From: a bacterium
GTDB lineage: Bacteria; Bacillota_I; Bacilli_A; RF39; UBA660
Reading direction: 5' to 3'
Length of the DNA stretch: 64,000 nt
NCBI GenBank assembly: GCA_029218465.1
Contig: JAQXRJ010000098.1
Span: 255-64,254, forward strand
Part shown: positions 1 to 64,000 of the stretch, piece by piece
How positions within the stretch are numbered: the stretch's first letter is position 1
Layout of the letters: every line of letters starts with the position of its first letter
Program-made: the position numbers and the translations under genes
The notes under the pieces: generated by a model
Seen by the model: only the letters and a program-made list of their open reading frames with translations
What the model was told of the DNA's origin: nothing
The model's database searches: none

Positions 1-1898
1 TGCAATAAAATTTTATAATCAGATTGTAAATTAGCTATTTTAAATGTCATATCTCCACTTTGTTTAACTCCAAACAAATCTCCTGAACCCCTCAACTTAA
101 AATCTTTCTCACTGATTTCAAATCCATCATATACACTTTCCATAATTTTTAATCTTTCTGCATCACTATTACTAATCAAAATACATTTAGATTCAAAAGA
201 ATTTCTTCCAACCCTACCTCTTAGCTGATGAAGGGTTGATAAACCAAATCTATTAGCGTCAAATATTACAATCATAGTTGCATTTTTAACATCAACCCCG
301 ACTTCAATAACAGTTGTACTTATTAAAATATTAATTTTATTTTGTTTAAATTCTTCCATAATTAATTCTTTTACTTCTGGTTTCATTTTACCATGAACTA
401 TGTCTATATTATATTTACTTCCAAAAGCAAGATTCATTTTATCTCTTAAATTATATACACTAGTTAAATCTGTATTATCATTTTGTTCAATCAAAGGTGC
501 AATAACATATATCTGGTGATTATTTTTTAATTCTTCATACATATAACCAAGTACATCTTTTATCTCATTTTCATTTTTTAAAATTGTAGTAACTTTTTTT
601 CTACCACTAGGTAATTGCTTAATAGAAGAAATATCCATATCTCCATAAATAGTTAAAGCATAAGTTCTAGGAATTGGAGTTGCACTCATATATAGTACAT
701 CCACTGATACTCCTTTATTTTTTAAATTTGTTCTTTGATTAACACCAAATCTATGCTGTTCATCTGTTATAACAAGTCCCAAATTATTAAATAATACATC
801 TTCTTGTATCAAAGCATGTGTTCCGATTATTATATCTATATCTCCATTTTTCAATTTATCATAAATATTTTTTTTCTCTTTTTTATTAATAGACCCTGTT
901 AAAAGAACAATTTCTATATCACTATCATCTATTAATTCTTTTAAATTATTATAATGCTGAACAGCAAGTATTTCCGTAGGTGCCATCAACGCACTTTGAT
1001 ATCCAGAAAATGCATTATAACACATTGAAAGAAATGCTACAATCGTTTTACCACTACCAACATCGCCTTGTAATAATCTATTCATTCTATTATTACTTTT
1101 CAAATCCTCAATTATTTCGTTTAAAGATTTTTTTTGATCATCCGTCAAATCGAATGGTAACTTTTTTAAAAGTTTATCAAATTTTGTTCTATCACATGTT
1201 CTAGAAATACCTTTATTAGCTATTTTATTCTGCTGTTTTAAATAATTAATTTTAAACATAAATTCAAATAATTCCTCATATTTCAAGCGCAAGCTAGCTT
1301 CTTTTAATTTTTCAAAATTAGGAGGATTATGTATAATATTAAGGGATGTTTTTTTATTATTAAAATTATATTTATCCAGTAAATATTTTGGAATACTATC
1401 ATTAATATCATTTCCGTTTTTCATTAAAGCATTATTTATATAACTAAGTAAAGTTTTCGTCGTTAGTCCATTTGTTGTATGATATACAGGCTCTATAGTT
1501 TCTTTATTAGACAAAACACCAAATTTTATGTCACTTGCTGTTATAATATTTCTTTTTTTATCATATTTGCCAATAACAATAATATTAGTACCAATCTTCA
1601 AATTAGCTTTTAAAAATGCTCTATTAAAAATCGATACCCCTATTGCACCATAAATTGTTGCAATTCTAACATTTAATTTATTTAATCCAGCTTTAAATCG
1701 AATCAATATAGGAATAGATTCAACTTTACCATCAATAATAATCTTATCATCTGATTCTACAGCTGTGATATTAGTTCTTTTTAATATATCATATCTAAAA
1801 GGATAATGAGTTACCAAATCATCAAGACTATTAATTCCAACTTTATTTAATAAAATTTCCGTTTTAGTGCCAATTCCCTTAATCTCAGATAATTTCAT
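1..1898 (-). CDS. recG: ATP-dependent DNA helicase RecG (N-terminal ~630 aa; C-terminus runs off the window)
   Basis: Absent from ORF track because the window edge cuts it. Hand translation from ATG at 1898-1896 gives MKLSEIKGIGTKTEILLNKVG... Contains Walker A GDVGSGKT, DEQH box (VITDEQHRFGV) and QLRGRVGR motif VI. Confidence 0.9.
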   Translation of the reverse strand, partial: MKLSEIKGIGTKTEILLNKVGINSLDDLVTHYPFRYDILKRTNITAVESDDKIIIDGKVESIPILIRFKAGLNKLNVRIATIYGAIGVSIFNRAFLKANLKIGTNIIVIGKYDKKRNIITASDIKFGVLSNKETIEPVYHTTNGLTTKTLLSYINNALMKNGNDINDSIPKYLLDKYNFNNKKTSLNIIHNPPNFEKLKEASLRLKYEELFEFMFKINYLKQQNKIANKGISRTCDRTKFDKLLKKLPFDLTDDQKKSLNEIIEDLKSNNRMNRLLQGDVGSGKTIVAFLSMCYNAFSGYQSALMAPTEILAVQHYNNLKELIDDSDIEIVLLTGSINKKEKKNIYDKLKNGDIDIIIGTHALIQEDVLFNNLGLVITDEQHRFGVNQRTNLKNKGVSVDVLYMSATPIPRTYALTIYGDMDISSIKQLPSGRKKVTTILKNENEIKDVLGYMYEELKNNHQIYVIAPLIEQNDNTDLTSVYNLRDKMNLAFGSKYNIDIVHGKMKPEVKELIMEEFKQNKINILISTTVIEVGVDVKNATMIVIFDANRFGLSTLHQLRGRVGRNSFESKCILISNSDAERLKIMESVYDGFEISEKDFKLRGSGDLFGVKQSGDMTFKIANLQSDYKILL

Positions 1899-1970
1899 AA
1901 CGACCACTTCCTGAGGCATATTATATCATATTTTTACATTAAATAAAATCAATTTTTTTAACTTTTTATG

Positions 1971-1999
1971 TTGACAAATTAGAACACTTCGATTATTAT
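1971..1999 (+). promoter_or_regulatory. sigma-A-like promoter: TTGACA, 17-nt spacer, TATTAT
   Basis: TTGACA at 1971-1976, 17-nt spacer, TATTAT at 1994-1999. It points into a gap with no plus-strand gene. Confidence 0.45.
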
Positions 2000-2031
2000 A
2001 AAAACTACCAATTCACAAATGGCGAATTGGT
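1998..2031 (-). terminator. probable intrinsic terminator downstream of PFOR
   Basis: 8-bp stem ACCAATTC/GAATTGGT (2007-2014 / 2024-2031). On the minus strand it is followed by AGTTTTTATAA. Confidence 0.5.
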
Positions 2032-2073
2032 CGCTAGTATCACACTAGCCAACCCCTTTTTATTCTTTTTTAT

Positions 2074-2107
2074 GAAGTCGACCTCAGGGGGACGACTTCT
2101 TTTTTTT
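2074..2107 (+). terminator. strong plus-strand intrinsic terminator with no upstream plus-strand gene
   Basis: Stem GAAGTCG/CGACTTC (2074-2080 / 2093-2099) followed by a T8 run (2100-2107). Confidence 0.6.
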
Positions 2108-2127
2108 GCTATTAAAAAGGAAAGAAA

Positions 2128-5100
2128 TTATTCTTTCCCTTTTTTACATAAACTTTTTAAATATTTAAATCTATTAATGGATTCTTTTTTATTTTGTTCT
2201 AATAAGCTTTTATATTCATTAGGATTGACTTTTTTTAACAATTTATATCTATCTTCTCCTAGTAAAAATTCAAAATATTTAGTAAAATCCGCATCAGAAT
2301 CAAGCAATAAAATTTCCTCATCTGGATTATATCTGAATATGGGAAAATATCCTGATTGAGTAGCTCTTTTTTGCTCATCAGTACTATCAATCACACCATT
2401 TGAAATACCATGAGCAATACAAGGTGCATATGCAATTATAATTGAAGGTCCTTTATGATTATATGCCTCAATAAAAGCTTTAACAGTCTGATTCATATTA
2501 GCTCCCATAGAAATAGATGCCACATAAACATTTGGATAACTCATTGCAAGTTTTGCTAAATCCTTCTTATTTGTTTTTTTACCAGTTGACGAAAACTTTG
2601 CAACACTACCTATTCTACTTGATTTAGACGTTTGACCACCTGTATTTGAATATACTTCAGTATCTAATACCAAAATATTAACATTTTCCCCACTCGAAAG
2701 AACATGATCAAGTCCACCATAACCAATATCATAAGCCCAACCATCTCCACCAACTATCCAAAAAGATTTTGTTTTAATAAAATCTTTTAAAGCTAATAGT
2801 TCTCTGTTTTTGTTATTCATTACTAATTCATATAATAAACAACTATTTTCATAATTACATCTTTTATAGTAACTTGCATAGATATCTTTTTCTGGTTCAC
2901 TTACTTTATCTATATTTCTATATATAATTTTCTTAATCTTATCTTTATTTATTCTATCAGCAACTTCAAGTCCCATACCAAATTCAGCATTGTCTTCAAA
3001 TAGTGAATTCATCCAAGGAACACTATAAGGAGTTTTTGGAACACTTCCACCATATATTGACGAACAACCAGTTGCATTTGCTATAACTAATTCATTTCCA
3101 AATAGTTGAGTAAGTAATTTTAAATAAGCTGTCTGTCCACAACCAGCACAAGCACCACTAAACTGAAACTTTGGTTTTACAAATTGACTGCCTTTAACTG
3201 TATTGATAGGAAAAACAATATGTTCATCAACTTTATTAAATAAATATTTACTATTCTCTATATTTTCAACAGTTTTAACAGCATCTGATTCTTTCATAGT
3301 AATGGCTTTAACACCTTTTTTTCCAGGACAGACTTTACTACATAAACCACATCCCGTACAATTTTTATAATCAACACCAATCATAAACCTTAATGAATGA
3401 TTTTTGATTAATGAATCTTTTAATTTATCTTTTAATTTAGTTGGTGCATTAATAAATTCTCTATCATCTAATAAGAAAGGTCTTATCACGCCATGGGGAC
3501 ATACAAAAGAACACTGACCACACATAATACAATTTTCAGGATTATAGCAAGGCAATAATTCTGCAATATTTTTTTCTTCAAATATCGATTTACCACCTGG
3601 AAAAGATCCATCAACAAATTCTTCAACTTGACTTACCTTTAAAGTATCTCCTAATTTCTTATCAATCAAATCAAAAATATTTAAACTATGACTATCAACA
3701 TCTTTTATATCTTTAATATTTAATTTTAATAAATTAAGATTGTCCAAAGTATCATTTATACAACTAATATTTTTGTCAATTAATTCTTTTCCTTTATTAG
3801 TTAATAATATTGATACAGACTTTTTAAGCTCCTTAAAAGCAAAATCAAACGGAATAATATTACTTATTTTAAATATTGCAGTAGCAATTATTAAATTTAT
3901 CTTATTACCCAATCCATTCTTGTATGCTATGCCACTAGCATCGATTGTATACACCTTAATTTTTTTATCTTTAATAATTCTTTTATCATGAGAAGATATT
4001 GAATTAAGCAATTCTTCCATATTTTTATTAGTATTAATAATAAAAACTGATTTACTCTTTGCTTTATCTAGCATACTATATTTTAATAAATAATCATCTT
4101 TGGTACATACTATCAAGCTTGGTTTTTCAACATAATATGAAGAATGAATTTCACTATTTGAAAATCTTAAATGACATTTAGTAAGTCCTCCTGATTTTTT
4201 TGAATCATATTCAAAATATCCTTGAGTATAAGCATTGGTATTGTTTCCTATTATCTTGATGATATCTTTAGATGCTGACACCATTCCATCCGATCCATAC
4301 CCGTAAATAAGCATTTCATGAACATTATAATCAGTATCAAAGTATTCTTCATTTAAACTTAAATTAGTAACATCATCAACAATGCCAATAGTAAATTCAT
4401 GATTATCTTTTTTTTCTAAATAACTATAAACTGCCTTTATTTGATAGGGGGTGGTATTCTTGCTAGATAATCCATATCTACCACCTACAACTTTTATTTT
4501 AGAATTAAAATTTGAAATTACATCTTTAACATCTAAATATAATGGAGCCATAGCACCTGGTTCTTTTGTTCTATCAAGTACAGCAATAGATTTGACAGTT
4601 TTAGGTAAAACATCTAATAAATACTTAGAAGAAAATGGCCTATATAGATGAACTTCAATCAAGCCAACCTTATTATCGTTGGCATTTAAATAATCAACCG
4701 TTTCTCTAATCGTTTCACAAACAGACCCCATAGCAACTATAACTTTTGATGCATCTATTGCTCCATAATAATCAAAAGGTTTATATTTGCGGCCAGATAT
4801 TTCACTTATTTTTTCCATATACTCATTCACTATATCTGGCAAAGCATCATAATATTTATTTCTTGCTTCACTTATTTGAAAATATATATCATCATTCAAG
4901 TTAGTCCCTTTAGTAACATTATTTATGCTTAACGCACGATTTCTAAATTTTTTTAAGGCATTTTTGTCAATTAACTTCTTTATCTTTTCCAGATTTATTA
5001 GTTCAATCTTTTGTAATTCGTGGCTTGTTCTAAATCCGTCAAAGAAATTAACAAAAGGGATTCTTCCTTTTAAACTTGATAAATAAGGAATTGCTGTTAA

Positions 5101-5547
5101 ATCCATCACTTGTTGAACAGATGAGGTTGCGAACATTGCAAACCCTGTTTGCCTAACAGAATAAATATCTTGATGATCTCCTAAAATAGACAAAGAATGT
5201 GTTGCTAAGCTTCGTGCAGCAACATTAATAACACATGGTAACATTTCACCGGCAATTTTATACATACTAGGAATCATAAGTAATAATCCTTGAGATGCAG
5301 TATAAGTAGTAGCTATTATACCATTTTGAAGAGCACCATGAACCAAAGCAATCGCACCAGCTTCACTCTGCATTTGTGTTATATTAACTTTTTCTCCATA
5401 AAAATTTAACTGTTCACCAGCAGAATATTTATCAACATATTCTGCCATAGGAGATGCAGGGGTTATTGGATAAATTCCAGCCAACTCACTAAATTTATAT
5501 GAAATTAAGCTACACGCCTCATTTCCATCCATAATTTTATACTTCAT
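2128..5547 (-). CDS. nifJ: pyruvate:ferredoxin (flavodoxin) oxidoreductase
   Basis: 1139 aa single-chain PFOR. N-terminus reads MDGNEA...IYPITPASPM. Two 4Fe-4S motifs (CIMCGQCSFVCP, CTGCGLCSKVCP) and a TPP site GGDGWAYDIGYGGLDH. Confidence 0.93.
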   Translation of the reverse strand: MKYKIMDGNEACSLISYKFSELAGIYPITPASPMAEYVDKYSAGEQLNFYGEKVNITQMQSEAGAIALVHGALQNGIIATTYTASQGLLLMIPSMYKIAGEMLPCVINVAARSLATHSLSILGDHQDIYSVRQTGFAMFATSSVQQVMDLTAIPYLSSLKGRIPFVNFFDGFRTSHELQKIELINLEKIKKLIDKNALKKFRNRALSINNVTKGTNLNDDIYFQISEARNKYYDALPDIVNEYMEKISEISGRKYKPFDYYGAIDASKVIVAMGSVCETIRETVDYLNANDNKVGLIEVHLYRPFSSKYLLDVLPKTVKSIAVLDRTKEPGAMAPLYLDVKDVISNFNSKIKVVGGRYGLSSKNTTPYQIKAVYSYLEKKDNHEFTIGIVDDVTNLSLNEEYFDTDYNVHEMLIYGYGSDGMVSASKDIIKIIGNNTNAYTQGYFEYDSKKSGGLTKCHLRFSNSEIHSSYYVEKPSLIVCTKDDYLLKYSMLDKAKSKSVFIINTNKNMEELLNSISSHDKRIIKDKKIKVYTIDASGIAYKNGLGNKINLIIATAIFKISNIIPFDFAFKELKKSVSILLTNKGKELIDKNISCINDTLDNLNLLKLNIKDIKDVDSHSLNIFDLIDKKLGDTLKVSQVEEFVDGSFPGGKSIFEEKNIAELLPCYNPENCIMCGQCSFVCPHGVIRPFLLDDREFINAPTKLKDKLKDSLIKNHSLRFMIGVDYKNCTGCGLCSKVCPGKKGVKAITMKESDAVKTVENIENSKYLFNKVDEHIVFPINTVKGSQFVKPKFQFSGACAGCGQTAYLKLLTQLFGNELVIANATGCSSIYGGSVPKTPYSVPWMNSLFEDNAEFGMGLEVADRINKDKIKKIIYRNIDKVSEPEKDIYASYYKRCNYENSCLLYELVMNNKNRELLALKDFIKTKSFWIVGGDGWAYDIGYGGLDHVLSSGENVNILVLDTEVYSNTGGQTSKSSRIGSVAKFSSTGKKTNKKDLAKLAMSYPNVYVASISMGANMNQTVKAFIEAYNHKGPSIIIAYAPCIAHGISNGVIDSTDEQKRATQSGYFPIFRYNPDEEILLLDSDADFTKYFEFLLGEDRYKLLKKVNPNEYKSLLEQNKKESINRFKYLKSLCKKGKE

Positions 5548-5601
5548 TTTATCACTCTTTTCTAAATAACATTATACATCAAATACTGAATAAATTGAAA
5601 T

Positions 5602-6765
5602 CTATTTTTTTGAATATATAGTTTGAATATTACTATCATATTTCCTTACAATACTCATGTATTTATCAAAATAACTATCATAATTATTTAAAATTTTATT
5701 ATTAAGATTATTGTATGGATATACTTTAAAATGACCACAAACAGATGCTTTACAGGTATACACTAAATCAGCTTTTGGTTCTTCTACTTTAATATAAACT
5801 TTATCATCAATAGTAGTTTTAACAATGTTAGTATCTACAATTAAACCAGTTAATTTTTCAACACCTATTTGAGATGAAATAAAATTGCCAAGTGAATATA
5901 CAACTAAAGTATCATCAATGAATTCAATAGGTTCAACCACATGTGGATGAGTTCCAATAATAATATTTACTCCTAAACTAGATAAATACTTAGCAATTTC
6001 TTTTTGAGAATTTGATACATCATGAGAATATTCTATACCCCAATGCATAGATACGATAAGTAAATCAACTTTATCTCTAATTTTTTCTATATCTTTTTTT
6101 ACTGTTTCTTTATCATAAACATTTAAGTAAAATTCCTTACCTGTAGGACTTTTAAGCCCATTAGTTAAAGTAGTATAAGCAAGAAGTCCATACTTAATAC
6201 CATTTTTCTCTTGAACAACAATTTTTTCTCTTTGTTCTTCTGAAATATAAGAACCAGCTGCGATTACGTTTGTTTTATTATCCCAATAATTTCTAGAATT
6301 AATTATTGTTTTATAATTTGTTCCATATCCTCTATCTAAAGTGTGATTAGTAGCAAGACTAACTAAATTAAATCCCATATCAATAAATGCGTCACCTACT
6401 TCGTATGGAGAATTAAATTGTGGGTAATTAGATAATCCTAAAGAGCTACCTCCAAGTATTGTTTCTTGATTGTAAAACTTTAAATCATATGATGATAATA
6501 AACTTTTAATTTCACTAAACATTGGCTTAAAATCATATGTGTTACCTTTTTTCGCATCAGCATAAATACTACTATGTATTAATGCATCGCCAATCATTAC
6601 TAAAGATACTCTTGTCTCATTAACAGAAGGTCTAGGAATATCATAGTAATCTAATTTTTGATATGTTTTAGTTTTTTCTAAAAAATTACAAACTAATACT
6701 AAAAATATTATTAAAAAAATAAATAACCATATAAATCTTAATATATTTTTTAAGCATTTACTCAT
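5602..6765 (-). CDS. CapA/PGA_cap family metallophosphatase-like protein, membrane anchored
   Basis: N-terminal TM helix. Motifs MIGDALIH, ATNHTLDRG, SMHWGIEY and GTHPHV are typical of the CapA family. Confidence 0.75.
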   Translation of the reverse strand: MSKCLKNILRFIWLFIFLIIFLVLVCNFLEKTKTYQKLDYYDIPRPSVNETRVSLVMIGDALIHSSIYADAKKGNTYDFKPMFSEIKSLLSSYDLKFYNQETILGGSSLGLSNYPQFNSPYEVGDAFIDMGFNLVSLATNHTLDRGYGTNYKTIINSRNYWDNKTNVIAAGSYISEEQREKIVVQEKNGIKYGLLAYTTLTNGLKSPTGKEFYLNVYDKETVKKDIEKIRDKVDLLIVSMHWGIEYSHDVSNSQKEIAKYLSSLGVNIIIGTHPHVVEPIEFIDDTLVVYSLGNFISSQIGVEKLTGLIVDTNIVKTTIDDKVYIKVEEPKADLVYTCKASVCGHFKVYPYNNLNNKILNNYDSYFDKYMSIVRKYDSNIQTIYSKK

Positions 6766-6888
6766 ATAATCACCTTTTACTATATTTTAAGTATATAATA
6801 TAATTTAAGTTAAATGCAATAACTTATAATTGAAAAATATGGAGTAATATGTTACGATTTAAATATAAAATAAAGGAGATAATAATTA

Positions 6889-7527
6889 ATGAAAAAGCAA
6901 AAAGAGAAAAAAAATAATAAAAAGAAACTTATAATTGCAATACTTTTTGTTCTAATAGCTGGAGGAATTTTAATAATTAAAAATAAAATATTAGATAATA
7001 ATTCGAATATAACACAAATAAAAACGATAGATAATATTTCAGACTATGATTATACTTTGAGTAACAATTCTACAGCATATCAAAAAACACTCTTTAAAGA
7101 ATTAAAATTAATATTAAATAGCAAAGAAATTAATGACGAAGAATATGCAAAAAAAATAGCACAATTATTTACTGCAGATTTATTTACACTAAATACTAAA
7201 TTAACAAGTTCAGATATTGGTGGTACTCAATACGTATATAGAGATTTTCAAGATGATTATGTATCTATTGCACAAAGCAGTCTATATAGTTCTGTAAAAA
7301 GTAATATTTATGGAGATAGAAAACAAGAACTTCCTGAAGTTACAAAAGTAACTGTTGATGATACAACTAAAGAAACCTTTAAATATGGAAATAAAGTTTT
7401 TGAAGAAGCATACGCTATTACACTTCATATTAGCTATAAAAAAGAGCTAGGTTATCCTGAAAAATATAAAGTTACAATTATTAAAAATGAAAAAAATATG
7501 GAAATAGTAAAAGCTAGTGAAAATTAA
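6889..7527 (+). CDS. hypothetical signal-anchored protein
   Basis: 212-aa ORF with SD AAGGAG upstream, a Lys-rich N-terminus, one TM helix (LIIAILFVLIAGGILII) and no recognised motif. Confidence 0.5.
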   Translation: MKKQKEKKNNKKKLIIAILFVLIAGGILIIKNKILDNNSNITQIKTIDNISDYDYTLSNNSTAYQKTLFKELKLILNSKEINDEEYAKKIAQLFTADLFTLNTKLTSSDIGGTQYVYRDFQDDYVSIAQSSLYSSVKSNIYGDRKQELPEVTKVTVDDTTKETFKYGNKVFEEAYAITLHISYKKELGYPEKYKVTIIKNEKNMEIVKASEN

Positions 7528-7539
7528 TCACTAGCTTCT

Positions 7540-9705
7540 TTATTCAGTAGGTTGTTCTGATTCTATTGGTAATGATTCTTCTTCATTTTTACCATTACCA
7601 TATGTTATTTCAATTGTTTTGTTACCATTTATAATGTCAAATATCGTTATACCTGATATATTTTGGCTTATTATTTTATCCTTTTCTCCGGATACAGCAA
7701 CATATTCAACAGGAATACTTAAGTTAGTTTTATTTAGCCAAGTTTTAAACGAGGACAAATTACTTCCTACATAGTTTTTAATATTACATTGACTTAAATC
7801 TTTAGTATCTATAACTAAACACATTTCATAGGTAAATTCTTGCTTTGTACCTTCCTCTGTTTTTTGACTACTTGAACCAGTATTATCAACTTTAGTAACT
7901 ACAGTAACGACTACAGTTTTTATATTCGATATATCAGTATTAGCTTTAACAGATTGTTCAAGTATTTCTCCTTCAAAATATTTGGAATCAGCAACATATT
8001 TATATTCAGGCTTAATAGTGATTCTATTAATAGAAGCCCAACTATTTGCATAATCAAAACTCTTACCAACAAAATTAGGTAATGTTACTATATCATCGGA
8101 ACCACCATATATATTGTTTCCAACAATTTTTTCTTCATATCCTTCATTTATATCAAAAGAGAATGTCTTAATAGGAGTCTCTTCTACAAGTTCTAAATTA
8201 ACTTTCATAGATTTAACAACAGCTTTAATACTATTATCGGTATTAATTACTGTACTTAAATTTAAATTACCAATTTTAATTGTCTTAGTATAACTTGTGA
8301 ACTTTAATTTTTGAATATTAACTATTTGAGAAATATCTCTATTTCCAGCATTAATCTTAATAAGTATATCTTTTCCAACATTGTATAAAGATAATATTGT
8401 ATCAGTAGACATATTAGTAACCATATTGTCCCCCAACATATCTAGCATTTTATATATAGTATCAATACTATTAATAGATTTCATTTTATTAAGTATTGAT
8501 TTAAATACTAATTGTTGATTTTGTCCTCTTACAAAATCATTTCTTATACCAGTTGAAGTATACTTTTTATCACACTTTCCAGTCCAATAATGTCTATTTC
8601 TTGTCAAAGCAAGCGCTTGTTCTCCATTTAAAGTTTGTTTTCCAGAATCTAAATAAACAGTGTTTTTACCCCATTTTCTTTCACTATTTTGTTCGCAAAA
8701 AGCATATGGTACATCAACATCAATTCCTCCTAATAAGTCAACAAGCTCAACAAGGCCTTTAAAATTCACCTTAGCATAGTAATCTATATCGATATCAAGA
8801 TATTTCTCTATTGTACTAACAACACATTTATCACCACTCCATCCAGAAGAATTTATTTTGTGTTTTTTACCTGTACAAGCAATCGTTGTATAAGTGTCCC
8901 TTGGAATACTAAGTATAGTTGAACTAAGCGTATTAGGATTAAAAGTAACTACCATAAGTGTATCAGCATTATATGAAGAGGATAAATTATCCACTCCCAT
9001 AAATAAAATAGTAAATGGTTCCATTACACTTTTTTGAATAGTCTGTTCTTGTGCAAATTTCAATTCATATGTTTTTATAATACCTATCTTTTCAGTAACA
9101 TCAGAATACTCTTCATCAGCTGCTAAAACAGGACCAAATTCAGTGGGCAAAAAGGCAAATCTTATCTTTTCATTATATAAATCCTCTACAATAGCATTGT
9201 AACTATCATAATATGTAAGTTCATTAGAAATACCATTTTCTTTTAAGAATCCTTCAATCATTTTTGATGAATTTGATGAAACTTCATCGGATGGAGCACC
9301 AATTTTTTCATCTAATGAAATATCACTTATAGTAATATTATTTGACTTCAATGCAACCAAACTTATAGAATCAACTTGAATATTATCTGATATTTTATCA
9401 AGAAGGCCAAGCATTCTATTAGCATTATATCCAATAAAAATATTAAAGAAAACAGTTAAAAAACTAAATAACAAAAAAATAACTCTTCTTAATAACTGTT
9501 TTTTTGCAACACTCTTTATATTAAAAAAGCATATTATTATAGTTATTATTGCATAAACTATACAAAAAATATATCTAACTAAATTTTCTATTCCATTAAG
9601 CTTTAAAATCGAATATAACAAATATCCTGAACTAAATAATAATAATAAATTCATAAATAAAGCAACAATCAATTTATAATTAAATTTTTTCTTTTTTACG
9701 GTCAT
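7540..9705 (-). CDS. LCP (LytR-CpsA-Psr) family cell-wall polymer transferase with polytopic N-terminus and long C-terminal extension
   Basis: LCP core reads FMGVDN...ADTLMVVTFNP...ILSIPRDTY...KINSS...RNR. There are several N-terminal TM helices. Confidence 0.8.
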   Translation of the reverse strand: MTVKKKKFNYKLIVALFMNLLLLFSSGYLLYSILKLNGIENLVRYIFCIVYAIITIIICFFNIKSVAKKQLLRRVIFLLFSFLTVFFNIFIGYNANRMLGLLDKISDNIQVDSISLVALKSNNITISDISLDEKIGAPSDEVSSNSSKMIEGFLKENGISNELTYYDSYNAIVEDLYNEKIRFAFLPTEFGPVLAADEEYSDVTEKIGIIKTYELKFAQEQTIQKSVMEPFTILFMGVDNLSSSYNADTLMVVTFNPNTLSSTILSIPRDTYTTIACTGKKHKINSSGWSGDKCVVSTIEKYLDIDIDYYAKVNFKGLVELVDLLGGIDVDVPYAFCEQNSERKWGKNTVYLDSGKQTLNGEQALALTRNRHYWTGKCDKKYTSTGIRNDFVRGQNQQLVFKSILNKMKSINSIDTIYKMLDMLGDNMVTNMSTDTILSLYNVGKDILIKINAGNRDISQIVNIQKLKFTSYTKTIKIGNLNLSTVINTDNSIKAVVKSMKVNLELVEETPIKTFSFDINEGYEEKIVGNNIYGGSDDIVTLPNFVGKSFDYANSWASINRITIKPEYKYVADSKYFEGEILEQSVKANTDISNIKTVVVTVVTKVDNTGSSSQKTEEGTKQEFTYEMCLVIDTKDLSQCNIKNYVGSNLSSFKTWLNKTNLSIPVEYVAVSGEKDKIISQNISGITIFDIINGNKTIEITYGNGKNEEESLPIESEQPTE

Positions 9706-9942
9706 ATTTGCCTCCTACTTTATAAAAGTTTATCAAATTTCAAACAAATTGTCCATACAGTTTTACTAAACATTAAAAATACAATATTTCTCATATATTC
9801 TTTTGAATTTTTTTAAATAAATCATTATCTTTACTACTTAAAAAAATAAATATTTACTTTAAAATTTGGATTTTGAAATAATTGTATTACTAAAACTTAA
9901 GTATATATTTTTGTTAAATCAAAATAAAATTTTAGAAAAATA

Positions 9943-9969
9943 TAAAAAAACAGGGAACATAACTCCCAG
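9943..9969 (-). terminator. possible terminator after tRNA-His
   Basis: Minus strand reads CTGGGA-GTTATGT-TCCCTG followed by TTTTTTTAT. The stem is short. Confidence 0.4.
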
Positions 9970-9983
9970 TTTAATTTTATAAA

Positions 9984-10060
9984 TGGGGCGAAATAAGGGA
10001 GTCGAACCCTTGCATAACAGAGCCACAATCTGCCGTGTTAACCACTTCACCAATTCCGCC
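9984..10060 (-). tRNA. tRNA-His (GUG) with G-1 and encoded CCA
   Basis: Hand-folded cloverleaf. G-1 plus acceptor GCGGAAT/ATTTCGC. Anticodon stem GCAGA/TCTGT with loop TTGTGGC (anticodon GTG). T-arm AAGGG-TTCGACT-CCCTT, discriminator C, then CCA. Confidence 0.9.
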
Positions 10061-10138
10061 ATTGCTTGAATACTTCTATATTTTAGCAAGTATTATGTAA
10101 AATATCAAGCTTTTTTAAAAAAAAGACTTTTTAAGCCT

Positions 10139-12175
10139 CTAAAATACATTAAAAATCAAGTTAATCATAGCACATATAATAATTCCACATATAGTAGGTA
10201 TTATAAAAGCTAATAAAGTCCATTTTATAGATTTCGTTTCTTTTTTTATTGTTAGACACGTAGTTGAACAAGGAAAATGCATAAGAGTAAATATCATTAC
10301 TGATACAGCTGTAAGCCAAGTCCATCCATTATTTATTAATAAATTTTTTAATACATTAAGATTAGTTATCTCTATTAAATTCCCACTTGCCATATAGCTC
10401 ATTATAATTATTGGTATTACAATTTCATTTGCAGGAAATCCTAAAATAAATGCGAGTATTATTGTCCCATCCATTCCAATCATTTTACCAAAAGGATTTA
10501 AAAAATTTGATGTTAAACTTAAAATACTGCTACCGTTTATATTTACATTAGCCATTAACCATATTATTAATCCTGCAGGTATCGCAACGGATATAGCTCT
10601 GCCCAAAACAAACAATGTTCTATCAAATATAGATCTTATAATTACCTTTCCTACTTGGGGAATTCTATATGGCGGAAGTTCTAAGGTAAACGACGATGGA
10701 ATTCCCTTTAATAATGTTTTAGATAAAATTTTTGATACAAACAAGCTCATTATAATACCTAATAACACAATCAATAAAAGTAATACAACAGATTTAATAG
10801 ATGTTAACAAACCACTAGATGAACCAATAAAAAACATTGAAATAATTGATATTAAAATTGGAAATCTTCCATTACAAGGAACAAATGTATTAGTTAATAT
10901 TGCAATTAATCTTTCTCTTGGTGAATCTATTATTCTGCAACCTGATACTCCTACTGAATTACATCCAAATCCCATAGCCATTGTTAATGCCTGTTTTCCA
11001 CATGCATTGCATCTTTTAAATATTCCATCAACATTGAATGCTATTCTTGGCAAATATCCAATATCCTCAAGTAGAGTAAATAATGGGAAAAAAATTGACA
11101 TAGGTGGAAGCATCACCGAAACAACCCAAGCTAGAACCCTATATATTCCATGAACTAACATTTCATTTATAAATAATGGGATTTTTATACTATTTAAAAA
11201 TAAATATATTTTGTTTTCAAAGGAAAAAAACACTTTTTGTAATATTTCTGATGGATAATTACTTCCTACAATAGTTAGCCAAAAAATAAATCCAAATAAT
11301 AATAACATCATAGGTATGCCAGTTAACTTATTAGTTAATAATTTATCTATTTTTTTATCTTTTCTCAAATAATTTTTATCTTTATATATTACTACTTTTT
11401 TTGATATTTCTTCTGCTTTATCATTAATGGTTTCAACTATTTCTTCTTCTAACATTTCTATGTTATTAATTTTTTTTCTTGCTTTAATAATCAAATGTTC
11501 AACTTCATATTTATCTAAATTTTCATATTTAATTATTTTTGATTTTAATTCTTCATCATTTTTTAATAAATTAAGGCTTACCCATCTTAATGGTAATTTA
11601 AGTTTTTTTTTCTTTAAATTATCTTGAATTATTATGATTGCATTTTCTATTTCCTCATTATATTTAACTTTAAAACTTTTTTCTATGTTAGAATATTTAT
11701 CTATTGTATCAAGCAATTTATCTATCCCTACATTATTTCTAGCACTCATTCCTATGACTTTTACATTTAATAATTTAGATAATTCATGAATATTTACATA
11801 TATTTTCTTTTTTATAGCTTCATCCAACAAATTTACACACACTATTACATTATCTTTAATTTCGCATATTTGTAATACTAAATTTAAATTTCTCATCAAA
11901 CATACTGCATCACACACAACAATTGTTATATCATTATCTTCAAAACAGATAAAATCTCTAGCAACATATTCTTCCTCTGAATGCGCAAAAATAGAATATA
12001 TACCAGGCAAATCATATATTTTATAATTATTCTGTTTATAATTAAAAAAACCATATGCATTGCTTACTGTTTTTCCAGGCCAATTTCCTGTGTGCTGATG
12101 CATTCCTGTTAGAGCATTGAATACAGTTGATTTTCCCACGTTGGGATTACCAGCAAGTGCTATAATTCTATTCAT
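10139..12175 (-). CDS. feoB: ferrous iron transporter FeoB
   Basis: N-terminal G domain (GNPNVGKST, DLPG) followed by a polytopic permease. Overlaps feoA by 8 nt. Confidence 0.93.
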   Translation of the reverse strand: MNRIIALAGNPNVGKSTVFNALTGMHQHTGNWPGKTVSNAYGFFNYKQNNYKIYDLPGIYSIFAHSEEEYVARDFICFEDNDITIVVCDAVCLMRNLNLVLQICEIKDNVIVCVNLLDEAIKKKIYVNIHELSKLLNVKVIGMSARNNVGIDKLLDTIDKYSNIEKSFKVKYNEEIENAIIIIQDNLKKKKLKLPLRWVSLNLLKNDEELKSKIIKYENLDKYEVEHLIIKARKKINNIEMLEEEIVETINDKAEEISKKVVIYKDKNYLRKDKKIDKLLTNKLTGIPMMLLLFGFIFWLTIVGSNYPSEILQKVFFSFENKIYLFLNSIKIPLFINEMLVHGIYRVLAWVVSVMLPPMSIFFPLFTLLEDIGYLPRIAFNVDGIFKRCNACGKQALTMAMGFGCNSVGVSGCRIIDSPRERLIAILTNTFVPCNGRFPILISIISMFFIGSSSGLLTSIKSVVLLLLIVLLGIIMSLFVSKILSKTLLKGIPSSFTLELPPYRIPQVGKVIIRSIFDRTLFVLGRAISVAIPAGLIIWLMANVNINGSSILSLTSNFLNPFGKMIGMDGTIILAFILGFPANEIVIPIIIMSYMASGNLIEITNLNVLKNLLINNGWTWLTAVSVMIFTLMHFPCSTTCLTIKKETKSIKWTLLAFIIPTICGIIICAMINLIFNVF

Positions 12176-12404
12176 CCAATACCTCCACTATAATGTTTTT
12201 TGCATCATCATTTCTAATGGCAATTAAAGCTCCTCTTACTAAATATGCACATAGATTTCCACCATAATTTTTTAATGTTTTTTCTATTATTGTACCTTTA
12301 GTGAATCCTATATCCAATAATCTTCTTTTAATAGAATTATCATTATTTACTTCTATAACTTTTCCTTTTTTATTTATATCCATGGAATTTAAGCTGATTT
12401 TCAC
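12168..12404 (-). CDS. feoA: FeoA family protein
   Basis: 78-aa SH3-like FeoA (KGKVIEV...RRLLDIGF.KG) lying directly upstream of feoB and overlapping it. Confidence 0.85.
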   Translation of the reverse strand: MKISLNSMDINKKGKVIEVNNDNSIKRRLLDIGFTKGTIIEKTLKNYGGNLCAYLVRGALIAIRNDDAKNIIVEVLDE

Positions 12405-12450
12405 TGCAATATCACCTATTCTAATATATGAATATTAATACTACTTGACA

Positions 12451-12474
12451 CAAAAAAAGAGACTTTAATCTCTT
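12451..12474 (-). terminator. intrinsic terminator after thioredoxin-like gene
   Basis: Minus strand reads AAGAGA-TTAAAG-TCTCTT followed by TTTTTTTG. It overlaps the stop codon. Confidence 0.65.
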
Positions 12475-13183
12475 AACAGCTTTCATCACATACAATGCCA
12501 GTTATACGATTCATATAATTTGTAAGTTTAACAAGCAATTCTTCTTCTTGCCTATCATTTAATAATATATAAGGATCCTCTTGACTTTCGACTGTATCAG
12601 TATGATGTCCAACAATTTTTCCATCTTTTACAAATATAACAAGAGGTACATAGATTCTTTTTTCTCCAGTTGAAATATTTACTTCATCAGAACTCGTTAG
12701 TGTATAATCATTCAATATAGAATCTAATACTTCTATTAATTTATAATAATCTTCAGAACCATCTTTTTCTTTTATGACTTTATTATTTTCGTCTAATGAA
12801 TACAAGTCCCTATCTTCTTTTATATTTAAATAGTATATTTTATTTAGCTCTACTTCGTTTGCTGCTTCAAGCAATACTGGTACAAGATTTCTGCACCATG
12901 GACATTCTGGATATCCTAAATATATTACACCTGTTCCATTTTTTAAAATATCAATTACTTCATCGTAACTAGAATACTTAATTATATTATCTTCTGATAT
13001 TTGAACGTTTGGATAAACCTTATTATTAGATATATTAACTCTATTATTTAAAATCTCATATTCGTTTTTGAACTTCAAGCCATCATTATTTTCTAAGTTT
13101 TTTGATTCAATTATATATTTATATCCAATGAATACTGCAAAAATTGTTGCTATTGCTATTATTATTGCTGAACTTTTTTTCAT
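12473..13183 (-). CDS. membrane-anchored thioredoxin-fold protein (CPWC)
   Basis: N-terminal TM helix and a redox motif GYPECPWCRNLVP. Confidence 0.65.
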   Translation of the reverse strand: MKKSSAIIIAIATIFAVFIGYKYIIESKNLENNDGLKFKNEYEILNNRVNISNNKVYPNVQISEDNIIKYSSYDEVIDILKNGTGVIYLGYPECPWCRNLVPVLLEAANEVELNKIYYLNIKEDRDLYSLDENNKVIKEKDGSEDYYKLIEVLDSILNDYTLTSSDEVNISTGEKRIYVPLVIFVKDGKIVGHHTDTVESQEDPYILLNDRQEEELLVKLTNYMNRITGIVCDESC

Positions 13184-13244
13184 TTATTACTACCTCTTCT
13201 TCATTATGCATTTTTATTGTACGAAATAATTATAAATATTACAA

Positions 13245-13547
13245 TCATTTTACAATAGAAAGCTCTATTATAAGATCATTATTATCATCATTATGTACAA
13301 TATTTTTGTGAAGTTCTTTACATTTTTCACATTTATAAATTATTTTATATGTATCTTTAAACTTTTCTATCCCTATAGGTTTTAATAGACCCTTACACTC
13401 ATTTAATCTATCTCCTGGATTAATATCCAAATGTTTTGAATATAGACAATATGGACAATGATCCCTTGCTGTATATAAAGATTTAGTTACTTTTCTTTTA
13501 CAATTATCACAAATAAAATTTTCATTTATCATGTTAAACCTTTTCAT
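13245..13547 (-). CDS. RNHCP domain-containing zinc-ribbon protein
   Basis: Cys pattern CDNC...RDHCPYCLYSKH...CEKC matches the RNHCP signature as I recall it. Confidence 0.6.
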   Translation of the reverse strand: MKRFNMINENFICDNCKRKVTKSLYTARDHCPYCLYSKHLDINPGDRLNECKGLLKPIGIEKFKDTYKIIYKCEKCKELHKNIVHNDDNNDLIIELSIVK

Positions 13548-13672
13548 ACATCACCCTCTTAAATATTATATCATATCTTTTACTATAATAACAATTTATA
13601 ATAACAGAAAATGTAATATTGTCATACTAACATAAAATATGTTAAAATTGTAAAAGAATAGGAAGTGTTTAT

Positions 13673-14524
13673 ATGAGAAAAGATGGTATTAGAGTAAAAG
13701 ATTTAGATCCTACTCATAAAATTATGCCGTATTTGATGAAAGGAAGAACTGAAGCAGAAGTCTATCAAACTGAAACAATTGATATTACTAAATTAATGAA
13801 ATATCTAGATAAAATCAATAATAATAGAAAAGATAAAATAACTTTATTTCATGCAATTATAACAGCCATGGCAAAAACTGTTTATAACAGACCATTATTA
13901 AATAGATTTATTGCGGGAAGAAGGTTCTATGATAGAAATAATATTAGTTTTTCATTTGTAGCAAAAAATAAATTAGATGATAATTCTGAAGAAAGATTAA
14001 TTATATTAAAAACTAAGTATGATATGAATTTATTTGATATATCAGATATTATATTACAAGAAGTTACAAAAACTAGAAAAGCAAATAGTAATGAAATGAA
14101 CGATACATTAGGATTTGTTACATCATTTCCAAGATGTATTACTTCTTTAATAATGAATATTTTTAGAATTATGGATTATTTTGGAGTCGTACCTAAATCA
14201 ATTAGTGATACCGATCCAAATTATTCAACTATTCTTTTATCAAATTTAGGTAGTATAAAATGTAACAGTTGTTATCATCATTTAAACAACTATGGTACTA
14301 ATTCAATTGTATCTACAATAGGTGTAATAAGAGACATAAAAGAAAAAGCAAATAATGAAAAAACAGCAAATAAAAAATATGTTGATATTTCATTTACGTT
14401 AGATGAAAGGATAGCTGATGGATTTTATTTTGCTAAATCAATAAAGCTATTTAAATATATATTAGAAAATCCAAAGTTACTAGAAGATGAATTATCCAGC
14501 AAAATTGATATTGAAAATAAATAA
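13673..14524 (+). CDS. stand-alone 2-oxoacid dehydrogenase acyltransferase (E2 catalytic-domain-like) protein
   Basis: The C-terminal FTLDERIADGFYFAKSIKLF aligns to the E2/CAT-like DHRxxDG region. No lipoyl domain is present. Confidence 0.6.
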   Translation: MRKDGIRVKDLDPTHKIMPYLMKGRTEAEVYQTETIDITKLMKYLDKINNNRKDKITLFHAIITAMAKTVYNRPLLNRFIAGRRFYDRNNISFSFVAKNKLDDNSEERLIILKTKYDMNLFDISDIILQEVTKTRKANSNEMNDTLGFVTSFPRCITSLIMNIFRIMDYFGVVPKSISDTDPNYSTILLSNLGSIKCNSCYHHLNNYGTNSIVSTIGVIRDIKEKANNEKTANKKYVDISFTLDERIADGFYFAKSIKLFKYILENPKLLEDELSSKIDIENK

Positions 14525-14526
14525 TT

Positions 14527-14560
14527 AATAACACTTAAAAACATAAGTGTTATTTTTTTA
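14527..14560. terminator. bidirectional terminator between convergent genes
   Basis: 11-bp stem AATAACACTTA/TAAGTGTTATT (14527-14537 / 14544-14554) followed by T7 on the plus strand. Confidence 0.7.
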
Positions 14561-15221
14561 GTGTTTTTAAATATTCTTTTTGTTCTTTACATATTCTCGA
14601 CGATTCAATTATTTTTTGTATTGTTTTATTATATGTCCATTTATCAATATTAAGTTTGTCTATTTTTTTCATCGCAATATTTGGATATTTTATATATAAA
14701 GATGATAAAAGCCAAGAAATGGCCATTAAAACATAGTATTCTTTTTTATAGATTTCATTTATTATTTCACATATATTGTCTATATATTTTTCTTCTAAAT
14801 AGTGATCTAATAGCATTACAAGCATAAATCTAAGTTCAAATTCTTTCTTGGACTTAGAATAAGTCTTTATAAATTTTAAATATTTATCTTTATCATTGTC
14901 TTTAATTTTAATACTACTGCAAAAAGTATCACATACTGCCCAATTATCAATTTTTTTTACAAATTTTTTTATTATTGGTATTTTTATATTACTTTCCTTT
15001 TTTAAATATGCGATTATCAAGCCTTGCAACATTATTTCTTCATAGTAATCATCTCCTATTTTTAATAATATTTCATTATCTTGATTATACAAAAATTTTG
15101 CTAATTTTTTTAAAATTGGAACCCTTATACCTATAATATTATCATTTTTAGGACATAGTCTTGAATGAAATTCTTTATACTTTATATCCCGCAATTTAAA
15201 TAATTCTTCTTTAATATCCAT
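14550..15221 (-). CDS. DNA alkylation repair (AlkD-like HEAT repeat) protein
   Basis: Family-like pattern PILKKLAKFL...IDNWAVCDTFCSS. I prefer the ATG at 15221 (SD GGAG 6 nt upstream) over the TTG at 15248 used in the track. Confidence 0.65.
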   Translation of the reverse strand: MDIKEELFKLRDIKYKEFHSRLCPKNDNIIGIRVPILKKLAKFLYNQDNEILLKIGDDYYEEIMLQGLIIAYLKKESNIKIPIIKKFVKKIDNWAVCDTFCSSIKIKDNDKDKYLKFIKTYSKSKKEFELRFMLVMLLDHYLEEKYIDNICEIINEIYKKEYYVLMAISWLLSSLYIKYPNIAMKKIDKLNIDKWTYNKTIQKIIESSRICKEQKEYLKTLKK

Positions 15222-15229
15222 ATATGCTC

Positions 15230-15258
15230 CAAAATAAAACAGTATCAAATACTGTTTT
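15230..15258 (-). terminator. hairpin/terminator after nrdG
   Basis: 10-bp stem AAAACAGTAT/ATACTGTTTT (15236-15245 / 15249-15258) followed by ATTTTGG on the minus strand. Confidence 0.55.
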
Positions 15259-15820
15259 ATATAAAAATTTTTTCTTCTATTTCTTTAATGACTTTATTGT
15301 CATCTTCTTTCATTAATTCTTCTATTAATATTGGTTTATTATTCTTTAAACTTTCCTTTACATCTAATATTCTCTGATTTCTAGATCCTCTAAATTTAAT
15401 ATTTAGACTTTTTTGTTCAAGTATAAATTTACCATCTATCAATACATCTATTTCATTTAAAAAATCTAATATTGAGTTATTAGTCTTTGACATTTTTAAT
15501 AATTCTTCAAACGTAAACCCAGTATAACACCAAACATTTAATCCACAATTATGTGCATATTTAGCAATATCATAACAAGCTTCAGCTTGCATCATCGGAT
15601 CTCCACCAGAAAACGTTATTCCTTCTTCTGATTCTAGAGTTTTGATTTGCATTTTTAAATCTTCTGTATCATATATAAATCCCCCATCAAAAGAATGTGT
15701 TTCTGGATTATGACACATATAACAGTTGTGAGGACAGCCTTGGGTCCATATAACTGCCCTTAGGCCTACCCCATCAACTATACTTCCTTTTTGTAAATTA
15801 CTAGCTAGCCTTATTTTCAT
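15257..15820 (-). CDS. nrdG: anaerobic ribonucleotide reductase activating protein (radical SAM)
   Basis: Radical SAM cluster CPHNCYMCHN, GGDP motif, and position downstream of nrdD. Confidence 0.9.
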   Translation of the reverse strand: MKIRLASNLQKGSIVDGVGLRAVIWTQGCPHNCYMCHNPETHSFDGGFIYDTEDLKMQIKTLESEEGITFSGGDPMMQAEACYDIAKYAHNCGLNVWCYTGFTFEELLKMSKTNNSILDFLNEIDVLIDGKFILEQKSLNIKFRGSRNQRILDVKESLKNNKPILIEELMKEDDNKVIKEIEEKIFI

Positions 15821-15980
15821 AATAATGCTTTACACGATCATGCTCTTCAGCGCGTTTTCCATTATTAAATCTATCAACAGTACCAACTAAATATCCTGTA
15901 ATTCTTCTAATGCGTTCAAATCCTACTCCTTCACCTGTTGTCTTAACATTTTCTTCCTTTAATTCTACTTCTTTTTTCAT
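15801..15980 (-). CDS. NrdD C-terminal glycyl-radical domain encoded as a separate 59-aa ORF
   Basis: Not in ORF track (59 aa). Hand translation: MKKEVELKEENVKTTGEGVGFERIRRITGYLVGTVDRFNNGKRAEEHDRVKHYYENKAS. It contains the class III RNR glycyl-radical motif RRITGY. SD GGAGGAGG lies upstream. It is in the same frame as nrdD, four sense codons (EEEK) after the nrdD TAG. It overlaps the nrdG start by 20 nt. Confidence 0.8.
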   Translation of the reverse strand: MKKEVELKEENVKTTGEGVGFERIRRITGYLVGTVDRFNNGKRAEEHDRVKHYYENKAS

Positions 15981-15992
15981 TTTTTCCTCCTC

Positions 15993-18305
15993 CTATTTAC
16001 AACAACAATTTAATGATGTTAATTTTTCTATACTTACTGATTCCCCTTCACGTCTACCACATCTTGGACAAACATCTTTAATTACTCCAACATATCCACA
16101 CACTGGGTCTCTATCAACAGGATGATTAATTGCACCATACCCTATTCCTGATTCTTTCATTATACGTACAACTTTTTCAAATGCATCTAAGTTATCTGAT
16201 GGATCACCGTCAAGTTCAATATATGAAATATGACCTGCATTTGTAAAACTATGATAAGGTGCTTCTATTTTAATTTTATTTTCAATTGATATTGGATAAT
16301 ATACTGGAACATGGAACGAATTTGTATAATAATCTCTATCTGTAACTCCTTTTATTTTTCCATATATAGCTCTGTCTATTCTTACAAATCTACCGGATAG
16401 TCCTTCAGCAGGGGTAGCAAGACATGTAAAATTCAAATTATACTTTTCACTATACTCATCACATTTTTCTCTCATAAATCCAATAATTTTCAACCCTAAT
16501 TCCTGTGCTTCTTTTGACTCACCATGATGTTTTCCAATTAAACATTTTAAACATTCTGCAAGACCAATAAATCCAATTGACAAAGTCCCATGTTTTAAGA
16601 CCCTTCTCAATCTATCTGTTTTTTTCAATCTATCTGAATCAATCCATATTCCTTGACCTAGTAAAAATGGAAAATTATAAACATGTTTGCTACATTGTAT
16701 TTCAAACCTTTCCAATAATTGATCTTTAACTAAATCCATCAATTCTTCTAATTCTTTAAAGAATCCATCAATATCAGTTTTTTCTCTTCCATTTACCATT
16801 CCATGTTTAATACCAAGTCTTGGTAAGTTAATTGATGTAAATGATAAGTTGCCTCTTCCTGGAGTAATTGCTTTATCAGGATCCACTTTATTAGCCATGA
16901 CTCTTGTACGGCATCCCATGTATCCAACTTCAGTTCTATAATCATTTGGATCATAAAATGCTAAATTAAATGGGGCATCAATAAATGAGAAATTAGGAAA
17001 TAGTCTTTTTGCGGACACTTTACATGATAGTTTAAATAAATCATAGTTTGGATCTCCTGGATTATAATTTACTCCTTCTTTTACTTTAAATATTGATATT
17101 GGAAATATAGGAGTTTCACTATGTCCTAGTCCAGCATCAACAGATTTCAAATAGTTTTCAATTACCATTCTTCCTTCAGGAGATGTGTCAGTACCAAAAT
17201 TTACTGATGAAAAAGGAACCTGTGCACCAGCTCTTGAATGCATTGTATTTAAATTATGTACAAATGCTTCCATAGCTTGATATGTAATTCTATCAGTTTT
17301 CTTTAGTGCCTTGTTATATGCCATATTAAATAATCTTTTTATATTGTCTGAATCTTTAGCATATTTATCAAATTGTGATATATCAAATTTTATTGATTGT
17401 AATTTATCAATTTCTTTAGTCATTGTATTAAATGTTATTAGTTTACCATAGTCTGTATAGTCAAGTAAATCTGCCAAAGTTTGCTTGAATTGTTTTTTAA
17501 ATGTTTTTAGTACTCCCGGAGCCATATAATAATCAAAGGCAGGGATACTTTGACCTCCATGTTGATCATTTTGATTTGATTGAATAGCAATTGCTCCTAA
17601 TGCAGCATAGCTAATTATGTCATTAGGTGCTCTTAAATGTCCGTGTCCAGTTGAAAAACCATTCTTAAATAATTTTTCTAAATCTATTTGAGTACATGTT
17701 GTTGTTCCCATTGGCATAAAATCCATATCATGTATATGTATATCTCCATCGTCATGAGCATCAGCAAATTTTTTTTTCATCAAATATGATTTTGCAAATT
17801 CTTTAGATATTGTTGAACCATATTGAAGCATAGTCCCCATTGCTGTATCTCCATCTACATTTGCATTTTCTCTTTTTAAATCATCTTCAGCTGCAGATTT
17901 CAATCCTAATCCTTCAATAGTTTTTAAAAATTTATGTTTTCTTTTGTCATCAAAAAACATTTCTCTAGATTGAGCACGTCTTTCACGATATAGTTTAAAA
18001 GATTCATATACATCTTTATATCCTTTTTTTTCAAGTTCATGCTCAATTAAATCTTGAATTTCTTCTATTTTTATTTTTTCTTCATCTTTATATTTTTTTT
18101 CAATATTTTTTATTACCCCTTGAAAAACTTTTTGAACATCTTTTTCCGAATAAATTCTTTCTTCTACATTTTCATGATCATCTGGTTTGTTTATTCCATC
18201 AAAACCTTTTTTTATAGCCATTGCTATCTTAGTTGCATCGAATTCAACTTTTTTTCCATTTCTTTTAACCACTTTTAGGTTAGCTATAACTTCTTCCGTA
18301 ACCAT
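15993..18305 (-). CDS. nrdD: anaerobic ribonucleoside-triphosphate reductase, large part lacking the glycyl-radical C-terminus
   Basis: ATP-cone at the N-terminus (VVKRNGKKVEFD), class III RNR core, and a C-terminal Cys-rich region (VCGY...CPRCG). It ends at TAG 15993-15995. The likely start is ATG 18305, preceded by GGAGG; the track uses GTG at 18317. Confidence 0.9.
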   Translation of the reverse strand: MVTEEVIANLKVVKRNGKKVEFDATKIAMAIKKGFDGINKPDDHENVEERIYSEKDVQKVFQGVIKNIEKKYKDEEKIKIEEIQDLIEHELEKKGYKDVYESFKLYRERRAQSREMFFDDKRKHKFLKTIEGLGLKSAAEDDLKRENANVDGDTAMGTMLQYGSTISKEFAKSYLMKKKFADAHDDGDIHIHDMDFMPMGTTTCTQIDLEKLFKNGFSTGHGHLRAPNDIISYAALGAIAIQSNQNDQHGGQSIPAFDYYMAPGVLKTFKKQFKQTLADLLDYTDYGKLITFNTMTKEIDKLQSIKFDISQFDKYAKDSDNIKRLFNMAYNKALKKTDRITYQAMEAFVHNLNTMHSRAGAQVPFSSVNFGTDTSPEGRMVIENYLKSVDAGLGHSETPIFPISIFKVKEGVNYNPGDPNYDLFKLSCKVSAKRLFPNFSFIDAPFNLAFYDPNDYRTEVGYMGCRTRVMANKVDPDKAITPGRGNLSFTSINLPRLGIKHGMVNGREKTDIDGFFKELEELMDLVKDQLLERFEIQCSKHVYNFPFLLGQGIWIDSDRLKKTDRLRRVLKHGTLSIGFIGLAECLKCLIGKHHGESKEAQELGLKIIGFMREKCDEYSEKYNLNFTCLATPAEGLSGRFVRIDRAIYGKIKGVTDRDYYTNSFHVPVYYPISIENKIKIEAPYHSFTNAGHISYIELDGDPSDNLDAFEKVVRIMKESGIGYGAINHPVDRDPVCGYVGVIKDVCPRCGRREGESVSIEKLTSLNCCCK

Positions 18306-18607
18306 ATATACCTCCACGAACTATTTTCTCTTACAGTTTAAATTATATACATTTAATTATTCAAAATCAATCAAATATATGTAAATTTTTTTACTTTTTT
18401 TCAAAACCCTTATTTTTCAAGGAAATTTAAATTTGTTCGATTTACATTTTTTATTTTTTTGTTTTTTCTATATCTATTTTTTAATTTTTCCTATATAAAA
18501 TAAGGATTTAACATTTTAAAAAAAGACAAAAATATATTTTTTTAAAAAAACATTTTTTTAAAAATTCGATTTTTGATTTATTTTTTTCTTTTGTTTTCAA
18601 CATTCTT

Positions 18608-18639
18608 TATATTAAAACAAGTGTCAAATAACACTTGTT
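18608..18639 (-). terminator. terminator after recA
   Basis: 9-bp stem AACAAGTGT/ACACTTGTT (18616-18624 / 18631-18639) followed by TTAAT on the minus strand. Confidence 0.55.
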
Positions 18640-18660
18640 CAATTTACACAAATTTACATC

Positions 18661-19659
18661 TTATACAATGTTATAATATTCTCTAATCTTGCTTTCAATT
18701 TCATTAGCAAGTTCTTTATTTTCTTTTAACAAAAGCTTAACGTTCTCTCTTCCTTGTCCTAATTTTTCGTTGTTATATGAAAACCAAGCCCCACTTTTTT
18801 CTATTACACCAGCTGTAACACCTAAATCTACCAATTCTCCAGTTTTTGATACACCTTCTCCATACATTATATCTACTACAGCAGTTTTAAATGGAGGTGC
18901 AACTTTATTTTTTACAACTTTAATATTCGTTTTATTACCAATAACATTATCTCCAACTTTTATTGCTTCACTTCTTCTAACATCTAATCGTATGCTTGAA
19001 TAGAATTTTAACGCACGTCCTCCTGTAGTTGTTTCAGGATTACCAAACATAATGCCAACTTTTTCTCTTAATTGATTGATAAAAATAGCTATTGTATTAG
19101 TTTTGTTAATTGTACCTGATAATTTTCTTAATGCTTGTGACATCAATCTTGCCTGAAGACCAACATGAGAATCACCCATTTCTCCATCTATTTCTGCTTT
19201 TGGAACCAATGCAGCTACAGAATCTATTACAATTATATTAATAGCATTACTTCTAACTAATGCTTCGCAAATCTCTAGAGCTTGTTCTCCTGTATCGGGT
19301 TGAGATAGCAACAATTCATTAATATTTACACCTAAATTTTTAGCATAACTAGGATCAAGAGAATGCTCCGCATCAATAAAAGCAGCTCTGCCTCCTTGTT
19401 TTTGAATTTCTGCTATTGCATGTAGTGCAAATGTTGTTTTACCACTTGATTCAGGCCCATATATTTCTATTATTCTTCCTTTAGGATACCCTCCAATACC
19501 AAGCGCTATATCTAAGGACAATGAACCACTTGAACATGTTGCTATTTCCATATGTCTATTGTCTCCTAATTTCATTATTGAGCCCTTACCAAATTGTTTT
19601 TCAATATCATTTAATACCTGTTCAAGCGTCTTATCATTATTTGTTTCAGTTTTTGCCAT
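18661..19659 (-). CDS. recA: recombinase RecA
   Basis: GPESSGKTT Walker A, and the whole sequence looks like RecA ([20 protein letters not shown]). Confidence 0.97.
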
Positions 19660-19867
19660 AATAACCTCCTATTTTTTGCTTACAAATATATAATACACTA
19701 TAAAGAATTAAAAAGTCAACACTTATTCGAACAAATGTTTTTGATTTGTAATTAACATATATGTAATTTAGAAAATTGTTTATAATTAATATTAAAATAA
19801 GTAAATAAACAATATATCCTATTTCAACATATTTTTTCATAAAATTTAAAAAGAAGAGAATATTAAT

Positions 19868-19902
19868 TGAAACCCGTTTCTATGTCCAAGAAGCGGGTTT
19901 CA
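19868..19902 (-). terminator. long hairpin between pgsA and recA
   Basis: Stem TGAAACCCG...CGGGTTTCA, extended to about 13 bp. The U-tract is weak on the minus strand and better on the plus strand. Confidence 0.4.
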
Positions 19903-19969
19903 AATTATTTTTGAGATTTCATTTTATTAAAAAGTTTTTTTCTTTAAAGCATACAAAATGTGATTCACT

Positions 19970-20575
19970 TCACATTTTTTTATTTTCACTATTAAAAATT
20001 AATCCTTTATTCAAATTATAATACTGTATCATTGAAACAATTGACATAATAGTTGCAAAATATAATAAGAACTCTGCTACTCTCAAATTAAATAATTCAA
20101 ATGGAAAATTATTAAAGAATATTAAAGTTGTTCCTATCATTAAAGCTGCAGTTTTTATTTTTCCAGATGATATCGCTGCAACTACTCTTCCACGTGATGA
20201 AGCTTCCATTTTTATAGCATTTACAACTATATCTCTTAATACAATTACAACCGGAATGATAGGACTTATCATTCTTAAAGATGCCAAAATTATTAACACT
20301 GAATTTACTAAAACTTTATCAGCTATTGCATCCAACATCTTTCCAGTATTTGTAATTAAACCATATTTTCTTGCAATATAACCATCTAAAAAATCTGTTA
20401 AACTTGCTATTATAAATAATATTCCAGCTATCATATATTTAACACTAATTAAAACATTACTTATATAAAAACTACCAAAATTTATATTAATGCTATCAAA
20501 AGGAAATAACATTAAAAAAATAATAATTAAGCTTAATACTATTCTCATTAAAGTTAATCTATTGGGTACGTTCAT
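19970..20575 (-). CDS. pgsA: CDP-diacylglycerol--glycerol-3-phosphate 3-phosphatidyltransferase
   Basis: CDP-alcohol phosphotransferase motif DFLDGYIARK...GKMLDAIADK. N-terminus reads NRLTLMRI. Confidence 0.9.
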   Translation of the reverse strand: MNVPNRLTLMRIVLSLIIIFLMLFPFDSININFGSFYISNVLISVKYMIAGILFIIASLTDFLDGYIARKYGLITNTGKMLDAIADKVLVNSVLIILASLRMISPIIPVVIVLRDIVVNAIKMEASSRGRVVAAISSGKIKTAALMIGTTLIFFNNFPFELFNLRVAEFLLYFATIMSIVSMIQYYNLNKGLIFNSENKKM

Positions 20576-21068
20576 ATATTACACCTCTTTTTATTCCTAA
20601 AAGTTCATTATTTACTATTTTCTCATCAGGAATTATTATTGCTTTCAATATAAATACCAATATGCTTAAAAAACAAATGAATAAAAGCAGACAGCCAAAA
20701 ATAGTATAATATTTTGGACTAATATATTTTTTCCTTATATGAGTATATGGAGATACTACAACCTTTTCCTCCTTTTTTTTCTTATCTATTTCTTCAGCTT
20801 GCAATATATCATTTAAACTTATTTTAGAAGTATGTTCAAACAAAAAATCATTAAATTCATCTATTACCTTTTCAGGATCAAGTCCTAAATATTTTGAATA
20901 GTCCTTAACAATTTCTTTTAATTCAAGCACATCTTTGAATGCTCTTGTATTACCCATTTCTATATTATTAATCACATTTTCTGATATACCAAGGTCAGAT
21001 GATGCTTCTTCTACTCCAACACTATTACTCTCTCTTATTTCTTTCAAATATTGTCCAAGTTCTTTCAA
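20559..21068 (-). CDS. rodZ: RodZ-like HTH (XRE) membrane protein
   Basis: N-terminal HTH plus one TM helix. It sits upstream of pgsA, as ymfM/rodZ does in Bacillus. Confidence 0.65.
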   Translation of the reverse strand: MKELGQYLKEIRESNSVGVEEASSDLGISENVINNIEMGNTRAFKDVLELKEIVKDYSKYLGLDPEKVIDEFNDFLFEHTSKISLNDILQAEEIDKKKKEEKVVVSPYTHIRKKYISPKYYTIFGCLLLFICFLSILVFILKAIIIPDEKIVNNELLGIKRGVIYERTQ

Positions 21069-21091
21069 ATTAACACCTCATTATAGAAAAA

Positions 21092-21444
21092 AATAATATT
21101 TTATAAGCCATGTTCTGTTCCTATTACTAGGTGACAAACATTTATCTACCATTACTGGTCCCTGAATTAGTTCTGTTCCCTCATCAAAGCTCCCCTACCA
21201 AATTTGGGTTTCTCACTCGCGGTGTTTACCTCGTTCCATTTCCTTTGTTTCCAAATTATTCGTCACTATGGCACTTTATGACTACTAAAATCATATCAAA
21301 ATGACTTAGATTTTTTCGTCGACGTTAGATTACTCTACCTAAGGTTATTTTTTCCCTTAGCACGAACACTAAAAGCATCACAGCTTTTGTGAGCATGGAC
21401 TTTCCTCTATATTATAAAAATACAGCGTTTGTCAAAATATTATT
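21092..21444 (-). ncRNA. rnpB: RNase P RNA (Firmicutes-type)
   Basis: On the minus strand: GAGGAAAGTCC (21397-21407), ACAGAACATGGCTTAT (21103-21118), and an 11-bp P1 pairing between 21434-21444 and 21092-21102. There is no ORF, and the sequence looks less AT-rich by eye than its flanks. Confidence 0.88.
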
Positions 21445-21793
21445 CTCCTTTTCCATATACAATTTTTTCTAATTGTGCTAAACGTTTCATTACATCTAAA
21501 TTAGTTCCATTAGCACTTCCAACGGTATTGTCTTCACTACCACTTTTTGCAATTTCAATACTCATTTTTAGATTTCTAATTTCTTGCTTAAGCGACATAA
21601 CTTCTTCAAGCAATTCATCTTTTTCCTTATCCTTCTCTTTTATTATCTTTATAAATTCCTCATAATCACCAATTATTTGATCTAAATATTGATCTACTTC
21701 TTTTAATCGATACCCTCTAGTATCAATTTTGAATTCTTTTTCTAATATATCTTGTGGAGTTAATGCAATTCTATTCTGAAACATATTAATCAC
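21440..21793 (-). CDS. gpsB: cell-cycle protein GpsB (DivIVA domain)
   Basis: LTPQDILEKEFKIDTRGYRLKEVDQYLD at the N-terminus and NLDVMKRLAQLEKIVYG at the C-terminus. Confidence 0.85.
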   Translation of the reverse strand: MINMFQNRIALTPQDILEKEFKIDTRGYRLKEVDQYLDQIIGDYEEFIKIIKEKDKEKDELLEEVMSLKQEIRNLKMSIEIAKSGSEDNTVGSANGTNLDVMKRLAQLEKIVYGKGE

Positions 21794-21836
21794 CCAATCC
21801 CTTACGATAATATTATTACAAATAAAAGATAAAATG

Positions 21837-23639
21837 TCAATTGTAACTCTTTATTTTAACTTTATTCTCATTAATTGTTTTTTGCTGTTTTGCTATAATT
21901 TCAACGTCATATAACTCTGATATACATATTTCTTCTGATGACATATAAAAATTACTGTTATCAGTTTTAAATAATGTCTTAAAAAAGCTTGATATACTAT
22001 CGTTTACTTTATGCATTTCTAAAAGTTCATCATTACAATTAACTTTATATATACTATATTCATCATCTAAGTCAACAACAATTCTGTTATTAAAAATCCT
22101 ATAATTATCAATTTCTACAAACTCATTATACGTATTTGATATTATACAATTGTTTCTATTATAATAATCATATATAACATAGCATATGTCAGTACTTTCA
22201 TATAAGAATAACAAGTCTTCATAATTTCTTTTATTTAATTCATTTATAATTTCCCTGTTTATCAATTTTTTTATATCATCACAATTATAATTTGAGTATG
22301 ATACGATTGATTCGAATTCTCTAAGTTCGGATACATATTCATATTTATCTAAATTTTTATTATCTAAAACATCAATAATCAAATTAACATAGTCACTTAC
22401 TGTTGTACCATTAATTCCATTTAATATATTTATAAATTTATTATATTTTTCATCCTCCATGCTTTTATATTTATATAATAAATTATCTATACACTTTTTT
22501 GTATTACTTTTGTATTTTATTTTTTCTTCTTCATCCATTAAAAAAATAAGATAGTTATTATTTAAATCTTCCGATTCAATTGTACAGTACATTTCATATT
22601 CTGAAATATTATTAAAATTAATTTCATTATATTTTGAGACTGGAATACAGTATTTTTTATTATCTATTTCTATAGTTACCTTATCGTCCAAAAAATTGCA
22701 ATTAACTATATTTAAGTTATTAAAATTCTTTTTGTAAACTGATTTATATAATTTATTATACAATTCATCTTTTTCCTTAAAAAAATTATCATTTAATTTA
22801 ATTCCATTTTTATAGGAATTGGTTTCTTCATCAATCATATATATATATTTTAATATATCTGTAATTTTTATATTATTGCAACAATCTTTAATTGATTTTA
22901 CTAAATAATAAATTGAATCTACCAAAAAAGATTTCATAATGTTTTCTTTTCCAATTAATATTGATAATTTAAATGTATCAATAATCGCATTATCATACGT
23001 GTTGTAACCATTAATCCCATATTTTCTTTTAATTGATTCTGATATTCCTTCATTAAAACCTTTTCCAAAAGTTATACAGCCTAATGTACCTATTGTTAAA
23101 CCATGATTACTAACAGCATGAATTAATTCATGATTAAATACCGATGCATCACTTAATAGGCAATCTTGATTTGATACCTTTATTTCATTTGACAATGTAT
23201 AGCATCCAGAAATGTTTTCATTAAATATTTGATTACGTATAATATCCAAGTTTGAAATTATATAAATAAGATTCTCAAAGTCTTCATCATTATCATAAAG
23301 ATATCCCCAATCATTTAACAATTTATTACATGATATTTTTGTAATTCTTGATTCTAAATCAGAAAAATTATAATTGCTATCAACTGCCTTATTAAATTCA
23401 TCTATTAACTTATTTGAATTATTTACGAATTCATTATCAATATCAAAAACTAACTTCGTGCTTTCAATTTTTAATCTATCTTCAAATATATTAACTATAT
23501 TTATACTAACTGTACCTAAGAAAAATGAAACTAAAACAAGAATTGAAACAAGTCCTTTTTTCTTATTATGATTTTTTTCTATTTTTATTTTTTTATTATT
23601 ATATTTTGAATTTTTATTTAGTTTAAAAAAATTCTCCAT
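21837..23639 (-). CDS. hypothetical membrane-anchored protein with gluzincin-like HExxH...NEGxxE motif
   Basis: 600 aa with one N-terminal TM helix. The motif reads NHELIHAVSNHGLTIGTLGCITFGKGFNEGISE. Confidence 0.5.
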   Translation of the reverse strand: MENFFKLNKNSKYNNKKIKIEKNHNKKKGLVSILVLVSFFLGTVSINIVNIFEDRLKIESTKLVFDIDNEFVNNSNKLIDEFNKAVDSNYNFSDLESRITKISCNKLLNDWGYLYDNDEDFENLIYIISNLDIIRNQIFNENISGCYTLSNEIKVSNQDCLLSDASVFNHELIHAVSNHGLTIGTLGCITFGKGFNEGISESIKRKYGINGYNTYDNAIIDTFKLSILIGKENIMKSFLVDSIYYLVKSIKDCCNNIKITDILKYIYMIDEETNSYKNGIKLNDNFFKEKDELYNKLYKSVYKKNFNNLNIVNCNFLDDKVTIEIDNKKYCIPVSKYNEINFNNISEYEMYCTIESEDLNNNYLIFLMDEEEKIKYKSNTKKCIDNLLYKYKSMEDEKYNKFINILNGINGTTVSDYVNLIIDVLDNKNLDKYEYVSELREFESIVSYSNYNCDDIKKLINREIINELNKRNYEDLLFLYESTDICYVIYDYYNRNNCIISNTYNEFVEIDNYRIFNNRIVVDLDDEYSIYKVNCNDELLEMHKVNDSISSFFKTLFKTDNSNFYMSSEEICISELYDVEIIAKQQKTINENKVKIKSYN

Positions 23640-23690
23640 CTTATCACGTCCATTAGATATGATAAAACAAAGAATTTATAAAATCAAATA

Positions 23691-24791
23691 TTATTCATAA
23701 AAATCATCAAAAAATTTGTCAGACTCATTATTATCAATTATTAGATTTTCCGTTTTTGATTGTTCAAAACTGTTAGCTGTTTTATAATTATAATTTGATG
23801 AAAAATGTTTATCTTCTTGGATTTTTGGAATAGCATTAATTTCCTCATGTAATGGTTTCAAATTGGAATTAAAAGTTATATTTGAACTTAAATCTATGTT
23901 ATTAGGTTTATCAAATATAACAGGCTGTTGTTTTTCTAAATACTCTTGATTGTTATAATTTTTATTGAATAAATAAGTATTTTCACTATTAGATTGATTA
24001 GGATTAATATTTAAAGACTCATTTGAAGAATTATGTATATCTTTAATATTTGATTCCAAAATAGATTCATAATTTTCAGTATTTTTTTCATTAATGTGTT
24101 GTATTATCGTTTCATTTGTCAAATTATTATTATTGATATTCGAAGTAGATTTATTAATAACATTATTATCAATTTGATTTTTACTAATTTTATCTTGTTT
24201 ACTTTTAGATAGCTCTATTTTATTTAATAAATTAACAATAAATATAACAAATTTTATACCAATCCTTATCCAAAATAAATAGCTACATACTTGTATAACA
24301 CTTATTAATTTAGTATTACTATATAATTGCGTTTTTTCGAAAATATTTATATTATTTTGAGTAATTATTGTAATAGCAATATAAAATAAAAATTGTATAA
24401 CACAGAAATATAAAATATTAAATATATTATACCATTCTGTTTTCTCTTTTTTTGTATTTTTTATGAAATTTATCAAAACTACTATATCTGTATATAATAG
24501 TATTATGATATACATATACCAAGATGGAAAATATAAAACCTCTATATAATTTTCAATTATTGAATCAAACATTTCTATAAAAAAGGAAAATTTAGAAATA
24601 GGAAGTAGTATTAAAGAAACAATATAAATAATTATAGCTGTAATTTTTCCTTTTTTTGACTTTCTAAAATAGAAAAAAATCATAATTATTAACAAAGAAA
24701 ATGTTAAAATTAAGATTTCTATCAAAAAAGGAATTGAAGAAATCACACTTAATACTTTTATAATGCTTTCATAAAAAGTTACCTTCTCCAT
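23691..24791 (-). CDS. hypothetical polytopic membrane protein with Asn-rich C-terminal tail
   Basis: 366 aa with about 6 predicted TM helices, then a low-complexity N/S-rich region. Confidence 0.5.
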   Translation of the reverse strand: MEKVTFYESIIKVLSVISSIPFLIEILILTFSLLIIMIFFYFRKSKKGKITAIIIYIVSLILLPISKFSFFIEMFDSIIENYIEVLYFPSWYMYIIILLYTDIVVLINFIKNTKKEKTEWYNIFNILYFCVIQFLFYIAITIITQNNINIFEKTQLYSNTKLISVIQVCSYLFWIRIGIKFVIFIVNLLNKIELSKSKQDKISKNQIDNNVINKSTSNINNNNLTNETIIQHINEKNTENYESILESNIKDIHNSSNESLNINPNQSNSENTYLFNKNYNNQEYLEKQQPVIFDKPNNIDLSSNITFNSNLKPLHEEINAIPKIQEDKHFSSNYNYKTANSFEQSKTENLIIDNNESDKFFDDFYE

Positions 24792-24803
24792 TTTATTCTC
24801 CTT

Positions 24804-25409
24804 TTATATTAATTCTGCTATATAAACTGTTTGTGATTTTTTATTATCTTTTGTGCAAGTTATTAATGTAAGAGTACTTTTATTTACATCTCTACGTATT
24901 CCAACATACCCCTGCTTTGTTTGATAATATATATTAACTATTTTATATGTATATTTTTTATTTTTATATGTTACTACTGCAGTATCACCAATTTTTAATT
25001 TATAAAGATTCCTAAAATAAGAAATATTTGCAGTACCTGAATGCGCTGCAAGTATAAAATTACCTTTTTCAACATCAGGAAATTGAGAACCCTGTATTAT
25101 TGTAACATTATAACTAATATTATTATATTTTGATGAAGGATCGACAAATCCCTTCTTTAAATTAATTTTGCTTATTTCCAATGTACCAATATAATTTGTT
25201 TTTGGATCAACTGGATCAGCAACAGAAGATGATCCCTGATTAGCTGGCTTATCATTATCAGATTTATCTTCATTATTATCAGGAGATGTAGGCTCATCTA
25301 CATCCCCATCAATAATATCAATATTTTCTAGTGAAATATCATCATATATTTTAAAACCAATTTTTTCATATACTTTATCCTTTTTTGAAGATAAATATGA
25401 ACTTGACAT
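24804..25409 (-). CDS. sortase-family transpeptidase (true start probably upstream, near 25472)
   Basis: ILAAHSG (His) and TLTLITCT (Cys) motifs. The TM anchor KKKILLYIAVIIVLIGIYV is encoded in frame upstream of the first ATG. Confidence 0.75.
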   Translation of the reverse strand: MSSSYLSSKKDKVYEKIGFKIYDDISLENIDIIDGDVDEPTSPDNNEDKSDNDKPANQGSSSVADPVDPKTNYIGTLEISKINLKKGFVDPSSKYNNISYNVTIIQGSQFPDVEKGNFILAAHSGTANISYFRNLYKLKIGDTAVVTYKNKKYTYKIVNIYYQTKQGYVGIRRDVNKSTLTLITCTKDNKKSQTVYIAELI

Positions 25410-25467
25410 AACATATATTCCTATAAGAACTATTATTACAGCTATATATAATAGTATCTTCTTCTTA

Positions 25468-28434
25468 TTAATTTTGTTCCATTCCTTTTCTAATAAATAT
25501 TATTGCACCTGTTCCACCTAACACAAGGATAGCCCCTATAATTATATTAATTATTGTACTATCAGATGCTGTATCAGGCACATACACAATTGGAGTATTT
25601 GGCACATCAATTGTTCTTGTTTGTTCATCATCAGCTAATGTAAATGTTATGTCTTTTGATTTTTCATATCCATTTGGCGCTTCTATTTCTCTAATTGTAT
25701 ATTTTTTACCAGTCTGAAGTCCTTCAAATTTATAGCCATCCTTTGTACTAGTCCAATCCATTTGATTTCCATCGCTATCTATAAGTTGAAGCTTAGCACC
25801 TGATAAAGTTTCATTAGTGTTGGCATCTATCTTTCTTATTATAACTTCAGTAAGTTTATTTTTCATTACAACAGGTTTCGTTGTTGGTACCCAAAACTCA
25901 ACTTGTTCTTTAGATACAGCATATTTGTTTGGAGCAATAGTTTCAATTAATGTATACATTTTTCCGTAATCAAGAACACCCGTAACAATGTGTGATTTTC
26001 CTTCTTCACTTTCCCATTCATCAACTATATTTCCATTAGTATCTATAATCTGTAAATGAGCTCCAGCAATTTCTTTTCCTGTTGTAGCATCTTGCTTACT
26101 AAATGTAACTGTCGTTGGTGTATTTTCTATCTCAAAAGTTTGAACTTTTTCATATTTATTTATTGTTATTGTTTTGTCAGCTGCTAAATTAAATCCAGGT
26201 GGTGGAGTGATTTCTACTATTTTATATTTTTGTCCAGCAATCAATTTAGATGTATCCTTTATTTCATATTCAGTTGTTGTCCATTGCTCTATTCTTTCAT
26301 CAGCATTTTCTCTACAATCAACATTAACTGGGCATAATGCTAACAATAATGTTCCATCTTTTATTGTATATTTACTGTTTGAACTAACTTTTTTTATTTT
26401 AATAGATATTTTATCATCTTTTACGGATATCGTAACACCATTCTTTGCAACAAAATTTTGCTTATTTTCTCCATTTTTATTTATGTATAAATATCCAGAA
26501 GGTGCAGTTACCTCTTCTATGGTATAAGTAGCTCCCTCTATTAAACCTTCAACCTCATAACTACATGTATTCCATGTGTCACCAACTTGCTTTCCATCTT
26601 TTAATAATTTTAATGTAGCTCCTTCAACACAATTTCCATCTTTATCAACTTTTTTAATAATTACTTTTGTAGGTTGATTTACAAACTTAATTTCATTACC
26701 TGTTGTCCATTTTGTCTCACTTACTTTTTTATATTCAACTATAGAAGCTGTTTTTGTTCCTGAAATTCGTATGTCATAACATTCATCACTTTTTATATAA
26801 CCTGCAGGAGCTTTTGTTTCGCACAATTTATATGTACCAACTTCCAATGCAGATGTTCCACTAAATTCTTTTTCTGCAGTTGTCCATTCTTTTCCAACTA
26901 TATTACCATTTGAATCAGTTAATTTTAATGTAGCTCCGCTAATTTGTTTATTTTTATTATTAACTTTTATAATTCTTAAACCAGCAGTTTTTAAACGATT
27001 ATAAAATTTTGTTGTATAATTATTATTTTTTGTTAAATCTGCAATATCAGGATCTTGTGATGTATATTTTGTAGGAATATTAATTTCAGTTATTGTATAT
27101 TTTTTAAGTGGTAAATTCTTAATAGTAACTGTACCAGATGAACCATCTCCACTAACTTTGGTAGTTATTTTCACATCTTTATATTCATTAGAATCAGTTT
27201 TACCATCGTTATTTATATCACCTGTAATTCTAAAAGTAAATGTTCCAGTTTCTGCATCTGCAGTCGTTTTTTGTATAGTTATACTTCCCAACTTTTCAGT
27301 CGTAACATTTATATATCTTTTGATTGTCTTGGAATTAACAAGTCCGACTACTAATCTTTGAGGCCCAGCTCCACCATTATCTATAAATGACAATCCAGTT
27401 TGAGTTGTTGATACCTCAGATTTTTTTGTTTTTGTTAATGTGATTAATACATTTTTTGTTATTGCCTTTGAAGCAGTAACCCTTATACCTTTTTTATCAG
27501 AAGTAATTGAACATTTTACACCTAAATCATTTTTGCATGATACATCTATGCCTGATAAAGACATTCCAGCATCTATAATAAGTTCATAACTTCCAGAATC
27601 TTTTCCATAGCTATTAAATGGTATTGTTTTAGCTTTTACTGTTGTGCTTTTTGAGGCAACACTAGGCATTTTTTTAAAATCTGTAATATCTGTTAATATC
27701 TTATCATGAACAGCTTTTAATGCATTAGCTATTTTAGTACCACTTCCTATTGTTTGATTGTATATAAGCTTAGCTGTAGCATTTGTTGTAAGTTTTTGAG
27801 TTGATGCATCAGTATATTGTGGAATTCCGACATTGTAATTATCTCTCCATCCTTGTTGAAATTCCCAAATTAATGTTTGAGTTGCCAAATACTGAATATC
27901 CTTTATTAATTGTGAATTATTCTTGTCAGATGATGATAACTTTTCTTTAACTAAAGATGATCTATCAACACCAGGATATCCAAAAATATTTATATATTTA
28001 ATTGCATCTTTTGCTGCATCATTTAATCCGTCAAAATATGATGATTTATCTTTTGAATCGTAATCAATTGAAGTATTTGCTCTAACCCCAAGCTCAATGC
28101 AATACACATAATTTGATTTAGATTCAGAATCTTTGTATAAAATATATCCTTTATCATCACCTTTTACGCTTTGAACCTTATTTTTAATATTTAATTTCAA
28201 TGTTTTCCCAGTAAAATCATACAATTTATACAAGCTGCCAGTAGCCTTTCTTGCCTTTAAATCATATTTTTTTGCAGTTGTAGCATTCTTATCAGTGCCT
28301 AAAATATCTTTATTTTTAAAAGTAACATTTATTAATAAGCATGAGACAATTGTTATTAATAAAATTGCTACACCTAAGAATAACCATTTTTGATTATTTA
28401 TAGGATTTTCTTTATTCTTTTTTTTACCTTTCAC
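25468..28434 (-). CDS. cell-wall-anchored adhesin: N-terminal thioester domain, repeated Cna-B/SpaA-like domains, C-terminal sorting signal
   Basis: Signal anchor, then thioester motifs YCIE and ATQTLIW. Repeats of the type GATLKL.D.NGN...W.T. C-terminus has VPDTAS, a hydrophobic helix, then RKG. Confidence 0.8.
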   Translation of the reverse strand: MKGKKKNKENPINNQKWLFLGVAILLITIVSCLLINVTFKNKDILGTDKNATTAKKYDLKARKATGSLYKLYDFTGKTLKLNIKNKVQSVKGDDKGYILYKDSESKSNYVYCIELGVRANTSIDYDSKDKSSYFDGLNDAAKDAIKYINIFGYPGVDRSSLVKEKLSSSDKNNSQLIKDIQYLATQTLIWEFQQGWRDNYNVGIPQYTDASTQKLTTNATAKLIYNQTIGSGTKIANALKAVHDKILTDITDFKKMPSVASKSTTVKAKTIPFNSYGKDSGSYELIIDAGMSLSGIDVSCKNDLGVKCSITSDKKGIRVTASKAITKNVLITLTKTKKSEVSTTQTGLSFIDNGGAGPQRLVVGLVNSKTIKRYINVTTEKLGSITIQKTTADAETGTFTFRITGDINNDGKTDSNEYKDVKITTKVSGDGSSGTVTIKNLPLKKYTITEINIPTKYTSQDPDIADLTKNNNYTTKFYNRLKTAGLRIIKVNNKNKQISGATLKLTDSNGNIVGKEWTTAEKEFSGTSALEVGTYKLCETKAPAGYIKSDECYDIRISGTKTASIVEYKKVSETKWTTGNEIKFVNQPTKVIIKKVDKDGNCVEGATLKLLKDGKQVGDTWNTCSYEVEGLIEGATYTIEEVTAPSGYLYINKNGENKQNFVAKNGVTISVKDDKISIKIKKVSSNSKYTIKDGTLLLALCPVNVDCRENADERIEQWTTTEYEIKDTSKLIAGQKYKIVEITPPPGFNLAADKTITINKYEKVQTFEIENTPTTVTFSKQDATTGKEIAGAHLQIIDTNGNIVDEWESEEGKSHIVTGVLDYGKMYTLIETIAPNKYAVSKEQVEFWVPTTKPVVMKNKLTEVIIRKIDANTNETLSGAKLQLIDSDGNQMDWTSTKDGYKFEGLQTGKKYTIREIEAPNGYEKSKDITFTLADDEQTRTIDVPNTPIVYVPDTASDSTIINIIIGAILVLGGTGAIIFIRKGMEQN

Positions 28435-28722
28435 TTTATCACCTCTATTGTATTAAGTATACAATATGGTAATTTTTTTTTCAATGGATTTTGAAATTTA
28501 TTTTTTATTTATAGTTAATTTTTTTATTCCATAATCTATCCTTGAAATTTTTACATTATCTATCATTTTAGACATTATTTCTAACACATTTTCTATTTTC
28601 ACATTCATTCACCAAGGAAATAATATCATACTTTAGTTAAAAATTTTTAAATTCGACAAAACTAGACTTTTTTCTATAGTAAAAAATTAATATTTGTAGT
28701 ATAATTTACGTTAGGTGATATT

Positions 28723-29292
28723 ATGAAATATCCTACAGGAATAAAGATTAATATTCAAAATAAAAATACTGAATACGGAAATAGAGGAATGAATCTTGAA
28801 GATGATATTAATCTGTCTAATCAATACTATATAGATAATAAAATTGCATATATATATAAAAAACCAACACCCATAAAAATTATAAAAGTTGATTATCCTT
28901 CTAGGAGTAAAGCGGTAATTAAGGAAGCTTATTTCAAAGAACCTTCTACTACTGATTATAATGGTTTATACAAAGGACACTATATTGATTTTGAAGCGAA
29001 AGAAACAAATAATACATCTTTTCCACTAGCAAATATTCATAAACATCAAGTTGAACACATAAAAAATATATATGAAAATGGAGGTATATGCTTCCTTGTA
29101 GTTCAATTTAACAAGTATAATAAAATTTTTTTACTAGACTCTAAAGACTTTCTATTTTTTATAAGCCATAATTCTAGAAAATCCATTCCATATGACTTTT
29201 TTATTGAACATGGCCATATAATAGAGAGAAAATATTTGCCTAGACTAGATTATATAAAAATAATTGATAAATTATTGGAGGTACAAAAATGA
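28723..29292 (+). CDS. recU: Holliday junction resolvase RecU
   Basis: NRGMNLEDDIN...KPTPIKIIKVDYP...STTDYNGLYKGHYIDFEAKET closely parallels Bacillus RecU. Overlaps ponA. Confidence 0.93.
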   Translation: MKYPTGIKINIQNKNTEYGNRGMNLEDDINLSNQYYIDNKIAYIYKKPTPIKIIKVDYPSRSKAVIKEAYFKEPSTTDYNGLYKGHYIDFEAKETNNTSFPLANIHKHQVEHIKNIYENGGICFLVVQFNKYNKIFLLDSKDFLFFISHNSRKSIPYDFFIEHGHIIERKYLPRLDYIKIIDKLLEVQK

Positions 29293-32111
29293 ATAAAAAT
29301 AAAAATATAAATATAAATAAGAAGACAAACAATGTAAAAATAAAATCTCATAAAAAAAACAATGCTATTTTTAGTAACAAAATGTTTTTACTAATCATAA
29401 TTATACTAATATTGGTTATTATAGGATGTGTATCAATTGGGCCATTGTTTACTATATTTATTATTATAGGTATTATTTGTATCTTATTCATTTCATATTT
29501 AGTTAACAAGATAACCAAACATGGAAAAAGAAAGAAATTGTTCAACTTTTTAATAATAATATTCCTAATTACATGCATAATAGGCATATCCGCATTAATA
29601 TTATTTTTCCTATACATAGTTAACACAGCCCCAGAATTTGACAACAAAAAACTTATTAATTCTGAAACAACTCTAATGTATGATTCAAAAGGTACTTTGA
29701 TAGCTGAATTAGGAGCAACAAAAAGGGAAAACATAACATATGATGAAATGAGTGAAGTATTAGTTGATGCAATCATTGCAACAGAAGACTCAAGATTCTT
29801 TCAACATAATGGTGTTGATGCAGCGAGATTTTTAAAAGCTTCCGTAGGACAATTAATAGGTAAAAGTAATGCAGGGGGAGCATCAACTCTTTCAATGCAA
29901 GTTATTAAAAATAGTTTTACTTCATCTGAAGCAAATGGTATAAAAGGTATTATTCGTAAATTTACAGATATATATTTAGCTGTTTTCAAGCTTGAAAAGC
30001 AATATTCTAAAGAGGAAATTATAGAATTCTATGCAAATAATCACTTTTTAGGAAGCAATTCATATGGTGTTGAGCAAGCATCGAAAACATACTTTGGAAA
30101 AAATGCAAAAGATTTAAATCTTGCAGAAGCATCATTAATAGTTGGCATGTTTAAAGCGCCAACAAGTTATAACCCATTCATAAACCCTGATGCAGCTACT
30201 GCAAGACGTAAAACTGTTTTAAATTTGATGTATAATCACGGATATATAACAAAAGAAGAAATGGACATTGCTAATAGTATTCCTGTTGAAAGTTTATTAG
30301 TTACAGAATCTGGAGATTCATCTATATACCAGGGATACATAGATACTGTTGTAGAAGAAATTCAAAATAAATATAACGTAAATCCTTACAATACTCCTAT
30401 GTTAATATACACAAACATGGATAGTAAAAGGCAAGAAGCACTAAACGATGTATTTAATAATTCATTTAAATGGATTAACAGTTTTGTTCAAGCTGGTGTT
30501 GCAGCAGTAGATGTAAAAACTGGAAAAATTGTAGCGATTGGTAATGGACGCAACAGGAATGGAGTAAGTACATATAACTTTGCAACTCAGATAAATAGAC
30601 AAATCGGTTCAACAGCTAAACCAATAATCGATTACGCGCCAGGTATGGAATATTTAAACTGGTCTACATATACAATATTTTCAGATTCAAAATATTATTA
30701 TTCTAGTGGACAAGAAATGCATAACTCCGATAATACATATATGGGAAATATTAGTATAAGAACTGCGCTTGCTCAATCAAGAAATATTCCAGCTTTAAAA
30801 GCATTCCAAATGGTATCAAAAGAAATAGGAAAAGACAAATATAAAAAATTTGTTGAAAGTTTTGGCATTAAAACTGAAGAATATTTCCATGAAGCCCACT
30901 CAATAGGAGCATTCAATGGATCTAATCCACTTGCTATGGCAGCAGCATATGCTGTGTTTGCTAATGGAGGGTATTATTATGAACCATACTCTGTTAATAA
31001 AATTGTTTATAGAGATACTGATGAAGTAATAGAATACAAATCCGAAGGAAAACGTGTAATTAGTGATTCCACAGCATTTATGATTACCGATTGTTTAAGA
31101 ACAGCTGTTACAAATGGTTTAAGTAGTGGGGCAAAAATGAATGGATATACAATTTCTGCAAAAACAGGTACAACAAATTATGACAGTGCATATAAAAAGC
31201 AAAAAGGATTGCCTAGTAATGCAATACCTGACTCATGGATAATTGGATATGATTCAGAGATTTCAGTTAGTCTATGGTATGGGTGTGAAAATGCAGACAA
31301 AGACCATTATATTACACTTGCAAATGGTGGTCCACAAAGAAATAGATTATATCAAGCCATTATTCCAAAATTATTTAACAAAGGAAATGAATTTGAGGTA
31401 CCGGATAGTGTTGTCAAAGTAGCTATAGAAAAAGGAACAAATCCAGCTAAACTTGCAAGCGATTCTACTCCATCAAACAAAATTACATATGAGTACTTTA
31501 AAAAAGGAACTGAACCAACTGAAACATCTATTAAATATTCTAAATTAAATAATGTATCTAATCTTAAAGGAAATTACAATGCAAGTGATATGTCTATGAC
31601 ATTATCTTGGTCAGCAACATCTTCTAAACCATCAAATAAAGAAGAATATGGAGAATTAGGATACAAAATATATAAGAATGATAATTATATAGCATTTACG
31701 ACCGATACTAGTTATACAATATTAAATGTAACAAATCCTGAAGGAACATATAAAGTCGTTACTTCATATAAAAATTATGACGATAATGCAAGTTCTGGTA
31801 CAACATACACATATACAGTTAAACCAGTTGCTAAAGTGTATGATTCATCACTTAAATATTCATCTTCAACTTATAATATTAATGATAGTCTTTCTTCATA
31901 TGATCAATTGCCTAGTAAAAATGATGTAATTGTTACATTAAATGGGGAAAATGTTACTTCTTTTGCTTCAATTGACATAACAATTAAGGATAATAGTGGT
32001 AATATTGTAAGTAATATAGATAATAGTAAACAAAATATTTATACAATTATATATATTGTAAATTATGAAACCTATACCAAAACATTAAGTAGAACCGTAA
32101 CAATACAATAG
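29289..32111 (+). CDS. ponA: bifunctional class A penicillin-binding protein (glycosyltransferase/transpeptidase)
   Basis: GT51 motifs EDSRFFQHNGVD and RKxxD, and the transpeptidase motifs STAKP and KTGTT. It forms the usual recU-ponA pair. Confidence 0.92.
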   Translation: MNKNKNININKKTNNVKIKSHKKNNAIFSNKMFLLIIIILILVIIGCVSIGPLFTIFIIIGIICILFISYLVNKITKHGKRKKLFNFLIIIFLITCIIGISALILFFLYIVNTAPEFDNKKLINSETTLMYDSKGTLIAELGATKRENITYDEMSEVLVDAIIATEDSRFFQHNGVDAARFLKASVGQLIGKSNAGGASTLSMQVIKNSFTSSEANGIKGIIRKFTDIYLAVFKLEKQYSKEEIIEFYANNHFLGSNSYGVEQASKTYFGKNAKDLNLAEASLIVGMFKAPTSYNPFINPDAATARRKTVLNLMYNHGYITKEEMDIANSIPVESLLVTESGDSSIYQGYIDTVVEEIQNKYNVNPYNTPMLIYTNMDSKRQEALNDVFNNSFKWINSFVQAGVAAVDVKTGKIVAIGNGRNRNGVSTYNFATQINRQIGSTAKPIIDYAPGMEYLNWSTYTIFSDSKYYYSSGQEMHNSDNTYMGNISIRTALAQSRNIPALKAFQMVSKEIGKDKYKKFVESFGIKTEEYFHEAHSIGAFNGSNPLAMAAAYAVFANGGYYYEPYSVNKIVYRDTDEVIEYKSEGKRVISDSTAFMITDCLRTAVTNGLSSGAKMNGYTISAKTGTTNYDSAYKKQKGLPSNAIPDSWIIGYDSEISVSLWYGCENADKDHYITLANGGPQRNRLYQAIIPKLFNKGNEFEVPDSVVKVAIEKGTNPAKLASDSTPSNKITYEYFKKGTEPTETSIKYSKLNNVSNLKGNYNASDMSMTLSWSATSSKPSNKEEYGELGYKIYKNDNYIAFTTDTSYTILNVTNPEGTYKVVTSYKNYDDNASSGTTYTYTVKPVAKVYDSSLKYSSSTYNINDSLSSYDQLPSKNDVIVTLNGENVTSFASIDITIKDNSGNIVSNIDNSKQNIYTIIYIVNYETYTKTLSRTVTIQ

Positions 32112-32135
32112 GACTCCTTTTTGAAGTCCTTTTTA
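32110..32135 (+). terminator. terminator after ponA
   Basis: Stem AGGACT/AGTCCT followed by TTTT. Confidence 0.55.
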
Positions 32136-32879
32136 ATTTATTAAATGAACAATAAACATAAGCAATACACCAATTAAAACATATAATGCAGAACTCATTT
32201 TTGATATGTATCGAGTCGAACTAGGTAACAATTCATAAAATGACAGATTTATCATTATACCTGCTATTATCGGATACAATAAATATAAAAACATATCTAC
32301 CTTAATATTAAGTAAAAAAATTGATGCTATTATTGCGCCAAAAAATTCAGATATACCCGATATAAATGTATATCCTATAGCCTTTAATTTATTATTTGTA
32401 CTAAAATATAATGGCACAGATATGCTTATTCCCTCAGGAATATTGTGTAAAGCAATAGCAATTGATAAAGATATACCCAATTTCATATTTGAACTAGCTG
32501 TTAAAAATGTTGCAATACCTTCAGGTATATTGTGAAGAACAATAGCTATCATAGAAATTATTCCAGTTTTATATAATCTACAATCTAATTTATTTGTATC
32601 AGATGGAATATATTTATTTAGTGACATAGACAGTATTATACCTACTATAACAAAAATAGAAGATAATAGTATAGAAAGAAATAAATGATAATACTTGTTT
32701 AATCCTATTATTGAATTTGGAATTAAATCAATTATGCTAACCATTATCATTACACCAGATGCAAAAGCTAATGACTTTCCTATTAATTCTTCACTATTTT
32801 TATTTTTTATGAATAAAACTATTGAACCAAGCATAGTTGATAAACCTGCAAAAAGACTTGCTAAATATGCATATTTCAT
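32133..32879 (-). CDS. zupT: ZIP family metal transporter
   Basis: Duplicated HNIPEG motifs in a polytopic protein. Confidence 0.85.
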   Translation of the reverse strand: MKYAYLASLFAGLSTMLGSIVLFIKNKNSEELIGKSLAFASGVMIMVSIIDLIPNSIIGLNKYYHLFLSILLSSIFVIVGIILSMSLNKYIPSDTNKLDCRLYKTGIISMIAIVLHNIPEGIATFLTASSNMKLGISLSIAIALHNIPEGISISVPLYFSTNNKLKAIGYTFISGISEFFGAIIASIFLLNIKVDMFLYLLYPIIAGIMINLSFYELLPSSTRYISKMSSALYVLIGVLLMFIVHLIN

Positions 32880-33011
32880 ATACTCACCCAGATAATTATA
32901 TGAAAAAAATGAAAAAAATAATTATATTTATGGCTTATCAAATTTAAAGAAATATATAAAAAAGATTTAAATAATAAATTAATTTTTATATATAAGTTAA
33001 TATAGATTTAA

Positions 33012-33623
33012 TTATTTAAAATTTTTACAGATTTTTTTTAATTTACATATTTCACACTTAGGTTTTAAAGCTTTACAATAATATCTTCCAAATAAAACAA
33101 GTTGATGATGCGTTTTTACTTGAATATTTTCTGGAATTATTTTTTTCATTTTTCTTTCTATATTTATAACATTATCTATTTCATCTACAAATCCAAGCCT
33201 TTTTGCTACTCTCGTAACATGTGTATCAACTGCAAATGTTGGAATATTGTAAAGAACTCCAAGTACCACATTTGCACTCTTGTGACCAACTCCTGGCATA
33301 GATTCTAAATCATTATGGTTGTTTGGAACTTTTCCATCATATTTATTAATTAATATTTTTGAAATTTCTTTAATATATACAGATTTTTTATTATATGATC
33401 CTATTGATTTAATTATTTTTTTTATATCTTCTATATTAGCTTGACTTAATGATTCCAAATTTTTGTATTTATCAAATAATTTTTTTGTTACTTGATTAAC
33501 CATTTTATCAGTTGTTTGCGCACTAAGCATAACAGCAATTAATAATTCATAATCTTTGCAATAATTAAGTTCACATTTGGGGTTAGGAAACAATTCATTT
33601 AAGTAATTAAGCACTTCATTCAT
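33012..33623 (-). CDS. nth: endonuclease III
   Basis: HhH-GPD motif (LESMPGVGHKSANVV), catalytic D in VDTHV, and C-terminal Fe-S cysteines Cx6CxxCx5C. Confidence 0.92.
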   Translation of the reverse strand: MNEVLNYLNELFPNPKCELNYCKDYELLIAVMLSAQTTDKMVNQVTKKLFDKYKNLESLSQANIEDIKKIIKSIGSYNKKSVYIKEISKILINKYDGKVPNNHNDLESMPGVGHKSANVVLGVLYNIPTFAVDTHVTRVAKRLGFVDEIDNVINIERKMKKIIPENIQVKTHHQLVLFGRYYCKALKPKCEICKLKKICKNFK

Positions 33624-33625
33624 TA

Positions 33626-34285
33626 TTAATCATCCTCAAGCCAATCATATTCAAAAACTTCCATTTTTTCTTTTTTAACTTCATTATGACGCTTTCTATT
33701 TTTTTCAATATCATCTTTATTTTTAAATCCTTTTTTTTGCCATTCATATAATATTTTATCTATATATCTCAGATTAGTTACACCATTAATTACAGCTTCT
33801 TTAACAGCTTCTTTTATAAGCTCATCATTTATGTTACCTTCATGCCAAGCCTTAACTATTTCAAGTTCAATTGGCGTTAAAACTCTTCCAAATTCTTTTT
33901 CGATTATTTCAAATAAATTTGAGTCTAATGATTCAACTCCCATTTCATTTGTTTCCTCAATTAATAATAATGATATTTTATCATAAAAATATTTTAAGCT
34001 TAAATATTCTTCACTAACGTTTTTATCATTTTTTATTATTTCAAAACTTATTAGCTTTTTGTTACTTAACATATCAATATTTGTTAAAATATCTTTTATT
34101 GGAATTCCAAAATCCTTAGATAATTGCTGTGGATTAAAAATAAATTTTTCACCAATATTATATAAATACATTAAAAATATAAATAAATCCAAATCTATTT
34201 CTAGTTTAGGAACCAATTTATATATATATAATGGTATAATTATATTTTTTGATTTTAATAATTTAAGTAAGTTCTTCTGTTTCAT
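33626..34285 (-). CDS. dnaD: DnaD-domain replication initiation/membrane attachment protein
   Basis: DnaD C-terminal domain (IEKEFGRVLTPIELEIVKAW...YIDKILYEWQKKG). It is adjacent to nth, as in Bacillus. Confidence 0.8.
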   Translation of the reverse strand: MKQKNLLKLLKSKNIIIPLYIYKLVPKLEIDLDLFIFLMYLYNIGEKFIFNPQQLSKDFGIPIKDILTNIDMLSNKKLISFEIIKNDKNVSEEYLSLKYFYDKISLLLIEETNEMGVESLDSNLFEIIEKEFGRVLTPIELEIVKAWHEGNINDELIKEAVKEAVINGVTNLRYIDKILYEWQKKGFKNKDDIEKNRKRHNEVKKEKMEVFEYDWLEDD

Positions 34286-35384
34286 TTTCTTCCCCTAAGT
34301 ATTTACATTTAATATAATTTACTATGTCACTATTATCATTTTTTATTTTACCTTTTAAAATATTGTTTTCTAAATCTATATAAACATCATTTATATATTT
34401 TCCTGGTTTTTTATTAAAAAGATGCATTATTTCATCTCCACTTATTAATATATCAGATCTGGATTTAATAGGTAAAGTATTATATTTATTAATTATTTTG
34501 GCATTATCTATTCCTTTATTTGTTCCCGCCACCTTATTAACATATGGACCATATTTATAAAGTACTTCTGGATCCAAATTATCTAATTCTTTTACCATAT
34601 TAATTTTCTTTATTAAATCTTTTTCTGTTTTTGTAAACGGATATTTATTGCAAACGTTTAATGATGACCAAACTCCAATTAAATCATTAGATAATTTTAT
34701 ATCTTTTAAATTATATATTTCTAATTCATTATCTAAGCCTAATTCAAGTATTAAATCAATTCCTTTTTTTGCATTTTCGTTAGTAAATATTTTATTTAAT
34801 TCATCTTTTTTTCTTTCATATGAAATATTATACAAATATTTTTTTGTTTTTAATATTGCATTTTTTGTTTCTTCTTCTATGTCAAAGTCTAAGACAGTAT
34901 AAAATCGTATTGCTCTCAATATTCTTAATGAATCATCTGTGAAACTTTCAACACTATTTGATACTGTTTTAATTATATGATTTTTAATATCATTTATGCC
35001 GTCTAGAGGATCAATAATAACACCATCTTTATTCATACATAAGGTATTTATGGTAAAATCACGTCTCTTTAAATCATCAATTAAACTATTAATATATTCA
35101 ATCTCTATTGGTTTTCTATTGTTAAGATATGTTAATTCTTTTCTAAATGTAGTAATTTCAAATCTAATTTTATTATATATAACAGTTATTGAACCATATG
35201 CTTCATTAGGAAGAAAAGAATCTGGAAATATTTCTTTTATTTGCTTCGGTGTTGCATTTGTTGCTATATCTACATCATTAGAACTTCTTTTTAATAAATA
35301 ATCCCTAACATAGCCTCCTACTATATATGCACTATATCCTTCCTGTTCTATTTTTTTTAATATATTAAGTGATGATTCAAACAT
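34263..35384 (-). CDS. cca: CCA-adding tRNA nucleotidyltransferase
   Basis: YIVGGYVRDYLL...DVDIAT and RDFTIN motifs. Confidence 0.88.
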   Translation of the reverse strand: MFESSLNILKKIEQEGYSAYIVGGYVRDYLLKRSSNDVDIATNATPKQIKEIFPDSFLPNEAYGSITVIYNKIRFEITTFRKELTYLNNRKPIEIEYINSLIDDLKRRDFTINTLCMNKDGVIIDPLDGINDIKNHIIKTVSNSVESFTDDSLRILRAIRFYTVLDFDIEEETKNAILKTKKYLYNISYERKKDELNKIFTNENAKKGIDLILELGLDNELEIYNLKDIKLSNDLIGVWSSLNVCNKYPFTKTEKDLIKKINMVKELDNLDPEVLYKYGPYVNKVAGTNKGIDNAKIINKYNTLPIKSRSDILISGDEIMHLFNKKPGKYINDVYIDLENNILKGKIKNDNSDIVNYIKCKYLGEENETEELT

Positions 35385-35420
35385 AAAACTTCCTCCAAAT
35401 TAATTATATCACTTTTTTAC

Positions 35421-35451
35421 TCAAAATAAAACAGAACCTAAGTTCCGTTTT
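35421..35451 (-). terminator. terminator after hup
   Basis: Minus strand reads AAAACGGAAC-TTAG-GTTCTGTTTT followed by ATTTTG. Confidence 0.7.
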
Positions 35452-35463
35452 ATATTTTAGTAA

Positions 35464-35739
35464 TTAATTATTAACAGCATTTTTTAAATCTGTTGCAGGT
35501 TTAAATGTTGCTGCTGTTCTAGCTGCTATGTGCACTGCTTCACCAGTTTGAGGATTACGTCCTTCTCTAGCAGCTCTTTTTGAAGTAGCAAATGTTCCAA
35601 ATCCAGAAATTGCAACTTTATCTCCCTTTGCTAAAGCTTCTTTAATTGTAGCAAATGTAGCATCAATAGCACGAGTTGCATCAGCTTTTGTTAAACCAAC
35701 AGCAGTTGCTACTGCTTCTACTAATTCAGTTTTTTTCAT
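35464..35739 (-). CDS. hup: DNA-binding protein HU
   Basis: 91 aa; MKKTELV...GFGTF...R.GRNPQTGE is the classic HU pattern. Confidence 0.95.
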   Translation of the reverse strand: MKKTELVEAVATAVGLTKADATRAIDATFATIKEALAKGDKVAISGFGTFATSKRAAREGRNPQTGEAVHIAARTAATFKPATDLKNAVNN

Positions 35740-35920
35740 TTGTATATACCTCCCGTATTAATATTAAGCACCTTTATGCTTACATATAAAGAATATCATG
35801 AAATATACACAAAATCAAGATTTAACATGTAAAATTAACCTTTTTTATACTATTCTAAAACAATTAAGTTAGAATTTAAATATTCATTTCATCTTATACT
35901 ATCAATAGATAAATATAATC

Positions 35921-35956
35921 AAAAGAATCCACTAATGATTCTTAGTGGATTTTTTA
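35921..35956 (-). terminator. terminator after ligA (hairpin works in both orientations)
   Basis: 10-bp stem AATCCACTAA/TTAGTGGATT (35926-35935 / 35942-35951). T-rich on both sides. Confidence 0.65.
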
Positions 35957-36056
35957 CTTTGGTGTAATAATTTTAGATAATATTGTTTACCTAGCAAATA
36001 TTCTTTTGAAAGATTATTCATTTATTATCACCATTAGTATTATTTGCAAAAAATAA

Positions 36057-38045
<1,989 letters not shown>

Positions 38046-38140
38046 CTATATTTATGTTTCAATATAACATTTTTAAAATCAAATATTATCAAAAGTCATA
38101 AAAAACTATATCAAATATTGTCAAGCTTAATAATATTATA

Positions 38141-38168
38141 ACAAAAAAAAAGAAGGATTTCACTTCTT
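38141..38168 (-). terminator. strong intrinsic terminator between pcrA and ligA
   Basis: Minus strand reads AAGAAG-TGAAATC-CTTCTT followed by TTTTTTTTG. Confidence 0.65.
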
Positions 38169-38430
38169 ATTTAACTAATTATTTTTTATTAACTATCCAT
38201 AATAATATAATATTACTAAAGTACAATTTTGCTTAAATATTGAAAAGAGTATACTAATAATTTAATATAATAATAATTTTTAATAAATAAAAACAAAAGA
38301 TTTAGGAACAGATTAAATTAAATTGTTTTTTTAAACAATTTTCTTCTTTATGACATTAATAATTTGCTTAAGTATTATAAATACTTTAATCTACTTTGTT
38401 ATAAAAATCATATCCTCTAATAATATACCA

Positions 38431-40521
38431 TTAACATACTTTTGATATACTCTTGTGATTTTTCATAAATTTTCTTATACCATATGGATGTTTAAATGCA
38501 ATAGACACTAATGTTTTAGTTACCTCAATAACTTTTCCTTGACCAAATACATCATGATATACATAATCACCAATATTATAATCAACATCTTCGGTATAAA
38601 AATTATCTTCTTTTTTTACTGTAATTTTTTGTTCATCTTTAAATTTTTTATCCAATAGATTCTCATCTATCTCATTTAAAAACCTGCTTGTTGGATTAGC
38701 TTGTTCTCTACCAAACAAAGTCCTCATTCTTGCATTTACTAAAAATAATTTTTCTTTTGCTCTAGTAATTGCAACATACATTAATCTTCTTTCTTCCTCA
38801 ATTTCACTATTATCAAGTAAAGAATTTATATGAGGAAATATTCCTTCTTCTAATCCAATAACAAAAACATAATTAAATTCGAGCCCTTTGACAGAGTGCA
38901 CTGTCATTAAGCTTATTCTGTTCTTGTCATCTTTATATTCATTAACATCACTTACCAAACTAATTTCAAGCAAAAAATCTTCTAATGAAATTAAACCATA
39001 CTTTTCTTCAAATGCCTTCGTAATAGACTTAAATTCTTCTAAGTTTTCTATACGTATTTCAGATTCAAGAGACTTTTCACTTTTGAGCTCATTAATCATT
39101 CCACTTACTTCAAGAACTTTGTCAACAAGTTCGGTTAAAGTAATATTTTTAGACACTTCTTTTAAAGATTCAATAATTTTTTTAAACTCTAATTCTTTAC
39201 CTGACGAAATAACTTCATATAAACTTTTGTTTTCTATATTAGATAAATTAATCAAATTACTTACAGTTTTATTACCAATACCTCTCTTTGGAGAATTAAT
39301 TACTCTGAGCAAGCTAACATCATCTTTCTCATTGTAAATCAGTCTTAAATATGCAATTAAATCTTTAATTTCTTTTCTGCTATAGAAATAAAAGCTTCCA
39401 ACAACTCTATATGATAAATTTTCTTTTAACAATTCTTCTTCAATAATACGAGATTGCGCATTAGTTCTATAAAGAACTGCAATATCTTGAGGATTGATGC
39501 CCCTTGATAACAAATTTTTAATTTCCCTAATAACATAAAAAGCTTCATCTCTTTCATTAAAAGCTCTAAAATATGTAATTTTATCGCCTTCGCCTTTTAG
39601 AGACCATAAATTTTTAGGTTTTCTCTCTTTGTTATTTTTAATAACTGAGTTAGCAGCTTTTAAAATATTATTAGTTGACCTATAATTTTGTTCAAGTTTA
39701 ATAAGTAGTGCATCTTTATAATCATTTTCAAAATTCAAAATATTTCTATAGTTTGCACCTCTAAATCCATAAATGGATTGATCTACATCGCCAACAACAC
39801 AAATGTTTCTATATTTACTACTAATAAGTTTAGTTAAAACATATTGCGCTTCATTAGTATCTTGATACTCATCTATCAAAATATACTTATATCTTTCCTG
39901 ATAATAATCTAATATATCAGGGTAAGATCTAAATAATTTTATCGGTAATATAAGCAAATCGTCAAAATCAATTGAATTATTCTGTTTAAGAGTTTTTTGA
40001 TAAATTTCATAAACCTTTAAAACAATTTTTTCAAAATCAGTTACAGCATATTTCTCATAATCAATAGGTTCCATAAGTTCATTTTTACATCCACTTATTT
40101 TATTTCTTATCGCAGATGGATTATATATTTTACTGTCTAAGTTTAACTCTTTTAATATTCGTTTAATTATACTTAAAGAATCTTCACTATCCATAATAAT
40201 AAAATTATTTAAATAACCAAGTGATTTATAATTTTCCCTTAAAATTTTGAGTCCAAATGAATGAAATGTTGATACTTGTGCCTTACGAGATTCTTCACCT
40301 ACCATAGAATATAGTCTCTCACTCATCTCTTTAGAGGCTTTATTAGTAAATGTAATTGCTAAAATATTGTATGGATTTACACCTAAATTCTCAATTAAAT
40401 ATGCAATTTTGGTTGTCAAAACACTTGTTTTTCCACTACCTGCACCTGCTAAAATTAAAAGTGGACCAGAATTAACTAATACCGCTTTTTGTTGTTCTTT
40501 ATTTAATTTACTTAAATTCAT
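38431..40521 (-). CDS. pcrA: ATP-dependent DNA helicase PcrA (UvrD family)
   Basis: LILAGAGSGKT Walker A, DEYQDTN, and VHSVKGLEF. Confidence 0.93.
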   Translation of the reverse strand: MNLSKLNKEQQKAVLVNSGPLLILAGAGSGKTSVLTTKIAYLIENLGVNPYNILAITFTNKASKEMSERLYSMVGEESRKAQVSTFHSFGLKILRENYKSLGYLNNFIIMDSEDSLSIIKRILKELNLDSKIYNPSAIRNKISGCKNELMEPIDYEKYAVTDFEKIVLKVYEIYQKTLKQNNSIDFDDLLILPIKLFRSYPDILDYYQERYKYILIDEYQDTNEAQYVLTKLISSKYRNICVVGDVDQSIYGFRGANYRNILNFENDYKDALLIKLEQNYRSTNNILKAANSVIKNNKERKPKNLWSLKGEGDKITYFRAFNERDEAFYVIREIKNLLSRGINPQDIAVLYRTNAQSRIIEEELLKENLSYRVVGSFYFYSRKEIKDLIAYLRLIYNEKDDVSLLRVINSPKRGIGNKTVSNLINLSNIENKSLYEVISSGKELEFKKIIESLKEVSKNITLTELVDKVLEVSGMINELKSEKSLESEIRIENLEEFKSITKAFEEKYGLISLEDFLLEISLVSDVNEYKDDKNRISLMTVHSVKGLEFNYVFVIGLEEGIFPHINSLLDNSEIEEERRLMYVAITRAKEKLFLVNARMRTLFGREQANPTSRFLNEIDENLLDKKFKDEQKITVKKEDNFYTEDVDYNIGDYVYHDVFGQGKVIEVTKTLVSIAFKHPYGIRKFMKNHKSISKVC

Positions 40522-40525
40522 AATA

Positions 40526-41167
40526 CTACCTCTGCTTTTCTTTATGTAATGGTACTAAACATTTTCTAAATTGGTCTTCTAATAAGCTAGGATACATATA
40601 TCTAAGAACAGTCCCTAACTTTAAGTTATCCATTTCAGGAACTAATCTTTGATCATTAATAATTTTTGTATAATCTAGTTCAACATCAAAAGGATATTTT
40701 ATACATTTTAAAGAAACAACTTCCCTAATAAATTCCCTTATAGCTCTGCCATTACCTTCTCTAAAAGGATGTATTCTTATTAAATCATAATAAAAAGGGC
40801 CAAGAACATACGCAAGCATGTCAACACTAGTAACAAGATTTAGCTCTTTATCATATCTTGTCATAATTTCATCCAATTCTCTGTCTATGTTTTTAGGATC
40901 AGAAAAATTATACCTATTCTTAGATAAAGTACATGTCCTAATCTTTCCTGCAAATGAATAAATATCTCCAAATATAAATTCATGTATACTAAGTAAACTG
41001 GCTTTATCACAAGCTGTAATAGAAGGGATTAAGCCTAATATAGTAAGCTTTTCTAAAACAATTTTATCTTCCTGTTTTTTTAATTCATCTTGATTAACTA
41101 TTCCTAATTTATTTTTCAAAATATTTGTTCCTTCAATTAAATAATCTTCCCAAGTATCAGTCATCAT
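40526..41167 (-). CDS. fic: Fic family protein (canonical AMPylation motif)
   Basis: HPFREGNGRAIREF matches HxFx(D/E)GNGRxxR. N-terminus has GTNILKNKLGI. The stop lies 4 nt from the pcrA start. Confidence 0.85.
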   Translation of the reverse strand: MMTDTWEDYLIEGTNILKNKLGIVNQDELKKQEDKIVLEKLTILGLIPSITACDKASLLSIHEFIFGDIYSFAGKIRTCTLSKNRYNFSDPKNIDRELDEIMTRYDKELNLVTSVDMLAYVLGPFYYDLIRIHPFREGNGRAIREFIREVVSLKCIKYPFDVELDYTKIINDQRLVPEMDNLKLGTVLRYMYPSLLEDQFRKCLVPLHKEKQR

Positions 41168-41330
41168 TTACCTCTTTCTTTAAAATTTTCTGTCTAATAC
41201 ATTCTTTTGTATTATTAAATGACTTATCATTATAGTTAATTGTACAATCGTTTTCTAAACACATATTTGCTAAAGCCATTAATAATGCTTTATGTATCAT
41301 ATTTTCACTAAATTTTTTAACTACTTCCAT
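41157..41330 (-). CDS. 57-aa ORF translationally coupled to fic (candidate Fic antitoxin / inhibitory helix protein)
   Basis: Not in track (<60 aa). Sequence: MEVVKKFSENMIHKALLMALANMCLENDCTINYNDKSFNNTKECIRQKILKKEVNDD. SD GAGGT lies 6 nt upstream. The stop overlaps the fic start by 11 nt. ALANMCLEN resembles the (S/T)xxxE(G/N) inhibitory motif. Confidence 0.5.
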   Translation of the reverse strand: MEVVKKFSENMIHKALLMALANMCLENDCTINYNDKSFNNTKECIRQKILKKEVNDD

Positions 41331-41491
41331 ATTCTTACCTCATACTAATAATAGTTTATCATACTTATATCAAATTTTGTAGGCATTTCATACAATAAAT
41401 TGATAGGAGGAGGATTAATATAATAAATTTAATTATTGCAAGTGGTGGAATTTCAAGTAAAAATTGTCCAAATTTTACACATGAAAGTATA

Positions 41492-42100
41492 TTGCTCGCA
41501 GATAAAAAAAAATATGTAAATGGATTATATTTAAATATATACTTAACAAAAGATAATATATTAATACCAATTAATCTAAGGGAAAATAGAAAATTATGTA
41601 AAGGTAAATCATATATTTCTAAACATAATTATAATGAAATAAAAAAAATAAATTCAGGTACTAAAGTAAAAACAAACTATATTTTAAATTTAGAAGAAAT
41701 AACAAATCTTGACAATATAAAATATTTGATATTAAATCTAGAAAGTAATAATGAAAGCATAATAAGAGAAACAAAAAAAATAATTGATAAAAACAAAAAC
41801 ATAGAATTTTTTCTCACAGCAAATGACAGTTCTATATTAGAAAAATTACTAGAACATAAAGATAATTATAAAGTTGGTATAATAGTTAACGATATTGAAG
41901 ATTTAAATTATTCAACAGATTTTTATATTATAAATAACAATAATATTGATTACAAAGTAATAGAAAAAAAAATTAATAGTGGAGAAATGATATTCATCAA
42001 TAATATAAATTCAAAAAAAGATTTAATTACTTTAAATAATATTAACTGTAATTTAAATATTATAAGCAAGCATCCAAATTCAATAACAAATAGTTTTTAA
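41492..42100 (+). CDS. degenerate glycerophosphodiester-phosphodiesterase-like protein (start probably upstream, near 41414-41423)
   Basis: The in-frame upstream extension INLIIASGGISSKNCPNFTHESI...LYLNIYLTKDNILIPIN resembles the GDPD N-terminus IIAHRG..PENT, but with HR replaced by SG. AGGAGGAGG lies at 41405-41413. Confidence 0.3.
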   Translation: MLADKKKYVNGLYLNIYLTKDNILIPINLRENRKLCKGKSYISKHNYNEIKKINSGTKVKTNYILNLEEITNLDNIKYLILNLESNNESIIRETKKIIDKNKNIEFFLTANDSSILEKLLEHKDNYKVGIIVNDIEDLNYSTDFYIINNNNIDYKVIEKKINSGEMIFINNINSKKDLITLNNINCNLNIISKHPNSITNSF

Positions 42101-42169
42101 CTAATGACCAAATCACACAAATACTCTAATCACGTATAATAAAATGTAATTATTAAGGAGGAGGTTAAC

Positions 42170-42622
42170 ATGAAAAGAAAAATAATTACTAATATAGCTA
42201 TCATAGGATTATTCATAATTATATGTTCTGTAATATTTAATTTTAATAGAAATAATATCAAGAATTTAAAAACAGTTAAGGTTGCTGAAGTTGCCCACAG
42301 TATTTTCTATGCACCACAATATGCAGCAGTAAGTGAAGGCTTTTTTGAGGAAGAAGGATTAAATGTAGAAATAACTTTAACACCAGGAGCTGATAAAGTA
42401 ATCGCTGCCGTACTATCAGGAGATGTTGATATTGGCTTTTCAGGAAGCGAAGCAACAATATATGTTTACAACGGAGGAGAAAAAGACTATTTAAAAACGT
42501 TTGCACAATTAACTCAAAAAGATGGTAGTTTTTTAGTATCAAGAGAAAAAATAGATAATTTTACACTTAAAGATTTAAAGGGAAAAACCATAATTGGTGG
42601 AAGAGCAGGGTATCTCAATTAA
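42170..42622 (+). pseudogene. ABC transporter substrate-binding protein (NMT1/NitT-TauT type), 5' fragment interrupted by element insertion
   Basis: Signal anchor plus the SBP fold sequence. The reading ...LKGKTIIGGRAG is followed by the element-derived residues YLN and a stop. Confidence 0.8.
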
Positions 42623-42635
42623 AGTGAGAACACAC
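42600..42635. other. attL junction
   Basis: The host reading frame ends at GCAGGG (42605-42610). The element end ATCTCAATTAAAGTGAGAAC (42612-42631) is an imperfect inverted copy of the other end. Confidence 0.65.
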
Positions 42636-42680
42636 CCTTGAAAAATAAGGAATTTCCCCGTCCTCACTTTTGATGAGCCC

Positions 42681-44309
42681 CTAGTTGCCGTCTATGACAT
42701 TGCCATTTTTGGCTATTTTTTTTACACTAATTTCATTTAGTAAATCCTGTGGATTTTTAATGTTATACTTAATTGTTATTTCTTTGTTTTGGTTGATGAT
42801 AATTTTATCAATTATATATGATAAAAGTCTTTTGTTGGGTTTTCTCATTTTTAAATACTCTTTGATGATTTCTTGGTATTCATCATTTGGTGTAATCTTG
42901 TTTTCTAGAATACCTAATTGCTTCTCTAGTTCATTTAGTATCTCATCTTGCTTTATTATCTCATTTACTATTTGATTACTAAAATCTCTATATTCTTCAA
43001 GAGTAATTACTTCATCAGCCTTATCAAAATAGATTTGTTTTTTTCTATTACTCAATTTTTCTTTTTCTAACTTACAAGCATTTATTTGACCCAACAAATT
43101 TTCTCTTAACTTATTTCTTTTAGATGAGTTCTTAAGTATTGTTTCAAAGTTAGTACTCTTAACATACTTTCTACACATATCTCTAACTTCTTTAAGCACC
43201 ATTTCTTCTAATAAAAAATAATTCATAGTGTGTGGAGTACATACTTTAAACTTACTATACTTTTGATAATAAGAACAATTTATATAAGCCCTACCGTCTT
43301 TCTTAGTTGCTATAGATATTGCATGACCGCACTCTTCACAAAACATAAACCCTTTAAGTAAATAATTTTTTGTATTGCTCTGTTGATTTTTATTTTTCTT
43401 ATAACTTTTTTGAACTACATCAAACATCTCTTTATCTATAATAGGTTCGTGTGTATTTTCTACTATAATCCAACTTTCTTTTGGTGTCCTAATCTCTTTT
43501 TTAATCTTATAGTTTATTCTTTTTCTTCTTCCTTGTGTCATATTACCTATATAAGTTTCATTGTTTAACATTTCATCAATAGTCCTAGAATTCCATAAAC
43601 CATAAGCACTAGATTTTCTACCACGATTTAAATCTGCATATACACTTGGAATAGGAACCCCCTCTTTAGATAAAGTGTCTGCAATAACTTTGCATCCCAT
43701 ACCATCATAAGCCATTTTAAATATTCTCTTAACAACTTTAGCAGCCTCTTCATCTACAACCAATTTATATCTATTATTTTCATCAAGTTTATAGCCATAT
43801 ACTGCTTTCCACCCTAGAAACCAACCTTGTTCTTTTCTATTTCTTAAAGTTCTTTTTACTTTCTTAGATGTATCTTTTGCATATTGGTCGTTGAATACTG
43901 CTTTAAATGGGGCTATATCATTACTAACATTATCTAGATAAGTGTCTATGTCATCTAGTATAGCAATATATCTTACATTGTGTTCGGGAAAATATTTTTC
44001 CATATATTCTCCAGCCTTAATGTAATCTCTACCTAGTCTTGAATAGTCTTTAGTAATAACACAATTAACATTGCCACTTTCTATATCTTTTATAAGCCTA
44101 TTAAAATCAGGTCTATCAAATGTTGTTCCACTAACACCATCATCTACATACTCATCATATATTTTAAAATTTTCATCTTGTTTGTTGATATAATCTAGAA
44201 TAATATTTCTTTGATTAGAAATAATTTCACTTTCTTGTTTCTTTTTATCTTCATCTTCACGAGATAAACGAATATAGATACCAACATTATATATTTTACT
44301 ACCTTTCAT
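42681..44309 (-). CDS. large serine recombinase (integrase)
   Basis: Resolvase catalytic domain (VGIYIRLSREDED...NQ...DDGVSGTTFDRP), recombinase domain, Cys zinc ribbon (CEECGH...C...C) and a coiled-coil tail. Confidence 0.9.
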   Translation of the reverse strand: MKGSKIYNVGIYIRLSREDEDKKKQESEIISNQRNIILDYINKQDENFKIYDEYVDDGVSGTTFDRPDFNRLIKDIESGNVNCVITKDYSRLGRDYIKAGEYMEKYFPEHNVRYIAILDDIDTYLDNVSNDIAPFKAVFNDQYAKDTSKKVKRTLRNRKEQGWFLGWKAVYGYKLDENNRYKLVVDEEAAKVVKRIFKMAYDGMGCKVIADTLSKEGVPIPSVYADLNRGRKSSAYGLWNSRTIDEMLNNETYIGNMTQGRRKRINYKIKKEIRTPKESWIIVENTHEPIIDKEMFDVVQKSYKKNKNQQSNTKNYLLKGFMFCEECGHAISIATKKDGRAYINCSYYQKYSKFKVCTPHTMNYFLLEEMVLKEVRDMCRKYVKSTNFETILKNSSKRNKLRENLLGQINACKLEKEKLSNRKKQIYFDKADEVITLEEYRDFSNQIVNEIIKQDEILNELEKQLGILENKITPNDEYQEIIKEYLKMRKPNKRLLSYIIDKIIINQNKEITIKYNIKNPQDLLNEISVKKIAKNGNVIDGN

Positions 44310-44386
44310 ATTACCTCCTCCAAGGGTAAAATATATAATCTAATTACATATATATTATACCACTTTTTGCCTTATTTTTAAAGGGT

Positions 44387-44494
44387 TCAGACCAAATCCA
44401 ACTCATAAAATTCATAATAAAAATCTACTAAAAATTGTTCTATTATTTCTTGCAAACTTCTGCCTTCTTCATTAAACTCACTTTTTATAATCAT
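44387..44494 (-). CDS. 35-aa ORF upstream of the recombinase gene
   Basis: Hand translation MIIKSEFNEEGRSLQEIIEQFLVDFYYEFYELDLV, with SD GGTGGA 5 nt upstream. Function unknown. Confidence 0.3.
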   Translation of the reverse strand: MIIKSEFNEEGRSLQEIIEQFLVDFYYEFYELDLV

Positions 44495-44794
44495 AAATTC
44501 CACCTATTAAACCCTATGCTAGAAGTAATTCTTTTATAAGTCCTTTCTATTTCCGCTTAAGCAACTATAGAATACCAAGAACAAAAAAGAAATTCTTGTT
44601 TAAAAAACATATAAAAAAATGCAAAAATGAACATAATAAAACCCTTATAGATAAAGGGCTAGAGAAATTTTGATAACCGATTTTTCAAGCAAAAAAGCAA
44701 TTTTTAAGGGTATTTTAATTCGCAAAAAACTTTGTTAAGATGAAATCACAAAGGCAAGGAACCAACCTTTGAAAAACTGAAAGGAGGAACAAAA

Positions 44795-45022
44795 ATGATA
44801 GTTGATGATTATAAAATTAAGTTAGAAGTTATTAAACTTGCTATTATGAAACACACAGGAAGAGAAATCAATGAAGAATTATTAAATAGATTTTGTAAAT
44901 ATCTAACAATGGAATATGAAAACAACACATCTAAAAATAGTATTGATAATAGAATAAACAGTATTTGTAAAACTATTAACACTAAATACGATAAATACAT
45001 AAGAATTATCAATGCTAACTAA
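44795..45022 (+). CDS. hypothetical 75-aa protein (element)
   Basis: Strong SD AAAGGAGG 7 nt upstream. No recognisable motif. Confidence 0.5.
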   Translation: MIVDDYKIKLEVIKLAIMKHTGREINEELLNRFCKYLTMEYENNTSKNSIDNRINSICKTINTKYDKYIRIINAN

Positions 45023-45120
45023 TTTAAGTTGAATTAGTTTAATTTTATCAAGTTTAAACAAGATTAAACCCCTAAATAACTTGTTTAAACTAAATCTCAC
45101 ATTTCTTTATAATTTAGTTT

Positions 45121-45148
45121 AAAGTGATAGTAAAATATCACTTTTTTT
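45121..45148 (+). terminator. hairpin and T-run overlapping the next promoter
   Basis: 9-bp stem AAAGTGATA/TATCACTTT followed by TTTT, running into TGATATAAT. Confidence 0.5.
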
Positions 45149-45156
45149 GATATAAT
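45148..45156 (+). promoter_or_regulatory. extended -10 promoter element TGATATAAT
   Basis: TG-n-TATAAT lies 29 nt upstream of the ATG at 45185. Confidence 0.45.
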
Positions 45157-45184
45157 AACAACCAATTCTATTAAGGGGGATTTT

Positions 45185-46324
45185 ATGAGAAGACATAATC
45201 ATTTAACTGATGATATATTTAAAAATAGTAAGTATGTTGCATTTGTAGAGAAAACACACAACATAAAGAATTTCAGAAAAGAATATAGAGAACACTATGA
45301 TATGATTTTAGACATATATAAAACCTTTATTCTACTAAATAATTGTTTCTTTAGTGATAGTAATTTATCTAATGCTGACAAAGTAGAAAATGCTCTAAAG
45401 ATTATAGAAGATTTACTTTTTGTTGATTATGAAGAAAGTGAAAAACATAAATATAGAGTTCAAGACATAAGAGATATTTTAGATAAGAGATGTAGGCATA
45501 TTTATAATCTAATTGAAGAGTGGCATAATGATTTAGAAACCTTAACTAGTAAAGATATAAACAATTCAATTACTCTTAAGAATATGAAAAAAGATATAGA
45601 AAAAGAAATGGCTGACCTTGAGTTTGCTGAATTTGATAGCATAAATCTAGAAAACATTTCTTACCAAAAGAACACTATAAAGAATTATAGAAATTACACA
45701 AAACACTTTTCTAAGTTTGATAACATCTACATTAAAAGCAAAGAGTTTAAACAGGAGTTTAAAAACAAGTTTTATGAGAATAATGGTGTTAAATTAGATA
45801 ATAACGATTTAAATAAACTAGGCTTACTATTTAAACTACTCTCTTCACTAAATAATGGGTTAGTAAATATAATTACTGATTATAAACTTGATGAGGAAAT
45901 TACACAAGGAAAAAGCCCAGATGAACTATATAAGATATATCTAAAATCTTGCAATATAGATTATGAAAATGAAAACTTTATAGACAATTCTCAAAACTTT
46001 TTATGTTTTCTAGGCATTATTAAAAATAAAATTGATGAAGAATTACATTTTAATAACACAATTCTACTTGAAAGATTTGATTTATTCTTCTTCTATCTAA
46101 CAATGGAACAATGTTTTTACTCTCACAAGATAAAAGTAAAATCAGACTTTATAAACAAATTACAAAATGACTTAATAGATATATATAAGCAATTTAAAGA
46201 AATTAAAAAGAAAGAAAAAGAATTATCTCTAGAAGAACTTAAGGAACAATACTTTATTCCTATATATAAGAAAGCAAACGATATGATAAAAAGGTATGGT
46301 GATGTATATGAACGAATTAGTTAA
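45185..46324 (+). CDS. hypothetical 379-aa protein (element cargo), predicted all-helical, no known motif
   Basis: Long ORF with SD AAGGGGGA upstream. Its end overlaps the next ORF. Confidence 0.6.
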   Translation: MRRHNHLTDDIFKNSKYVAFVEKTHNIKNFRKEYREHYDMILDIYKTFILLNNCFFSDSNLSNADKVENALKIIEDLLFVDYEESEKHKYRVQDIRDILDKRCRHIYNLIEEWHNDLETLTSKDINNSITLKNMKKDIEKEMADLEFAEFDSINLENISYQKNTIKNYRNYTKHFSKFDNIYIKSKEFKQEFKNKFYENNGVKLDNNDLNKLGLLFKLLSSLNNGLVNIITDYKLDEEITQGKSPDELYKIYLKSCNIDYENENFIDNSQNFLCFLGIIKNKIDEELHFNNTILLERFDLFFFYLTMEQCFYSHKIKVKSDFINKLQNDLIDIYKQFKEIKKKEKELSLEELKEQYFIPIYKKANDMIKRYGDVYERIS

Positions 46325-47171
46325 TTTTAAGAAAATAGACATTATCAAAGAAATGATAAAAGAAAAAGAACAAAGTATTGAAAGTAAAATTGATTATGAT
46401 AATACAATTCTTGGCAATATTACAATGGATTATTTTTACGATTATATAGAGCCTATGTTATTAGAATTAAATGATAAAGAAATACTTGAATATGATAGAA
46501 ATAAAATAAGAGAAAGTTCTGAAACAAGAAGAAATTATCTAAAAGCATTTTCATTTTTAAGAGAAGTAATAAATCCCAAAGAAGAAGAAAAAAATGTTAG
46601 ATTTAAAAATGATACTCAAACTATTAAAAGCCATTTTAGTATATTTGGTCTAGATAAATATAGACAACTATGTGATGACAAAGGTATATTCTTTTTAGCC
46701 TCTAATGATACAAAACCTAAAAAAGAATTTGCTGAAAAAATAAAAGAACTTTTCATTTATGAATATAAGATAACAACCTATTCAGAAAATTACATAAAAC
46801 CTTTATTAGCCAACTTAAGTAATGGTAATAAATTAAAATACTTTGTTAATCCTAAAAACGAAGAAGAAAGATATATAAACTACTCTATTGAGGCTATAAT
46901 GATGTCTATTCTTAATGGATTATTCTATACAAAAACATCTCTAGGAGAATACGAAACAATATTAAGTCTTATTGATAATGGTAGTGATGATGACAAAAAG
47001 AAACTTGCTTGGATTATGTATTTTGATGTGTTCTCAACACAATTTACTGATGAAGATTTGAAAAGAGTTTATGAAGAGGCTTTAACTTACGGACATAATA
47101 AAAATAAATACGGACAATACGATTACAACAACTACAACAAAGTTATTACAACAATTTTTGATATAAAATAA
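46308..47171 (+). CDS. hypothetical ~287-aa protein (element cargo)
   Basis: ORF overlaps the previous gene by 17 nt when started at ATG 46308 (SD GGTGA upstream); the track starts it at 46296. No known motif. Confidence 0.6.
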   Translation: MNELVNFKKIDIIKEMIKEKEQSIESKIDYDNTILGNITMDYFYDYIEPMLLELNDKEILEYDRNKIRESSETRRNYLKAFSFLREVINPKEEEKNVRFKNDTQTIKSHFSIFGLDKYRQLCDDKGIFFLASNDTKPKKEFAEKIKELFIYEYKITTYSENYIKPLLANLSNGNKLKYFVNPKNEEERYINYSIEAIMMSILNGLFYTKTSLGEYETILSLIDNGSDDDKKKLAWIMYFDVFSTQFTDEDLKRVYEEALTYGHNKNKYGQYDYNNYNKVITTIFDIK

Positions 47172-47180
47172 AATTATCAA

Positions 47181-47226
47181 CTAAACAAAAAGGAATAGAA
47201 ATCTCTAATTCTATTCCTTATTTTTC
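47181..47226. terminator. bidirectional terminator between convergent cargo genes
   Basis: 11-bp stem AAGGAATAGAA/TTCTATTCCTT (47190-47200 / 47209-47219), flanked by A-rich sequence upstream and T-rich sequence downstream on the plus strand (a U-tract follows the hairpin on either strand). Confidence 0.75.
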
Positions 47227-48002
47227 AATGCTTCTTCCATTGCTTTTTTTTCTTCTTCTCTTTGCACTAAATAATCCATTTCTTTAACTAAAACATTATT
47301 CTTTTTTAAGTTTTCTAATATGTTAAATTTAAAAATTTCTTGAATTCCGACACCATAATAATCTAAAGATTTCCATTCATTGTTTCCAATATATTGATAA
47401 CATTTAACACCAACAATTATCAATTCCTTTACTCTCTCATCATACAAAACTTGTTTAATATCTTTATAATTTACTGAATATTTAAACATTGCAACACCAT
47501 CTAGATAATTTACTCTTTTATCATAAAACAAGTAATCAAATCCATTTTCATTAACTACTATTTTTTCTTTTTTCCTATAATAAAACTCTCCAAATGCTGT
47601 CATATTAACACTAAATTTATATGCTGAGTATGGCAAAATATCAAATGCTAAACCAAAGATAAATATCAAAGAACTTATAACAGTTCTATCAAAACTATCT
47701 TCTATTAAAACTACACAAGCAATTGTAGTAATAATTACTGCTAATAGTAATAATATAGATGTTATATAGAAAGTATATACCCATTTGTGTTTTTGAGGCA
47801 TTGTTTTTTTATAATCACTAGAATAAATTTTAAATAGTTTTTTTCTTTTTGATTTATCTACCTCATATACAACCTCTTTGTTGATATCGTTAAATATTTG
47901 TTTCTCCTGTTTATTCATTTGTGAATTTTGTGAAATTTCATTTGCAGCCATATCTACTGCAACACCAGTTTCAATTACTTTGCTAATTTTATTCATTTGC
48001 AC
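47211..48002 (-). CDS. hypothetical membrane protein: cytoplasmic N-terminus, two TM helices, ~130-aa C-terminal domain
   Basis: TM helices WVYTFYITSILLLLAVIITTIACVVLI and VISSLIFIFGLAFDILPY. The architecture is reminiscent of bacterial PH (YdbS/T-like) proteins. Confidence 0.55.
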   Translation of the reverse strand: MQMNKISKVIETGVAVDMAANEISQNSQMNKQEKQIFNDINKEVVYEVDKSKRKKLFKIYSSDYKKTMPQKHKWVYTFYITSILLLLAVIITTIACVVLIEDSFDRTVISSLIFIFGLAFDILPYSAYKFSVNMTAFGEFYYRKKEKIVVNENGFDYLFYDKRVNYLDGVAMFKYSVNYKDIKQVLYDERVKELIIVGVKCYQYIGNNEWKSLDYYGVGIQEIFKFNILENLKKNNVLVKEMDYLVQREEEKKAMEEALKNKE

Positions 48003-48182
48003 TCCTCCTACTATTTAAGTATAACACACTTTTTTCTTTTTTGACATAATATCATACGAATTTATGTAAAAATTACTTTTGTAAAAAAAATATACTACGT
48101 CTGTTAAACTTAAAAACTTAACACAAGGTTATAAAATAAAATATAATTGAATTGTAAAATCTAAAAGAGATTTTGCAAGGAG

Positions 48183-48974
48183 GTGTTAAACATCTACAAA
48201 CTTTATCAAAACAAGTATTTCAACAACTTACTACTCAATATGGTTAAAGTAAAGTATATTGTAGGCAACACTATTGATACCGAAGATTTTTACTTATGCC
48301 TAAACAATGCTAATAGACAATATGACAATAGTTCTATTACATTTAAGGTTATGCTATATCTAGTTAGTCTTTTAACTGATAATGGGATTAATGATAACAC
48401 TTGTATCATCTCTACTGATGACATACAAAGAAAGTTAAGCATAAGCAATATTAACTCGTTTAAAGGCTCACTTGATTACATATCATCACTAACTTTTAAT
48501 TACAAGTTAGACAAAATTAACAAGTGGCAATATGTAGATAATATATTTGTATCATATACTCAATTTAAAGGCTATTTTAAGGTTGTATTTAGTGATGAGT
48601 TCATTACTCTACTTGATAGGTCTAAACAATTCTATCAAGTGCCTAAAAGCCTTTTAAATAGCGATATTAGGTATTACAGAAATAGTATTTTTATGGCTAA
48701 CTATATTTTGCTACACCAAAGGCGAAACATGAGGCAAGATAAGAAAAAATATAGACATACCATATCAGTTGCTAAACTACTTGATAATAGCCCATTTATA
48801 CCAAAATATGAGGAACTAGACACAAGACAAAGACAAGTATCTAAATGTATTATCAAGCCTTTTGAAAGCAACCTAAACTTTGCTTGTAGCCTACTAGGTA
48901 AAGTATGGCACTATATTGATGATGAGCCAACAAACTATATTGAGTTTGTAAAAGCCAAAATCTATGTTAGTTAG
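48183..48974 (+). CDS. putative replication initiator protein
   Basis: No strong motif. The call rests on context: its 3' end runs directly into a 21-bp-phased iteron array, and a DnaB-like helicase gene follows. The start is uncertain (GTG 48183 or ATG 48240). Confidence 0.4.
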   Translation: MLNIYKLYQNKYFNNLLLNMVKVKYIVGNTIDTEDFYLCLNNANRQYDNSSITFKVMLYLVSLLTDNGINDNTCIISTDDIQRKLSISNINSFKGSLDYISSLTFNYKLDKINKWQYVDNIFVSYTQFKGYFKVVFSDEFITLLDRSKQFYQVPKSLLNSDIRYYRNSIFMANYILLHQRRNMRQDKKKYRHTISVAKLLDNSPFIPKYEELDTRQRQVSKCIIKPFESNLNFACSLLGKVWHYIDDEPTNYIEFVKAKIYVS

Positions 48975-49029
48975 TAGGTTTAGCCTATTAGATAGTAGAT
49001 ATTCTACTTTAGATAGTAGGTGCTACTCT
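48967..49029 (+). repeat. three direct iterons TTAG(T/A)TAGTAG spaced exactly 21 bp
   Basis: Copies start at 48967, 48988 and 49009. The core reads TTAGTTAGTAGG, TTAGATAGTAGA and TTAGATAGTAGG. Confidence 0.8.
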
Positions 49030-49036
49030 TACAAAG

Positions 49037-49052
49037 CCTTTATATATAAAGG
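49037..49052. repeat. perfect 16-bp AT-rich palindrome CCTTTATATATAAAGG (candidate unwinding element)
   Basis: Read directly from the sequence. It lies immediately after the iterons. Confidence 0.7.
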
Positions 49053-49222
49053 TTTAAGAGGGGTCTATTATCTAATTATACTAATAATACTAATAGAGCT
49101 CACCAACTCTTTGAGGAGTGGTGGTCTATCTAATGAAAATGAGGAGTTTTAGGAGTAAAGATTTAACAAAACTATGCAAGAGTATATTATATTAACTACT
49201 ATACTCTAGGAGGACAAAACAA

Positions 49223-50092
49223 ATGAATACAGAGTTAAAGAATACTACTGATACATTACAAGATTATTTGTCATACATACAAGATGACACACAAGTTAAA
49301 AAGATAAGAACAGGCTTTGATAAGTTAGATAACTTGCTTAATGGTGGTTTGCCTAATGGCTTGATAACTTTAGGTGCTATACCAAGTTTAGGCAAAACTA
49401 CTTTTGCTTTGCAAGTTGCAGATAATATGGCAAGTATGGAAAATACAAAAGTTTTGCTATTCTCTTTGGAAATGACTAGATTTGATATTATCTCAAAGAG
49501 TTTAAGCCGAATAAGTTATTTAACTGATGAATTAAGCAACTATACCTTTGATGATTTACTATCAAATAATGAGATAGTAGATTATGAGGCTCTACTAACT
49601 AAATACGAGCCAATAGCGAACAACTTATACACAATAGACTATATCTATGATATACGAGATATTGAGGCTTTTATAAGACAATTTAAGGACTTGCACGAGA
49701 ACGAGAATATTGTTGTAATTATAGACTACTTACAATATATCTTGTGTGGGAACAACGGCAACGATAAGCAAGTTATAGACATAATAACTAAACGATTAAA
49801 AGAGTTAGCCAAAGAGCTTAATATTTGTATCATAGAAATTAGTAGCCTTAATAGAACCAATTATAGTGGTAGTATTACAATGGAAAGTTTTAAAGAAAGC
49901 GGAAGCATTGAATACACTAGCGATATTCTTATGGGTTTAGAATATGTTAATAATGGTGCCAATGAACGAGAATACGAGGCAAAAAGAAACCCAAGAAAGA
50001 TAACTTTAAGTGTTATTAAAAATAGATATGGGGCATTAGGAAAAATCAATTTTGATTTCTATACAACATATCATACATTTATTGAAAAATAA
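49223..50092 (+). CDS. DnaB C-terminal-domain-like (RecA-fold) helicase/ATPase
   Basis: GLITLGAIPSLGKTTFALQVADNMA (Walker A), VLLFSLEMTRFDIISKSL, and VVIIDYLQ (Walker B). There is no DnaB N-terminal domain. Confidence 0.75.
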   Translation: MNTELKNTTDTLQDYLSYIQDDTQVKKIRTGFDKLDNLLNGGLPNGLITLGAIPSLGKTTFALQVADNMASMENTKVLLFSLEMTRFDIISKSLSRISYLTDELSNYTFDDLLSNNEIVDYEALLTKYEPIANNLYTIDYIYDIRDIEAFIRQFKDLHENENIVVIIDYLQYILCGNNGNDKQVIDIITKRLKELAKELNICIIEISSLNRTNYSGSITMESFKESGSIEYTSDILMGLEYVNNGANEREYEAKRNPRKITLSVIKNRYGALGKINFDFYTTYHTFIEK

Positions 50093-50115
50093 TAAAGTAG
50101 TTTTATGTAGGGGCA

Positions 50116-50496
50116 ATGGGTACTTATAGGAAAATCATAGGAAAAACCGATAAAACCCACCCCTACCTACTACGAGGAGAAAGAAGAGTGAAAAACAAAA
50201 AGATAAACATAGAATTAGATATAGAAGATTTACTAGGGCTTAAAGAGCCAAGTAAAGATAGTTTAGAATATGACCTAAACTTTATTGTAAATAATGGTAT
50301 GGATGAATACCTTAAACTAATAGAAGATGAAAAAAGAAGAGATAGAGAGTTTGTAGAATTGTTTAAACGAAACTATAATGATATAGTAAAAATTATTGAG
50401 TTTGACCCACATAAAAGAATTGCTGTTAATTGCTATACTTGTATCAAAGGTATGGATTTATCTAAACAATATGGAAAGCCAAAAAGAAAGGAATAA
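50116..50496 (+). CDS. hypothetical protein (element); start may be GTG near 50188
   Basis: ORF only. GAGGAG lies upstream of the internal GTG. Confidence 0.4.
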   Translation: MGTYRKIIGKTDKTHPYLLRGERRVKNKKINIELDIEDLLGLKEPSKDSLEYDLNFIVNNGMDEYLKLIEDEKRRDREFVELFKRNYNDIVKIIEFDPHKRIAVNCYTCIKGMDLSKQYGKPKRKE

Positions 50497-50520
50497 GTTT
50501 GTCGCTTATTCCTATTTTAT
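50490..50520. terminator. bidirectional terminator
   Basis: 8-bp stem GGAATAAG/CTTATTCC followed by TATTTTATT. Confidence 0.6.
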
Positions 50521-50768
50521 TATTTATTCATAAGTTCATTATATTGTTTGATTTGCTCTACATTATGTTTTTGAAATTCTTTCTTAAACTCTTCCATAAT
50601 TTCTAACTTATGATTTTCTAAAAGTTCTCTATGTCTTTTAGATAAGTTCTTAATCTCTTTCAACATTTGCCCCGTTATTAACATTTCTATCATCATATTA
50701 TTCATATCTTCTGTTAAATTAAATCTTAAATCTTCCATTTTCACTATAAATACCTCTTTCATATACAT
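50520..50768 (-). CDS. hypothetical 82-aa coiled-coil protein (element)
   Basis: ORF only. Confidence 0.4.
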   Translation of the reverse strand: MYMKEVFIVKMEDLRFNLTEDMNNMMIEMLITGQMLKEIKNLSKRHRELLENHKLEIMEEFKKEFQKHNVEQIKQYNELMNK

Positions 50769-50824
50769 ATTTTTGTAATTAGAAAAATATATTTTAACCC
50801 TTATAACTATTAACTTCGTTTAAT

Positions 50825-50860
50825 TTGTCATCACTCTTGTTGAGATGGGGGGGAATGCCT
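50825..50860. other. attR junction
   Basis: Element end GTCATCACTCTTGTTGAGAT (50827-50846), then a G7 run (50847-50853), then the host sequence AATGCCTGAAATG. Confidence 0.65.
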
Positions 50861-51400
50861 GAAATGACATTAGAATGGGTTTTAAAAGAAGCTAGCATTG
50901 ATCCGAAAAAAGATGTAAAAATAGATACAAGTATAGCATTTGCAGCAATGAGTGGTGCTTTTATTGGAGGAACTGGTGACTTTGTTTCGCTATTTGAACC
51001 AACTGCTCTTGAAATAGAAAAACAAGGATATGGTTATGTAGTTGCATCACTCGGAGAATTAGGTGGAATAGTACCATATACATCTTATAGTGCAAGAATA
51101 AGCTATATTAAAAATAACAAAGATACTATAGAAAAATTTACAAAAGCTATACAAAAAGGATTAGATTTTGTACAAAATAACCCAAGTGAAACTATTGCTA
51201 AATCTATATTAGAATTTTTCCCTGACACTTCATTATCTGATTTAACAAAAGTTATTGAAAGATATAAATATCAAAATACATGGCCAAAAACAACTGAATT
51301 CACAAAAGAATCATTTGAACACTTACAAAAAATAATGATTGAAGCTAATGAATTAGATGAAATCGTTTCATATGATGAGTTAATATACTCAGGAAAATAA
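50825..51400 (+). pseudogene. ABC transporter substrate-binding protein, 3' fragment
   Basis: From GGMPEMTLEWVLKEASIDPKKD onward the frame reads as the continuation of the 42170-42622 protein. There is no ATG or SD of its own. Confidence 0.8.
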
Positions 51401-51401
51401 A

Positions 51402-52154
51402 GTGAAAGATTCAATATTAACAATTAATAATCTCAAAAAAGTTTATCACGATATAAATAGTGAAACAACAGCAATAAATGATATTTCTCTTGATATAAAA
51501 GAAAAAGAATTTATATCAATAGTTGGTCCATCTGGATGTGGAAAATCAACATTTTTATCTATTCTATCAGGATTAGAAAATAAATCCAGTGGTAATATAA
51601 TTTTAAATAATAACTTAAAAATAGGATATATGCTTCAAAGAGATTCATTATTTCCTTGGAGAACTATATATGAAAATTGTTTAATTGGTTTAGAAACAAG
51701 TCATTCTGATAATAATGAAAATAAAGAAAGAGTGAAGAACCTGTTAAAAACATATGGTTTAAAAGATTTTATGAATAAATATCCAAATTCATTGTCTGGA
51801 GGAATGAAGCAAAGAGTTGCTTTAATCAGAACACTCGCAACTAATCCAGATATTCTATTATTAGACGAGCCATTTTCAGCACTTGATTATCAAACAAGAC
51901 TAGCATTATCTGATGATGTATATAAGATAATTAAAAATGAAGGAAAAACGGCTATTATGGTTACGCACGATCTTGCTGAGGCAATTAGTTTATCAGATAG
52001 AATTGTAGTTTTAACGAAAAGACCATGTAAAATAAAAAAAATTTATGATGTAAATTTAACAAATAAATCAACACCAATTAATAACAGAAAATGTAAGGAA
52101 TTTAATTACTATTATGATAAGATATGGAGAGATTTAGATGTACACATTAAGTAA
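51402..52154 (+). CDS. ABC transporter ATP-binding protein (NitT/TauT-type)
   Basis: [35 protein letters not shown]. Confidence 0.9.
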
Positions 52155-52935
52155 GGAACATACACAATATATAAAAAAACTGAAAAATAAAAAAAGAATA
52201 ATTCTATTTTTTCAAATAATAATTATTATTTTATTCCTATTAATATGGCAAATATTATCTTCAAAAAGAATTATAAATACATTTTTGTTTTCATCTCCTT
52301 ATAATGTATATAAATGTATAATTAAATTATTTAAGTCAAATGATTTATTTAAACATGTAAATATAACCGTTTATGAAACAATTACAAGTTTTCTTATATC
52401 TAATGCCATAGGAATTTTAATTTCAACTATTCTTTGGTGGAATAATACTATTGCAAAAATAATAGATCCTTATTTAACAATTATAAATTCATTACCAAAG
52501 GTTGCACTTGGACCATTAATAATAATATGGGTAGGAGCAAGCACCAATTCAATCATATTTATGGCATTAATGATTAGCTCAATAATAAGTATTATTAACA
52601 TATATAATGCTTTTAATTCTACTGATAAAAATTTTATTACTTTAATGAAATGCTTTAAAGCATCAAAATGGCAAATATACAAAAAAGTAATAATACCAAG
52701 CAACATTTTAAATATAATAAATACTTTTAAAATAAATATAAGTATGTCTTTAATTGGAGTAATTATGGGAGAGCTTTTAGTATCAAAAGCAGGTCTTGGA
52801 TATTTAATTATGTATGGAAGTCAAGTTTTTAATATAGATTTGGTAATAACATCTGTTTTCATATTAGCAATTATATCATATGTAATGTATTATATTATCT
52901 ATTATATTGAAAAGAAATTAACTAAAAATAATTAA
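52138..52935 (+). CDS. ABC transporter permease
   Basis: Polytopic protein with an EAA-like loop region ([15 protein letters not shown]). Overlaps the ATPase gene. Confidence 0.85.
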
Positions 52936-54681
52936 TTTCTTTTTTTTATCCTCAAATATTAAAATTTTATCTTTATAATCTAAAGAAGTGTTAGGTACTT
53001 CAACTTCAATTAATTCTTTATCATTTTCGTATTCTACAACATACATAGGATAATTATCCTGATCTAATTCATATTTATATGAATCATCAATAATTATTTT
53101 TAATTTCTTGTCAGACTTTTTATAACCGATTGGTGCTTTATATTCATTAAGTTCATAATTGCCAGATATTAACTTATCTATTACAAGAATTCCATCAACA
53201 GTTTTTAGTTCATCACTATCATTTACTTTATAATATTCTTTTTTTTCTAAATCAAATAATTTAAAAATCGTTTCCTCTTTAATTACTTCACCACTTTCAC
53301 TATCTTTCTTTATTATAACAACTTTAGTCGAAAACTCTTCATCATATAAATTAAGGCTAATCAGATTTGAAGTTGTTTCATCAATAATAATTTCAAAATC
53401 ATCGACTGGTAAATAATTTTTAGTTGAATTTATCTGATGAAATTTATATTTGCCATAATACAATTCTTTAATTATTTTACCATTATCATTGGTTGTAACG
53501 ATGTCTACAATTTCATCTTTACTGTTTCTAATTTCAAAACTTATACCGCTTTCTAATTTATCGCCAAAGTATTTGTTAATCTCAATTTTTGACTTTATAG
53601 CTTTATTTTTTAATAATAAATCCACATTTAAACTGTTTTCATTTATTTCAAAAAAATATTTATCTTCATCTAACAAATAGCCTTTCATAGAAAACATTTC
53701 TTTAACGTAATATTTGCCAAAAGGCAAATTATCTACAAGTGATTCATTTTTTTCATCTATAACTAAGTTATAAATAAGTTTATCACTTATATCATATAAT
53801 CCATATTGACTTCCAATCAATTCACCTTCTCCACTGGGTATTTTTTCATTAGAATCATAATCTACTTTTGTTATTTTTAAACTACCACTTAATACATTAA
53901 CTTTAATATCAAATTTTAAGCTCTCGACATTACCAGGTGTCATAACATTTTGATAAGAACTGTCAACAAAAACAAATACATTTTTATTATAATTGGTAAA
54001 CTTCTTTTCAAATGATATAACAGATGAACCAACTTTATTAGTATTAATAACTAAATTAGATCCATTCTTATTAACCGAAATATTAGAATTATTAATACTC
54101 ATATTAAACTCGTCTAACATAGAATTAGAATCAATTAAAGTATTTGAGCTATTAATAGAATAATCATATGTTTTAAAAGCAAAACTCGATATTTTATTAT
54201 GATTATTTACTAAAGATTCAATTTCTTTAATATCATTATCATATGTTGTAATCTTTGATCCATTTAATTTATCAGTAAAATAAAAACTAGCGTCTTTGTC
54301 AATTTCTCTCCATATCATCACTTGAGTAATTGCAAACCACCTATCTGAAGTATGATTTCCATATCCATAACCATAATACGCAATTAAACTTATCTTTTTC
54401 CAAACACTATTACTTATTCCTAAATGCTTAGCGTAATCAGAGTCATATCCAGTATACTCTTTACTAGTATTTAAATTTTTAAATGGTTCAACACAATATG
54501 CAATACCACCTGAATTATCTTTTATAAACAAAGCTTGTTTATAATGAATCACTCCATTCTTAACTTTGTTAATATACACATTAGAAATCCAATCCCCAGT
54601 ATGAAATGTACTCGTTGTACTTGCATTAACATAAACAATACAACAAAAAAATAGTACTAATACAAATAATAATCTTTTCAT
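52918..54681 (-). CDS. secreted thioester-domain adhesin with Cna-B-like repeats, no canonical sorting signal
   Basis: Signal peptide MKRLLFVLVLFFCCIVYVNA (ATG 54681, preceded by GAGGAGG). Thioester motifs YCVE and ITQVMIW. C-terminus has VPNTS but no hydrophobic tail. Confidence 0.75.
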   Translation of the reverse strand: MKRLLFVLVLFFCCIVYVNASTTSTFHTGDWISNVYINKVKNGVIHYKQALFIKDNSGGIAYCVEPFKNLNTSKEYTGYDSDYAKHLGISNSVWKKISLIAYYGYGYGNHTSDRWFAITQVMIWREIDKDASFYFTDKLNGSKITTYDNDIKEIESLVNNHNKISSFAFKTYDYSINSSNTLIDSNSMLDEFNMSINNSNISVNKNGSNLVINTNKVGSSVISFEKKFTNYNKNVFVFVDSSYQNVMTPGNVESLKFDIKVNVLSGSLKITKVDYDSNEKIPSGEGELIGSQYGLYDISDKLIYNLVIDEKNESLVDNLPFGKYYVKEMFSMKGYLLDEDKYFFEINENSLNVDLLLKNKAIKSKIEINKYFGDKLESGISFEIRNSKDEIVDIVTTNDNGKIIKELYYGKYKFHQINSTKNYLPVDDFEIIIDETTSNLISLNLYDEEFSTKVVIIKKDSESGEVIKEETIFKLFDLEKKEYYKVNDSDELKTVDGILVIDKLISGNYELNEYKAPIGYKKSDKKLKIIIDDSYKYELDQDNYPMYVVEYENDKELIEVEVPNTSLDYKDKILIFEDKKKKLIIFS

Positions 54682-55063
54682 AATAACCTCCTCATTACTA
54701 TTCATTATTATTATTCGTAATTAAATACAATTTTCCTCATTATATATTTAATTATTATTGATTATATACAATCTATTTTTATTAATTATTCAATCAACAT
54801 AAAATAAATTTTTATCATCTTCCACATGAGATATTTCGATATAAGTATTTTTTTAATCATAGACCTCCTATTTAAAACTAAAAGATATAAAATTCGCAAT
54901 ATAATAAGTATCTCGTTTTCAAGCAAAAGTTCTTTTTCCGTTAAGCCCATAAGCACATCCTAATAACGAAAAAAACAAGTCTTACGAAAATAGAGGGATA
55001 GTCAAAAAAATACAAGATGTAAAATTAAATTAAATATATGCAACAACAAATTAATTAAGTTGT

Positions 55064-55732
55064 TTAGTTTTTTATATATTTCTTATCAACTTGTATAATA
55101 AATCTTAAATAATTATAATCATTAAAATCACACAAAGTATAACTACCATGATTATTAACTGATATAATTTTATCAAACTTTTTAGTAGATAGCCAATAAG
55201 AATTAACATTGGAACTAGCCAAAAAATTGTCACCATACCAATCATACCCGAATTTCATATATTCCCTAACAAAAACATATTCCGATGAATTCATTAGTCT
55301 AACAGTATTTGCATATGCAAAATTAGTTTCAGATTCATTTTTTAAAAAAGAATCAATTTCATCATACTTTATTTTATCATTGTCATCAATAATTCCATCT
55401 GAATTAATATCATATAAATTATCATCTAAAAGTGTAATTACGTTACTATATTCACTCAAAACAATCCAATTACTATCATTAAATAAAGTAATAGTTGAAC
55501 CACTATTATAATTTTTATATTTATAAACAATATTTCGACCATAAAGATTTATATTTAAAAGTAAACATACACTAATAATTATTGATAATATCATAAAAAA
55601 AATTACATTATCATTTTTTTCTTTTTTAAAACTAATAATGGGTTCAATTTTATCTATAAGCTCATAATTTACCCTTAATTTAAATATATTTTTTCTATAT
55701 TTTATTTTTCTTTTTTTTCTATTTTCATTCAT
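55064..55732 (-). CDS. hypothetical signal-anchored protein
   Basis: Basic N-terminus, one TM helix, no known motif. Confidence 0.5.
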   Translation of the reverse strand: MNENRKKRKIKYRKNIFKLRVNYELIDKIEPIISFKKEKNDNVIFFMILSIIISVCLLLNINLYGRNIVYKYKNYNSGSTITLFNDSNWIVLSEYSNVITLLDDNLYDINSDGIIDDNDKIKYDEIDSFLKNESETNFAYANTVRLMNSSEYVFVREYMKFGYDWYGDNFLASSNVNSYWLSTKKFDKIISVNNHGSYTLCDFNDYNYLRFIIQVDKKYIKN

Positions 55733-55831
55733 AATCTATCATAATATTATATAATTAATATATAAATAATAGAATTATAAAATTTAAAAATAAAATAATT
55801 ATTAATAACACAATAAATATTTAAAAACTAT

Positions 55832-55870
55832 TAAAAAGAAAAATAGCCAATGCATAATTGCATTGGCTAT
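55832..55870 (-). terminator. strong terminator ending the ribosomal alpha operon
   Basis: 12-bp perfect stem ATAGCCAATGCA/TGCATTGGCTAT followed by TTTTTCTTTTT on the minus strand. Confidence 0.85.
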
Positions 55871-55918
55871 ATAAATAATTGTCACTTATTTGTGTCTACA
55901 CACAATTGACAACTACCC

Positions 55919-56266
55919 CTATTCTTCAACAAGCTCTAAAACTGCCATTAACGCGTCATCTCCACGTCTTTCATCAAGTTTAAGAATTCTTGTATAACCA
56001 CCATTTCTATTGGCGTATTTATTTGATAAAGTATCAAAGACAACTTTAACTGCTTCTTTATCATTTTGTAAGAAAGCAAGTGCTTTTCTACGAGAAATTA
56101 AATCACCTTTCTTACCATAAGTAATCATTTTATCAACAAACTTACGGGTTTCTTTAGCTCTAGTTTCAGTAGTAACTACCTTTCCTTTTTTTATAACTTC
56201 TCTAGTTAAATTAGCAAGCATGCTTCTTCTATGTTTATTATCAACACCTAATTTTCTATATGCCAT
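55919..56266 (-). CDS. rplQ: 50S ribosomal protein L17
   Basis: The sequence reads as L17, and it follows rpoA. Confidence 0.95.
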   Translation of the reverse strand: MAYRKLGVDNKHRRSMLANLTREVIKKGKVVTTETRAKETRKFVDKMITYGKKGDLISRRKALAFLQNDKEAVKVVFDTLSNKYANRNGGYTRILKLDERRGDDALMAVLELVEE

Positions 56267-56280
56267 AATTATCCTCCTTA

Positions 56281-57231
56281 CTAATCTTCATCACGTAAAA
56301 CTAGTCCTAAATCTTTAACTCTATCTAAAACTTCTTTTAACGATTTCTTTCCTAAATTACGAATTTTCATCATTTCATTTTCACTTTTATTAACTAAATC
56401 TTGTAAAGTATGAATTCCTGCTCTCTTTAAGCAATTATAAGCTCTTACAGAGAAATCTAAGTCTTCTATTGAAGTTTCTAATGCTTTAACTTTAGGATCT
56501 TCAGTTTTCTCAATCATCATCCCTGTAGTATCAGCAATATTACTTAAATCAGTTAATATATTAAAGTGTTCAATTAAAATTCTAGATGCCAAAGCAACAG
56601 CTTCTTCTGGTTTAATAGAGCCATCAGTCCATACATTAAGAACTAATTTATCATAGCTTTCATCTTGTCCTACACGAGCTGGTTCAACATCATATGAAAT
56701 TCTTTCTATTGGAGAATATATTGAATCAACAGGAATAACTCCAACTTTTTTAATATCAAGGAGTTTTTTATTTTCTTCACTTCTTACATATCCTCTACCA
56801 CTTGAAACAGTCATTTCCATTGATAAGCTTCCACCTTTAGATACATTTGCAATAACTAAGTCTTTATTAATAATTTCAACATCACTATCACATTCTATAT
56901 CTCCAGCAGTAACAGGACCCTCTTTATTTACATTTAATCTAATAGTTTTAATTTCTTCAACATATTTTTTTATAACTATTTTCTTTAAATTTAATATTAT
57001 AGTAGTTACATCTTCTTTAATTCCTTCAAGAGTTTGAAATTCATGAAGTGCACCCTCTATTTTAACACTACTAATAGCTGCTCCTGGAAGAGATGACAAC
57101 ATTACTCTTCTTAAAGCATTACCTATAGTTATACCAAAACCTCTTTCTAAAGGTTCTAGTTCAAATTTACCGTAAAAATTGTTTTCAATATAATCAGTTA
57201 TTTTATAGTTTGGTTTTTCAAATTCTACCAT
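56281..57231 (-). CDS. rpoA: DNA-directed RNA polymerase alpha subunit
   Basis: EPLERGFG.T.GNALRR at the N-terminus; C-terminal domain has SVRAYNCLK. Confidence 0.96.
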   Translation of the reverse strand: MVEFEKPNYKITDYIENNFYGKFELEPLERGFGITIGNALRRVMLSSLPGAAISSVKIEGALHEFQTLEGIKEDVTTIILNLKKIVIKKYVEEIKTIRLNVNKEGPVTAGDIECDSDVEIINKDLVIANVSKGGSLSMEMTVSSGRGYVRSEENKKLLDIKKVGVIPVDSIYSPIERISYDVEPARVGQDESYDKLVLNVWTDGSIKPEEAVALASRILIEHFNILTDLSNIADTTGMMIEKTEDPKVKALETSIEDLDFSVRAYNCLKRAGIHTLQDLVNKSENEMMKIRNLGKKSLKEVLDRVKDLGLVLRDED

Positions 57232-57249
57232 AAAAATACCTCCTTTTTA

Positions 57250-57633
57250 TTATCCACGTGGACGTTTTGGTGGACGACATCCATTATGTGGAATTGGTGT
57301 TACATCATTTATTGCAGTTATTTCCAATCCTGCAGTTTGAAGTGATCTAATTGCAGTTTCTCTTCCAGGTCCTAAACCTTTAACAAAAACTTCTACTTTT
57401 CTCATACCCATATCATATGCAGCACGTCCAGCAGCTTCGGCAGCAAGTCCTGCAGCATATGGAGTTGATTTTTTACTTCCTTTGAAACCTAATGCTCCAC
57501 TACTTGACCAAGATATTACATTACCATCTTTATCAGAAATTGTTGTAATAGTATTATTAAATGTTGGTTGAATATGAGCAATTCCTTCTGGAACATTCTT
57601 TTTAACTTTTCTTTTTCTAGTTTTATAAGCCAT
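57250..57633 (-). CDS. rpsK: 30S ribosomal protein S11
   Basis: [13 protein letters not shown]...[13 protein letters not shown]. Confidence 0.96.
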
Positions 57634-57672
57634 AATCTTTTCCTCCTCTACTATTAATGAATTTCTAAACTA

Positions 57673-58038
57673 TTATTTTTTCTTATTTGCAACAGTTTTA
57701 CCTTTTCCTTTACGAGTTTTTGCATTACTTCTAGTTGATTGTCCTCTTACAGGTAAACCTTTTTTATGACGAGTTCCTTGATAAGAATTAATTTCCATCT
57801 TAGTTTTAATATTCATGTTTACTTCACGCCTTAAGTCACCTTCAACACTATACTTTGAAACTTCATCACGAACTTTATTTAATTCATCATTTGACAAATC
57901 GATAACTTTTCTAGATGGTTCAATTCCCACTGTCTTTAGTATTGTATTTGCTCTTTTTCTACCAATACCATAAATATAAGTTAATGCTATTTCGATATGT
58001 TTATCATTTGGTATATCTACACCTTTAATACGAGCCAT
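57673..58038 (-). CDS. rpsM: 30S ribosomal protein S13
   Basis: MARI.GVDIP...YIYGIG. Confidence 0.96.
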
Positions 58039-58056
58039 TCTCTACACTTCCTTTCA

Positions 58057-58170
58057 TTACCCTTGAACTTGTTTATGTTTTGGGTTTTCACAAATTACCA
58101 TTACTTTGCCTTTTCTTTTGATAATTTTGCATTTATCGCAAATTTTCTTTACAGATGCTCTTACTTTCAT
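58057..58170 (-). CDS. rpmJ: 50S ribosomal protein L36
   Basis: Not in track (37 aa). Hand translation: [37 protein letters not shown]. Confidence 0.93.
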
Positions 58171-58184
58171 TTTAATCCCTCCTA

Positions 58185-58400
58185 TTACTTCCTATAGGTT
58201 ATACGCCCACGTGTTAAATCATAAGGTGATAATTCTAACATTACGGTATCGCCTGGTAAAATGCGAATGTAATTCATTCGTATTTTACCAGAAACGTGAG
58301 CTTCCACAATGTATCCATTCTCTAATTGAACTTTGAATTTACCACCTGGTATTATTTCAGTAACTTTTCCTTCAACTTCAATTGTATCATCTTTTGCCAT
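58185..58400 (-). CDS. infA: translation initiation factor IF-1
   Basis: MAKDD.IEVEGKV...[29 protein letters not shown]. Confidence 0.96.
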
Positions 58401-58404
58401 CTTT

Positions 58405-59157
58405 TCACTCTCCCGTTAAAATTTCATACCCATCTTTTGTAACCAATACAGTATGTTCAAAATGAGCGGATGGACTATTATCATCAGTTATTATTGTCCA
58501 ACCATCATCAAGCATATATATATCAGCGCTTCCTAAATTAAGCATTGGTTCTACTGCTATAACCATTCCTTCTTTTAATAAAGGGCCAGTATTTGCTTTT
58601 CCATAATTAGGAACATCGGGTTCTTCATGTAAACAGCTTCCAACACCATGTCCAACCAATTCTTTAACAACTCCTAAATTATATAAGTTAGCATACTTTT
58701 CTATAGAATTTGAAATATCTCCAATTCTATTTCCAGGTTTAACCTGTTCTAAACCTTTAAATAAAGCTTCCTCAGTATGTTTCATCAGAGATTTTTTCTC
58801 ATCACTAATATCACCTACAGCATAAGTCCATGCTGAATCCCCATGGTATCCCTTATAACATGCACAAACATCAATAGATACAATATCTCCATCTTTAAGT
58901 TTCCTATTACTAGGAATACCATGAACAACTTCCTCATTTATACTTATACAAAGTGTTGCTGGATAACCCTCATATCCTTTGCAAGAAGGAGTAGCACCCT
59001 GTTTTATTATATAATCCTCAGCTAATTTATCAAGCTTCTTTGTAGATATGCCAGATTTTATATATGGTTTTAAATATTGATGAGTCTTATATACAATACT
59101 TCCAGCTTTTCTAAGCAATTCGATTTCACGATCACTTTTAATTTTTATCATAATCAC
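58405..59157 (-). CDS. map: type I methionine aminopeptidase
   Basis: [22 protein letters not shown] and EPM motifs. The start may instead be ATG at 59151. Confidence 0.93.
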
Positions 59158-59808
59158 CTATTTAAGTAGCTTTTCTACTTGTTCTAATGTATAAAGATGT
59201 CCTTTACTACCATCAACTATATGTAATACACCTTTTTCTTTATAAAAATTAATTAAAGGTTCAGTACTATCTAAATAAGTTTGATATCTTGTTTCAAACG
59301 CTTCAAGATTATCATCACTTCTTTGATATAATTCACCATTACATTTATCACATTTTCCATTTACTTTAGGTTTCATTTCTGGATTATTCATATTATAAAT
59401 AGTACCACAATCTTTACACATATATCTTCCTGTAATTCTATCTATAAGTTCATTTTTTTCTATATTAATCAAAATTACTAATCCTAAATCTTTACCAGTT
59501 TTTTCTAAAATATTATCATATTCTATAGCTTGCTCTAAATTTCTTGGAAATCCATCTAAAATATATCCATTATCGCAAGCAGGGTCAGAAAGCTTATATT
59601 CTAATGCTTTATAAACAATTTCAGAAGAAACCAATTTTCCAGCCATTTGCATTTCATGAATTTTTTTTCCTAGTTCGTCACCCTTAGCAACTTGCTCACG
59701 TAACAAATCACCAGTTGATATATGAACATATGGATACTTTTCTAACAAATCTTTAGATAAAGTTCCTTTTCCTGCACCTGGTGCAGCAATTAATATCAAA
59801 TTTTTCAT
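59158..59808 (-). CDS. adk: adenylate kinase
   Basis: MKNLILIAAPGAGKGT P-loop and a Zn lid CxxC...CxxC. The track ORF is over-extended; the ATG at 59808 abuts the secY stop. Confidence 0.94.
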   Translation of the reverse strand: MKNLILIAAPGAGKGTLSKDLLEKYPYVHISTGDLLREQVAKGDELGKKIHEMQMAGKLVSSEIVYKALEYKLSDPACDNGYILDGFPRNLEQAIEYDNILEKTGKDLGLVILINIEKNELIDRITGRYMCKDCGTIYNMNNPEMKPKVNGKCDKCNGELYQRSDDNLEAFETRYQTYLDSTEPLINFYKEKGVLHIVDGSKGHLYTLEQVEKLLK

Positions 59809-59809
59809 A

Positions 59810-61072
59810 TTATCTTCTCTTATAACCTTTCTTATAATTTCTTGAAACAAGACTACCCTCTAATTGCTTATAAGTTTCTAGTGCAACTCCTACAACTATT
59901 AGCAAACTCGTACCACCTATTGTAACTGTTGAAGATAATCCTGATAAATTACTAAATACTATTGGAAGTCCAGCAATAATTACTAAGAATATTCCACCAA
60001 TTATTGTTAATTTTGATAGTACTTTAGAAATATAATTTTCTGTATCTTTTCCAGGTCTAATACCAGGAATAAATCCACCATTTTCTTTTAAGTTCTTTGC
60101 CAAATCTTCAGGTTTTAGCTGTATAAATGTATAAAAATAAGCAAAGAAGAAAATAAGTAATACAAATATTATAAATCCAACTGGTTTAGTATAAGTTAAA
60201 TAATTATTAACAAAATTAGTAAATGCATCTTTTTTAATAAATTGGGCTATAGTAGCAGGTATTGCTAATAAGCTTGATGCAAATATTACTGGAATAACTC
60301 CTGCCGTATTTACTTTAATAGGCATGAATGATTGATTAGCATAAACGCTTGTTGATTTGTTTGCATATTGAATAGGAATTTTTCTCTCAGCAAGTTCTAC
60401 AAATATTACTCCAACTATAATAGCAAAATAAATAACAACAAATAGAACAAACAAAAGTATTCCTAACCATAAATCTAAATTACTAGTTAATATTAATTCT
60501 TTAAATGCAGTTATGAACATATTAGGTAGGGTTGCAATAATACCAGCCATAATTATTAATGATATACCATTTCCAATTCCTTTTTGAGTTACTTGATCAC
60601 CAAGCCATAAAAGGAATGCAGTACCAGCAGTTAATATAGTTGCAACATAGATATAATCTATAGTAGTTTTACCAGAACCTAAGAATGCATATGAAAATGC
60701 AAATCCTTCAATAAAAGCAAATATAATACCCATATACCTAGTTATTTGATTTAATTTTTGTCTTCCAACAGGTCCTTCATCCTTTAACTCACTAAAATAT
60801 GGAACGATATCCATTTCCAGTAATTGTACAATAATTGATGCAGTAATATATGGCATAACTCCTAAAGCAAATATTGAAAATTGTTTTAAAGCTCCTCCGC
60901 CCATTACATTTATTAATTCAAGAAAACCTAAATTAACAGTTACATCTGCAGTACCTGGAACCTGCACACCCGTACCAATAACAAATATCATCAAAGCACC
61001 TAAAGTAAATAATATTCTTAATCTCAAATCCTTATTTGTAGGTGCAAATAATTGTTTCATTGTATGAAACAT
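59810..61072 (-). CDS. secY: preprotein translocase SecY
   Basis: 10-TM SecY-like sequence at the conserved operon position. Confidence 0.95.
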   Translation of the reverse strand: MFHTMKQLFAPTNKDLRLRILFTLGALMIFVIGTGVQVPGTADVTVNLGFLELINVMGGGALKQFSIFALGVMPYITASIIVQLLEMDIVPYFSELKDEGPVGRQKLNQITRYMGIIFAFIEGFAFSYAFLGSGKTTIDYIYVATILTAGTAFLLWLGDQVTQKGIGNGISLIIMAGIIATLPNMFITAFKELILTSNLDLWLGILLFVLFVVIYFAIIVGVIFVELAERKIPIQYANKSTSVYANQSFMPIKVNTAGVIPVIFASSLLAIPATIAQFIKKDAFTNFVNNYLTYTKPVGFIIFVLLIFFFAYFYTFIQLKPEDLAKNLKENGGFIPGIRPGKDTENYISKVLSKLTIIGGIFLVIIAGLPIVFSNLSGLSSTVTIGGTSLLIVVGVALETYKQLEGSLVSRNYKKGYKRR

Positions 61073-61073
61073 A

Positions 61074-61517
61074 TTAGATCACCTCTATTTTACTTCCAGA
61101 TTCTTCTATTTTATCCACAGCACTTTTTGAAAATTTATGTGCTTGAATAGTTAATTTTTTATTTAAAGTTCCATTACCTAAAACTTTAATACCATTTAAT
61201 TGTTTTTTTACTAATCCAACTTCTTTTAATAAAGCTGGCGTAACTAATGTACCTTCTTCAAAAATATTTAAATCTTCAACGTTAATAGTAGCATATTTAA
61301 CTTTAAATATATAATTTGAAAATCCTCTCTTTGGAAGTCTTCTATATAAAGGCAATTGTCCACCTTCAAATACAGCTCTTACTCCTCCACCACTACGAGC
61401 GTTTTGTCCTTTATGTCCTTTTCCACTAGTTTTTCCAAGTCCTGATCCTGGTCCACGTCCTACAATTTTTCTCTTTTGTGTAGCACCAATATTTTTCTCT
61501 AACTCATGTAATTTCAT
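61074..61517 (-). CDS. rplO: 50S ribosomal protein L15
   Basis: [19 protein letters not shown]. Confidence 0.95.
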
Positions 61518-62026
61518 TATCCTAATATCTCCTCTACTGTTTTGCCTCTTAATTTTGCAACATGTTCTATTGACTTAATTTGTTTTAGAGCATCTATTGT
61601 AGCACCTGCCATATTAGTTTTAGTTCTAGATCCTAGTGATTTTGAAATGATATCTTGAACACCTGCAAGTTCAAGTACAGCTCTAACTGCACCACCAGCA
61701 ATAACTCCAGTACCTGCAGCAGCTGGTTTCAATAAAACTTTAGCAGCTCCAGCTACACCATGAACTTCATGAGCTATTGTTCTTCTATCAACTAGAGGCA
61801 CATTAATCAAATTTTTATTAGCAGCTTGAATAGCCTTTTTTATTGCATCAGGTACTTCGTTAGCTTTACCAACACCTAATCCAACTTTACCTTTTTTATC
61901 CCCAACAACAACAGTAGCTGAGAATCTTCTTTGTCTACCACCTTTGTTAACTTTAACAACACTTTTAATTTCGACAACTAATTCTTCTAATGTTTTTGCT
62001 TTTGGGTCATTTTTTCTATTTTGCAT
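61517..62026 (-). CDS. rpsE: 30S ribosomal protein S5
   Basis: V.KV.KGGR...F...VVVGD..G.VG.G.GKA. Confidence 0.95.
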
Positions 62027-62040
62027 AAATACCCTCCCTA

Positions 62041-62412
62041 TTAGAATTCTAATCCTGATTCACGTGCAGCTTCAGCTAAAGCTTTTACACGTCCATGATA
62101 AAGATGTCCACCTCTATCAAATATTACTTCTTTAATGTTTGCTTTTAGTGCTCTTTCAGCTAATAATTTACCAACTTTAGTAGCAGCTTCTATATTACCG
62201 CCGTTAGCTAATTTAAGATCTTTATCAATTGATGAAGCACTGACTAAAGTAACACCATTTTCATCATCAATAAGTTGAGCAAATATATTTGAATTAGATC
62301 TATAAACACTTAATCTTGGAACAGCTACAGTTCCGTGCAAATTAGTTCTAATCCTATCATGTCTTGCTTTACGCATAACATTTCTTGATACTTTATTTAT
62401 CATAAGCAACAC
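62041..62412 (-). CDS. rplR: 50S ribosomal protein L18
   Basis: RHDRIR...[17 protein letters not shown]. Confidence 0.94.
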
Positions 62413-62427
62413 TCCTTATCTTATTTT

Positions 62428-62964
62428 TTAAGCAGCTTTTTTTCCTTCCTTACGGCGAATATGTTCATCTTTATAACGAATACCTTTTCCCTTATAAGGC
62501 TCTGGTTTTCTTACTTTTCTGATGTTTGCTGCGAATTCACCAACTTTTTCTTTAGCAATACCACTAACTGTTAATTCAGTATTACTTGGAACTTCAACCT
62601 TAATTCCTTCTGGAATATCAAGTTCAACTTGATGAGAATATCCTGCATTTATTACAAGCTTGTTACCTTTTAAGGCAAAACGATAACCAACACCTACTAT
62701 TTCAAGTTTTTTTTCAAAACCTTTTGTAACACCAACAAGCATATTTGCTATATTAGCATTAGTTGTACCATGCATAGCTTTTGCTTCGTTAGTTTCATCC
62801 GCTCTTTTAATAACTATAATATTATTTTCAACTGAAGCTGAAATTTTTTTAGTTAGAGTTGTTGTTAATTCTCCTTTAGGTCCTTTTACTGTAACAACTT
62901 TATCTGTAATGTCAACTGTAACTCCTGTAGGAATCTCTAATTTTCTATTTCCTATACGACTCAT
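62428..62964 (-). CDS. rplF: 50S ribosomal protein L6
   Basis: MSRIG...I..P.GV.V...VTVKGPKGEL. Confidence 0.95.
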   Translation of the reverse strand: MSRIGNRKLEIPTGVTVDITDKVVTVKGPKGELTTTLTKKISASVENNIIVIKRADETNEAKAMHGTTNANIANMLVGVTKGFEKKLEIVGVGYRFALKGNKLVINAGYSHQVELDIPEGIKVEVPSNTELTVSGIAKEKVGEFAANIRKVRKPEPYKGKGIRYKDEHIRRKEGKKAA

Positions 62965-62990
62965 ATTCAGTCCTCCTTACATTGTTGTTA

Positions 62991-63392
62991 TTACCAAATA
63001 TACGCAAGAACTTCTCCACCAAGATTTTGTTTACGAGCATCTTTGTCAGTCATAATACCTTTAGATGTAGAAATAATTGCAATTCCCAATCCATTTAATA
63101 CTTTAGGTATTTCGTCACTTTTAGCATATACTCTAAGTCCTGGTTTTGAAATACGTTTTAATCCAGTAATTACTCTTTCTTTTTTTTCTCCATATTTAAG
63201 TGTTAATTCAATTGTTCCCTGAACATTATTCTTAACAACTTTGTAATCATTAATATATCCTTCTTCTTTTAAAATTCTAGCAAGTTCAATTTTCAAATTT
63301 GAAGCAGGCACTGAAACATCTGTATAACGCATAGCATTAGCATTACGAATACGTGTTAGCATATCTGCAATTGTATCAGTTACTACAGCCAT
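62991..63392 (-). CDS. rpsH: 30S ribosomal protein S8
   Basis: [13 protein letters not shown]. Confidence 0.95.
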
Positions 63393-63411
63393 AATATTTC
63401 CTCCTTCCCAA

Positions 63412-63597
63412 TTACCAGCTTGATTTTTTTATCCCTGGTATTTGTCCTTTATAAGCTAATTCTCTAAAACAAATACGGCATATTCCAAATTTGCTCATAA
63501 CAGCATGTGGTCTACCACATCTTTTGCAACGTGTATATTCACGAACTTTGAATTTTTGTTTTTTATTAGCTTTAACAATCATACTTTTTTTTGCCAT
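63412..63597 (-). CDS. rpsZ: 30S ribosomal protein S14 type Z (zinc-binding)
   Basis: 61 aa with [10 protein letters not shown]...CRIC. Confidence 0.94.
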
Positions 63598-63611
63598 TAT
63601 TTACCCTCCAA

Positions 63612-64000
63612 TTACTTTCTAAATGGAATTCCAAGTTCATCTAATAAATCATAAGCCTCTTCATTAGTCTTAGCAGTTGTGACAAAAACAATGTCCATTC
63701 CACGCACTTTAACAACATCATCATACTCAATTTCTGAGAATATTAATTGTTCTTTTATTCCTAATGTATAGTTTCCTCTTCCATCAAATGCTTTAGATGA
63801 TACACCTCTGAAATCTCTAACCCTTGGTAGTCCAATTGAAATAAGTTTATCCATAAAGTTATACATATTTTCTCCTCTAAGTGTAACTTTGCATCCGATT
63901 GCTTGACCTTCTCTAACCTTGAAACCAGCTATTGATTTTCTTGCTTTTGTTATTACAGGCTTTTGTCCAGAAATAAGCTCTAAATCATGAATTGCTGCAT
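63612..64000 (-). CDS. rplE: 50S ribosomal protein L5 (C-terminal part; N-terminus off window)
   Basis: The frame stays open to the window edge (…[46 protein letters not shown]...). The track only reports it from an internal Met. Confidence 0.93.

Follow-up and report, generated by a model that had tools for sequence, protein, structure and literature searches.

Within the window (the whole stretch of 64,000 nucleotides that was analysed), the minus strand of a gut bacterium carries nrdD-large, nrdD-small and nrdG, in this order and in one operon. An earlier sequence-only reading had described the class III RNR gene nrdD as broken by a single in-frame TAG, and every detail that it gave of the break was confirmed on the sequence. 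The features of the locus are as follows:

15257 to 15820, minus strand: nrdG, 187 aa, the radical-SAM activase, with a start that overlaps the end of nrdD-small by 20 nt.
15801 to 15980, minus strand: nrdD-small, 59 aa plus stop, the predicted glycyl-radical subunit.
15894 to 15896, minus strand: GGA codon of Gly29, the predicted radical glycine, placed by alignment to 8P23 and equivalent to Gly711 of P. copri NrdD.
15909 to 15935, minus strand: residues 16-24 of nrdD-small, GEGVGFERI, the intact copy of the segment that appears duplicated in the nrdD-large tail.
15986 to 15993, minus strand: Shine-Dalgarno GGAGGAGG, 5 nt upstream of the nrdD-small ATG.
15993 to 15995, minus strand: TAG stop codon of nrdD-large.
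15993 to 18305, minus strand: nrdD-large, 770 aa plus TAG stop, with ATP-cone, catalytic barrel and zinc-ribbon region.
15996 to 16058, minus strand: C-terminal tail of nrdD-large, GRREGESVSIEKLTSLNCCCK, apparently a diverged, in-register copy of the start of the Gly-loop segment.
18342 to 18370, minus strand: promoter-like TTGATT-17 nt-TATAAT upstream of nrdD-large, a pattern match only, from a consensus scan.

The large ORF starts at the ATG at 18305, with GGAGG just upstream (the earliest start given by the ORF lister is a GTG at 18317), and its product ends in ...CPRCGRREGESVSIEKLTSLNCCCK, after which the TAG at 15995-15993 follows just past the zinc ribbon. In the same frame the codons after the TAG read GAG GAG GAA AAA (EEEK), and the last base of the stop is also the first G of the Shine-Dalgarno. 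As the sequence-only reading had it, the ATG at 15980 comes right after and opens a 59-aa ORF with the RRITGY motif (product MKKEVELKEENVKTTGEGVGFERIRRITGYLVGTVDRFNNGKRAEEHDRVKHYYENKAS, stop TAG at 15803-15801); the gap between the two nrdD ORFs is 12 nt. The claimed 20-nt overlap with the activase gene also holds, the nrdG ATG lying at 15820, and the nrdG start overlaps likewise in a fused relative (L072, MRIRLAEDL). The nrdG product scores 141.6 bits against TIGR02491 NrdG (cut-off 126.1) and also matches Pfam Fer4_12 and Radical_SAM. No intrinsic terminators were found between the three genes. Around the upstream region of nrdD-large, the consensus scan returned no more promoter-like sites than in shuffled sequence, a brief search turned up no convincing NrdR box there, and the window lacks an nrdR gene. 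An alternative genetic code was considered and set aside: the long ORFs of the window end in TAA (31), TAG (12) and TGA (6).

The large protein is recognisably an NrdD, scoring 1036 bits against PRK07111 (cut-off 764; NCBIfam PRK07111 / TIGR02487 membership) and matching Pfam PF13597 with an E-value of 2.4e-189. It matches PF03477 (ATP-cone) together with positions 1-531 of the 562 positions of the Pfam NRDD model, of which positions 533-562 fall on nrdD-small; likewise, PRK07111 (746 positions) is covered from 3 to 713 by nrdD-large and from 710 to 744 by nrdD-small. Alignment to 8P23 showed that nrdD-large retains MGCRTRV, TTTCTQ, ENANVDGDT and GRGNLSF, keeping the Cys loop (MGCRTRV), the first-strand Cys, the Asn of formate-type enzymes and the NxN flap, catalytic positions with roles described for P. 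copri NrdD (PMC11226230). Its zinc-ribbon region reads D-P-V-C...C-P-R-C, i.e., three Cys and one Asp rather than four Cys, and the Asp in place of the first zinc-site Cys (DPVC) is also found in the nearest fused relatives. The glycyl-radical loop is absent from nrdD-large, by both its translation and its domain coverage, and the single-chain architecture of all characterised class III RNRs, with barrel and Gly loop on one polypeptide, is here replaced by a stop and a separate start.

What the large protein lacks is found on the small one, which begins with a variable K/E-rich leader, continues with GEGVGFERIRRITGYLVGTVDRFNNGKRAEEHDRVKH and closes with a short tail, and which carries the R-x-x-G-Y motif as RRITGY on its separate 59-aa ORF. 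Residues 21-53 align (E = 7.6e-9) to chain residues 707-739 of the fused P. copri NrdD 8P23, which form its C-terminal Gly-loop segment (residue numbers in the 8P23 chain differ by 4 from the native ones given in PMC11226230). Gly29 is invariant in the alignment of small-protein homologues (A1), and stand-alone homologues of 53-83 aa make up all of the best 120 matches and all of the best 150 cluster representatives. The core has a dN/dS of about 0.13, with synonymous sites near saturation (pS 0.62), and is thus under purifying selection. Only PF13597 (NRDD) and the NrdD models of NCBIfam are matched, PF01228 is not, and PHROGs holds no dedicated family for the small protein, which matches there only the C-terminal end of NrdD-large families. 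The best reading of this ORF is that it encodes a glycyl-radical subunit of roughly 7 kDa.

The sequence-only reading had suggested that close relatives be compared for the same stop, Shine-Dalgarno and ATG, and the split indeed recurs in 78 of 80 species-level relatives (independent species-level assemblies), though the stop is not always TAG. This recurrence far exceeds what chance could give. The split sequences analysed number 78, namely 77 loci plus the window; one further locus (L011) was left out as it is cut by its contig end. Among them, nrdD-large stops with TAA in 39, TAG in 38 and TGA in one, the small ORF lies in relative frame 0 in 29, +1 in 30 and +2 in 19, and the spacing between the two ranges from -4 to +49 nt. 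The small gene nevertheless lies directly downstream of the large one in the window and all split relatives, it starts with ATG in 77 and GTG in one, and a Shine-Dalgarno-like core precedes it in 78/78. The split form was also seen in thousands of protein clusters, and the best 120 relatives of nrdD-large all stop at the same tail. Apparently fused close relatives of the large protein (794-802 aa) proved to be miscalled: their genes had been extended too far at the N-terminus, and they stop at this tail too. The nearest truly fused NrdDs (120/120) have instead a short linker, CPGCGRTExDGxxFERIRRITGY, with no added tail, and the split version is about 40 residues longer (tail plus leader) than its fused relatives.

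In-frame loci end the large ORF with TAG in 23 of 29 cases and out-of-frame loci in 15 of 49 (Fisher p about 5e-5, uncorrected for phylogeny), and a cross-reading of the locus table and the trees places in-frame loci in every subgroup. Since in-frame loci are mostly TAG and are spread in this way, an in-frame TAG would fit as the ancestral state of the split. In neighbour-joining trees, built for the large subunit by itself and together with 48 fused homologues, the basal branches are 0.002-0.005 long, and the split sequences form four groups interleaved with fused ones.

The tail of nrdD-large, which ends in a Cys triplet and stands where fused relatives carry GRTEADGVKFERIRRITGY, offers a clue to how the split arose. 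Compared with the pre-Gly segment of the small ORF over 78 pairs, it gives a mean BLOSUM62 score per position of +1.58 when the two are in register, but of -0.4 to -1.7 when they are shifted by 1-4. By this comparison the tail appears to be a decayed, in-register copy of the Gly-loop segment, which points to tandem duplication plus a nonsense mutation as the likely origin of the split. In a fused ancestor, about 15-17 codons of the Gly-loop segment would have been duplicated in tandem and in frame, the first copy would then have decayed into the present tail, a nonsense codon would have appeared, and an ATG with its ribosome-binding site would have evolved before the second copy.

The split also extends to phages, with some phage contigs carrying both parts, in some versions with a NUMOD4-HNH endonuclease or other ORFs between them. 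Intein-like insertions were found in related phage nrdD genes, and stand-alone NrdD-type glycyl-radical genes, with no nrdD-large within 4 kb, occur in many phage contigs and also in a bacterial contig.

From these comparisons we regard it as highly probable that the locus is a naturally split class III (anaerobic) RNR operon with the radical glycine on a separate, obligate small subunit. Of the three possibilities raised by the sequence-only reading, a separately made glycyl-radical polypeptide kept as a stable arrangement is thus strongly supported by the comparative data, because the split is found in 78/80 relatives, with three different stops and in three frames, always with a Shine-Dalgarno-like motif and a start codon, and under purifying selection. 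The second possibility was that the TAG is read through or recoded, so that a single fused NrdD is the functional enzyme and the ribosome-binding site of the small ORF is incidental. The window would lend itself to this, its ORFs being in frame and four sense codons apart, and the preference of in-frame arrangements for TAG could hint at tolerated leakage; however, functional read-through is impossible in 49 of the 78 split sequences, because the two ORFs there are out of frame. In addition, TAA is as common as TAG, overlaps and gaps of up to 49 nt occur, the Shine-Dalgarno-like motif and start codon are kept in every sequence, and TAG ends 12 of the 49 long ORFs in the window, hence is an ordinary stop. 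Recoding would call for a conserved in-frame stop of one type with ORF continuity, whereas TAA, TAG and TGA are all used, and the TAG bias is also explained by an ancestral in-frame TAG and by the overlap of TAG-GAGG with the Shine-Dalgarno. We therefore hold a read-through enzyme to be very improbable. The third possibility is an error of sequencing or assembly, or else a nonsense mutation that inactivated nrdD recently and made it a pseudogene. In its favour, a lone stop codon in a gene that is otherwise intact is what such events classically leave behind, but this possibility is ruled out by the conservation of the split in 78/80 relatives: the same break stands in 78 independent species-level assemblies and thousands of protein clusters, both parts are under purifying selection, and a point error cannot yield the roughly 40 extra residues. 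We give it practically no credence.

Two further explanations accept that two polypeptides are made. Split-intein trans-splicing could join them post-translationally into a fused NrdD, and RNR genes are frequent intein hosts, as the insertions in the phage genes also illustrate. The extra residues are, however, too short for intein halves (about 20 aa in the large-protein tail, about 18 aa in the small-protein leader), no intein family was matched in NCBIfam and Pfam profile searches, and the tail instead resembles a decayed copy of the Gly-loop segment, all of which makes splicing scarcely conceivable. Somewhat more room, though still little, is left for the small protein being mainly an exchangeable spare part or regulator in the sense of GrcA, serving several partners (phage or host NrdDs) rather than acting as a fixed stoichiometric subunit. 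The stand-alone genes so common in phage contigs and the high mobility of the NrdD glycyl-radical domain (GRD) would suit such a role, which we consider unlikely given that, in the window as in its 78 split relatives, the small gene always follows the large one directly and the large protein itself is without a Gly loop. As the large protein lacks this loop, the small protein must be the primary radical carrier at this locus.

In a two-subunit class III RNR, the 770-aa protein would contribute the ATP-cone, the zinc-ribbon region and the barrel that holds the thiyl-radical cysteine, stopping before the glycyl-radical loop, while the 59-aa protein, translated on its own from GGAGGAGG and the ATG, would supply the Gly loop with Gly29 as the radical site. 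NrdG with S-adenosylmethionine would take a hydrogen from Gly29, the small subunit would sit non-covalently in the barrel, like the fused C-terminus in P. copri NrdD, and the radical would pass from it to the Cys loop. We infer in this way that the subunits assemble, that the free peptide is activated, that the pair is active and that the peptide is easily replaced after oxygen damage. Since the ORFs of the window are in frame, with only the TAG and four sense codons between them, some read-through fusion product may be made besides the separate proteins. Oxygen cuts glycyl-radical proteins at the radical glycine. Because the cleavage falls there, the loss would be limited to the roughly 7-kDa subunit, which makes cheap repair a plausible benefit of the split, and a free small subunit may also be more accessible to the activase. 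A two-subunit enzyme is in keeping with the GRD of NrdD being a mobile module in solved structures (PMC11226230) and with PFL-type stand-alone Gly-radical proteins, which are activatable and can complement a truncated enzyme (PMC8683613). AlphaFold2 modelling of the concatenated large and small proteins (29 large and 30 small homologues in the alignment) gave a mean pLDDT of 52.9 and a pTM of 0.42, a model too poor for a test of docking.

The two-piece NrdD arrangement is retained in some phages and in no fewer than 78 related species; none of the literature that we searched describes a split NrdD whose Gly-radical subunit is a protein apart, or the stand-alone phage form. To our knowledge, all characterised glycyl-radical enzymes have the radical glycine and the active site on one chain, and the only stand-alone radical modules that we know of, GrcA/YfiD and T4 Y06I, serve pyruvate formate-lyase. 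Spare parts are known for formate-lyases only, with none identified outside them according to a 2026 review (PMC13450708), while it has been proposed that they may exist for other glycyl-radical enzymes (PMC8683613). A class III RNR that is naturally conserved in two pieces would demonstrate that NrdD can use its radical segment in trans, and would open to test the recognition of the substrate by the activase, the entry of the Gly loop into the barrel and whether replacement of a 7-kDa peptide serves as repair after oxygen damage; a peptide this short can be isotope-labelled or chemically synthesised and would be a convenient tool. The finding also bears on annotation, where the small ORFs frequently go without a name or are called hypothetical, and the large ones resemble truncated genes. 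More tentatively, and with greater doubt than confidence, we propose that NrdD-type autonomous glycyl-radical proteins form a widespread undescribed family, acting as a detachable radical subunit of the split RNR in a large clade of gut Bacilli and some phages and, where they stand alone in many phage genomes, as spare parts with which host NrdD is re-armed once oxygen has damaged it. If true, this would be the first spare-part system for a glycyl-radical enzyme besides pyruvate formate-lyase, and the phage stand-alone copies suggest an unrecognised route by which phages keep dNTP synthesis going in anaerobic hosts. The pseudo-Gly-loop tail of the large protein might, for its part, be a placeholder until the activated small subunit docks.

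Compared with canonical class III RNRs (P. copri 8P23, phage T4 and E. coli NrdD), the system described here has the same ATP-cone, barrel, Cys loop, NxN flap and formate-type Asn, as well as the zinc-ribbon region, the RxxGY Gly loop and an adjoining radical-SAM activase; it differs in that the Gly loop sits on a separate 59-aa polypeptide and in the extra residues, about 20 on the large and 18 on the small protein. GrcA/YfiD exists in addition to a full-length enzyme, for which it serves as a backup. The analogy drawn to it in the sequence-only reading holds for the concept of a stand-alone radical module, but neither for the backup role nor for the family: the large protein here has no Gly loop, which makes nrdD-small an obligate subunit, the partner of a genetically truncated enzyme instead of a reserve for an oxygen-cleaved full-length one, and the small protein is NrdD-type (PF13597), not PFL-type (PF01228), and half the size. 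What is shared is that GrcA/YfiD of E. coli and Y06I of phage T4 are likewise small stand-alone proteins with a glycyl-radical segment only (PMC8683613), and that the small protein is presumably activated by its cognate activase and inserted into a large protein without a working Gly loop. A split RNR gene is also known from Aeromonas phage Aeh1, where the class Ia gene is divided into nrdA-a and nrdA-b by the mobE homing endonuclease (PMC3653736), and in this and other split phage RNR genes the catalytic subunit is likewise encoded by two genes whose products must assemble (PMC3653736; PMC3045599). Unlike in Aeh1 nrdA, no mobile element lies in the gap, either in the window or in its 78 split relatives; the break sets the radical-bearing peptide apart, and the apparent origin is a tandem duplication. 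With class I RNR (NrdA plus NrdB) the likeness is one of concept only, the radical residing on one polypeptide and catalysis on another: the radical subunits are not homologous, and in place of a metallo- or tyrosyl cofactor in a ferritin-like protein, the split class III enzyme would use a backbone glycyl radical on a peptide expected to lie within the barrel.

The class III ribonucleotide reductase (RNR) locus of the window, which comprises NrdD and its radical-SAM activase NrdG, lies on the minus strand, and here nrdD is divided into a large catalytic ORF (nrdD-large) and a small glycyl-radical ORF (nrdD-small), as follows:

18661-19659, minus strand: recA
18620-18660: hairpin and T-run (AACAAGTGT...ACACTTGTTTT) downstream of recA
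18305 (ATG) to 15995-15993 (TAG), minus strand: nrdD-large, 770 aa, GGAGG before the start, C-terminus ...CPRCGRREGESVSIEKLTSLNCCCK
15980 (ATG) to 15803-15801 (stop), minus strand: nrdD-small, 59 aa, MKKEVELKEENVKTTGEGVGFERIRRITGYLVGTVDRFNNGKRAEEHDRVKHYYENKAS
15820 (start, ATG), minus strand: nrdG, 20-nt overlap with the end of nrdD-small

Strand reading (15500-18500) and ORF listing bore out the details of the sequence-only reading: after the TAG the frame runs on through GAG GAG GAA AAA (EEEK), the ATG at 15980 opens the 59-aa ORF, and this ORF overlaps the nrdG start. Its identification as the normally fused C-terminal glycyl-radical segment was also confirmed. Large and small ORFs matched positions 3-713 and 710-744 of NCBIfam PRK07111 (746 positions), covered 1-531 and 533-562 of Pfam NRDD (562 positions), and aligned to residues 9-706 and 707-739 of the fused Prevotella copri NrdD structure 8P23, respectively, while nrdG scored above the TIGR02491 cut-off in the NCBIfam profile search. 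Given a 4-residue numbering offset, Gly29 of the small ORF equals the radical Gly711 of P. copri NrdD (PMC11226230), and in the 8P23 alignment nrdD-large has retained the NxN flap, both the Cys loop and the Cys of the first strand, and the Asn that marks formate-dependent enzymes. Where the zinc ribbon usually reads CxxC...CxxC, its first Cys is Asp (DPVC...CPxC) in the window (16059-16100) and in fused relatives (P0390-P0509), and this holds throughout this NrdD subfamily, fused and split alike. The hairpin and T-run after recA, not picked up by the terminator scan, suggest that nrdD is served by its own promoter. The G+C content of the window is 26%, and its long ORFs end in TAA (31), TAG (12) or TGA (6).

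Searching with the small protein gave thousands of matches, of which the best 120 were all stand-alone (53-83 aa); among clusters at 50% identity, the top 150 representatives were likewise all short (54-162 aa). A locus scan limited to a single genome for each species yielded 80 loci, the majority in MAGs of uncultured gut Bacilli or “Tenericutes”, which we take to belong to the RF39 lineage. When stop, Shine-Dalgarno sequence and ATG were compared across these relatives, nrdD was split at the same place in 78 of the 80 and fused in two (L072, L077). Junction statistics were drawn from 78 split sequences (77 loci plus the window; L011, cut by a contig end, was left out): the large ORF stops at TAA (39), TAG (38) or TGA (1), the small ORF lies in frame 0 (29), +1 (30) or +2 (19) relative to it and starts with ATG (77) or GTG (1), the gap ranges from -4 to +49 nt, and a Shine-Dalgarno-like core precedes the small ORF in every case. 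Without exception, the 120 sequences closest to the large protein terminate in the same tail; a few appear “longer” because their gene calls are over-extended at the N-terminus. The dN/dS of the small-ORF core is ~0.13, with synonymous sites close to saturation (pS 0.62).

From the sequence alone, three explanations had been put forward: a separate polypeptide bearing the radical Gly, read-through of the TAG, and an error or recent nonsense mutation. The conserved split, the variety of stop codons, frames and gaps, the purifying selection and the common tail exclude a sequencing error or pseudogene, and the proposed recent nonsense mutation falls with them. The same comparative facts exclude read-through or frameshifting as a general route to function, the small ORF being out of frame in 49 of the 78 sequences. 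The separate polypeptide, the explanation favoured from the sequence alone, is supported by both the recurrence of the split and the universal Shine-Dalgarno-like core, and the two ORFs must, as judged from these comparisons, be translated separately.

The nearest fused NrdDs (n = 120, 784-807 aa, Bacilli and Clostridia MAGs) all carry ...CPGCGRTExDGxxFERIRRITGY..., and the C-termini inspected among them end soon past ...DRVKH; the split form has ~20 more residues on the large protein and ~18 more on the small. The tail of the large protein and the fused sequence are collinear, and positions 5-21 of this tail after CPxCG align in register with the pre-Gly segment of the small ORF (mean BLOSUM62 +1.58 per position, 32% identity, with per-position scores above zero at about positions 5-19), compared with -0.4 to -1.7 and 0-12% identity at shifts of 1-4. 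One subgroup, with the tail ...LKRLEGKE, still has Gly at the radical position (cf. IRRITGY in the small ORF). The junction segment is thus present twice, and we infer as the simplest history an in-frame tandem duplication of ~15-17 codons, after which the first copy would have decayed, a nonsense mutation arisen, and a ribosome-binding site and ATG evolved. TAG ends the large ORF in 23 of 29 in-frame loci vs. 15 of 49 out-of-frame ones, and cross-reading of loci and trees placed in-frame TAG loci in every subgroup; this fits an in-frame TAG, as in the window, being the ancestral state, and the TAG bias could also stem from the TAG-GAGG overlap with the Shine-Dalgarno sequence. A single origin is not proven, because the neighbour-joining trees poorly separate the base.

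A pair of Cys residues (CxC or CC) lies at the terminus in the window (16007-15996, CCCK) and in tails of the related loci; the fused relatives inspected lack it. Thirty sequences have the pair at the large tail alone and 22 at the small C-terminus alone, with 4 having it at both and 22 at neither, a complementary distribution (Fisher p ~6e-4, uncorrected for phylogeny); a metal site and a redox tail are possibilities. By motif search, about half of the split loci have no nrdG directly 3' of the small gene (the L026-L067 subgroup vs. the window), and theirs is presumably encoded elsewhere. These are largely the loci with the Cys pair on the small protein, and several have a hairpin and T-run after the small ORF.

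Between them, two conserved ORFs, each with its own translation start, make up a complete NrdD, with the activase adjacent. NrdG would activate the small subunit at Gly29, which would sit non-covalently in the barrel and exchange its radical with the Cys loop. Such action in trans is plausible because the glycyl-radical module of NrdD is mobile and can be fully disordered (PMC11226230), and because stand-alone PFL-type glycyl-radical proteins are activated alone and then complement truncated enzyme (PMC8683613). An attempted docking model of the two proteins was poor (pLDDT 52.9). Since oxygen cuts glycyl-radical proteins at the radical Gly, just the 7-kDa chain would need to be remade, and we speculate that cheap repair may be a benefit of the split.

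In IMG/VR, a scan with the small protein found 80 viral loci, about 68 of them with no large-protein match in the stretch examined; ~60 of these ~68, with ~3 kb or more of flank, were counted as stand-alone, nrdD-large and nrdG being absent within ~4 kb. A short ORF (44-143 aa) with the NrdD-type Gly-loop segment occurs in 65 of the 80, and the stand-alone ORFs (e.g., L086:3994-4126, L151:3848-4114, L100:3940-4126) share the core G.GV.FERIRRITGYLVGT.DRFNN.KRAE..DRVKH. Of two loci checked for phage context, the neighbours in L151 are genes for major head, head-closure, major tail and HNH proteins, and in L086 the ORF lies between an endolysin gene and a small ORF that we guess to be a holin. 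By analogy with T4 Y06I for PFL, these ORFs are candidates for spare parts of NrdD. In a subgroup (L084, L121-L125, L142 and L150-L154), the Gly-loop segment is preceded by ~55-100 aa of conserved N-terminal extension (e.g., ...EIDAYIARAKEMYPDKIINKMTITPDGDFVDLKYEF...); a PHROGs scan of one such protein (L151-type) gave no match across it.

Fused nrdD occurs in ~7 of the viral loci and the split form in five (L095, L110, L133, L134, L137), whose large proteins have the same tail type. A NUMOD4-HNH homing endonuclease lies between the two parts in L133 (3174-3656) and L134, and a DUF1653 protein plus a 93-aa ORF without known function in L095 (3405-3967); the phage break seems to be a landing site for mobile genes. 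In the cultured Eggerthella phage EL753P1 (OP172808.1; L161:1688-5116), the annotated 952-aa nrdD lacks the Gly loop and contains an intein-like insertion of ~1 kb; a 102-aa ORF without known function comes next and then, ~400 nt downstream of nrdD, a Gly-loop ORF, which a TGACC repeat of 5 nt interrupts immediately 5' of the T-G-Y codons (...CGCATT TGACC ACCGGCTATTTGACCGGC...) and which is annotated over its first 42 aa alone, as a hypothetical protein. This break could be a frameshift, a sequencing error or programmed. On a bacterial-looking contig, a stand-alone gene for a 71-aa Gly-radical protein of the NrdD type (L162:3093-3308) neighbours the genes for DNA polymerase III alpha and a CHASE2-guanylate cyclase, and adjoins a block of small ORFs without known function that may be a prophage remnant.

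The full-text literature searched, with subscription-only works outside its scope, held no description of a split NrdD with a separate Gly-radical subunit. Split phage nrdD genes are ascribed, in the excerpts of one report, to introns, inteins, endonucleases or unexplained fragmentation, none of these excerpts describing the Gly loop as a separate small subunit (PMC3653736). A 2026 review names formate-lyases as the sole glycyl-radical enzymes for which spare-part proteins are known (PMC13450708), and the 2021 YfiD paper regards spare parts for others as an open possibility (PMC8683613). Split NrdD is conserved, widespread and apparently undescribed, and our reading of it is directly open to experiment. 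Compared with known systems, the locus is a class III RNR by each feature tested, save that its enzyme is not encoded as one chain. The likeness to GrcA/YfiD drawn in the sequence-only reading holds as a concept, as it does for T4 Y06I, but not as family membership; nrdD-small is NrdD-type and an obligate partner. The “genes in pieces” nrdA-a/nrdA-b of Aeh1 are similar, whereas the break in the window is without a mobile element. Within a known class of enzyme, the locus represents a new variant in architecture.

Follow-up and report, generated by a model that had tools for sequence, protein, structure and literature searches.

Elements carrying a large serine recombinase (LSR) gene have repeatedly been found to interrupt coding sequences. 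For instance, SPβ (SprA/SprB) and skin (SpoIVCA) split spsM and sigK of Bacillus subtilis, respectively, and skinCd is a further case in Clostridioides difficile; in all three, as would be true of the element described here, conservative recombination between attL and attR rebuilds the exact open reading frame (ORF) (PMC4191935, PMC5499854, PMC5025042). These elements are prophages or prophage remnants residing in sporulation genes, and their excision in the terminal mother cell is developmentally controlled and assisted by a dedicated directionality factor. A split gene is also reconstituted in Bacillus cereus ATCC 10987, where an LSR and a small accessory protein (GirC/GirX) act on the gin element in gerE (PMC5595907). 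Moreover, functional genes are split by serine-recombinase elements of the heterocyst type, as in the case of the fdxN element (XisF) and of nifBHDK in Calothrix NIES-4101, a gene cluster that is fragmented by several interruptions (PMC11249958). Durrant et al. (2022, Nat Biotechnol) described 33 LSRs from six clusters at 50% identity that target one prolyl isomerase gene (PMC10083194). The staphylococcal cassette chromosomes (SCC), which are mobilised by the LSRs CcrAB or CcrC, combine one fixed attB with variable cargo and have no transfer genes of their own. Their helicase-based replication module is thought to act after excision.

The window, which is the whole stretch of 64,000 nucleotides analysed here, comes from a low-GC (26%) genome of uncultured gut Bacilli and contains an interrupted operon for an ABC importer of the SsuA/TauA/NitT family. 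It is highly probable that the insert is an 8,241-bp non-phage, plasmid-like and horizontally spreading LSR element in the binding-protein gene, the excision of which would rebuild the gene exactly. It is a well-documented further case of an already known type, and the same spot, codon Gly147, is used in dozens of species. In contrast to SPβ, skin and skinCd, the element lacks phage genes, targets a transporter gene and belongs to a horizontally mobile family. Its host is not known to sporulate. Like gin, the members of this family are small, non-viral gene-intervening elements, and gin is the best parallel for the minimal relatives of 2.5-3 kb; however, gin is sporulation-specific, has three recombinase genes and has been described for one target gene and one lineage. 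The heterocyst elements resemble the family because functional genes are split and several interruptions can occur in one cluster (PMC11249958), but they are vertically inherited and excised at terminal differentiation. The Gly147 family shares with the LSR clusters of Durrant et al. the use of one conserved intragenic attB by many diverged LSRs (PMC10083194), whereas it has an NMT1/SsuA-type target, another host clade and five further sites in the operon that are occupied by unrelated LSRs. The term 'ABC' is absent from the main text of that study (PMC10083194). The family also shares the listed features of SCC, which differ by an insertion site at the 3' terminus of rlmH that leaves this gene intact and by the types of their helicase and initiator. 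Membership in SCC was rejected: the LSR of the window scored 101 bits with the CcrB model (cut-off 900), and its target is a binding-protein gene and not rlmH. With the XisF model, it scored 90 bits (cut-off 375).

The interrupted gene and its att sites

The initial annotation had described an insert of about 8.2 kb between two halves of a binding-protein gene, and its reading of both halves was reproduced. The ORF at 42170-42622 encodes a binding protein up to ...LKGKTIIGGRAG, followed in the integrated state by the residues YLN and a stop codon (42620-42622). The 5' fragment itself (42170-42609, plus strand) comprises residues 1-146 and the GG of codon 147, and the 3' fragment (50851-51400, plus strand) extends from the third base of this codon to the stop. 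The latter has neither a start codon nor a ribosome-binding site of its own; the frame at 50825-51400 reads ...RWGGMPEMTLEWVLKEA..., represents the startless remainder of the same protein and continues into the intact ATPase (51402-52154) and permease (52138-52935) genes of the operon (51402-52935, plus strand). Deletion of positions 42610-50850, i.e. 8,241 bp, joins 42170-42609 in frame to 50851-51400 and yields an ORF of 990 nt for an NMT1/SsuA-type binding protein of 329 aa, which matches the Pfam families NMT1 (2.6e-27) and NMT1_2. The alignment of the two fragments to intact homologues, a check that had been set beforehand, revealed no extra or missing residues: the junction is gap-free against 15 homologues of 327-331 aa, which are 71-81% identical within the alignment, and it spans the invariant motif IGGRAGGMPEMT, again gap-free against intact homologues of 329 aa. 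The residues G143, G144, R145, G148, M149, P150, E151 and M152 around the junction are invariant among the 15 homologues. The binding protein is truncated during integration. Moreover, the downstream ATPase and permease genes probably lose their promoter, as suggested by the gene order and a bidirectional terminator-like hairpin (50489-50513) between the two right-end ORFs of the element.

The attL site (42584-42633, plus strand) consists of the host arm B (42584-42607), the GG crossover (42608-42609) and the element arm P' (42610-42633; GTATCTCAATTAAAGTGAGAACAC), a layout that is repeated at 33 loci. Likewise, attR (50825-50874, plus strand) is composed of the element arm P (50825-50848; TTGTCATCACTCTTGTTGAGATGG), the GG crossover (50849-50850) and the host arm B' (50851-50874). 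The ends of the element had been regarded as imperfect inverted repeats, and 15 of the 20 positions of 42612-42631 indeed agree with 50827-50846 when the latter is read as its reverse complement. The further proposal that attL and attR each hold one half of a quasi-palindromic attP agrees with the reconstructed attP arms, which are complementary at 16 of 24 positions in the window and at 15.7 of 24 on average over 33 loci, as compared to a mean of 9.6 of 24 for attB. Both att arms of the window conform to the family consensus. The sequences also support the suggested crossover at GG, the dinucleotide with which the Gly147 codon begins: it was found in 31 of the 33 loci for which both junctions are available, and the empty and occupied alleles of one related species (see below) fit the model. 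The G-runs at the two junctions are 3 and 7 nt long, as had been stated. As had also been noted, the LSR gene ends just inside attL, with its stop codon at 71 nt. A second motif resembling the P arm, GTCCTCACTTTTGATGAGCC (42661-42680, plus strand), adjoins the downstream side of this stop codon and shares 15 of 20 positions with the P arm (50827-50846); a similar motif is present within attL of the loci L015 and L016.

Integration thus most likely occurred by LSR-mediated recombination between attP and attB with the GG crossover at the Gly147 codon. Recombination between attL and attR would restore the binding-protein gene exactly because serine recombination is conservative, and the element would leave as a circle.

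Gene content of the insert

The LSR of 542 aa (42681-44309, minus strand) has the three Pfam domains of its class, namely a resolvase domain (PF00239, 1.2e-18, residues 11-162) followed in the C-terminal part by a recombinase domain (PF07508, 4.9e-25) and a zinc ribbon (PF13408, 5.9e-12), and it matches the integrase family phrog_95 in PHROGs (1.9e-91). The catalytic Ser16 lies in the context YIRLSRED and is invariant among 31 homologues. Immediately upstream of the LSR gene, a conserved micro-ORF of 38 aa (44387-44503, minus strand) is located, which was found in every LSR clade, including the minimal elements of 2.5-3 kb. It is a candidate for an accessory or directionality factor, and for a role as an accessory factor gin offers the best parallel.

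The remaining cargo includes an ORF of 75 aa (44795-45022, plus strand), which is conserved in the clade-A backbone, and a gene for a conserved all-helical protein of 379 aa (45185-46324, plus strand), for which family and fold searches gave no match. The latter gene is accompanied by a partner ORF of 291 aa (46296-47171, plus strand). An ORF of 263 aa (47211-48002, minus strand) may encode a membrane protein, judging by a hydrophobic stretch that was read by eye from the translation. Two ORFs are conserved at the right end of clade A, one of 126 aa, probably about 100 aa if an internal start is used (50116-50496, plus strand), and one of 82 aa (50520-50768, minus strand). In several relatives, the 126-aa ORF is preceded by an HTH_17 gene that is absent from the element of the window. 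If this gene encodes the directionality factor, the copy in the window may be unable to excise.

Between these parts lies a putative replication module. A second protein of 263 aa (48183-48974, plus strand) is a putative Rep_3-like initiator, an assignment that is weak and transitive: the protein itself has no direct Pfam match, and within the region aligned to it, 5 of 10 distant homologues reach the gathering score of Rep3_N (22.4 bits), with 3 more falling slightly below. The end of this gene overlaps a putative origin (48967-49021, plus strand) with three exact 13-nt repeats TTAGWTAGTAGRT, which start at 48967, 48988 and 49009 and are thus phased at 21 nt; the pattern is iteron-like, comprises only three copies and was searched for with a pattern built from those same copies. 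The module is completed by a helicase of 289 aa with a DnaB C-terminal domain (49223-50092, plus strand; DnaB_C, 2.8e-42 in Pfam; phrog_19). Together, the putative initiator, the iteron-like repeats and the DnaB-type helicase suggest that the excised circle could replicate as an episome.

Searches with PHROGs, PADLOC and Pfam uncovered no genes for phage structural proteins, relaxases or coupling proteins in the element. A prophage was rejected because the PHROGs matches are limited to the integrase and the DnaB-like helicase, with no capsid, terminase, portal, tail or lysis genes; the DNA of the element also had no match among 50,697 phage records. An integrative conjugative or mobilisable element was rejected as well, since relaxases, coupling proteins and type IV secretion components had no matches in the element with Pfam and NCBIfam.

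Site specificity and horizontal movement of the Gly147 family

Genomes encoding an LSR at least 46% identical to that of the window (range 46-98%) represent 49 species-level genomes, mostly of uncultured gut Bacilli. In 47 of these 49, the binding-protein gene is split at Gly147 with the same GG crossover, and an LSR gene abuts the N-terminal fragment. This repeated use of one codon with an adjoining LSR gene is far beyond chance. Despite their divergence down to about 46% identity, these LSRs retain this one attB, whose conservation is due to its coding for the invariant motif GGRxGGMPEM. The elements vary in size from about 2.5 to 11 kb and differ in their cargo, which appears accessory- or defence-like; the minimal elements of 2.5-3 kb (L020-L022, L025, L034 and L053) contain an HTH regulator, the micro-ORF, the LSR gene and little else.

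The identity of the LSRs is uncorrelated with that of the host genes (Spearman rho -0.03, 820 locus pairs), and thus the elements move horizontally. For 17 locus pairs, LSRs that are at least 96% identical are combined with host genes of just 54-81% identity. Moreover, the LSR protein P0129 recurs unchanged in two or more distinct chromosomal backgrounds, and L008 and L009 join the attR arm of the window, identical over the 52 nt compared, to other host alleles, their right ends being homologous to that of the window with 75-83% nucleotide identity.

The family is also polymorphic for presence and absence with exact junctions. A syntenic empty site was detected in the related metagenome-assembled genome L001, and 4 of 10 in silico excision products are present as exact proteins in public assemblies. 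In one species, the flanks of the empty (L113) and occupied (L118) alleles are 100% and 99.9% identical, and attB, attL and attR read AAAG-GG-TGGT, AAAG-GG-GGAT and AAAA-GG-TGGT, respectively, as expected for the GG model. The empty sites called for by the initial annotation were therefore recovered in a related genome and, with precisely the junction that was predicted, within species of other family members. In the species to which the window belongs, both recorded alleles (window, L010) are occupied, and the intact protein of 329 aa was absent as an exact sequence from the searched protein collections, the best match being 82% identical. The predicted circular attP junction was not present in any collection searched.

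The restriction to occupied alleles in this species and the absence of the HTH_17 gene would fit an immobile relic or a chimeric metagenome-assembly join, and a contig of the same element (L003) stops about 30 nt short of either end of the element, which indicates that the junctions are hard to assemble. However, the junction of the window is not an assembly artefact because its attR recurs in L010 (SRR21376882), an independent assembly, with 99.98% identity across 5.5 kb. Both att arms fit the family consensus, and the LSR is full length, has the catalytic motif and shares 97-98% identity with copies from widely differing hosts (P0121, L012); hence, its transfer was so recent that decay is unlikely. 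A relic or chimera is therefore very improbable, and the copy in the window may still be active.

The initial annotation had likened the element to skin and SPβ. A host-regulated switch of the skin, SPβ, gin or heterocyst type would be kept in the 'germ line' and excised upon a cue, thereby turning on the transporter in a subpopulation. In favour of such a switch, the fragments of the split gene have remained intact ORFs and have not become pseudogenes in about 30 species, and the occupied allele dominates by far in one species (266 index blocks versus 11 short contigs in which the gene is uninterrupted). The minimal elements are similar to degenerate intervening elements, e.g. gin (PMC5595907), and the interruption of one operon by several elements has a counterpart in Calothrix, whose nif genes are fragmented (PMC11249958). 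However, LSRs and host genes do not co-diverge and many near-identical LSRs reside in distant hosts, and so recent arrival explains the intact fragments; the cargo, moreover, is variable. Furthermore, the hosts are reduced gut Bacilli, for which no terminally differentiating cell type is known in which loss of the circle would be harmless. Stable vertical retention at the site is at odds with the rho of -0.03, the near-identical LSRs in hosts with 54-81% identical genes and the presence/absence polymorphism within species. The likeness to skin and SPβ is thus an analogy without support: the genome comparisons favour a horizontally mobile family over a vertically retained developmental switch, and regulated switching is not favoured and seems unlikely. 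That the ORF is rebuilt is a by-product of the recombination chemistry and does not testify to a host-regulated switch.

The transporter operon as an insertion hotspot

The operon contains at least six insertion sites used by unrelated LSR lineages. They are located at residues ~75, 147 and ~196 of the binding protein, ~141 and ~196 of the ATPase and ~208-226 of the permease, and one genome (L058) harbours up to three LSR elements. This convergence could mean that insertion is selected as a knock-out of the transporter, the surface binding protein being, e.g., a phage receptor or immune target, so that disruption would be beneficial and not just tolerated; for at least one species, the occupied state is indeed very frequent. 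However, every site falls within one of the most conserved motifs (PGADKV, GGRxGGMPEM, LFEPNA, LSGGMRQRV and VTHDLAE), as expected for elements seeking a stable and widely shared attB, and the same pattern of conserved sites has been reported for other genes (PMC10083194). Intact binding-protein alleles are also common across the clade. Selection for the knock-out therefore appears improbable when compared to a horizontally spreading LSR element that exploits a conserved attB. In the relatives, the elements at the permease site carry a coupling protein of the TraG/VirD4 type.

Reconstitution of the split gene and architecture of the att sites

In the AT-rich window (26% G+C), the ORF from 42170 has a ribosome-binding site and encodes a signal- or anchor-bearing product, which reads normally up to ...LKGKTIIGGRAG and then ends with the residues YLN and a stop codon at 42620-42622. 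About 8.2 kb downstream, the frame from 50825 encodes ...RWGGMPEMTLEWVLKEA... and stops at 51400, directly followed by the genes for an ABC ATPase (51402-52154) and a permease (52138-52935). Removal of 8,241 bp (42610-50850) in silico yields a 990-nt ORF for a protein of 329 aa that matches the Pfam families NMT1 (2.6e-27) and NMT1_2. A search of 5.8 billion proteins revealed thousands of intact homologues of the joined protein; the best 120 share 72-82% identity with it and, with few exceptions, have a length of 325-331 aa. An alignment with 15 intact homologues is gap-free at the join, and the residues G143, G144, R145, G148, M149, P150, E151 and M152 are invariant. Thus, the proposal of the initial annotation that precise excision rebuilds the ORF in frame was confirmed. 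Moreover, an independent assembly of the same strain (L010; SRR21376882) reproduces the attR junction, the right end of the element in the host, with 99.98% identity over 5.5 kb; the junction is therefore not an assembly artefact. An Rfam search upstream of the operon found no riboswitch and thus gave no clue to the substrate, and all NCBIfam matches of the transporter proteins were under the model cut-offs. A promoter scan (90 found versus 80 expected) is uninformative in such AT-rich DNA.

The ends of the element were also found as described previously: they form imperfect inverted repeats (15 of 20 positions matching), runs of three and seven G are present at the two junctions and the gene for the large serine recombinase (LSR) ends close inside attL, with 71 nt between attL and its stop codon. 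A symmetric attP, the junction of the circular form, with a GG crossover had been postulated as well. The comparison with related loci bears this out because GG is the crossover dinucleotide in 31 of the 33 loci with both junctions (L017 has GC and the junction of L045 is misaligned), and because on average 15.7 of 24 arm positions are complementary in the reconstructed attP versus 9.6 of 24 in the empty site attB. Since the GG and the attP symmetry are shared across loci, they are a property of the family rather than a coincidence of the window locus. The common layout is [codon 146]-GG-P' for attL and P-GG-N GGN ATG CC for attR, where P and P' are the att arms of the element. The arms fall into two families, GTYATCAC-N14-GG-N14-GTGAKAAC in elements with LSRs at least 67% identical to that of the window, and ...ATYATAAGTTT...CCGRTGG-GG-NCATCGG...AAACTTATRAT in the clade of about 50% identity. 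For the window, the predicted junctions are ...ATAATTGGTGGAAGAGCAGGGGGAATGCCTGAAATGACA... (attB) and ...GTCATCACTCTTGTTGAGATGGGGGTATCTCAATTAAAGTGAGAAC... (attP). The P-arm motif recurs at 42661-42680 (GTCCTCACTTTTGATGAGCC), about 30 nt inside attL and just after the LSR stop codon; this second copy is identical to 50827-50846 at 15 of 20 positions and makes up an inverted repeat together with the P' arm. A motif resembling it follows attL in L015 and L016, and in L017 a motif of this type appears to take the role of the attR arm itself, with GC as the core.

Occupied and empty sites in related genomes

Homologues of the LSR were abundant in the protein search. Contigs with LSRs 79-86% identical to that of the window carry either the same element (L003, 88-93% nucleotide identity) or elements whose cargo differs completely and which occupy the same codon in diverged binding-protein genes (L004, L005). 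A profile scan covering one genome for each of 185,579 species gave 80 loci. Among the 49 loci with an LSR of at least 46% identity, 47 have the binding-protein gene interrupted at residue 147, and the LSR gene adjoins the N-terminal fragment wherever this fragment falls within the locus. LSRs of at most 40% identity, from Lachnospiraceae and others, are not located beside this binding-protein gene. The hosts are mostly labelled 'uncultured Bacilli bacterium', but also Firmicutes CAG:822 and CAG:884, Acholeplasma sp. CAG:878 and Tenericutes, labels used for the genome-reduced RF39-like gut lineages. The JGI contig L003 (3300031555; 7,938 nt) corresponds to window positions 42641-50819 only and ends 27-31 nt inside both att sites, which may reflect branching of the assembly graph where the element has more than one context in that sample.

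The search for the uninterrupted junction suggested in the initial annotation was successful for relatives and not for the window's own species. A syntenic empty site exists in a Bacilli MAG (L001), in which the binding-protein gene is uninterrupted, 79% identical at the nucleotide level and embedded in the same neighbourhood (UvrD-family helicase, Fic, binding protein, ATPase, permease and TED/SpaA surface protein). Furthermore, the in silico excision products of ten loci were looked up exactly among about 15 billion proteins, and four of them are on record verbatim, each on 8 to 54 contigs; the 90%-identity clusters of these four products also hold split fragments. In one species, the flanks of an intact operon (L113) and of an occupied one (L118) are 100% and 99.9% identical. 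The junctions of this species, attB ...AGAAAG-GG-TGGTATGCC..., attL ...AGAAAG-GG-GGATCGAC... and attR ...CCGAAAA-GG-TGGTATGCC..., are exactly those predicted by the GG model. In the species of L053 (L111-L117 versus L118-L125), the split C-terminal fragment occurs in 266 index blocks and the intact operon on only 11 contigs; these are at most 2.8 kb long, start shortly before the binding-protein gene and in several cases stop at or near the end of the permease gene.

For the window itself, neither the exact LSR protein nor the in silico excision product is on record, the latter in the collection of 15 billion proteins. The 23-mer common to its attL and attB had no match in 241 M metagenome records, and no intact binding-protein allele of its species was found in any collection searched. 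The circular attP junction, which had also been suggested as a target, was not detected in the collections searched: attP-specific degenerate patterns of both att families had no match in IMG/VR or in the fetched loci, IMG/VR contained no relatives of the LSR, and the element contigs of about 8 kb (L003, L102, L110) have no terminal overlap. The only IMG/VR match of the predicted attP 20-mer is located in a phage contig of 76.7 kb (L002; UViG_3300035142_000030), in which 25 nt at 6574-6598, inside an ORF of 70 aa, match the central part of that attP (TTGAGATGGGGGTATCTCAATTAAA) exactly. This match is rarer than a rough chance estimate and lacks supporting context; as the distal arm motifs are absent and no LSR is encoded in the 8 kb examined, it was judged to be coincidental or at best a pseudo-site. 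The window copy may still be able to excise.

Vertical co-divergence of the LSR and the host gene was rejected because their pairwise identities are not correlated (Spearman rho -0.03; 41 loci, 820 pairs; host-gene identity over the last 115 residues of the N-terminal fragment). In 17 pairs, LSRs at least 96% identical reside in host genes that are only 54-81% identical; for instance, the window and a rabbit-gut MAG (L012) share 98% in the LSR versus 62% in the host gene. The reverse is also seen, with LSRs of only 50% identity in host genes that share 90-92%. Moreover, an identical LSR protein (P0129) occurs in at least two chromosomal backgrounds, and the window's attR arm with a homologous right end (75-83% nucleotide identity) is joined to other host alleles in L008 and L009. 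Judging from these sequence comparisons, the elements at Gly147 have spread horizontally and recently, which also accounts for the intact reading frames of the gene fragments in about 30 species.

Gene content and relationship to known elements

The LSR (542 aa; 42681-44309, minus strand) has Resolvase, Recombinase and Zn-ribbon domains according to Pfam and matches the PHROG integrase phrog_95 (1.9e-91). Directly upstream of its gene lies a micro-ORF of 38 aa (44387-44503, minus strand). A micro-ORF of 34-38 aa occupies the equivalent position in L003-L005, L012-L053 and L092, and the peptide (e.g. ...FNENGKTLQQIIEQFL...) is kept in every LSR clade examined, even with LSRs that are only about 50% identical, and in minimal elements of 2.5-3 kb. 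Its product may serve as an accessory or directionality factor, or alternatively as a leader peptide. The cargo continues with an ORF of 75 aa, a gene pair encoding 379 aa and 291 aa, and an ORF of 263 aa with a hydrophobic stretch, none of which could be assigned with Pfam, PHROGs, PADLOC or NCBIfam; PADLOC detected no defence system in the cargo of the window. The 379-aa protein has only 61 homologues. Its AF2 model is confident (pLDDT 85) and all-helical, and neither Foldseek against PDB and BFVD nor a PDB sequence search gave a match.

A further ORF of 263 aa (48183-48974) may encode a Rep_3-like initiator: it has no direct family match, but the Rep3_N gathering score is attained by five of ten distant homologues and narrowly missed by three more. 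The single-sequence AF2 model of this protein is unusable (pLDDT 36). Three exact 13-mers, starting at 48967, 48988 and 49009 with a phasing of 21 nt, overlap the 3' end of the ORF, and a helicase with a DnaB C-terminal domain is encoded at 49223-50092 (DnaB_C, 2.8e-42). The right end consists of two small conserved ORFs with a bidirectional terminator-like hairpin in between; an HTH_17 gene that several relatives carry beside their right end is missing from the copy in the window. The element contains no capsid, terminase, tail or lysis genes, for which reason a prophage was rejected, and no relaxase or coupling-protein genes, which led to the rejection of an ICE. Its DNA gave nothing meaningful among 50,697 phage and 72,556 plasmid records. 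The element is best described as integrative and plasmid-like, with a replication function that is predicted from its genes and repeats.

The most likely mechanism, of which we are rather confident, would be that the LSR integrated the element by attP x attB recombination at the GG of codon 147. As a result, the binding protein would have become non-functional, and expression of the ATPase and permease genes downstream would probably have been lost. Recombination between attL and attR would rebuild the gene exactly and free a circle that could replicate from a putative origin of its own. A regulated switch, which is compatible with this mechanism, seems unlikely. The element works like the gene-intervening LSR elements SPβ, skin and gin of Firmicutes; however, it is not one of them: it carries no phage genes, its target is not a sporulation gene and it shows no vertical retention. 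Overall, the observations of the initial annotation were confirmed and its interpretation is supported, except for the analogy to the skin and SPβ switches, which is unproven. The modular layout resembles that of SCC, but the target is not rlmH and the LSR is far under the cut-off of the curated CcrB model, so membership in SCC was rejected. The LSR is also far under the cut-off of the curated XisF model, which distinguishes the element from XisF elements.

The elements at Gly147 vary in size between about 2.5 kb and about 11 kb; those at the lower end hold an Xre-type HTH gene, the micro-ORF and the LSR gene. The cargo of the site-2 elements (102 ORFs, L005-L060) is small, varied, and accessory or often defence- or toxin-like; it includes Macro, a non-specific endonuclease (Endonuclease_NS), KAP NTPase, HipA_C, ADP-ribosylglycohydrolase, a reverse transcriptase (RVT_1), a C5 DNA methylase, Mrr_cat, further resolvases and DnaB_C. 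In L102, L103 and L104, from pig and other gut metagenomes, genes for the 75-aa and about 380-aa backbone proteins are combined with a different LSR, and this element splits another serine-recombinase gene at its catalytic motif (...GLYMRVST / EDQAREGF...) beside a tRNA gene, i.e. an LSR element is nested in an LSR gene.

The transporter operon as a recurrent target

Besides Gly147, the ABC operon is interrupted at at least five positions, several with an unrelated LSR abutting the fragment. In the binding protein, second LSR elements are found at PGA/DKV (residue ~75; L017 and L036, LSR 38% identical to that of the window) and at TLF/EPNA (residue ~196; L020-L022, L058 and L047, about 24-27% identical). 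The ATPase is cut just after LSGGMRQRV (residue ~141; L020, L021, L024-L026, L032, L034 and L046) or just after VTHDLAE (residue ~196; L054, L092, L012, L045 and L047), in two cases of the latter with an abutting LSR gene. The insert at the ATPase site of L025 carries a pair that looks like AbiEi/AbiEii, as judged by eye from the translations. The permease is cut at ~208-226 with an abutting LSR in L053, L058 and L118-L124, and in one species the element at this site encodes a TraG/VirD4-type coupling protein. L058 harbours three LSR elements in the operon, and in one human-gut species the combinations of insertions differ between strains. That loss of the transporter was itself selected for would be compatible with integration at codon 147 as the main explanation and is, in our view, improbable.

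All insertion sites in the binding protein and the ATPase lie within strongly conserved motifs, as expected for site-specific elements that need a target shared across species. This matches the pattern reported by Durrant et al. for other genes (PMC10083194). With at least six sites and up to three elements in one genome, the operon is an insertion hotspot. It is doubtful that it is a dedicated multi-site landing pad in these non-sporulating gut Bacilli, where reversible LSR insertion and excision, aided by the 34-38-aa micro-ORF as an unusually small directionality factor, would turn a surface-exposed transporter ON and OFF in the population, a phase-variation-like or receptor-masking strategy shared by host and elements rather than simple parasitism.

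Gene-splitting LSR elements that are able to rebuild the gene are textbook biology, and the general phenomenon is well documented in the literature. One conserved intragenic attB common to diverged LSRs is also known (PMC10083194). Since both phenomena have been described, the finding changes no concept. Our literature search found neither this element family nor any LSR element of RF39-like bacteria described, and the mobilome of these gut Bacilli thus appears to be little described. The elements document that uncultured, genome-reduced gut Bacilli harbour active mobile DNA whose small cargo is accessory or defence-like. Moreover, the many natural LSRs (46-98% identical, at least two att families) with inferred attP/attB pairs and one target motif offer useful material for investigating how serine integrases retain or change their specificity and for building orthogonal integration tools, and the conserved micro-ORF is a testable candidate accessory factor. 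The transporter operon is interrupted in many genomes, and inference of gene content or metabolism from MAGs would erroneously classify the transporter as missing or pseudogenised.

The region immediately upstream of the operon in the window (40526-41330, minus strand) holds a Fic-domain gene, identified through its syntenic counterpart in L001, and a small ORF that overlaps it upstream; both keep their synteny with L001. An ORF of 595 aa just downstream of the operon (52918-54705, minus strand) is syntenic with the TED/SpaA surface protein of L001. The window also encodes a class B RNase P RNA (21099-21440, minus strand; 276.6 bits), the type of low-GC Gram-positive bacteria, which is consistent with a host belonging to the Bacilli.

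Follow-up and report, generated by a model that had tools for sequence, protein, structure and literature searches.

A conserved cassette of three orphan genes in the backbone of a family of small integrative elements from uncultured gut Bacillota

Three consecutive genes, ORF1, ORF2 and ORF3, constitute a self-contained and position-fixed core cassette of an undescribed mosaic family of small integrative elements (about 5-10 kb) found in uncultured gut Bacillota (Firmicutes). The instance described here lies in an integrated element within a 64,000-nucleotide stretch of bacterial DNA (hereinafter the window; Table 1). ORF2 and ORF3, or a substitute, occupy the same slot beside the integrase gene in about 30 related elements, and the cassette persists while the integrase type (serine or tyrosine) and the replication genes of these elements change. 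Hence, the reading of the trio as optional cargo, put forward in an initial annotation of the region, is not supported, as the cassette is part of the fixed backbone. The best explanation of the observations as a whole is, in our view, a backbone cassette with two predicted transcription units that plays a role in dealings with helper or competing mobile elements, and we give this composite about an even chance of being correct.

The integrated element and its modules

The interrupted target gene is split precisely, with its left part (42170-42619) covering NMT1 profile positions 5-96 and its right part (50825-51397) positions 102-215; such a precise split, here at positions 96/102, is one of the features expected of integration by a large serine recombinase. 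The recombinase itself matches the Resolvase (E = 1e-18), Recombinase (5e-25) and Zn_ribbon_recom (6e-12) domain models and the phrog_95 integrase (2e-91). When the ends of the element are joined, they yield TCACTCTTGTTGAGAT-G(n)-TATCTCAATTAAAGTGA. This imperfect inverted repeat matches at 13 of 16 positions and looks like the attP of a serine integrase; from it we predict the junction …TTGTTGAGAT-G(n)-TATCTCAATTAAAG…. With the domains, the att repeat and the target-gene split all present, the element was inserted by its large serine recombinase. The same target gene is occupied by related elements at five further loci (L017-L019, L073 and L077).

Table 1. Coordinates of the element and its features, numbered from the first nucleotide of the window
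Feature	Coordinates	Strand	Description
Integrated element, ~8.2 kb	~42611..50853		Interrupts an NMT1-type (NMT1-family) ABC substrate-binding gene
attL	42608..42627		G-run, then half-site TATCTCAATTAAAGTGA (read from the sequence)
Large serine recombinase, 542 aa	42681..44309	-	Resolvase, Recombinase, Zn_ribbon_recom domains
Upstream regulatory block	44547..44794	+	Conserved; hairpin, extended -10-like motif, leader stem-loop
Hairpin in upstream block	44640-44660
Extended -10-like motif	44733-44741		TGtTAAGAT
Leader stem-loop	44749-44771		CAAAGG-CAAGGAACCAA-CCTTTG, invariant
ORF1, 75 aa	44795..45022	+	Basic (pI 8.9), helical; candidate small DNA-binding regulator
ORF1-ORF2 spacer	45051..45156	+	Palindrome, T-run hairpin, extended -10 promoter
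12-bp perfect palindrome in spacer	45051-62 and 45080-91
T-run hairpin in spacer	45121-45148		Between ORF1 and ORF2
Extended -10 promoter (predicted)	45148-45156		Consensus, TGATATAAT
ORF2, 379 aa	45185..46324	+	Acidic (pI 6.0), soluble; two all-helical domains, disordered linker at residues 155-169
ORF3, 289 aa (287 aa from 46308)	46302..47171	+	Acidic (pI 5.2), helical; start overlaps ORF2 end
Bidirectional intrinsic terminator	47190..47219		11-bp stem-loop, T-runs on both strands; closes cassette and convergent gene
263-aa membrane protein	47211..48002	-	Two predicted membrane segments; variable slot of the element
Replication module	48183..50092	+	Basic 263-aa protein 48183-48974; DnaB_C-only helicase 49223-50092
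Right-arm backbone genes	50116..50768		c7 50116/50188-50496 (+); c8 50520-50768 (-)
Terminator in right arm	50489-50513
attR	50831..50853		Half-site TCACTCTTGTTGAGAT, then seven-G run

Immediately beyond the cassette lies a convergent gene for a membrane protein (maximum 19-residue hydropathy 3.05) with no family or PDB match. Other elements have an HTH_3 repressor, a 552-aa gene or three to five unrelated genes in the equivalent slot; this is the true variable, cargo-like slot, and its occupant is the likeliest true cargo of the element. The replication module that follows combines a helicase (DnaB_C, E = 3e-42; phrog_19, E = 1e-43) with a basic protein of pI 9.2, a putative initiator; their linkage recurs in 6-10 loci. 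Three elements (L049, L022 and L028) lack a DnaB-type module and any other recognized replication gene. In the right arm, c7 and c8 are kept in most family members. The HTH_3 repressor and HTH_17 genes, which most relatives carry, are absent from the window element, where tblastn finds no remnant of either. A search of the whole element against Rfam gave no match. No relaxase, coupling protein, capsid protein or terminase was recognized among the proteins of the window element, nor in the scanned unannotated proteins of L022 and L028.

Genes and regulatory DNA of the cassette

All three open reading frames were verified at their annotated boundaries and have good ribosome-binding sites: ORF1 begins at an ATG at 44795 with GGAGG at 44783-87, and ORF2 at an ATG at 45185 preceded by AAGGGGG. 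ORF3 has in-frame ATGs at 46296, 46302 and 46308, of which NCBI uses the last (287 aa) and most gene callers the second (289 aa). As the stop codon of ORF2 lies at 46322-24, the overlap of the two genes reported earlier is upheld and measures 17, 23 or 29 nt depending on the start chosen; the spacing between ORF2 and the next gene is tight in relatives too (-23 to +13 nt). The three are real genes under purifying selection, with dN/dS values of 0.04-0.06 for ORF1, 0.08-0.12 for ORF2 and 0.22-0.33 for ORF3, which is the faster evolving.

The trio had been taken for a single operon. This stands for ORF2 and ORF3, which are predicted to form one unit, but ORF1 probably belongs to another, because a terminator-like hairpin and a predicted promoter separate it from ORF2; the arrangement of the DNA thus points to two transcription units rather than one. 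The succession of hairpin, T-run and TGnTATAAT 5′ of ORF2 is kept in 11 of 14 diverse loci. The bidirectional terminator proposed after ORF3 was likewise recovered, and terminator-like sites are enriched in the region (five versus 1.9 expected). Upstream of ORF1, the regulatory block is 65-93% identical at the nucleotide level among elements whose flanking proteins are only 30-50% identical. All 10 sequences compared keep the pairing of its leader hairpin, and the L017 lineage does so with two compensated positions, while the extended -10-like motif occurs singly in each of 24 loci, 26-47 nt 5′ of the first cassette gene.

AlphaFold2 models support the earlier impression that the proteins are all-helical, with nearly all residues of ORF2 (pLDDT 85.3) and ORF3 (pLDDT 70.4) in helices. 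The ORF2 model found no match by Foldseek against PDB and BFVD (best E > 0.8, TM < 0.2), and that of ORF3 no fold match against PDB. The absence of recognizable domains was borne out by single-sequence searches with ORF1-ORF3 against Pfam, PHROGs, PADLOC and NCBIfam, per-member family scans against Pfam (ORF1, ORF2) and PHROGs (ORF2, ORF3), and profile searches of PDB sequences, none of which returned a significant match. ORF2 and ORF3 are accordingly orphans by sequence and, as far as the models go, by predicted fold, and the searches found nothing homologous to them among replication, partition, regulatory or morphogenesis proteins. Comparisons by hhalign revealed no paralogy among ORF1, ORF2, ORF3 and the putative initiator. 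The invariant residues of the ORF2 alignment are mainly aromatic or aliphatic and include no Arg, His or Cys. The ORF1, ORF2 and ORF3 families are devoid of membrane segments and have median pI values of 8.9, 6.0 and 5.2, respectively.

The ORF1 family (17 members scanned) yielded seven sub-threshold matches to models of the SAM-like core-binding domain of integrases, which raised the idea that ORF1 and ORF2 might be a split tyrosine recombinase. We rejected this because catalytic residues and a fold match are both wanting: the ORF2 alignment has no invariant Arg or His that could supply the R-K-H-R-H/W-Y residues, and ORF2 shows neither a Phage_integrase domain match nor an integrase fold by Foldseek.

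Distribution and co-inheritance of the cassette

Out of 1.84 billion proteins, only 85 cluster representatives belong to the ORF2 family, of which we collected 61 homologs at 31-94% identity. No fused known domains were found in its distant or longer relatives; the sole multi-domain match (P0184) is a HAMP-repeat chemoreceptor and spurious. ORF3 homologs (24-100% identity, 126 to 456 aa) invariably lie directly 3′ of ORF2, such that the pair co-occurs across many genomes. Neither of the outcomes that the initial annotation had named as refuting its idea, clear homology to known proteins of the kinds listed above or a lack of conserved co-occurrence, was thus observed. After short forms of ORF2 the place of ORF3 is taken by c23, which has no detectable relationship to it. 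All contexts of the ORF2 family that we examined belong to the element family save one probable remnant, in which an intact solo ORF2 abuts a tRNA-Leu gene. Domestication of this copy was considered and rejected in view of its position and the redundancy of the loci, two such loci being 99.7% identical and hence counted once. In one near-identical element ORF2 is prematurely stopped, indicating that it is dispensable for chromosomal persistence.

Across 29 loci retrieved with ORF2, the gene order is integrase / ORF1-ORF2-ORF3 / variable or repressor slot / replication genes / c4-c7-c8, with the cassette always adjoining the integrase gene and transcribed away from it. For a sample independent of ORF2, we used the backbone gene c7 as a probe, which gave eight loci with a complete left arm. 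Five of these have ORF2 and three have c36, whose C-terminal half aligns with the C-terminal domain of ORF2 at an hhalign probability of 83%, making it a possible distant ORF2 relative. An ORF1-like gene was called in seven of the eight, L033 being the exception, and the ORF1 family is present in most elements, including ones without ORF2.

The cassette is inherited as one piece. ORF2 identity co-varies with that of ORF3 (rho 0.76) and ORF1 (rho 0.69), as opposed to values of -0.23 to 0.24 against integrases, c7, c8, the putative initiator, the helicase and the repressor. One locus (L069) shares 94% identity with the window solely over 44547-45037 and 45143-47171, its nucleotide similarity stopping exactly at the ORF3 stop (47171). 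The recombination boundaries of the cassette are thus sharp at 44547-47171, and it is exchanged as a block among elements with different types of integrase and different replication genes.

Outside the element family, relatives are wanting. In the contexts examined, the ORF2 family was never seen in phages, plasmids or defense islands. Searches of phage and plasmid records by tblastn with ORF2, ORF3 and the putative initiator gave one weak partial match, to the initiator only, and scans of IMG/VR with ORF2, ORF3 and c7 found no relatives. GenBank phage records also hold no relatives of these three, so these collections give no sign that the elements are packaged. The virome scaffolds MT839351 and MT839512 and the plasmid pSMQ-316 were discarded as relatives, since they have the helicase alone in common with the element.

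Possible roles of the cassette

We posit that the first unit would consist of the extended -10 promoter, the invariant leader hairpin and ORF1, and that the second, set off by the terminator-like hairpin, would be driven by the consensus extended -10 promoter, express ORF2 and ORF3 by translational coupling, and be closed by the bidirectional terminator. The small, basic and helical ORF1 may bind DNA and regulate the cassette, while the acidic, soluble and all-helical ORF2 and ORF3, which lack a catalytic signature, might form a complex that acts through protein binding. The cassette as a whole would then most likely mediate between its element and some other mobile element, whether it exploits a helper in the manner of a satellite or excludes helpers or competitors. 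We infer this role by elimination, because the cassette is universal in and confined to the family, evolves fast at ORF3 and changes hands often, and because transfer genes are unrecognized in these elements. That ORF1 is a small DNA-binding regulator, with ORF2-ORF3 a non-enzymatic complex directed at a helper or competitor, is a tentative proposal which we rate somewhat short of an even chance. The failure to identify a helper phage for the family counts against a helper role. The predicted promoters look constitutive and the predicted terminators insulating, which fits expression while integrated and would suit exclusion or defense better than induced hijacking. The bolder version, in which the trio is the hallmark module of new helper-dependent elements of gut Bacillota, be they phage satellites or comparable hitchers, with the orphan-fold ORF2 and ORF3 capturing or blocking helper machinery by a mechanism unlike those of PICI, P4, PLE and PICMI, is doubtful.

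Satellites are known to hijack or interfere with their helpers by means of helical proteins such as P4 sid-delta-psu, SaPI cpmAB and ppi. ORF2 and ORF3 resemble these in being small to mid-sized, mostly helical, non-enzymatic and specific to an element family, and the satellite proteins bind helper proteins. However, no sequence or fold similarity to them was found, the helical models having no match among known satellite scaffolds and interference proteins in PDB (Foldseek); moreover, the ORF2 model is a compact two-domain structure rather than an extended scaffold, and the regulation of the cassette looks independent of the right-arm operon.

At the level of whole elements, PICIs have five core components: an integrase, a regulation module (alpA, merR or stl homolog), a primase-replicase, a capsid-morphogenesis gene and a small terminase subunit (PMC10085698). 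Our family resembles PICIs and SaPIs in being small, integrative and mosaic, in having an integrase at one end (a serine recombinase in the window element, tyrosine integrases in relatives), in the cI/Stl-like repressor that most members, the window element excepted, encode divergently from a rightward operon holding the replication genes, and in the additional genes between integrase and regulator. In contrast to PICIs, these intervening genes are conserved rather than accessory; primase, D5_N and PriCT domains are absent, the window element having instead its basic protein and DnaB_C-only helicase; no protein of the element has a capsid-morphogenesis, head or scaffold match (PHROG, Pfam); no small-terminase homolog was detected in the window element, the best terminase-type match (ORF1 to phrog_5573, E = 0.056) not being meaningful; and the family has neither relatives in viral collections nor a known helper. 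PICMIs, the minimalist satellites of marine Vibrionaceae (PMC10803314), are similarly very small islands of reduced gene content with mainly unknown proteins and no capsid-remodeling genes, and the minimal member of our family (L049) is only about 5 kb. The likeness is one of general build, and the hosts differ, being Vibrionaceae for PICMIs and gut Bacillota for our family. Integrative mobilizable elements (IMEs) such as IME_Rho_tet (PMC12904643) resemble our family as elements of ~10 kb in gut Bacillota that insert by a serine recombinase, often within genes; they depend on helpers for transfer. Yet the window element has no detectable relaxase, MobC, Rep_trans, coupling protein or FtsK/TcpA domain, and ORF2 has no plasmid homolog; we reject IME_Rho_tet as a member of the same family, given its canonical relaxase and MobC and its different layout with all genes in one orientation (PMC12904643).

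Foremost among the alternatives is that ORF2-ORF3, perhaps with ORF1, are a new anti-phage or anti-plasmid defense or abortive infection system, which would benefit the host like a moron and be expressed when integrated. The insulated pair with its own promoter-like motif and terminators at both ends, its faster-evolving ORF3, its frequent exchange and the intact solo ORF2 are in keeping with such a host-protective function, as is a location between integrase and regulatory module, a common site of accessory genes in PICIs and prophages (PMC10085698). Nonetheless, we consider it unlikely: PADLOC-DB 2.0 gave zero families for ORF1, ORF2, ORF3 and the membrane protein at E up to 1; in ORF2 and ORF3 no domain of the nuclease, NTPase, protease, TIR or Sir2 type was recognized, nor a membrane effector; the slot is filled family-wide by homologous proteins instead of turning over among unrelated systems; the family is restricted to these elements; and the solo ORF2 is probably a remnant. 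In prophages, morons and superinfection-exclusion genes sit between int and cI, vary between related phages, and in many known cases of exclusion encode membrane proteins. The cassette is comparably integrase-adjacent and insulated-looking, and plausibly expressed when integrated, but it is conserved across the family and its ORF2 and ORF3 are soluble.

Less probable still is a role for the cassette in initiating replication of the excised circle, controlling its copy number or segregating it. This would accord with the cassette's universal presence and fixed position, with the basic ORF1 and the conserved, hairpin-bearing non-coding block 5′ of it, and with L049, L022 and L028, which have no recognized replication gene and, should they replicate, would depend on some other module for it. 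However, ORF2 and ORF3 are acidic as compared to the basic putative initiator that accompanies the helicase, iterons were sought around the cassette and not found, no library or fold search returned an ATPase or winged-helix match, and the cassette does not co-vary with replication genes. Furthermore, terminal overlaps were found in none of the first 28 loci, ~8-kb contigs included, giving no sign of circular episomes.

An equally improbable option is a regulatory switch that senses a signal such as helper infection or stress and controls excision or derepression as an anti-repressor or directionality factor: the cassette adjoins and diverges from the integrase, converges on the cI-like repressor gene of most relatives, combines an invariant leader hairpin with a small basic protein, and is kept in the window element despite the absence of the usual repressor, but a single cassette serves both serine and tyrosine integrases, whereas directionality factors are integrase-specific, tyrosine-type elements already have an HTH_17 Xis-like gene of their own, some 670 residues of helical protein seem too many for a switch, and there is no similarity to known anti-repressor families.

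Small integrative elements that lack recognizable transfer genes abound, and their mode of movement and their functions are an acknowledged open problem (PMC11389934, PMC10085698). One such family is now defined in uncultured gut Bacillota with its boundaries, attachment site and modular layout, and its core can be told apart from the real cargo slot next to it. Within that core, a conserved cassette of orphan proteins of ~2.6 kb moves as one piece together with its own regulatory DNA. Should it be a defense system, it would stand apart in having no effector of any known type; if our preferred reading of helper exploitation or exclusion is true, the biology of satellites and mobile elements would gain a new mechanism along with at least one new protein fold.

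The cassette and the element that carries it

ORF1–3, the three plus-strand genes that the initial annotation placed at 44795–47171 and that we confirm here, constitute a cassette that is conserved, co-inherited, under selection and restricted to one family, and that brings its own regulatory DNA. They reside in an 8.2-kb element that splits a gene for an NMT1-family ABC substrate-binding protein into a left fragment covering Pfam profile positions 5–96 and a right fragment covering 102–215; the related elements of several numbered loci (L017–L019, L073 and L077) occupy the same gene. GC content is ~26%. When joined, the element ends (42608–42627 and 50831–50853) give TCACTCTTGTTGAGAT-G(n)-TATCTCAATTAAAGTGA, an imperfect inverted repeat with a G-run at its centre; this putative attP has the form expected for a large serine integrase. 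The genes run in the order recombinase, ORF1–3, a 263-aa membrane protein, a basic 263-aa protein (the putative initiator), a helicase, and the backbone genes c7 and c8. The HTH_3 repressor and the HTH_17 gene of most relatives are both missing from the window element, and tblastn recovers no remnant of them. The DnaB_C-only helicase shares ~36% identity with the helicase portion of proteins encoded by small Streptococcus and Staphylococcus plasmids such as pSMQ-316, and ~30% with stretches of two 4–5-kb 'Bacteriophage sp.' scaffolds from human faeces that carry no annotation; nothing but the helicase is common to the element and these plasmids or scaffolds. Just outside the element lies a 213-aa ORF that overlaps a 57-aa upstream ORF and may encode a Fic toxin with a small partner.

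Features of the element and its immediate surroundings (window positions)
Feature	Position	Strand	Remarks
Fic-motif ORF	40526-41330	-	213 aa; HPFREGNGRAIR in translation; outside element
Large serine recombinase	42681-44309	-
Small ORF	44387-44503	-	35-38 aa, upstream of recombinase; also called in L022, L028, L073
Hairpin	44640-44660		T-runs downstream on minus strand only
Extended -10-like motif	44733-44741		TGnTA(A/T)GAT; ORF1-proximal block
Invariant stem-loop	44749-44771		CAAAGG-CAAGGAACCAA-CCTTTG, 23 nt; ORF1-proximal block
ORF1	44795-45022	+	75 aa; GGAGG site upstream
ORF2	45185-46324	+	379 aa; AAGGGGG upstream
ORF3	in-frame ATGs 46296, 46302, 46308	+	287-aa form (NCBI), 289-aa form (most gene callers)
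Stem-loop	47190-47219		11 bp; T-runs on both strands
263-aa protein	47211-48002	-	two predicted membrane segments
Basic 263-aa protein + DnaB_C-only helicase	48183-50092		helicase 49223-50092 (+)
c7	50116/50188-50496	+	small backbone gene, last in element order with c8
c8	50520-50768	-	small backbone gene

All three genes are under purifying selection, with dN/dS values of 0.04–0.06 for ORF1, 0.08–0.12 for ORF2 and 0.22–0.33 for ORF3. Because three candidate ORF3 start codons precede the ORF2 stop (46322–24), the two genes overlap by 17–29 nt, depending on the ATG used. The initial annotation had recognized no domains in the products, and they are indeed orphans: ORF1–3 have no significant match in Pfam, PHROGs, PADLOC or NCBIfam, sequence-profile searches of the PDB likewise gave none, and Foldseek found no match for ORF2 in the PDB and BFVD or for ORF3 in the PDB (best E > 0.8, TM < 0.2). 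No kinship was detected among ORF1–3 or between them and the putative initiator. The 61 homologs of ORF2 (31–94% identity) are all about 380 aa, unnamed and devoid of Pfam domains, and an exhaustive HMMER search found only 85 family members, ~25 of them full length, among 1.84 billion cluster representatives; relatives of ORF2 and ORF3 were not found in GenBank phages, PLSDB plasmids or IMG/VR.

AlphaFold2 models built from family alignments are nearly all helix for both ORF2 (pLDDT 85.3; two domains with a disordered linker, residues 155–169, between them) and ORF3 (pLDDT 70.4). Both proteins are soluble and acidic, with family median pIs of 6.0 and 5.2, respectively, and ORF1 is basic (8.9). 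The invariant residues in the ORF2 alignment are chiefly Tyr, Trp, Phe and Leu, with Arg, His and Cys absent among them. In the 17-member ORF1 family, seven sub-threshold matches to the SAM-like core-binding domains of tyrosine recombinases offer a weak but recurrent hint that ORF1 might be a small helical DNA-binding protein.

Regulatory DNA and exchange of the cassette

Between the integrase and ORF1, the 485 bp of non-coding DNA at 44310–44794 retain 65–80% nucleotide identity among elements whose flanking proteins are 30–50% identical. In its ORF1-proximal block, the −10-like motif occurs once per locus in 24 loci, 26–47 nt upstream of the first cassette gene, and the adjacent stem-loop keeps its pairing in 10/10 aligned sequences, with a double compensatory change in one lineage and an invariant 11-nt loop. 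In the hairpin further upstream, one pair is an A-C mismatch on the plus strand, whereas the minus strand has a G-U wobble there. A search of the element against Rfam returned no match. The ORF1–ORF2 spacer contains, in order, a 12-bp perfect palindrome, a hairpin with a T-run and a consensus TGnTATAAT. Since this terminator–promoter junction is kept in 11 of 14 diverse loci, ORF1 and ORF2–ORF3 are probably separate units, the latter being predicted to be insulated at both sides.

Across loci, ORF2 identity co-varies with that of ORF3 (Spearman 0.76) and ORF1 (0.69); its correlation with either integrase, c7, c8, the putative initiator, the helicase or the repressor ranges from −0.23 to 0.24. 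The element in L069, whose integrase is of the tyrosine type and whose right arm differs, shares 94% identity with the window only at 44547–45037 and 45143–47171, the similarity ending exactly at the ORF3 stop codon. The window element recurs in L073, with 95% identity overall (ORF1 dS 0.14), yet the two ORF2 genes (6468–7607 in L073) are 100% identical in nucleotides, which suggests that the putative ORF2–ORF3 unit was exchanged, or underwent a sweep, recently. A further copy at the same site (L077, reverse complement; 97% identity to the window) has TAG in place of TAC at codon 160 of ORF2, which falls within the predicted linker between the domains; this premature stop may reflect genuine decay or an error in sequencing.

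Layout of the family and the question of cargo

The genomic contexts of the ORF2 homologs follow one common plan throughout: a minus-strand integrase of one of two kinds, a large serine recombinase or, accompanied by an HTH_17 Xis-like gene, a tyrosine integrase; on the plus strand, small ORFs followed by ORF2 and an ORF3 homolog; a minus-strand cI-like HTH_3 repressor; and a variable region, sometimes with the basic 263-aa protein and the DnaB_C helicase, followed by HTH_17, c7 and c8. The gene 3′ of ORF2 aligns end-to-end with ORF3 even at 24–29% identity, and the junction is tight in all (−23 to +13 nt). As these loci were retrieved through ORF2, its presence in them is circular; therefore, we resampled the family independently by searching metagenome contigs with a c7 alignment, obtaining 40 loci, eight with a complete left arm. 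ORF2 is present in five of the eight, in its full-length form in L032 and as a 305–330-aa form followed by an unrelated 130–156-aa protein in L033, L035, L049 and L065. The remaining three (L042, L055 and L061) have in its place a 289–347-aa protein, the C-terminal half of which matches the ORF2 C-terminal domain (hhalign probability 83%). An ORF1-like gene is found in 7/8, with none called in L033. The minimal member, L049 (~5 kb), is reduced to a recombinase, ORF1, a short ORF2, four small genes, c7 and c8.

The minus-strand slot directly 3′ of ORF3 holds the HTH_3 repressor in most elements; elsewhere, it is occupied by the membrane protein (window), a 552-aa protein (L069–L072), five genes (L028) or three (L065). 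Because the occupants of this slot vary between elements, the 263-aa membrane protein is the likeliest real cargo; family and PDB searches with it gave no match, and an identical protein occurs in the same element from other samples. The initial annotation had read ORF1–3 as cargo, a candidate defence module, from their position within a small integrative element. PICIs and prophages do often bear accessory genes between integrase and regulatory module (PMC10085698), so that positional reasoning is sound, and both the orphan nature of the proteins and the conservation of the ORF2–ORF3 pair hold up. Still, the genes at this position are conserved here rather than accessory: the slot carries homologs across the family, and the cargo label suits the membrane protein better.

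Several loci (L011, L014, L017, L031 and L049) have one or two additional large serine recombinase genes just past c8 or close by, suggesting that elements may sit in tandem or next to one another at one hotspot. An intact ORF2 homolog of 372 aa occurs alone (L020, 2891–4009; L021, 2668–3786), flanked by genes for a D-Ala-D-Ala carboxypeptidase and UDP-galactopyranose mutase and lying immediately 5′ of tRNA-Leu(gag); integrase, ORF1 and ORF3 are absent from these loci. As the two loci are 99.7% identical, they count as a single case, probably what is left of an element at a tRNA site.

Possible roles of the cassette

Our tentative preference is for a function in interactions between the element and another mobile element, since the cassette is the most constant family feature apart from an integrase and is often swapped, ORF3 evolves fast, and the elements have no recognizable transfer or packaging genes. 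ORF1 would be a regulator and ORF2–ORF3 would form a non-enzymatic complex able to bind other proteins, through which the cassette might exploit a helper or exclude helpers or competitors. The constitutive-looking promoters and predicted insulation would suit expression from the integrated state and thereby fit exclusion or defence better than induced hijacking; a second counterpoint is that neither virome evidence nor a helper was found. Protection of the host by a defence system is nonetheless unlikely, as the ORF1–3 slot shows no turnover, the family is confined to one element family, ORF1–3 have no effector-like domain, and PADLOC gave no match. Service in replication or maintenance appears improbable given the acidic proteins, the absence of iterons and the lack of co-variation with the replication genes. 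It is similarly doubtful that the cassette is a regulatory switch or directionality factor, as one cassette type works beside both integrase types.

The core of the PICIs comprises five components, namely integrase, regulator, primase-replicase, capsid morphogenesis and small terminase (PMC10085698). The window element has an integrase, with a regulator in its relatives only, but is ruled out as a PICI by the absence of the other three. An IME of the IME_Rho_tet type is likewise ruled out, relaxase and MobC belonging to IME_Rho_tet. There is a similarity to minimalist satellites (PMC10803314) and to the 'hitcher' elements with unknown transfer mechanisms (PMC11389934). What emerges is a family of small mosaic integrative elements, not described before, whose core cassette encodes orphan proteins.
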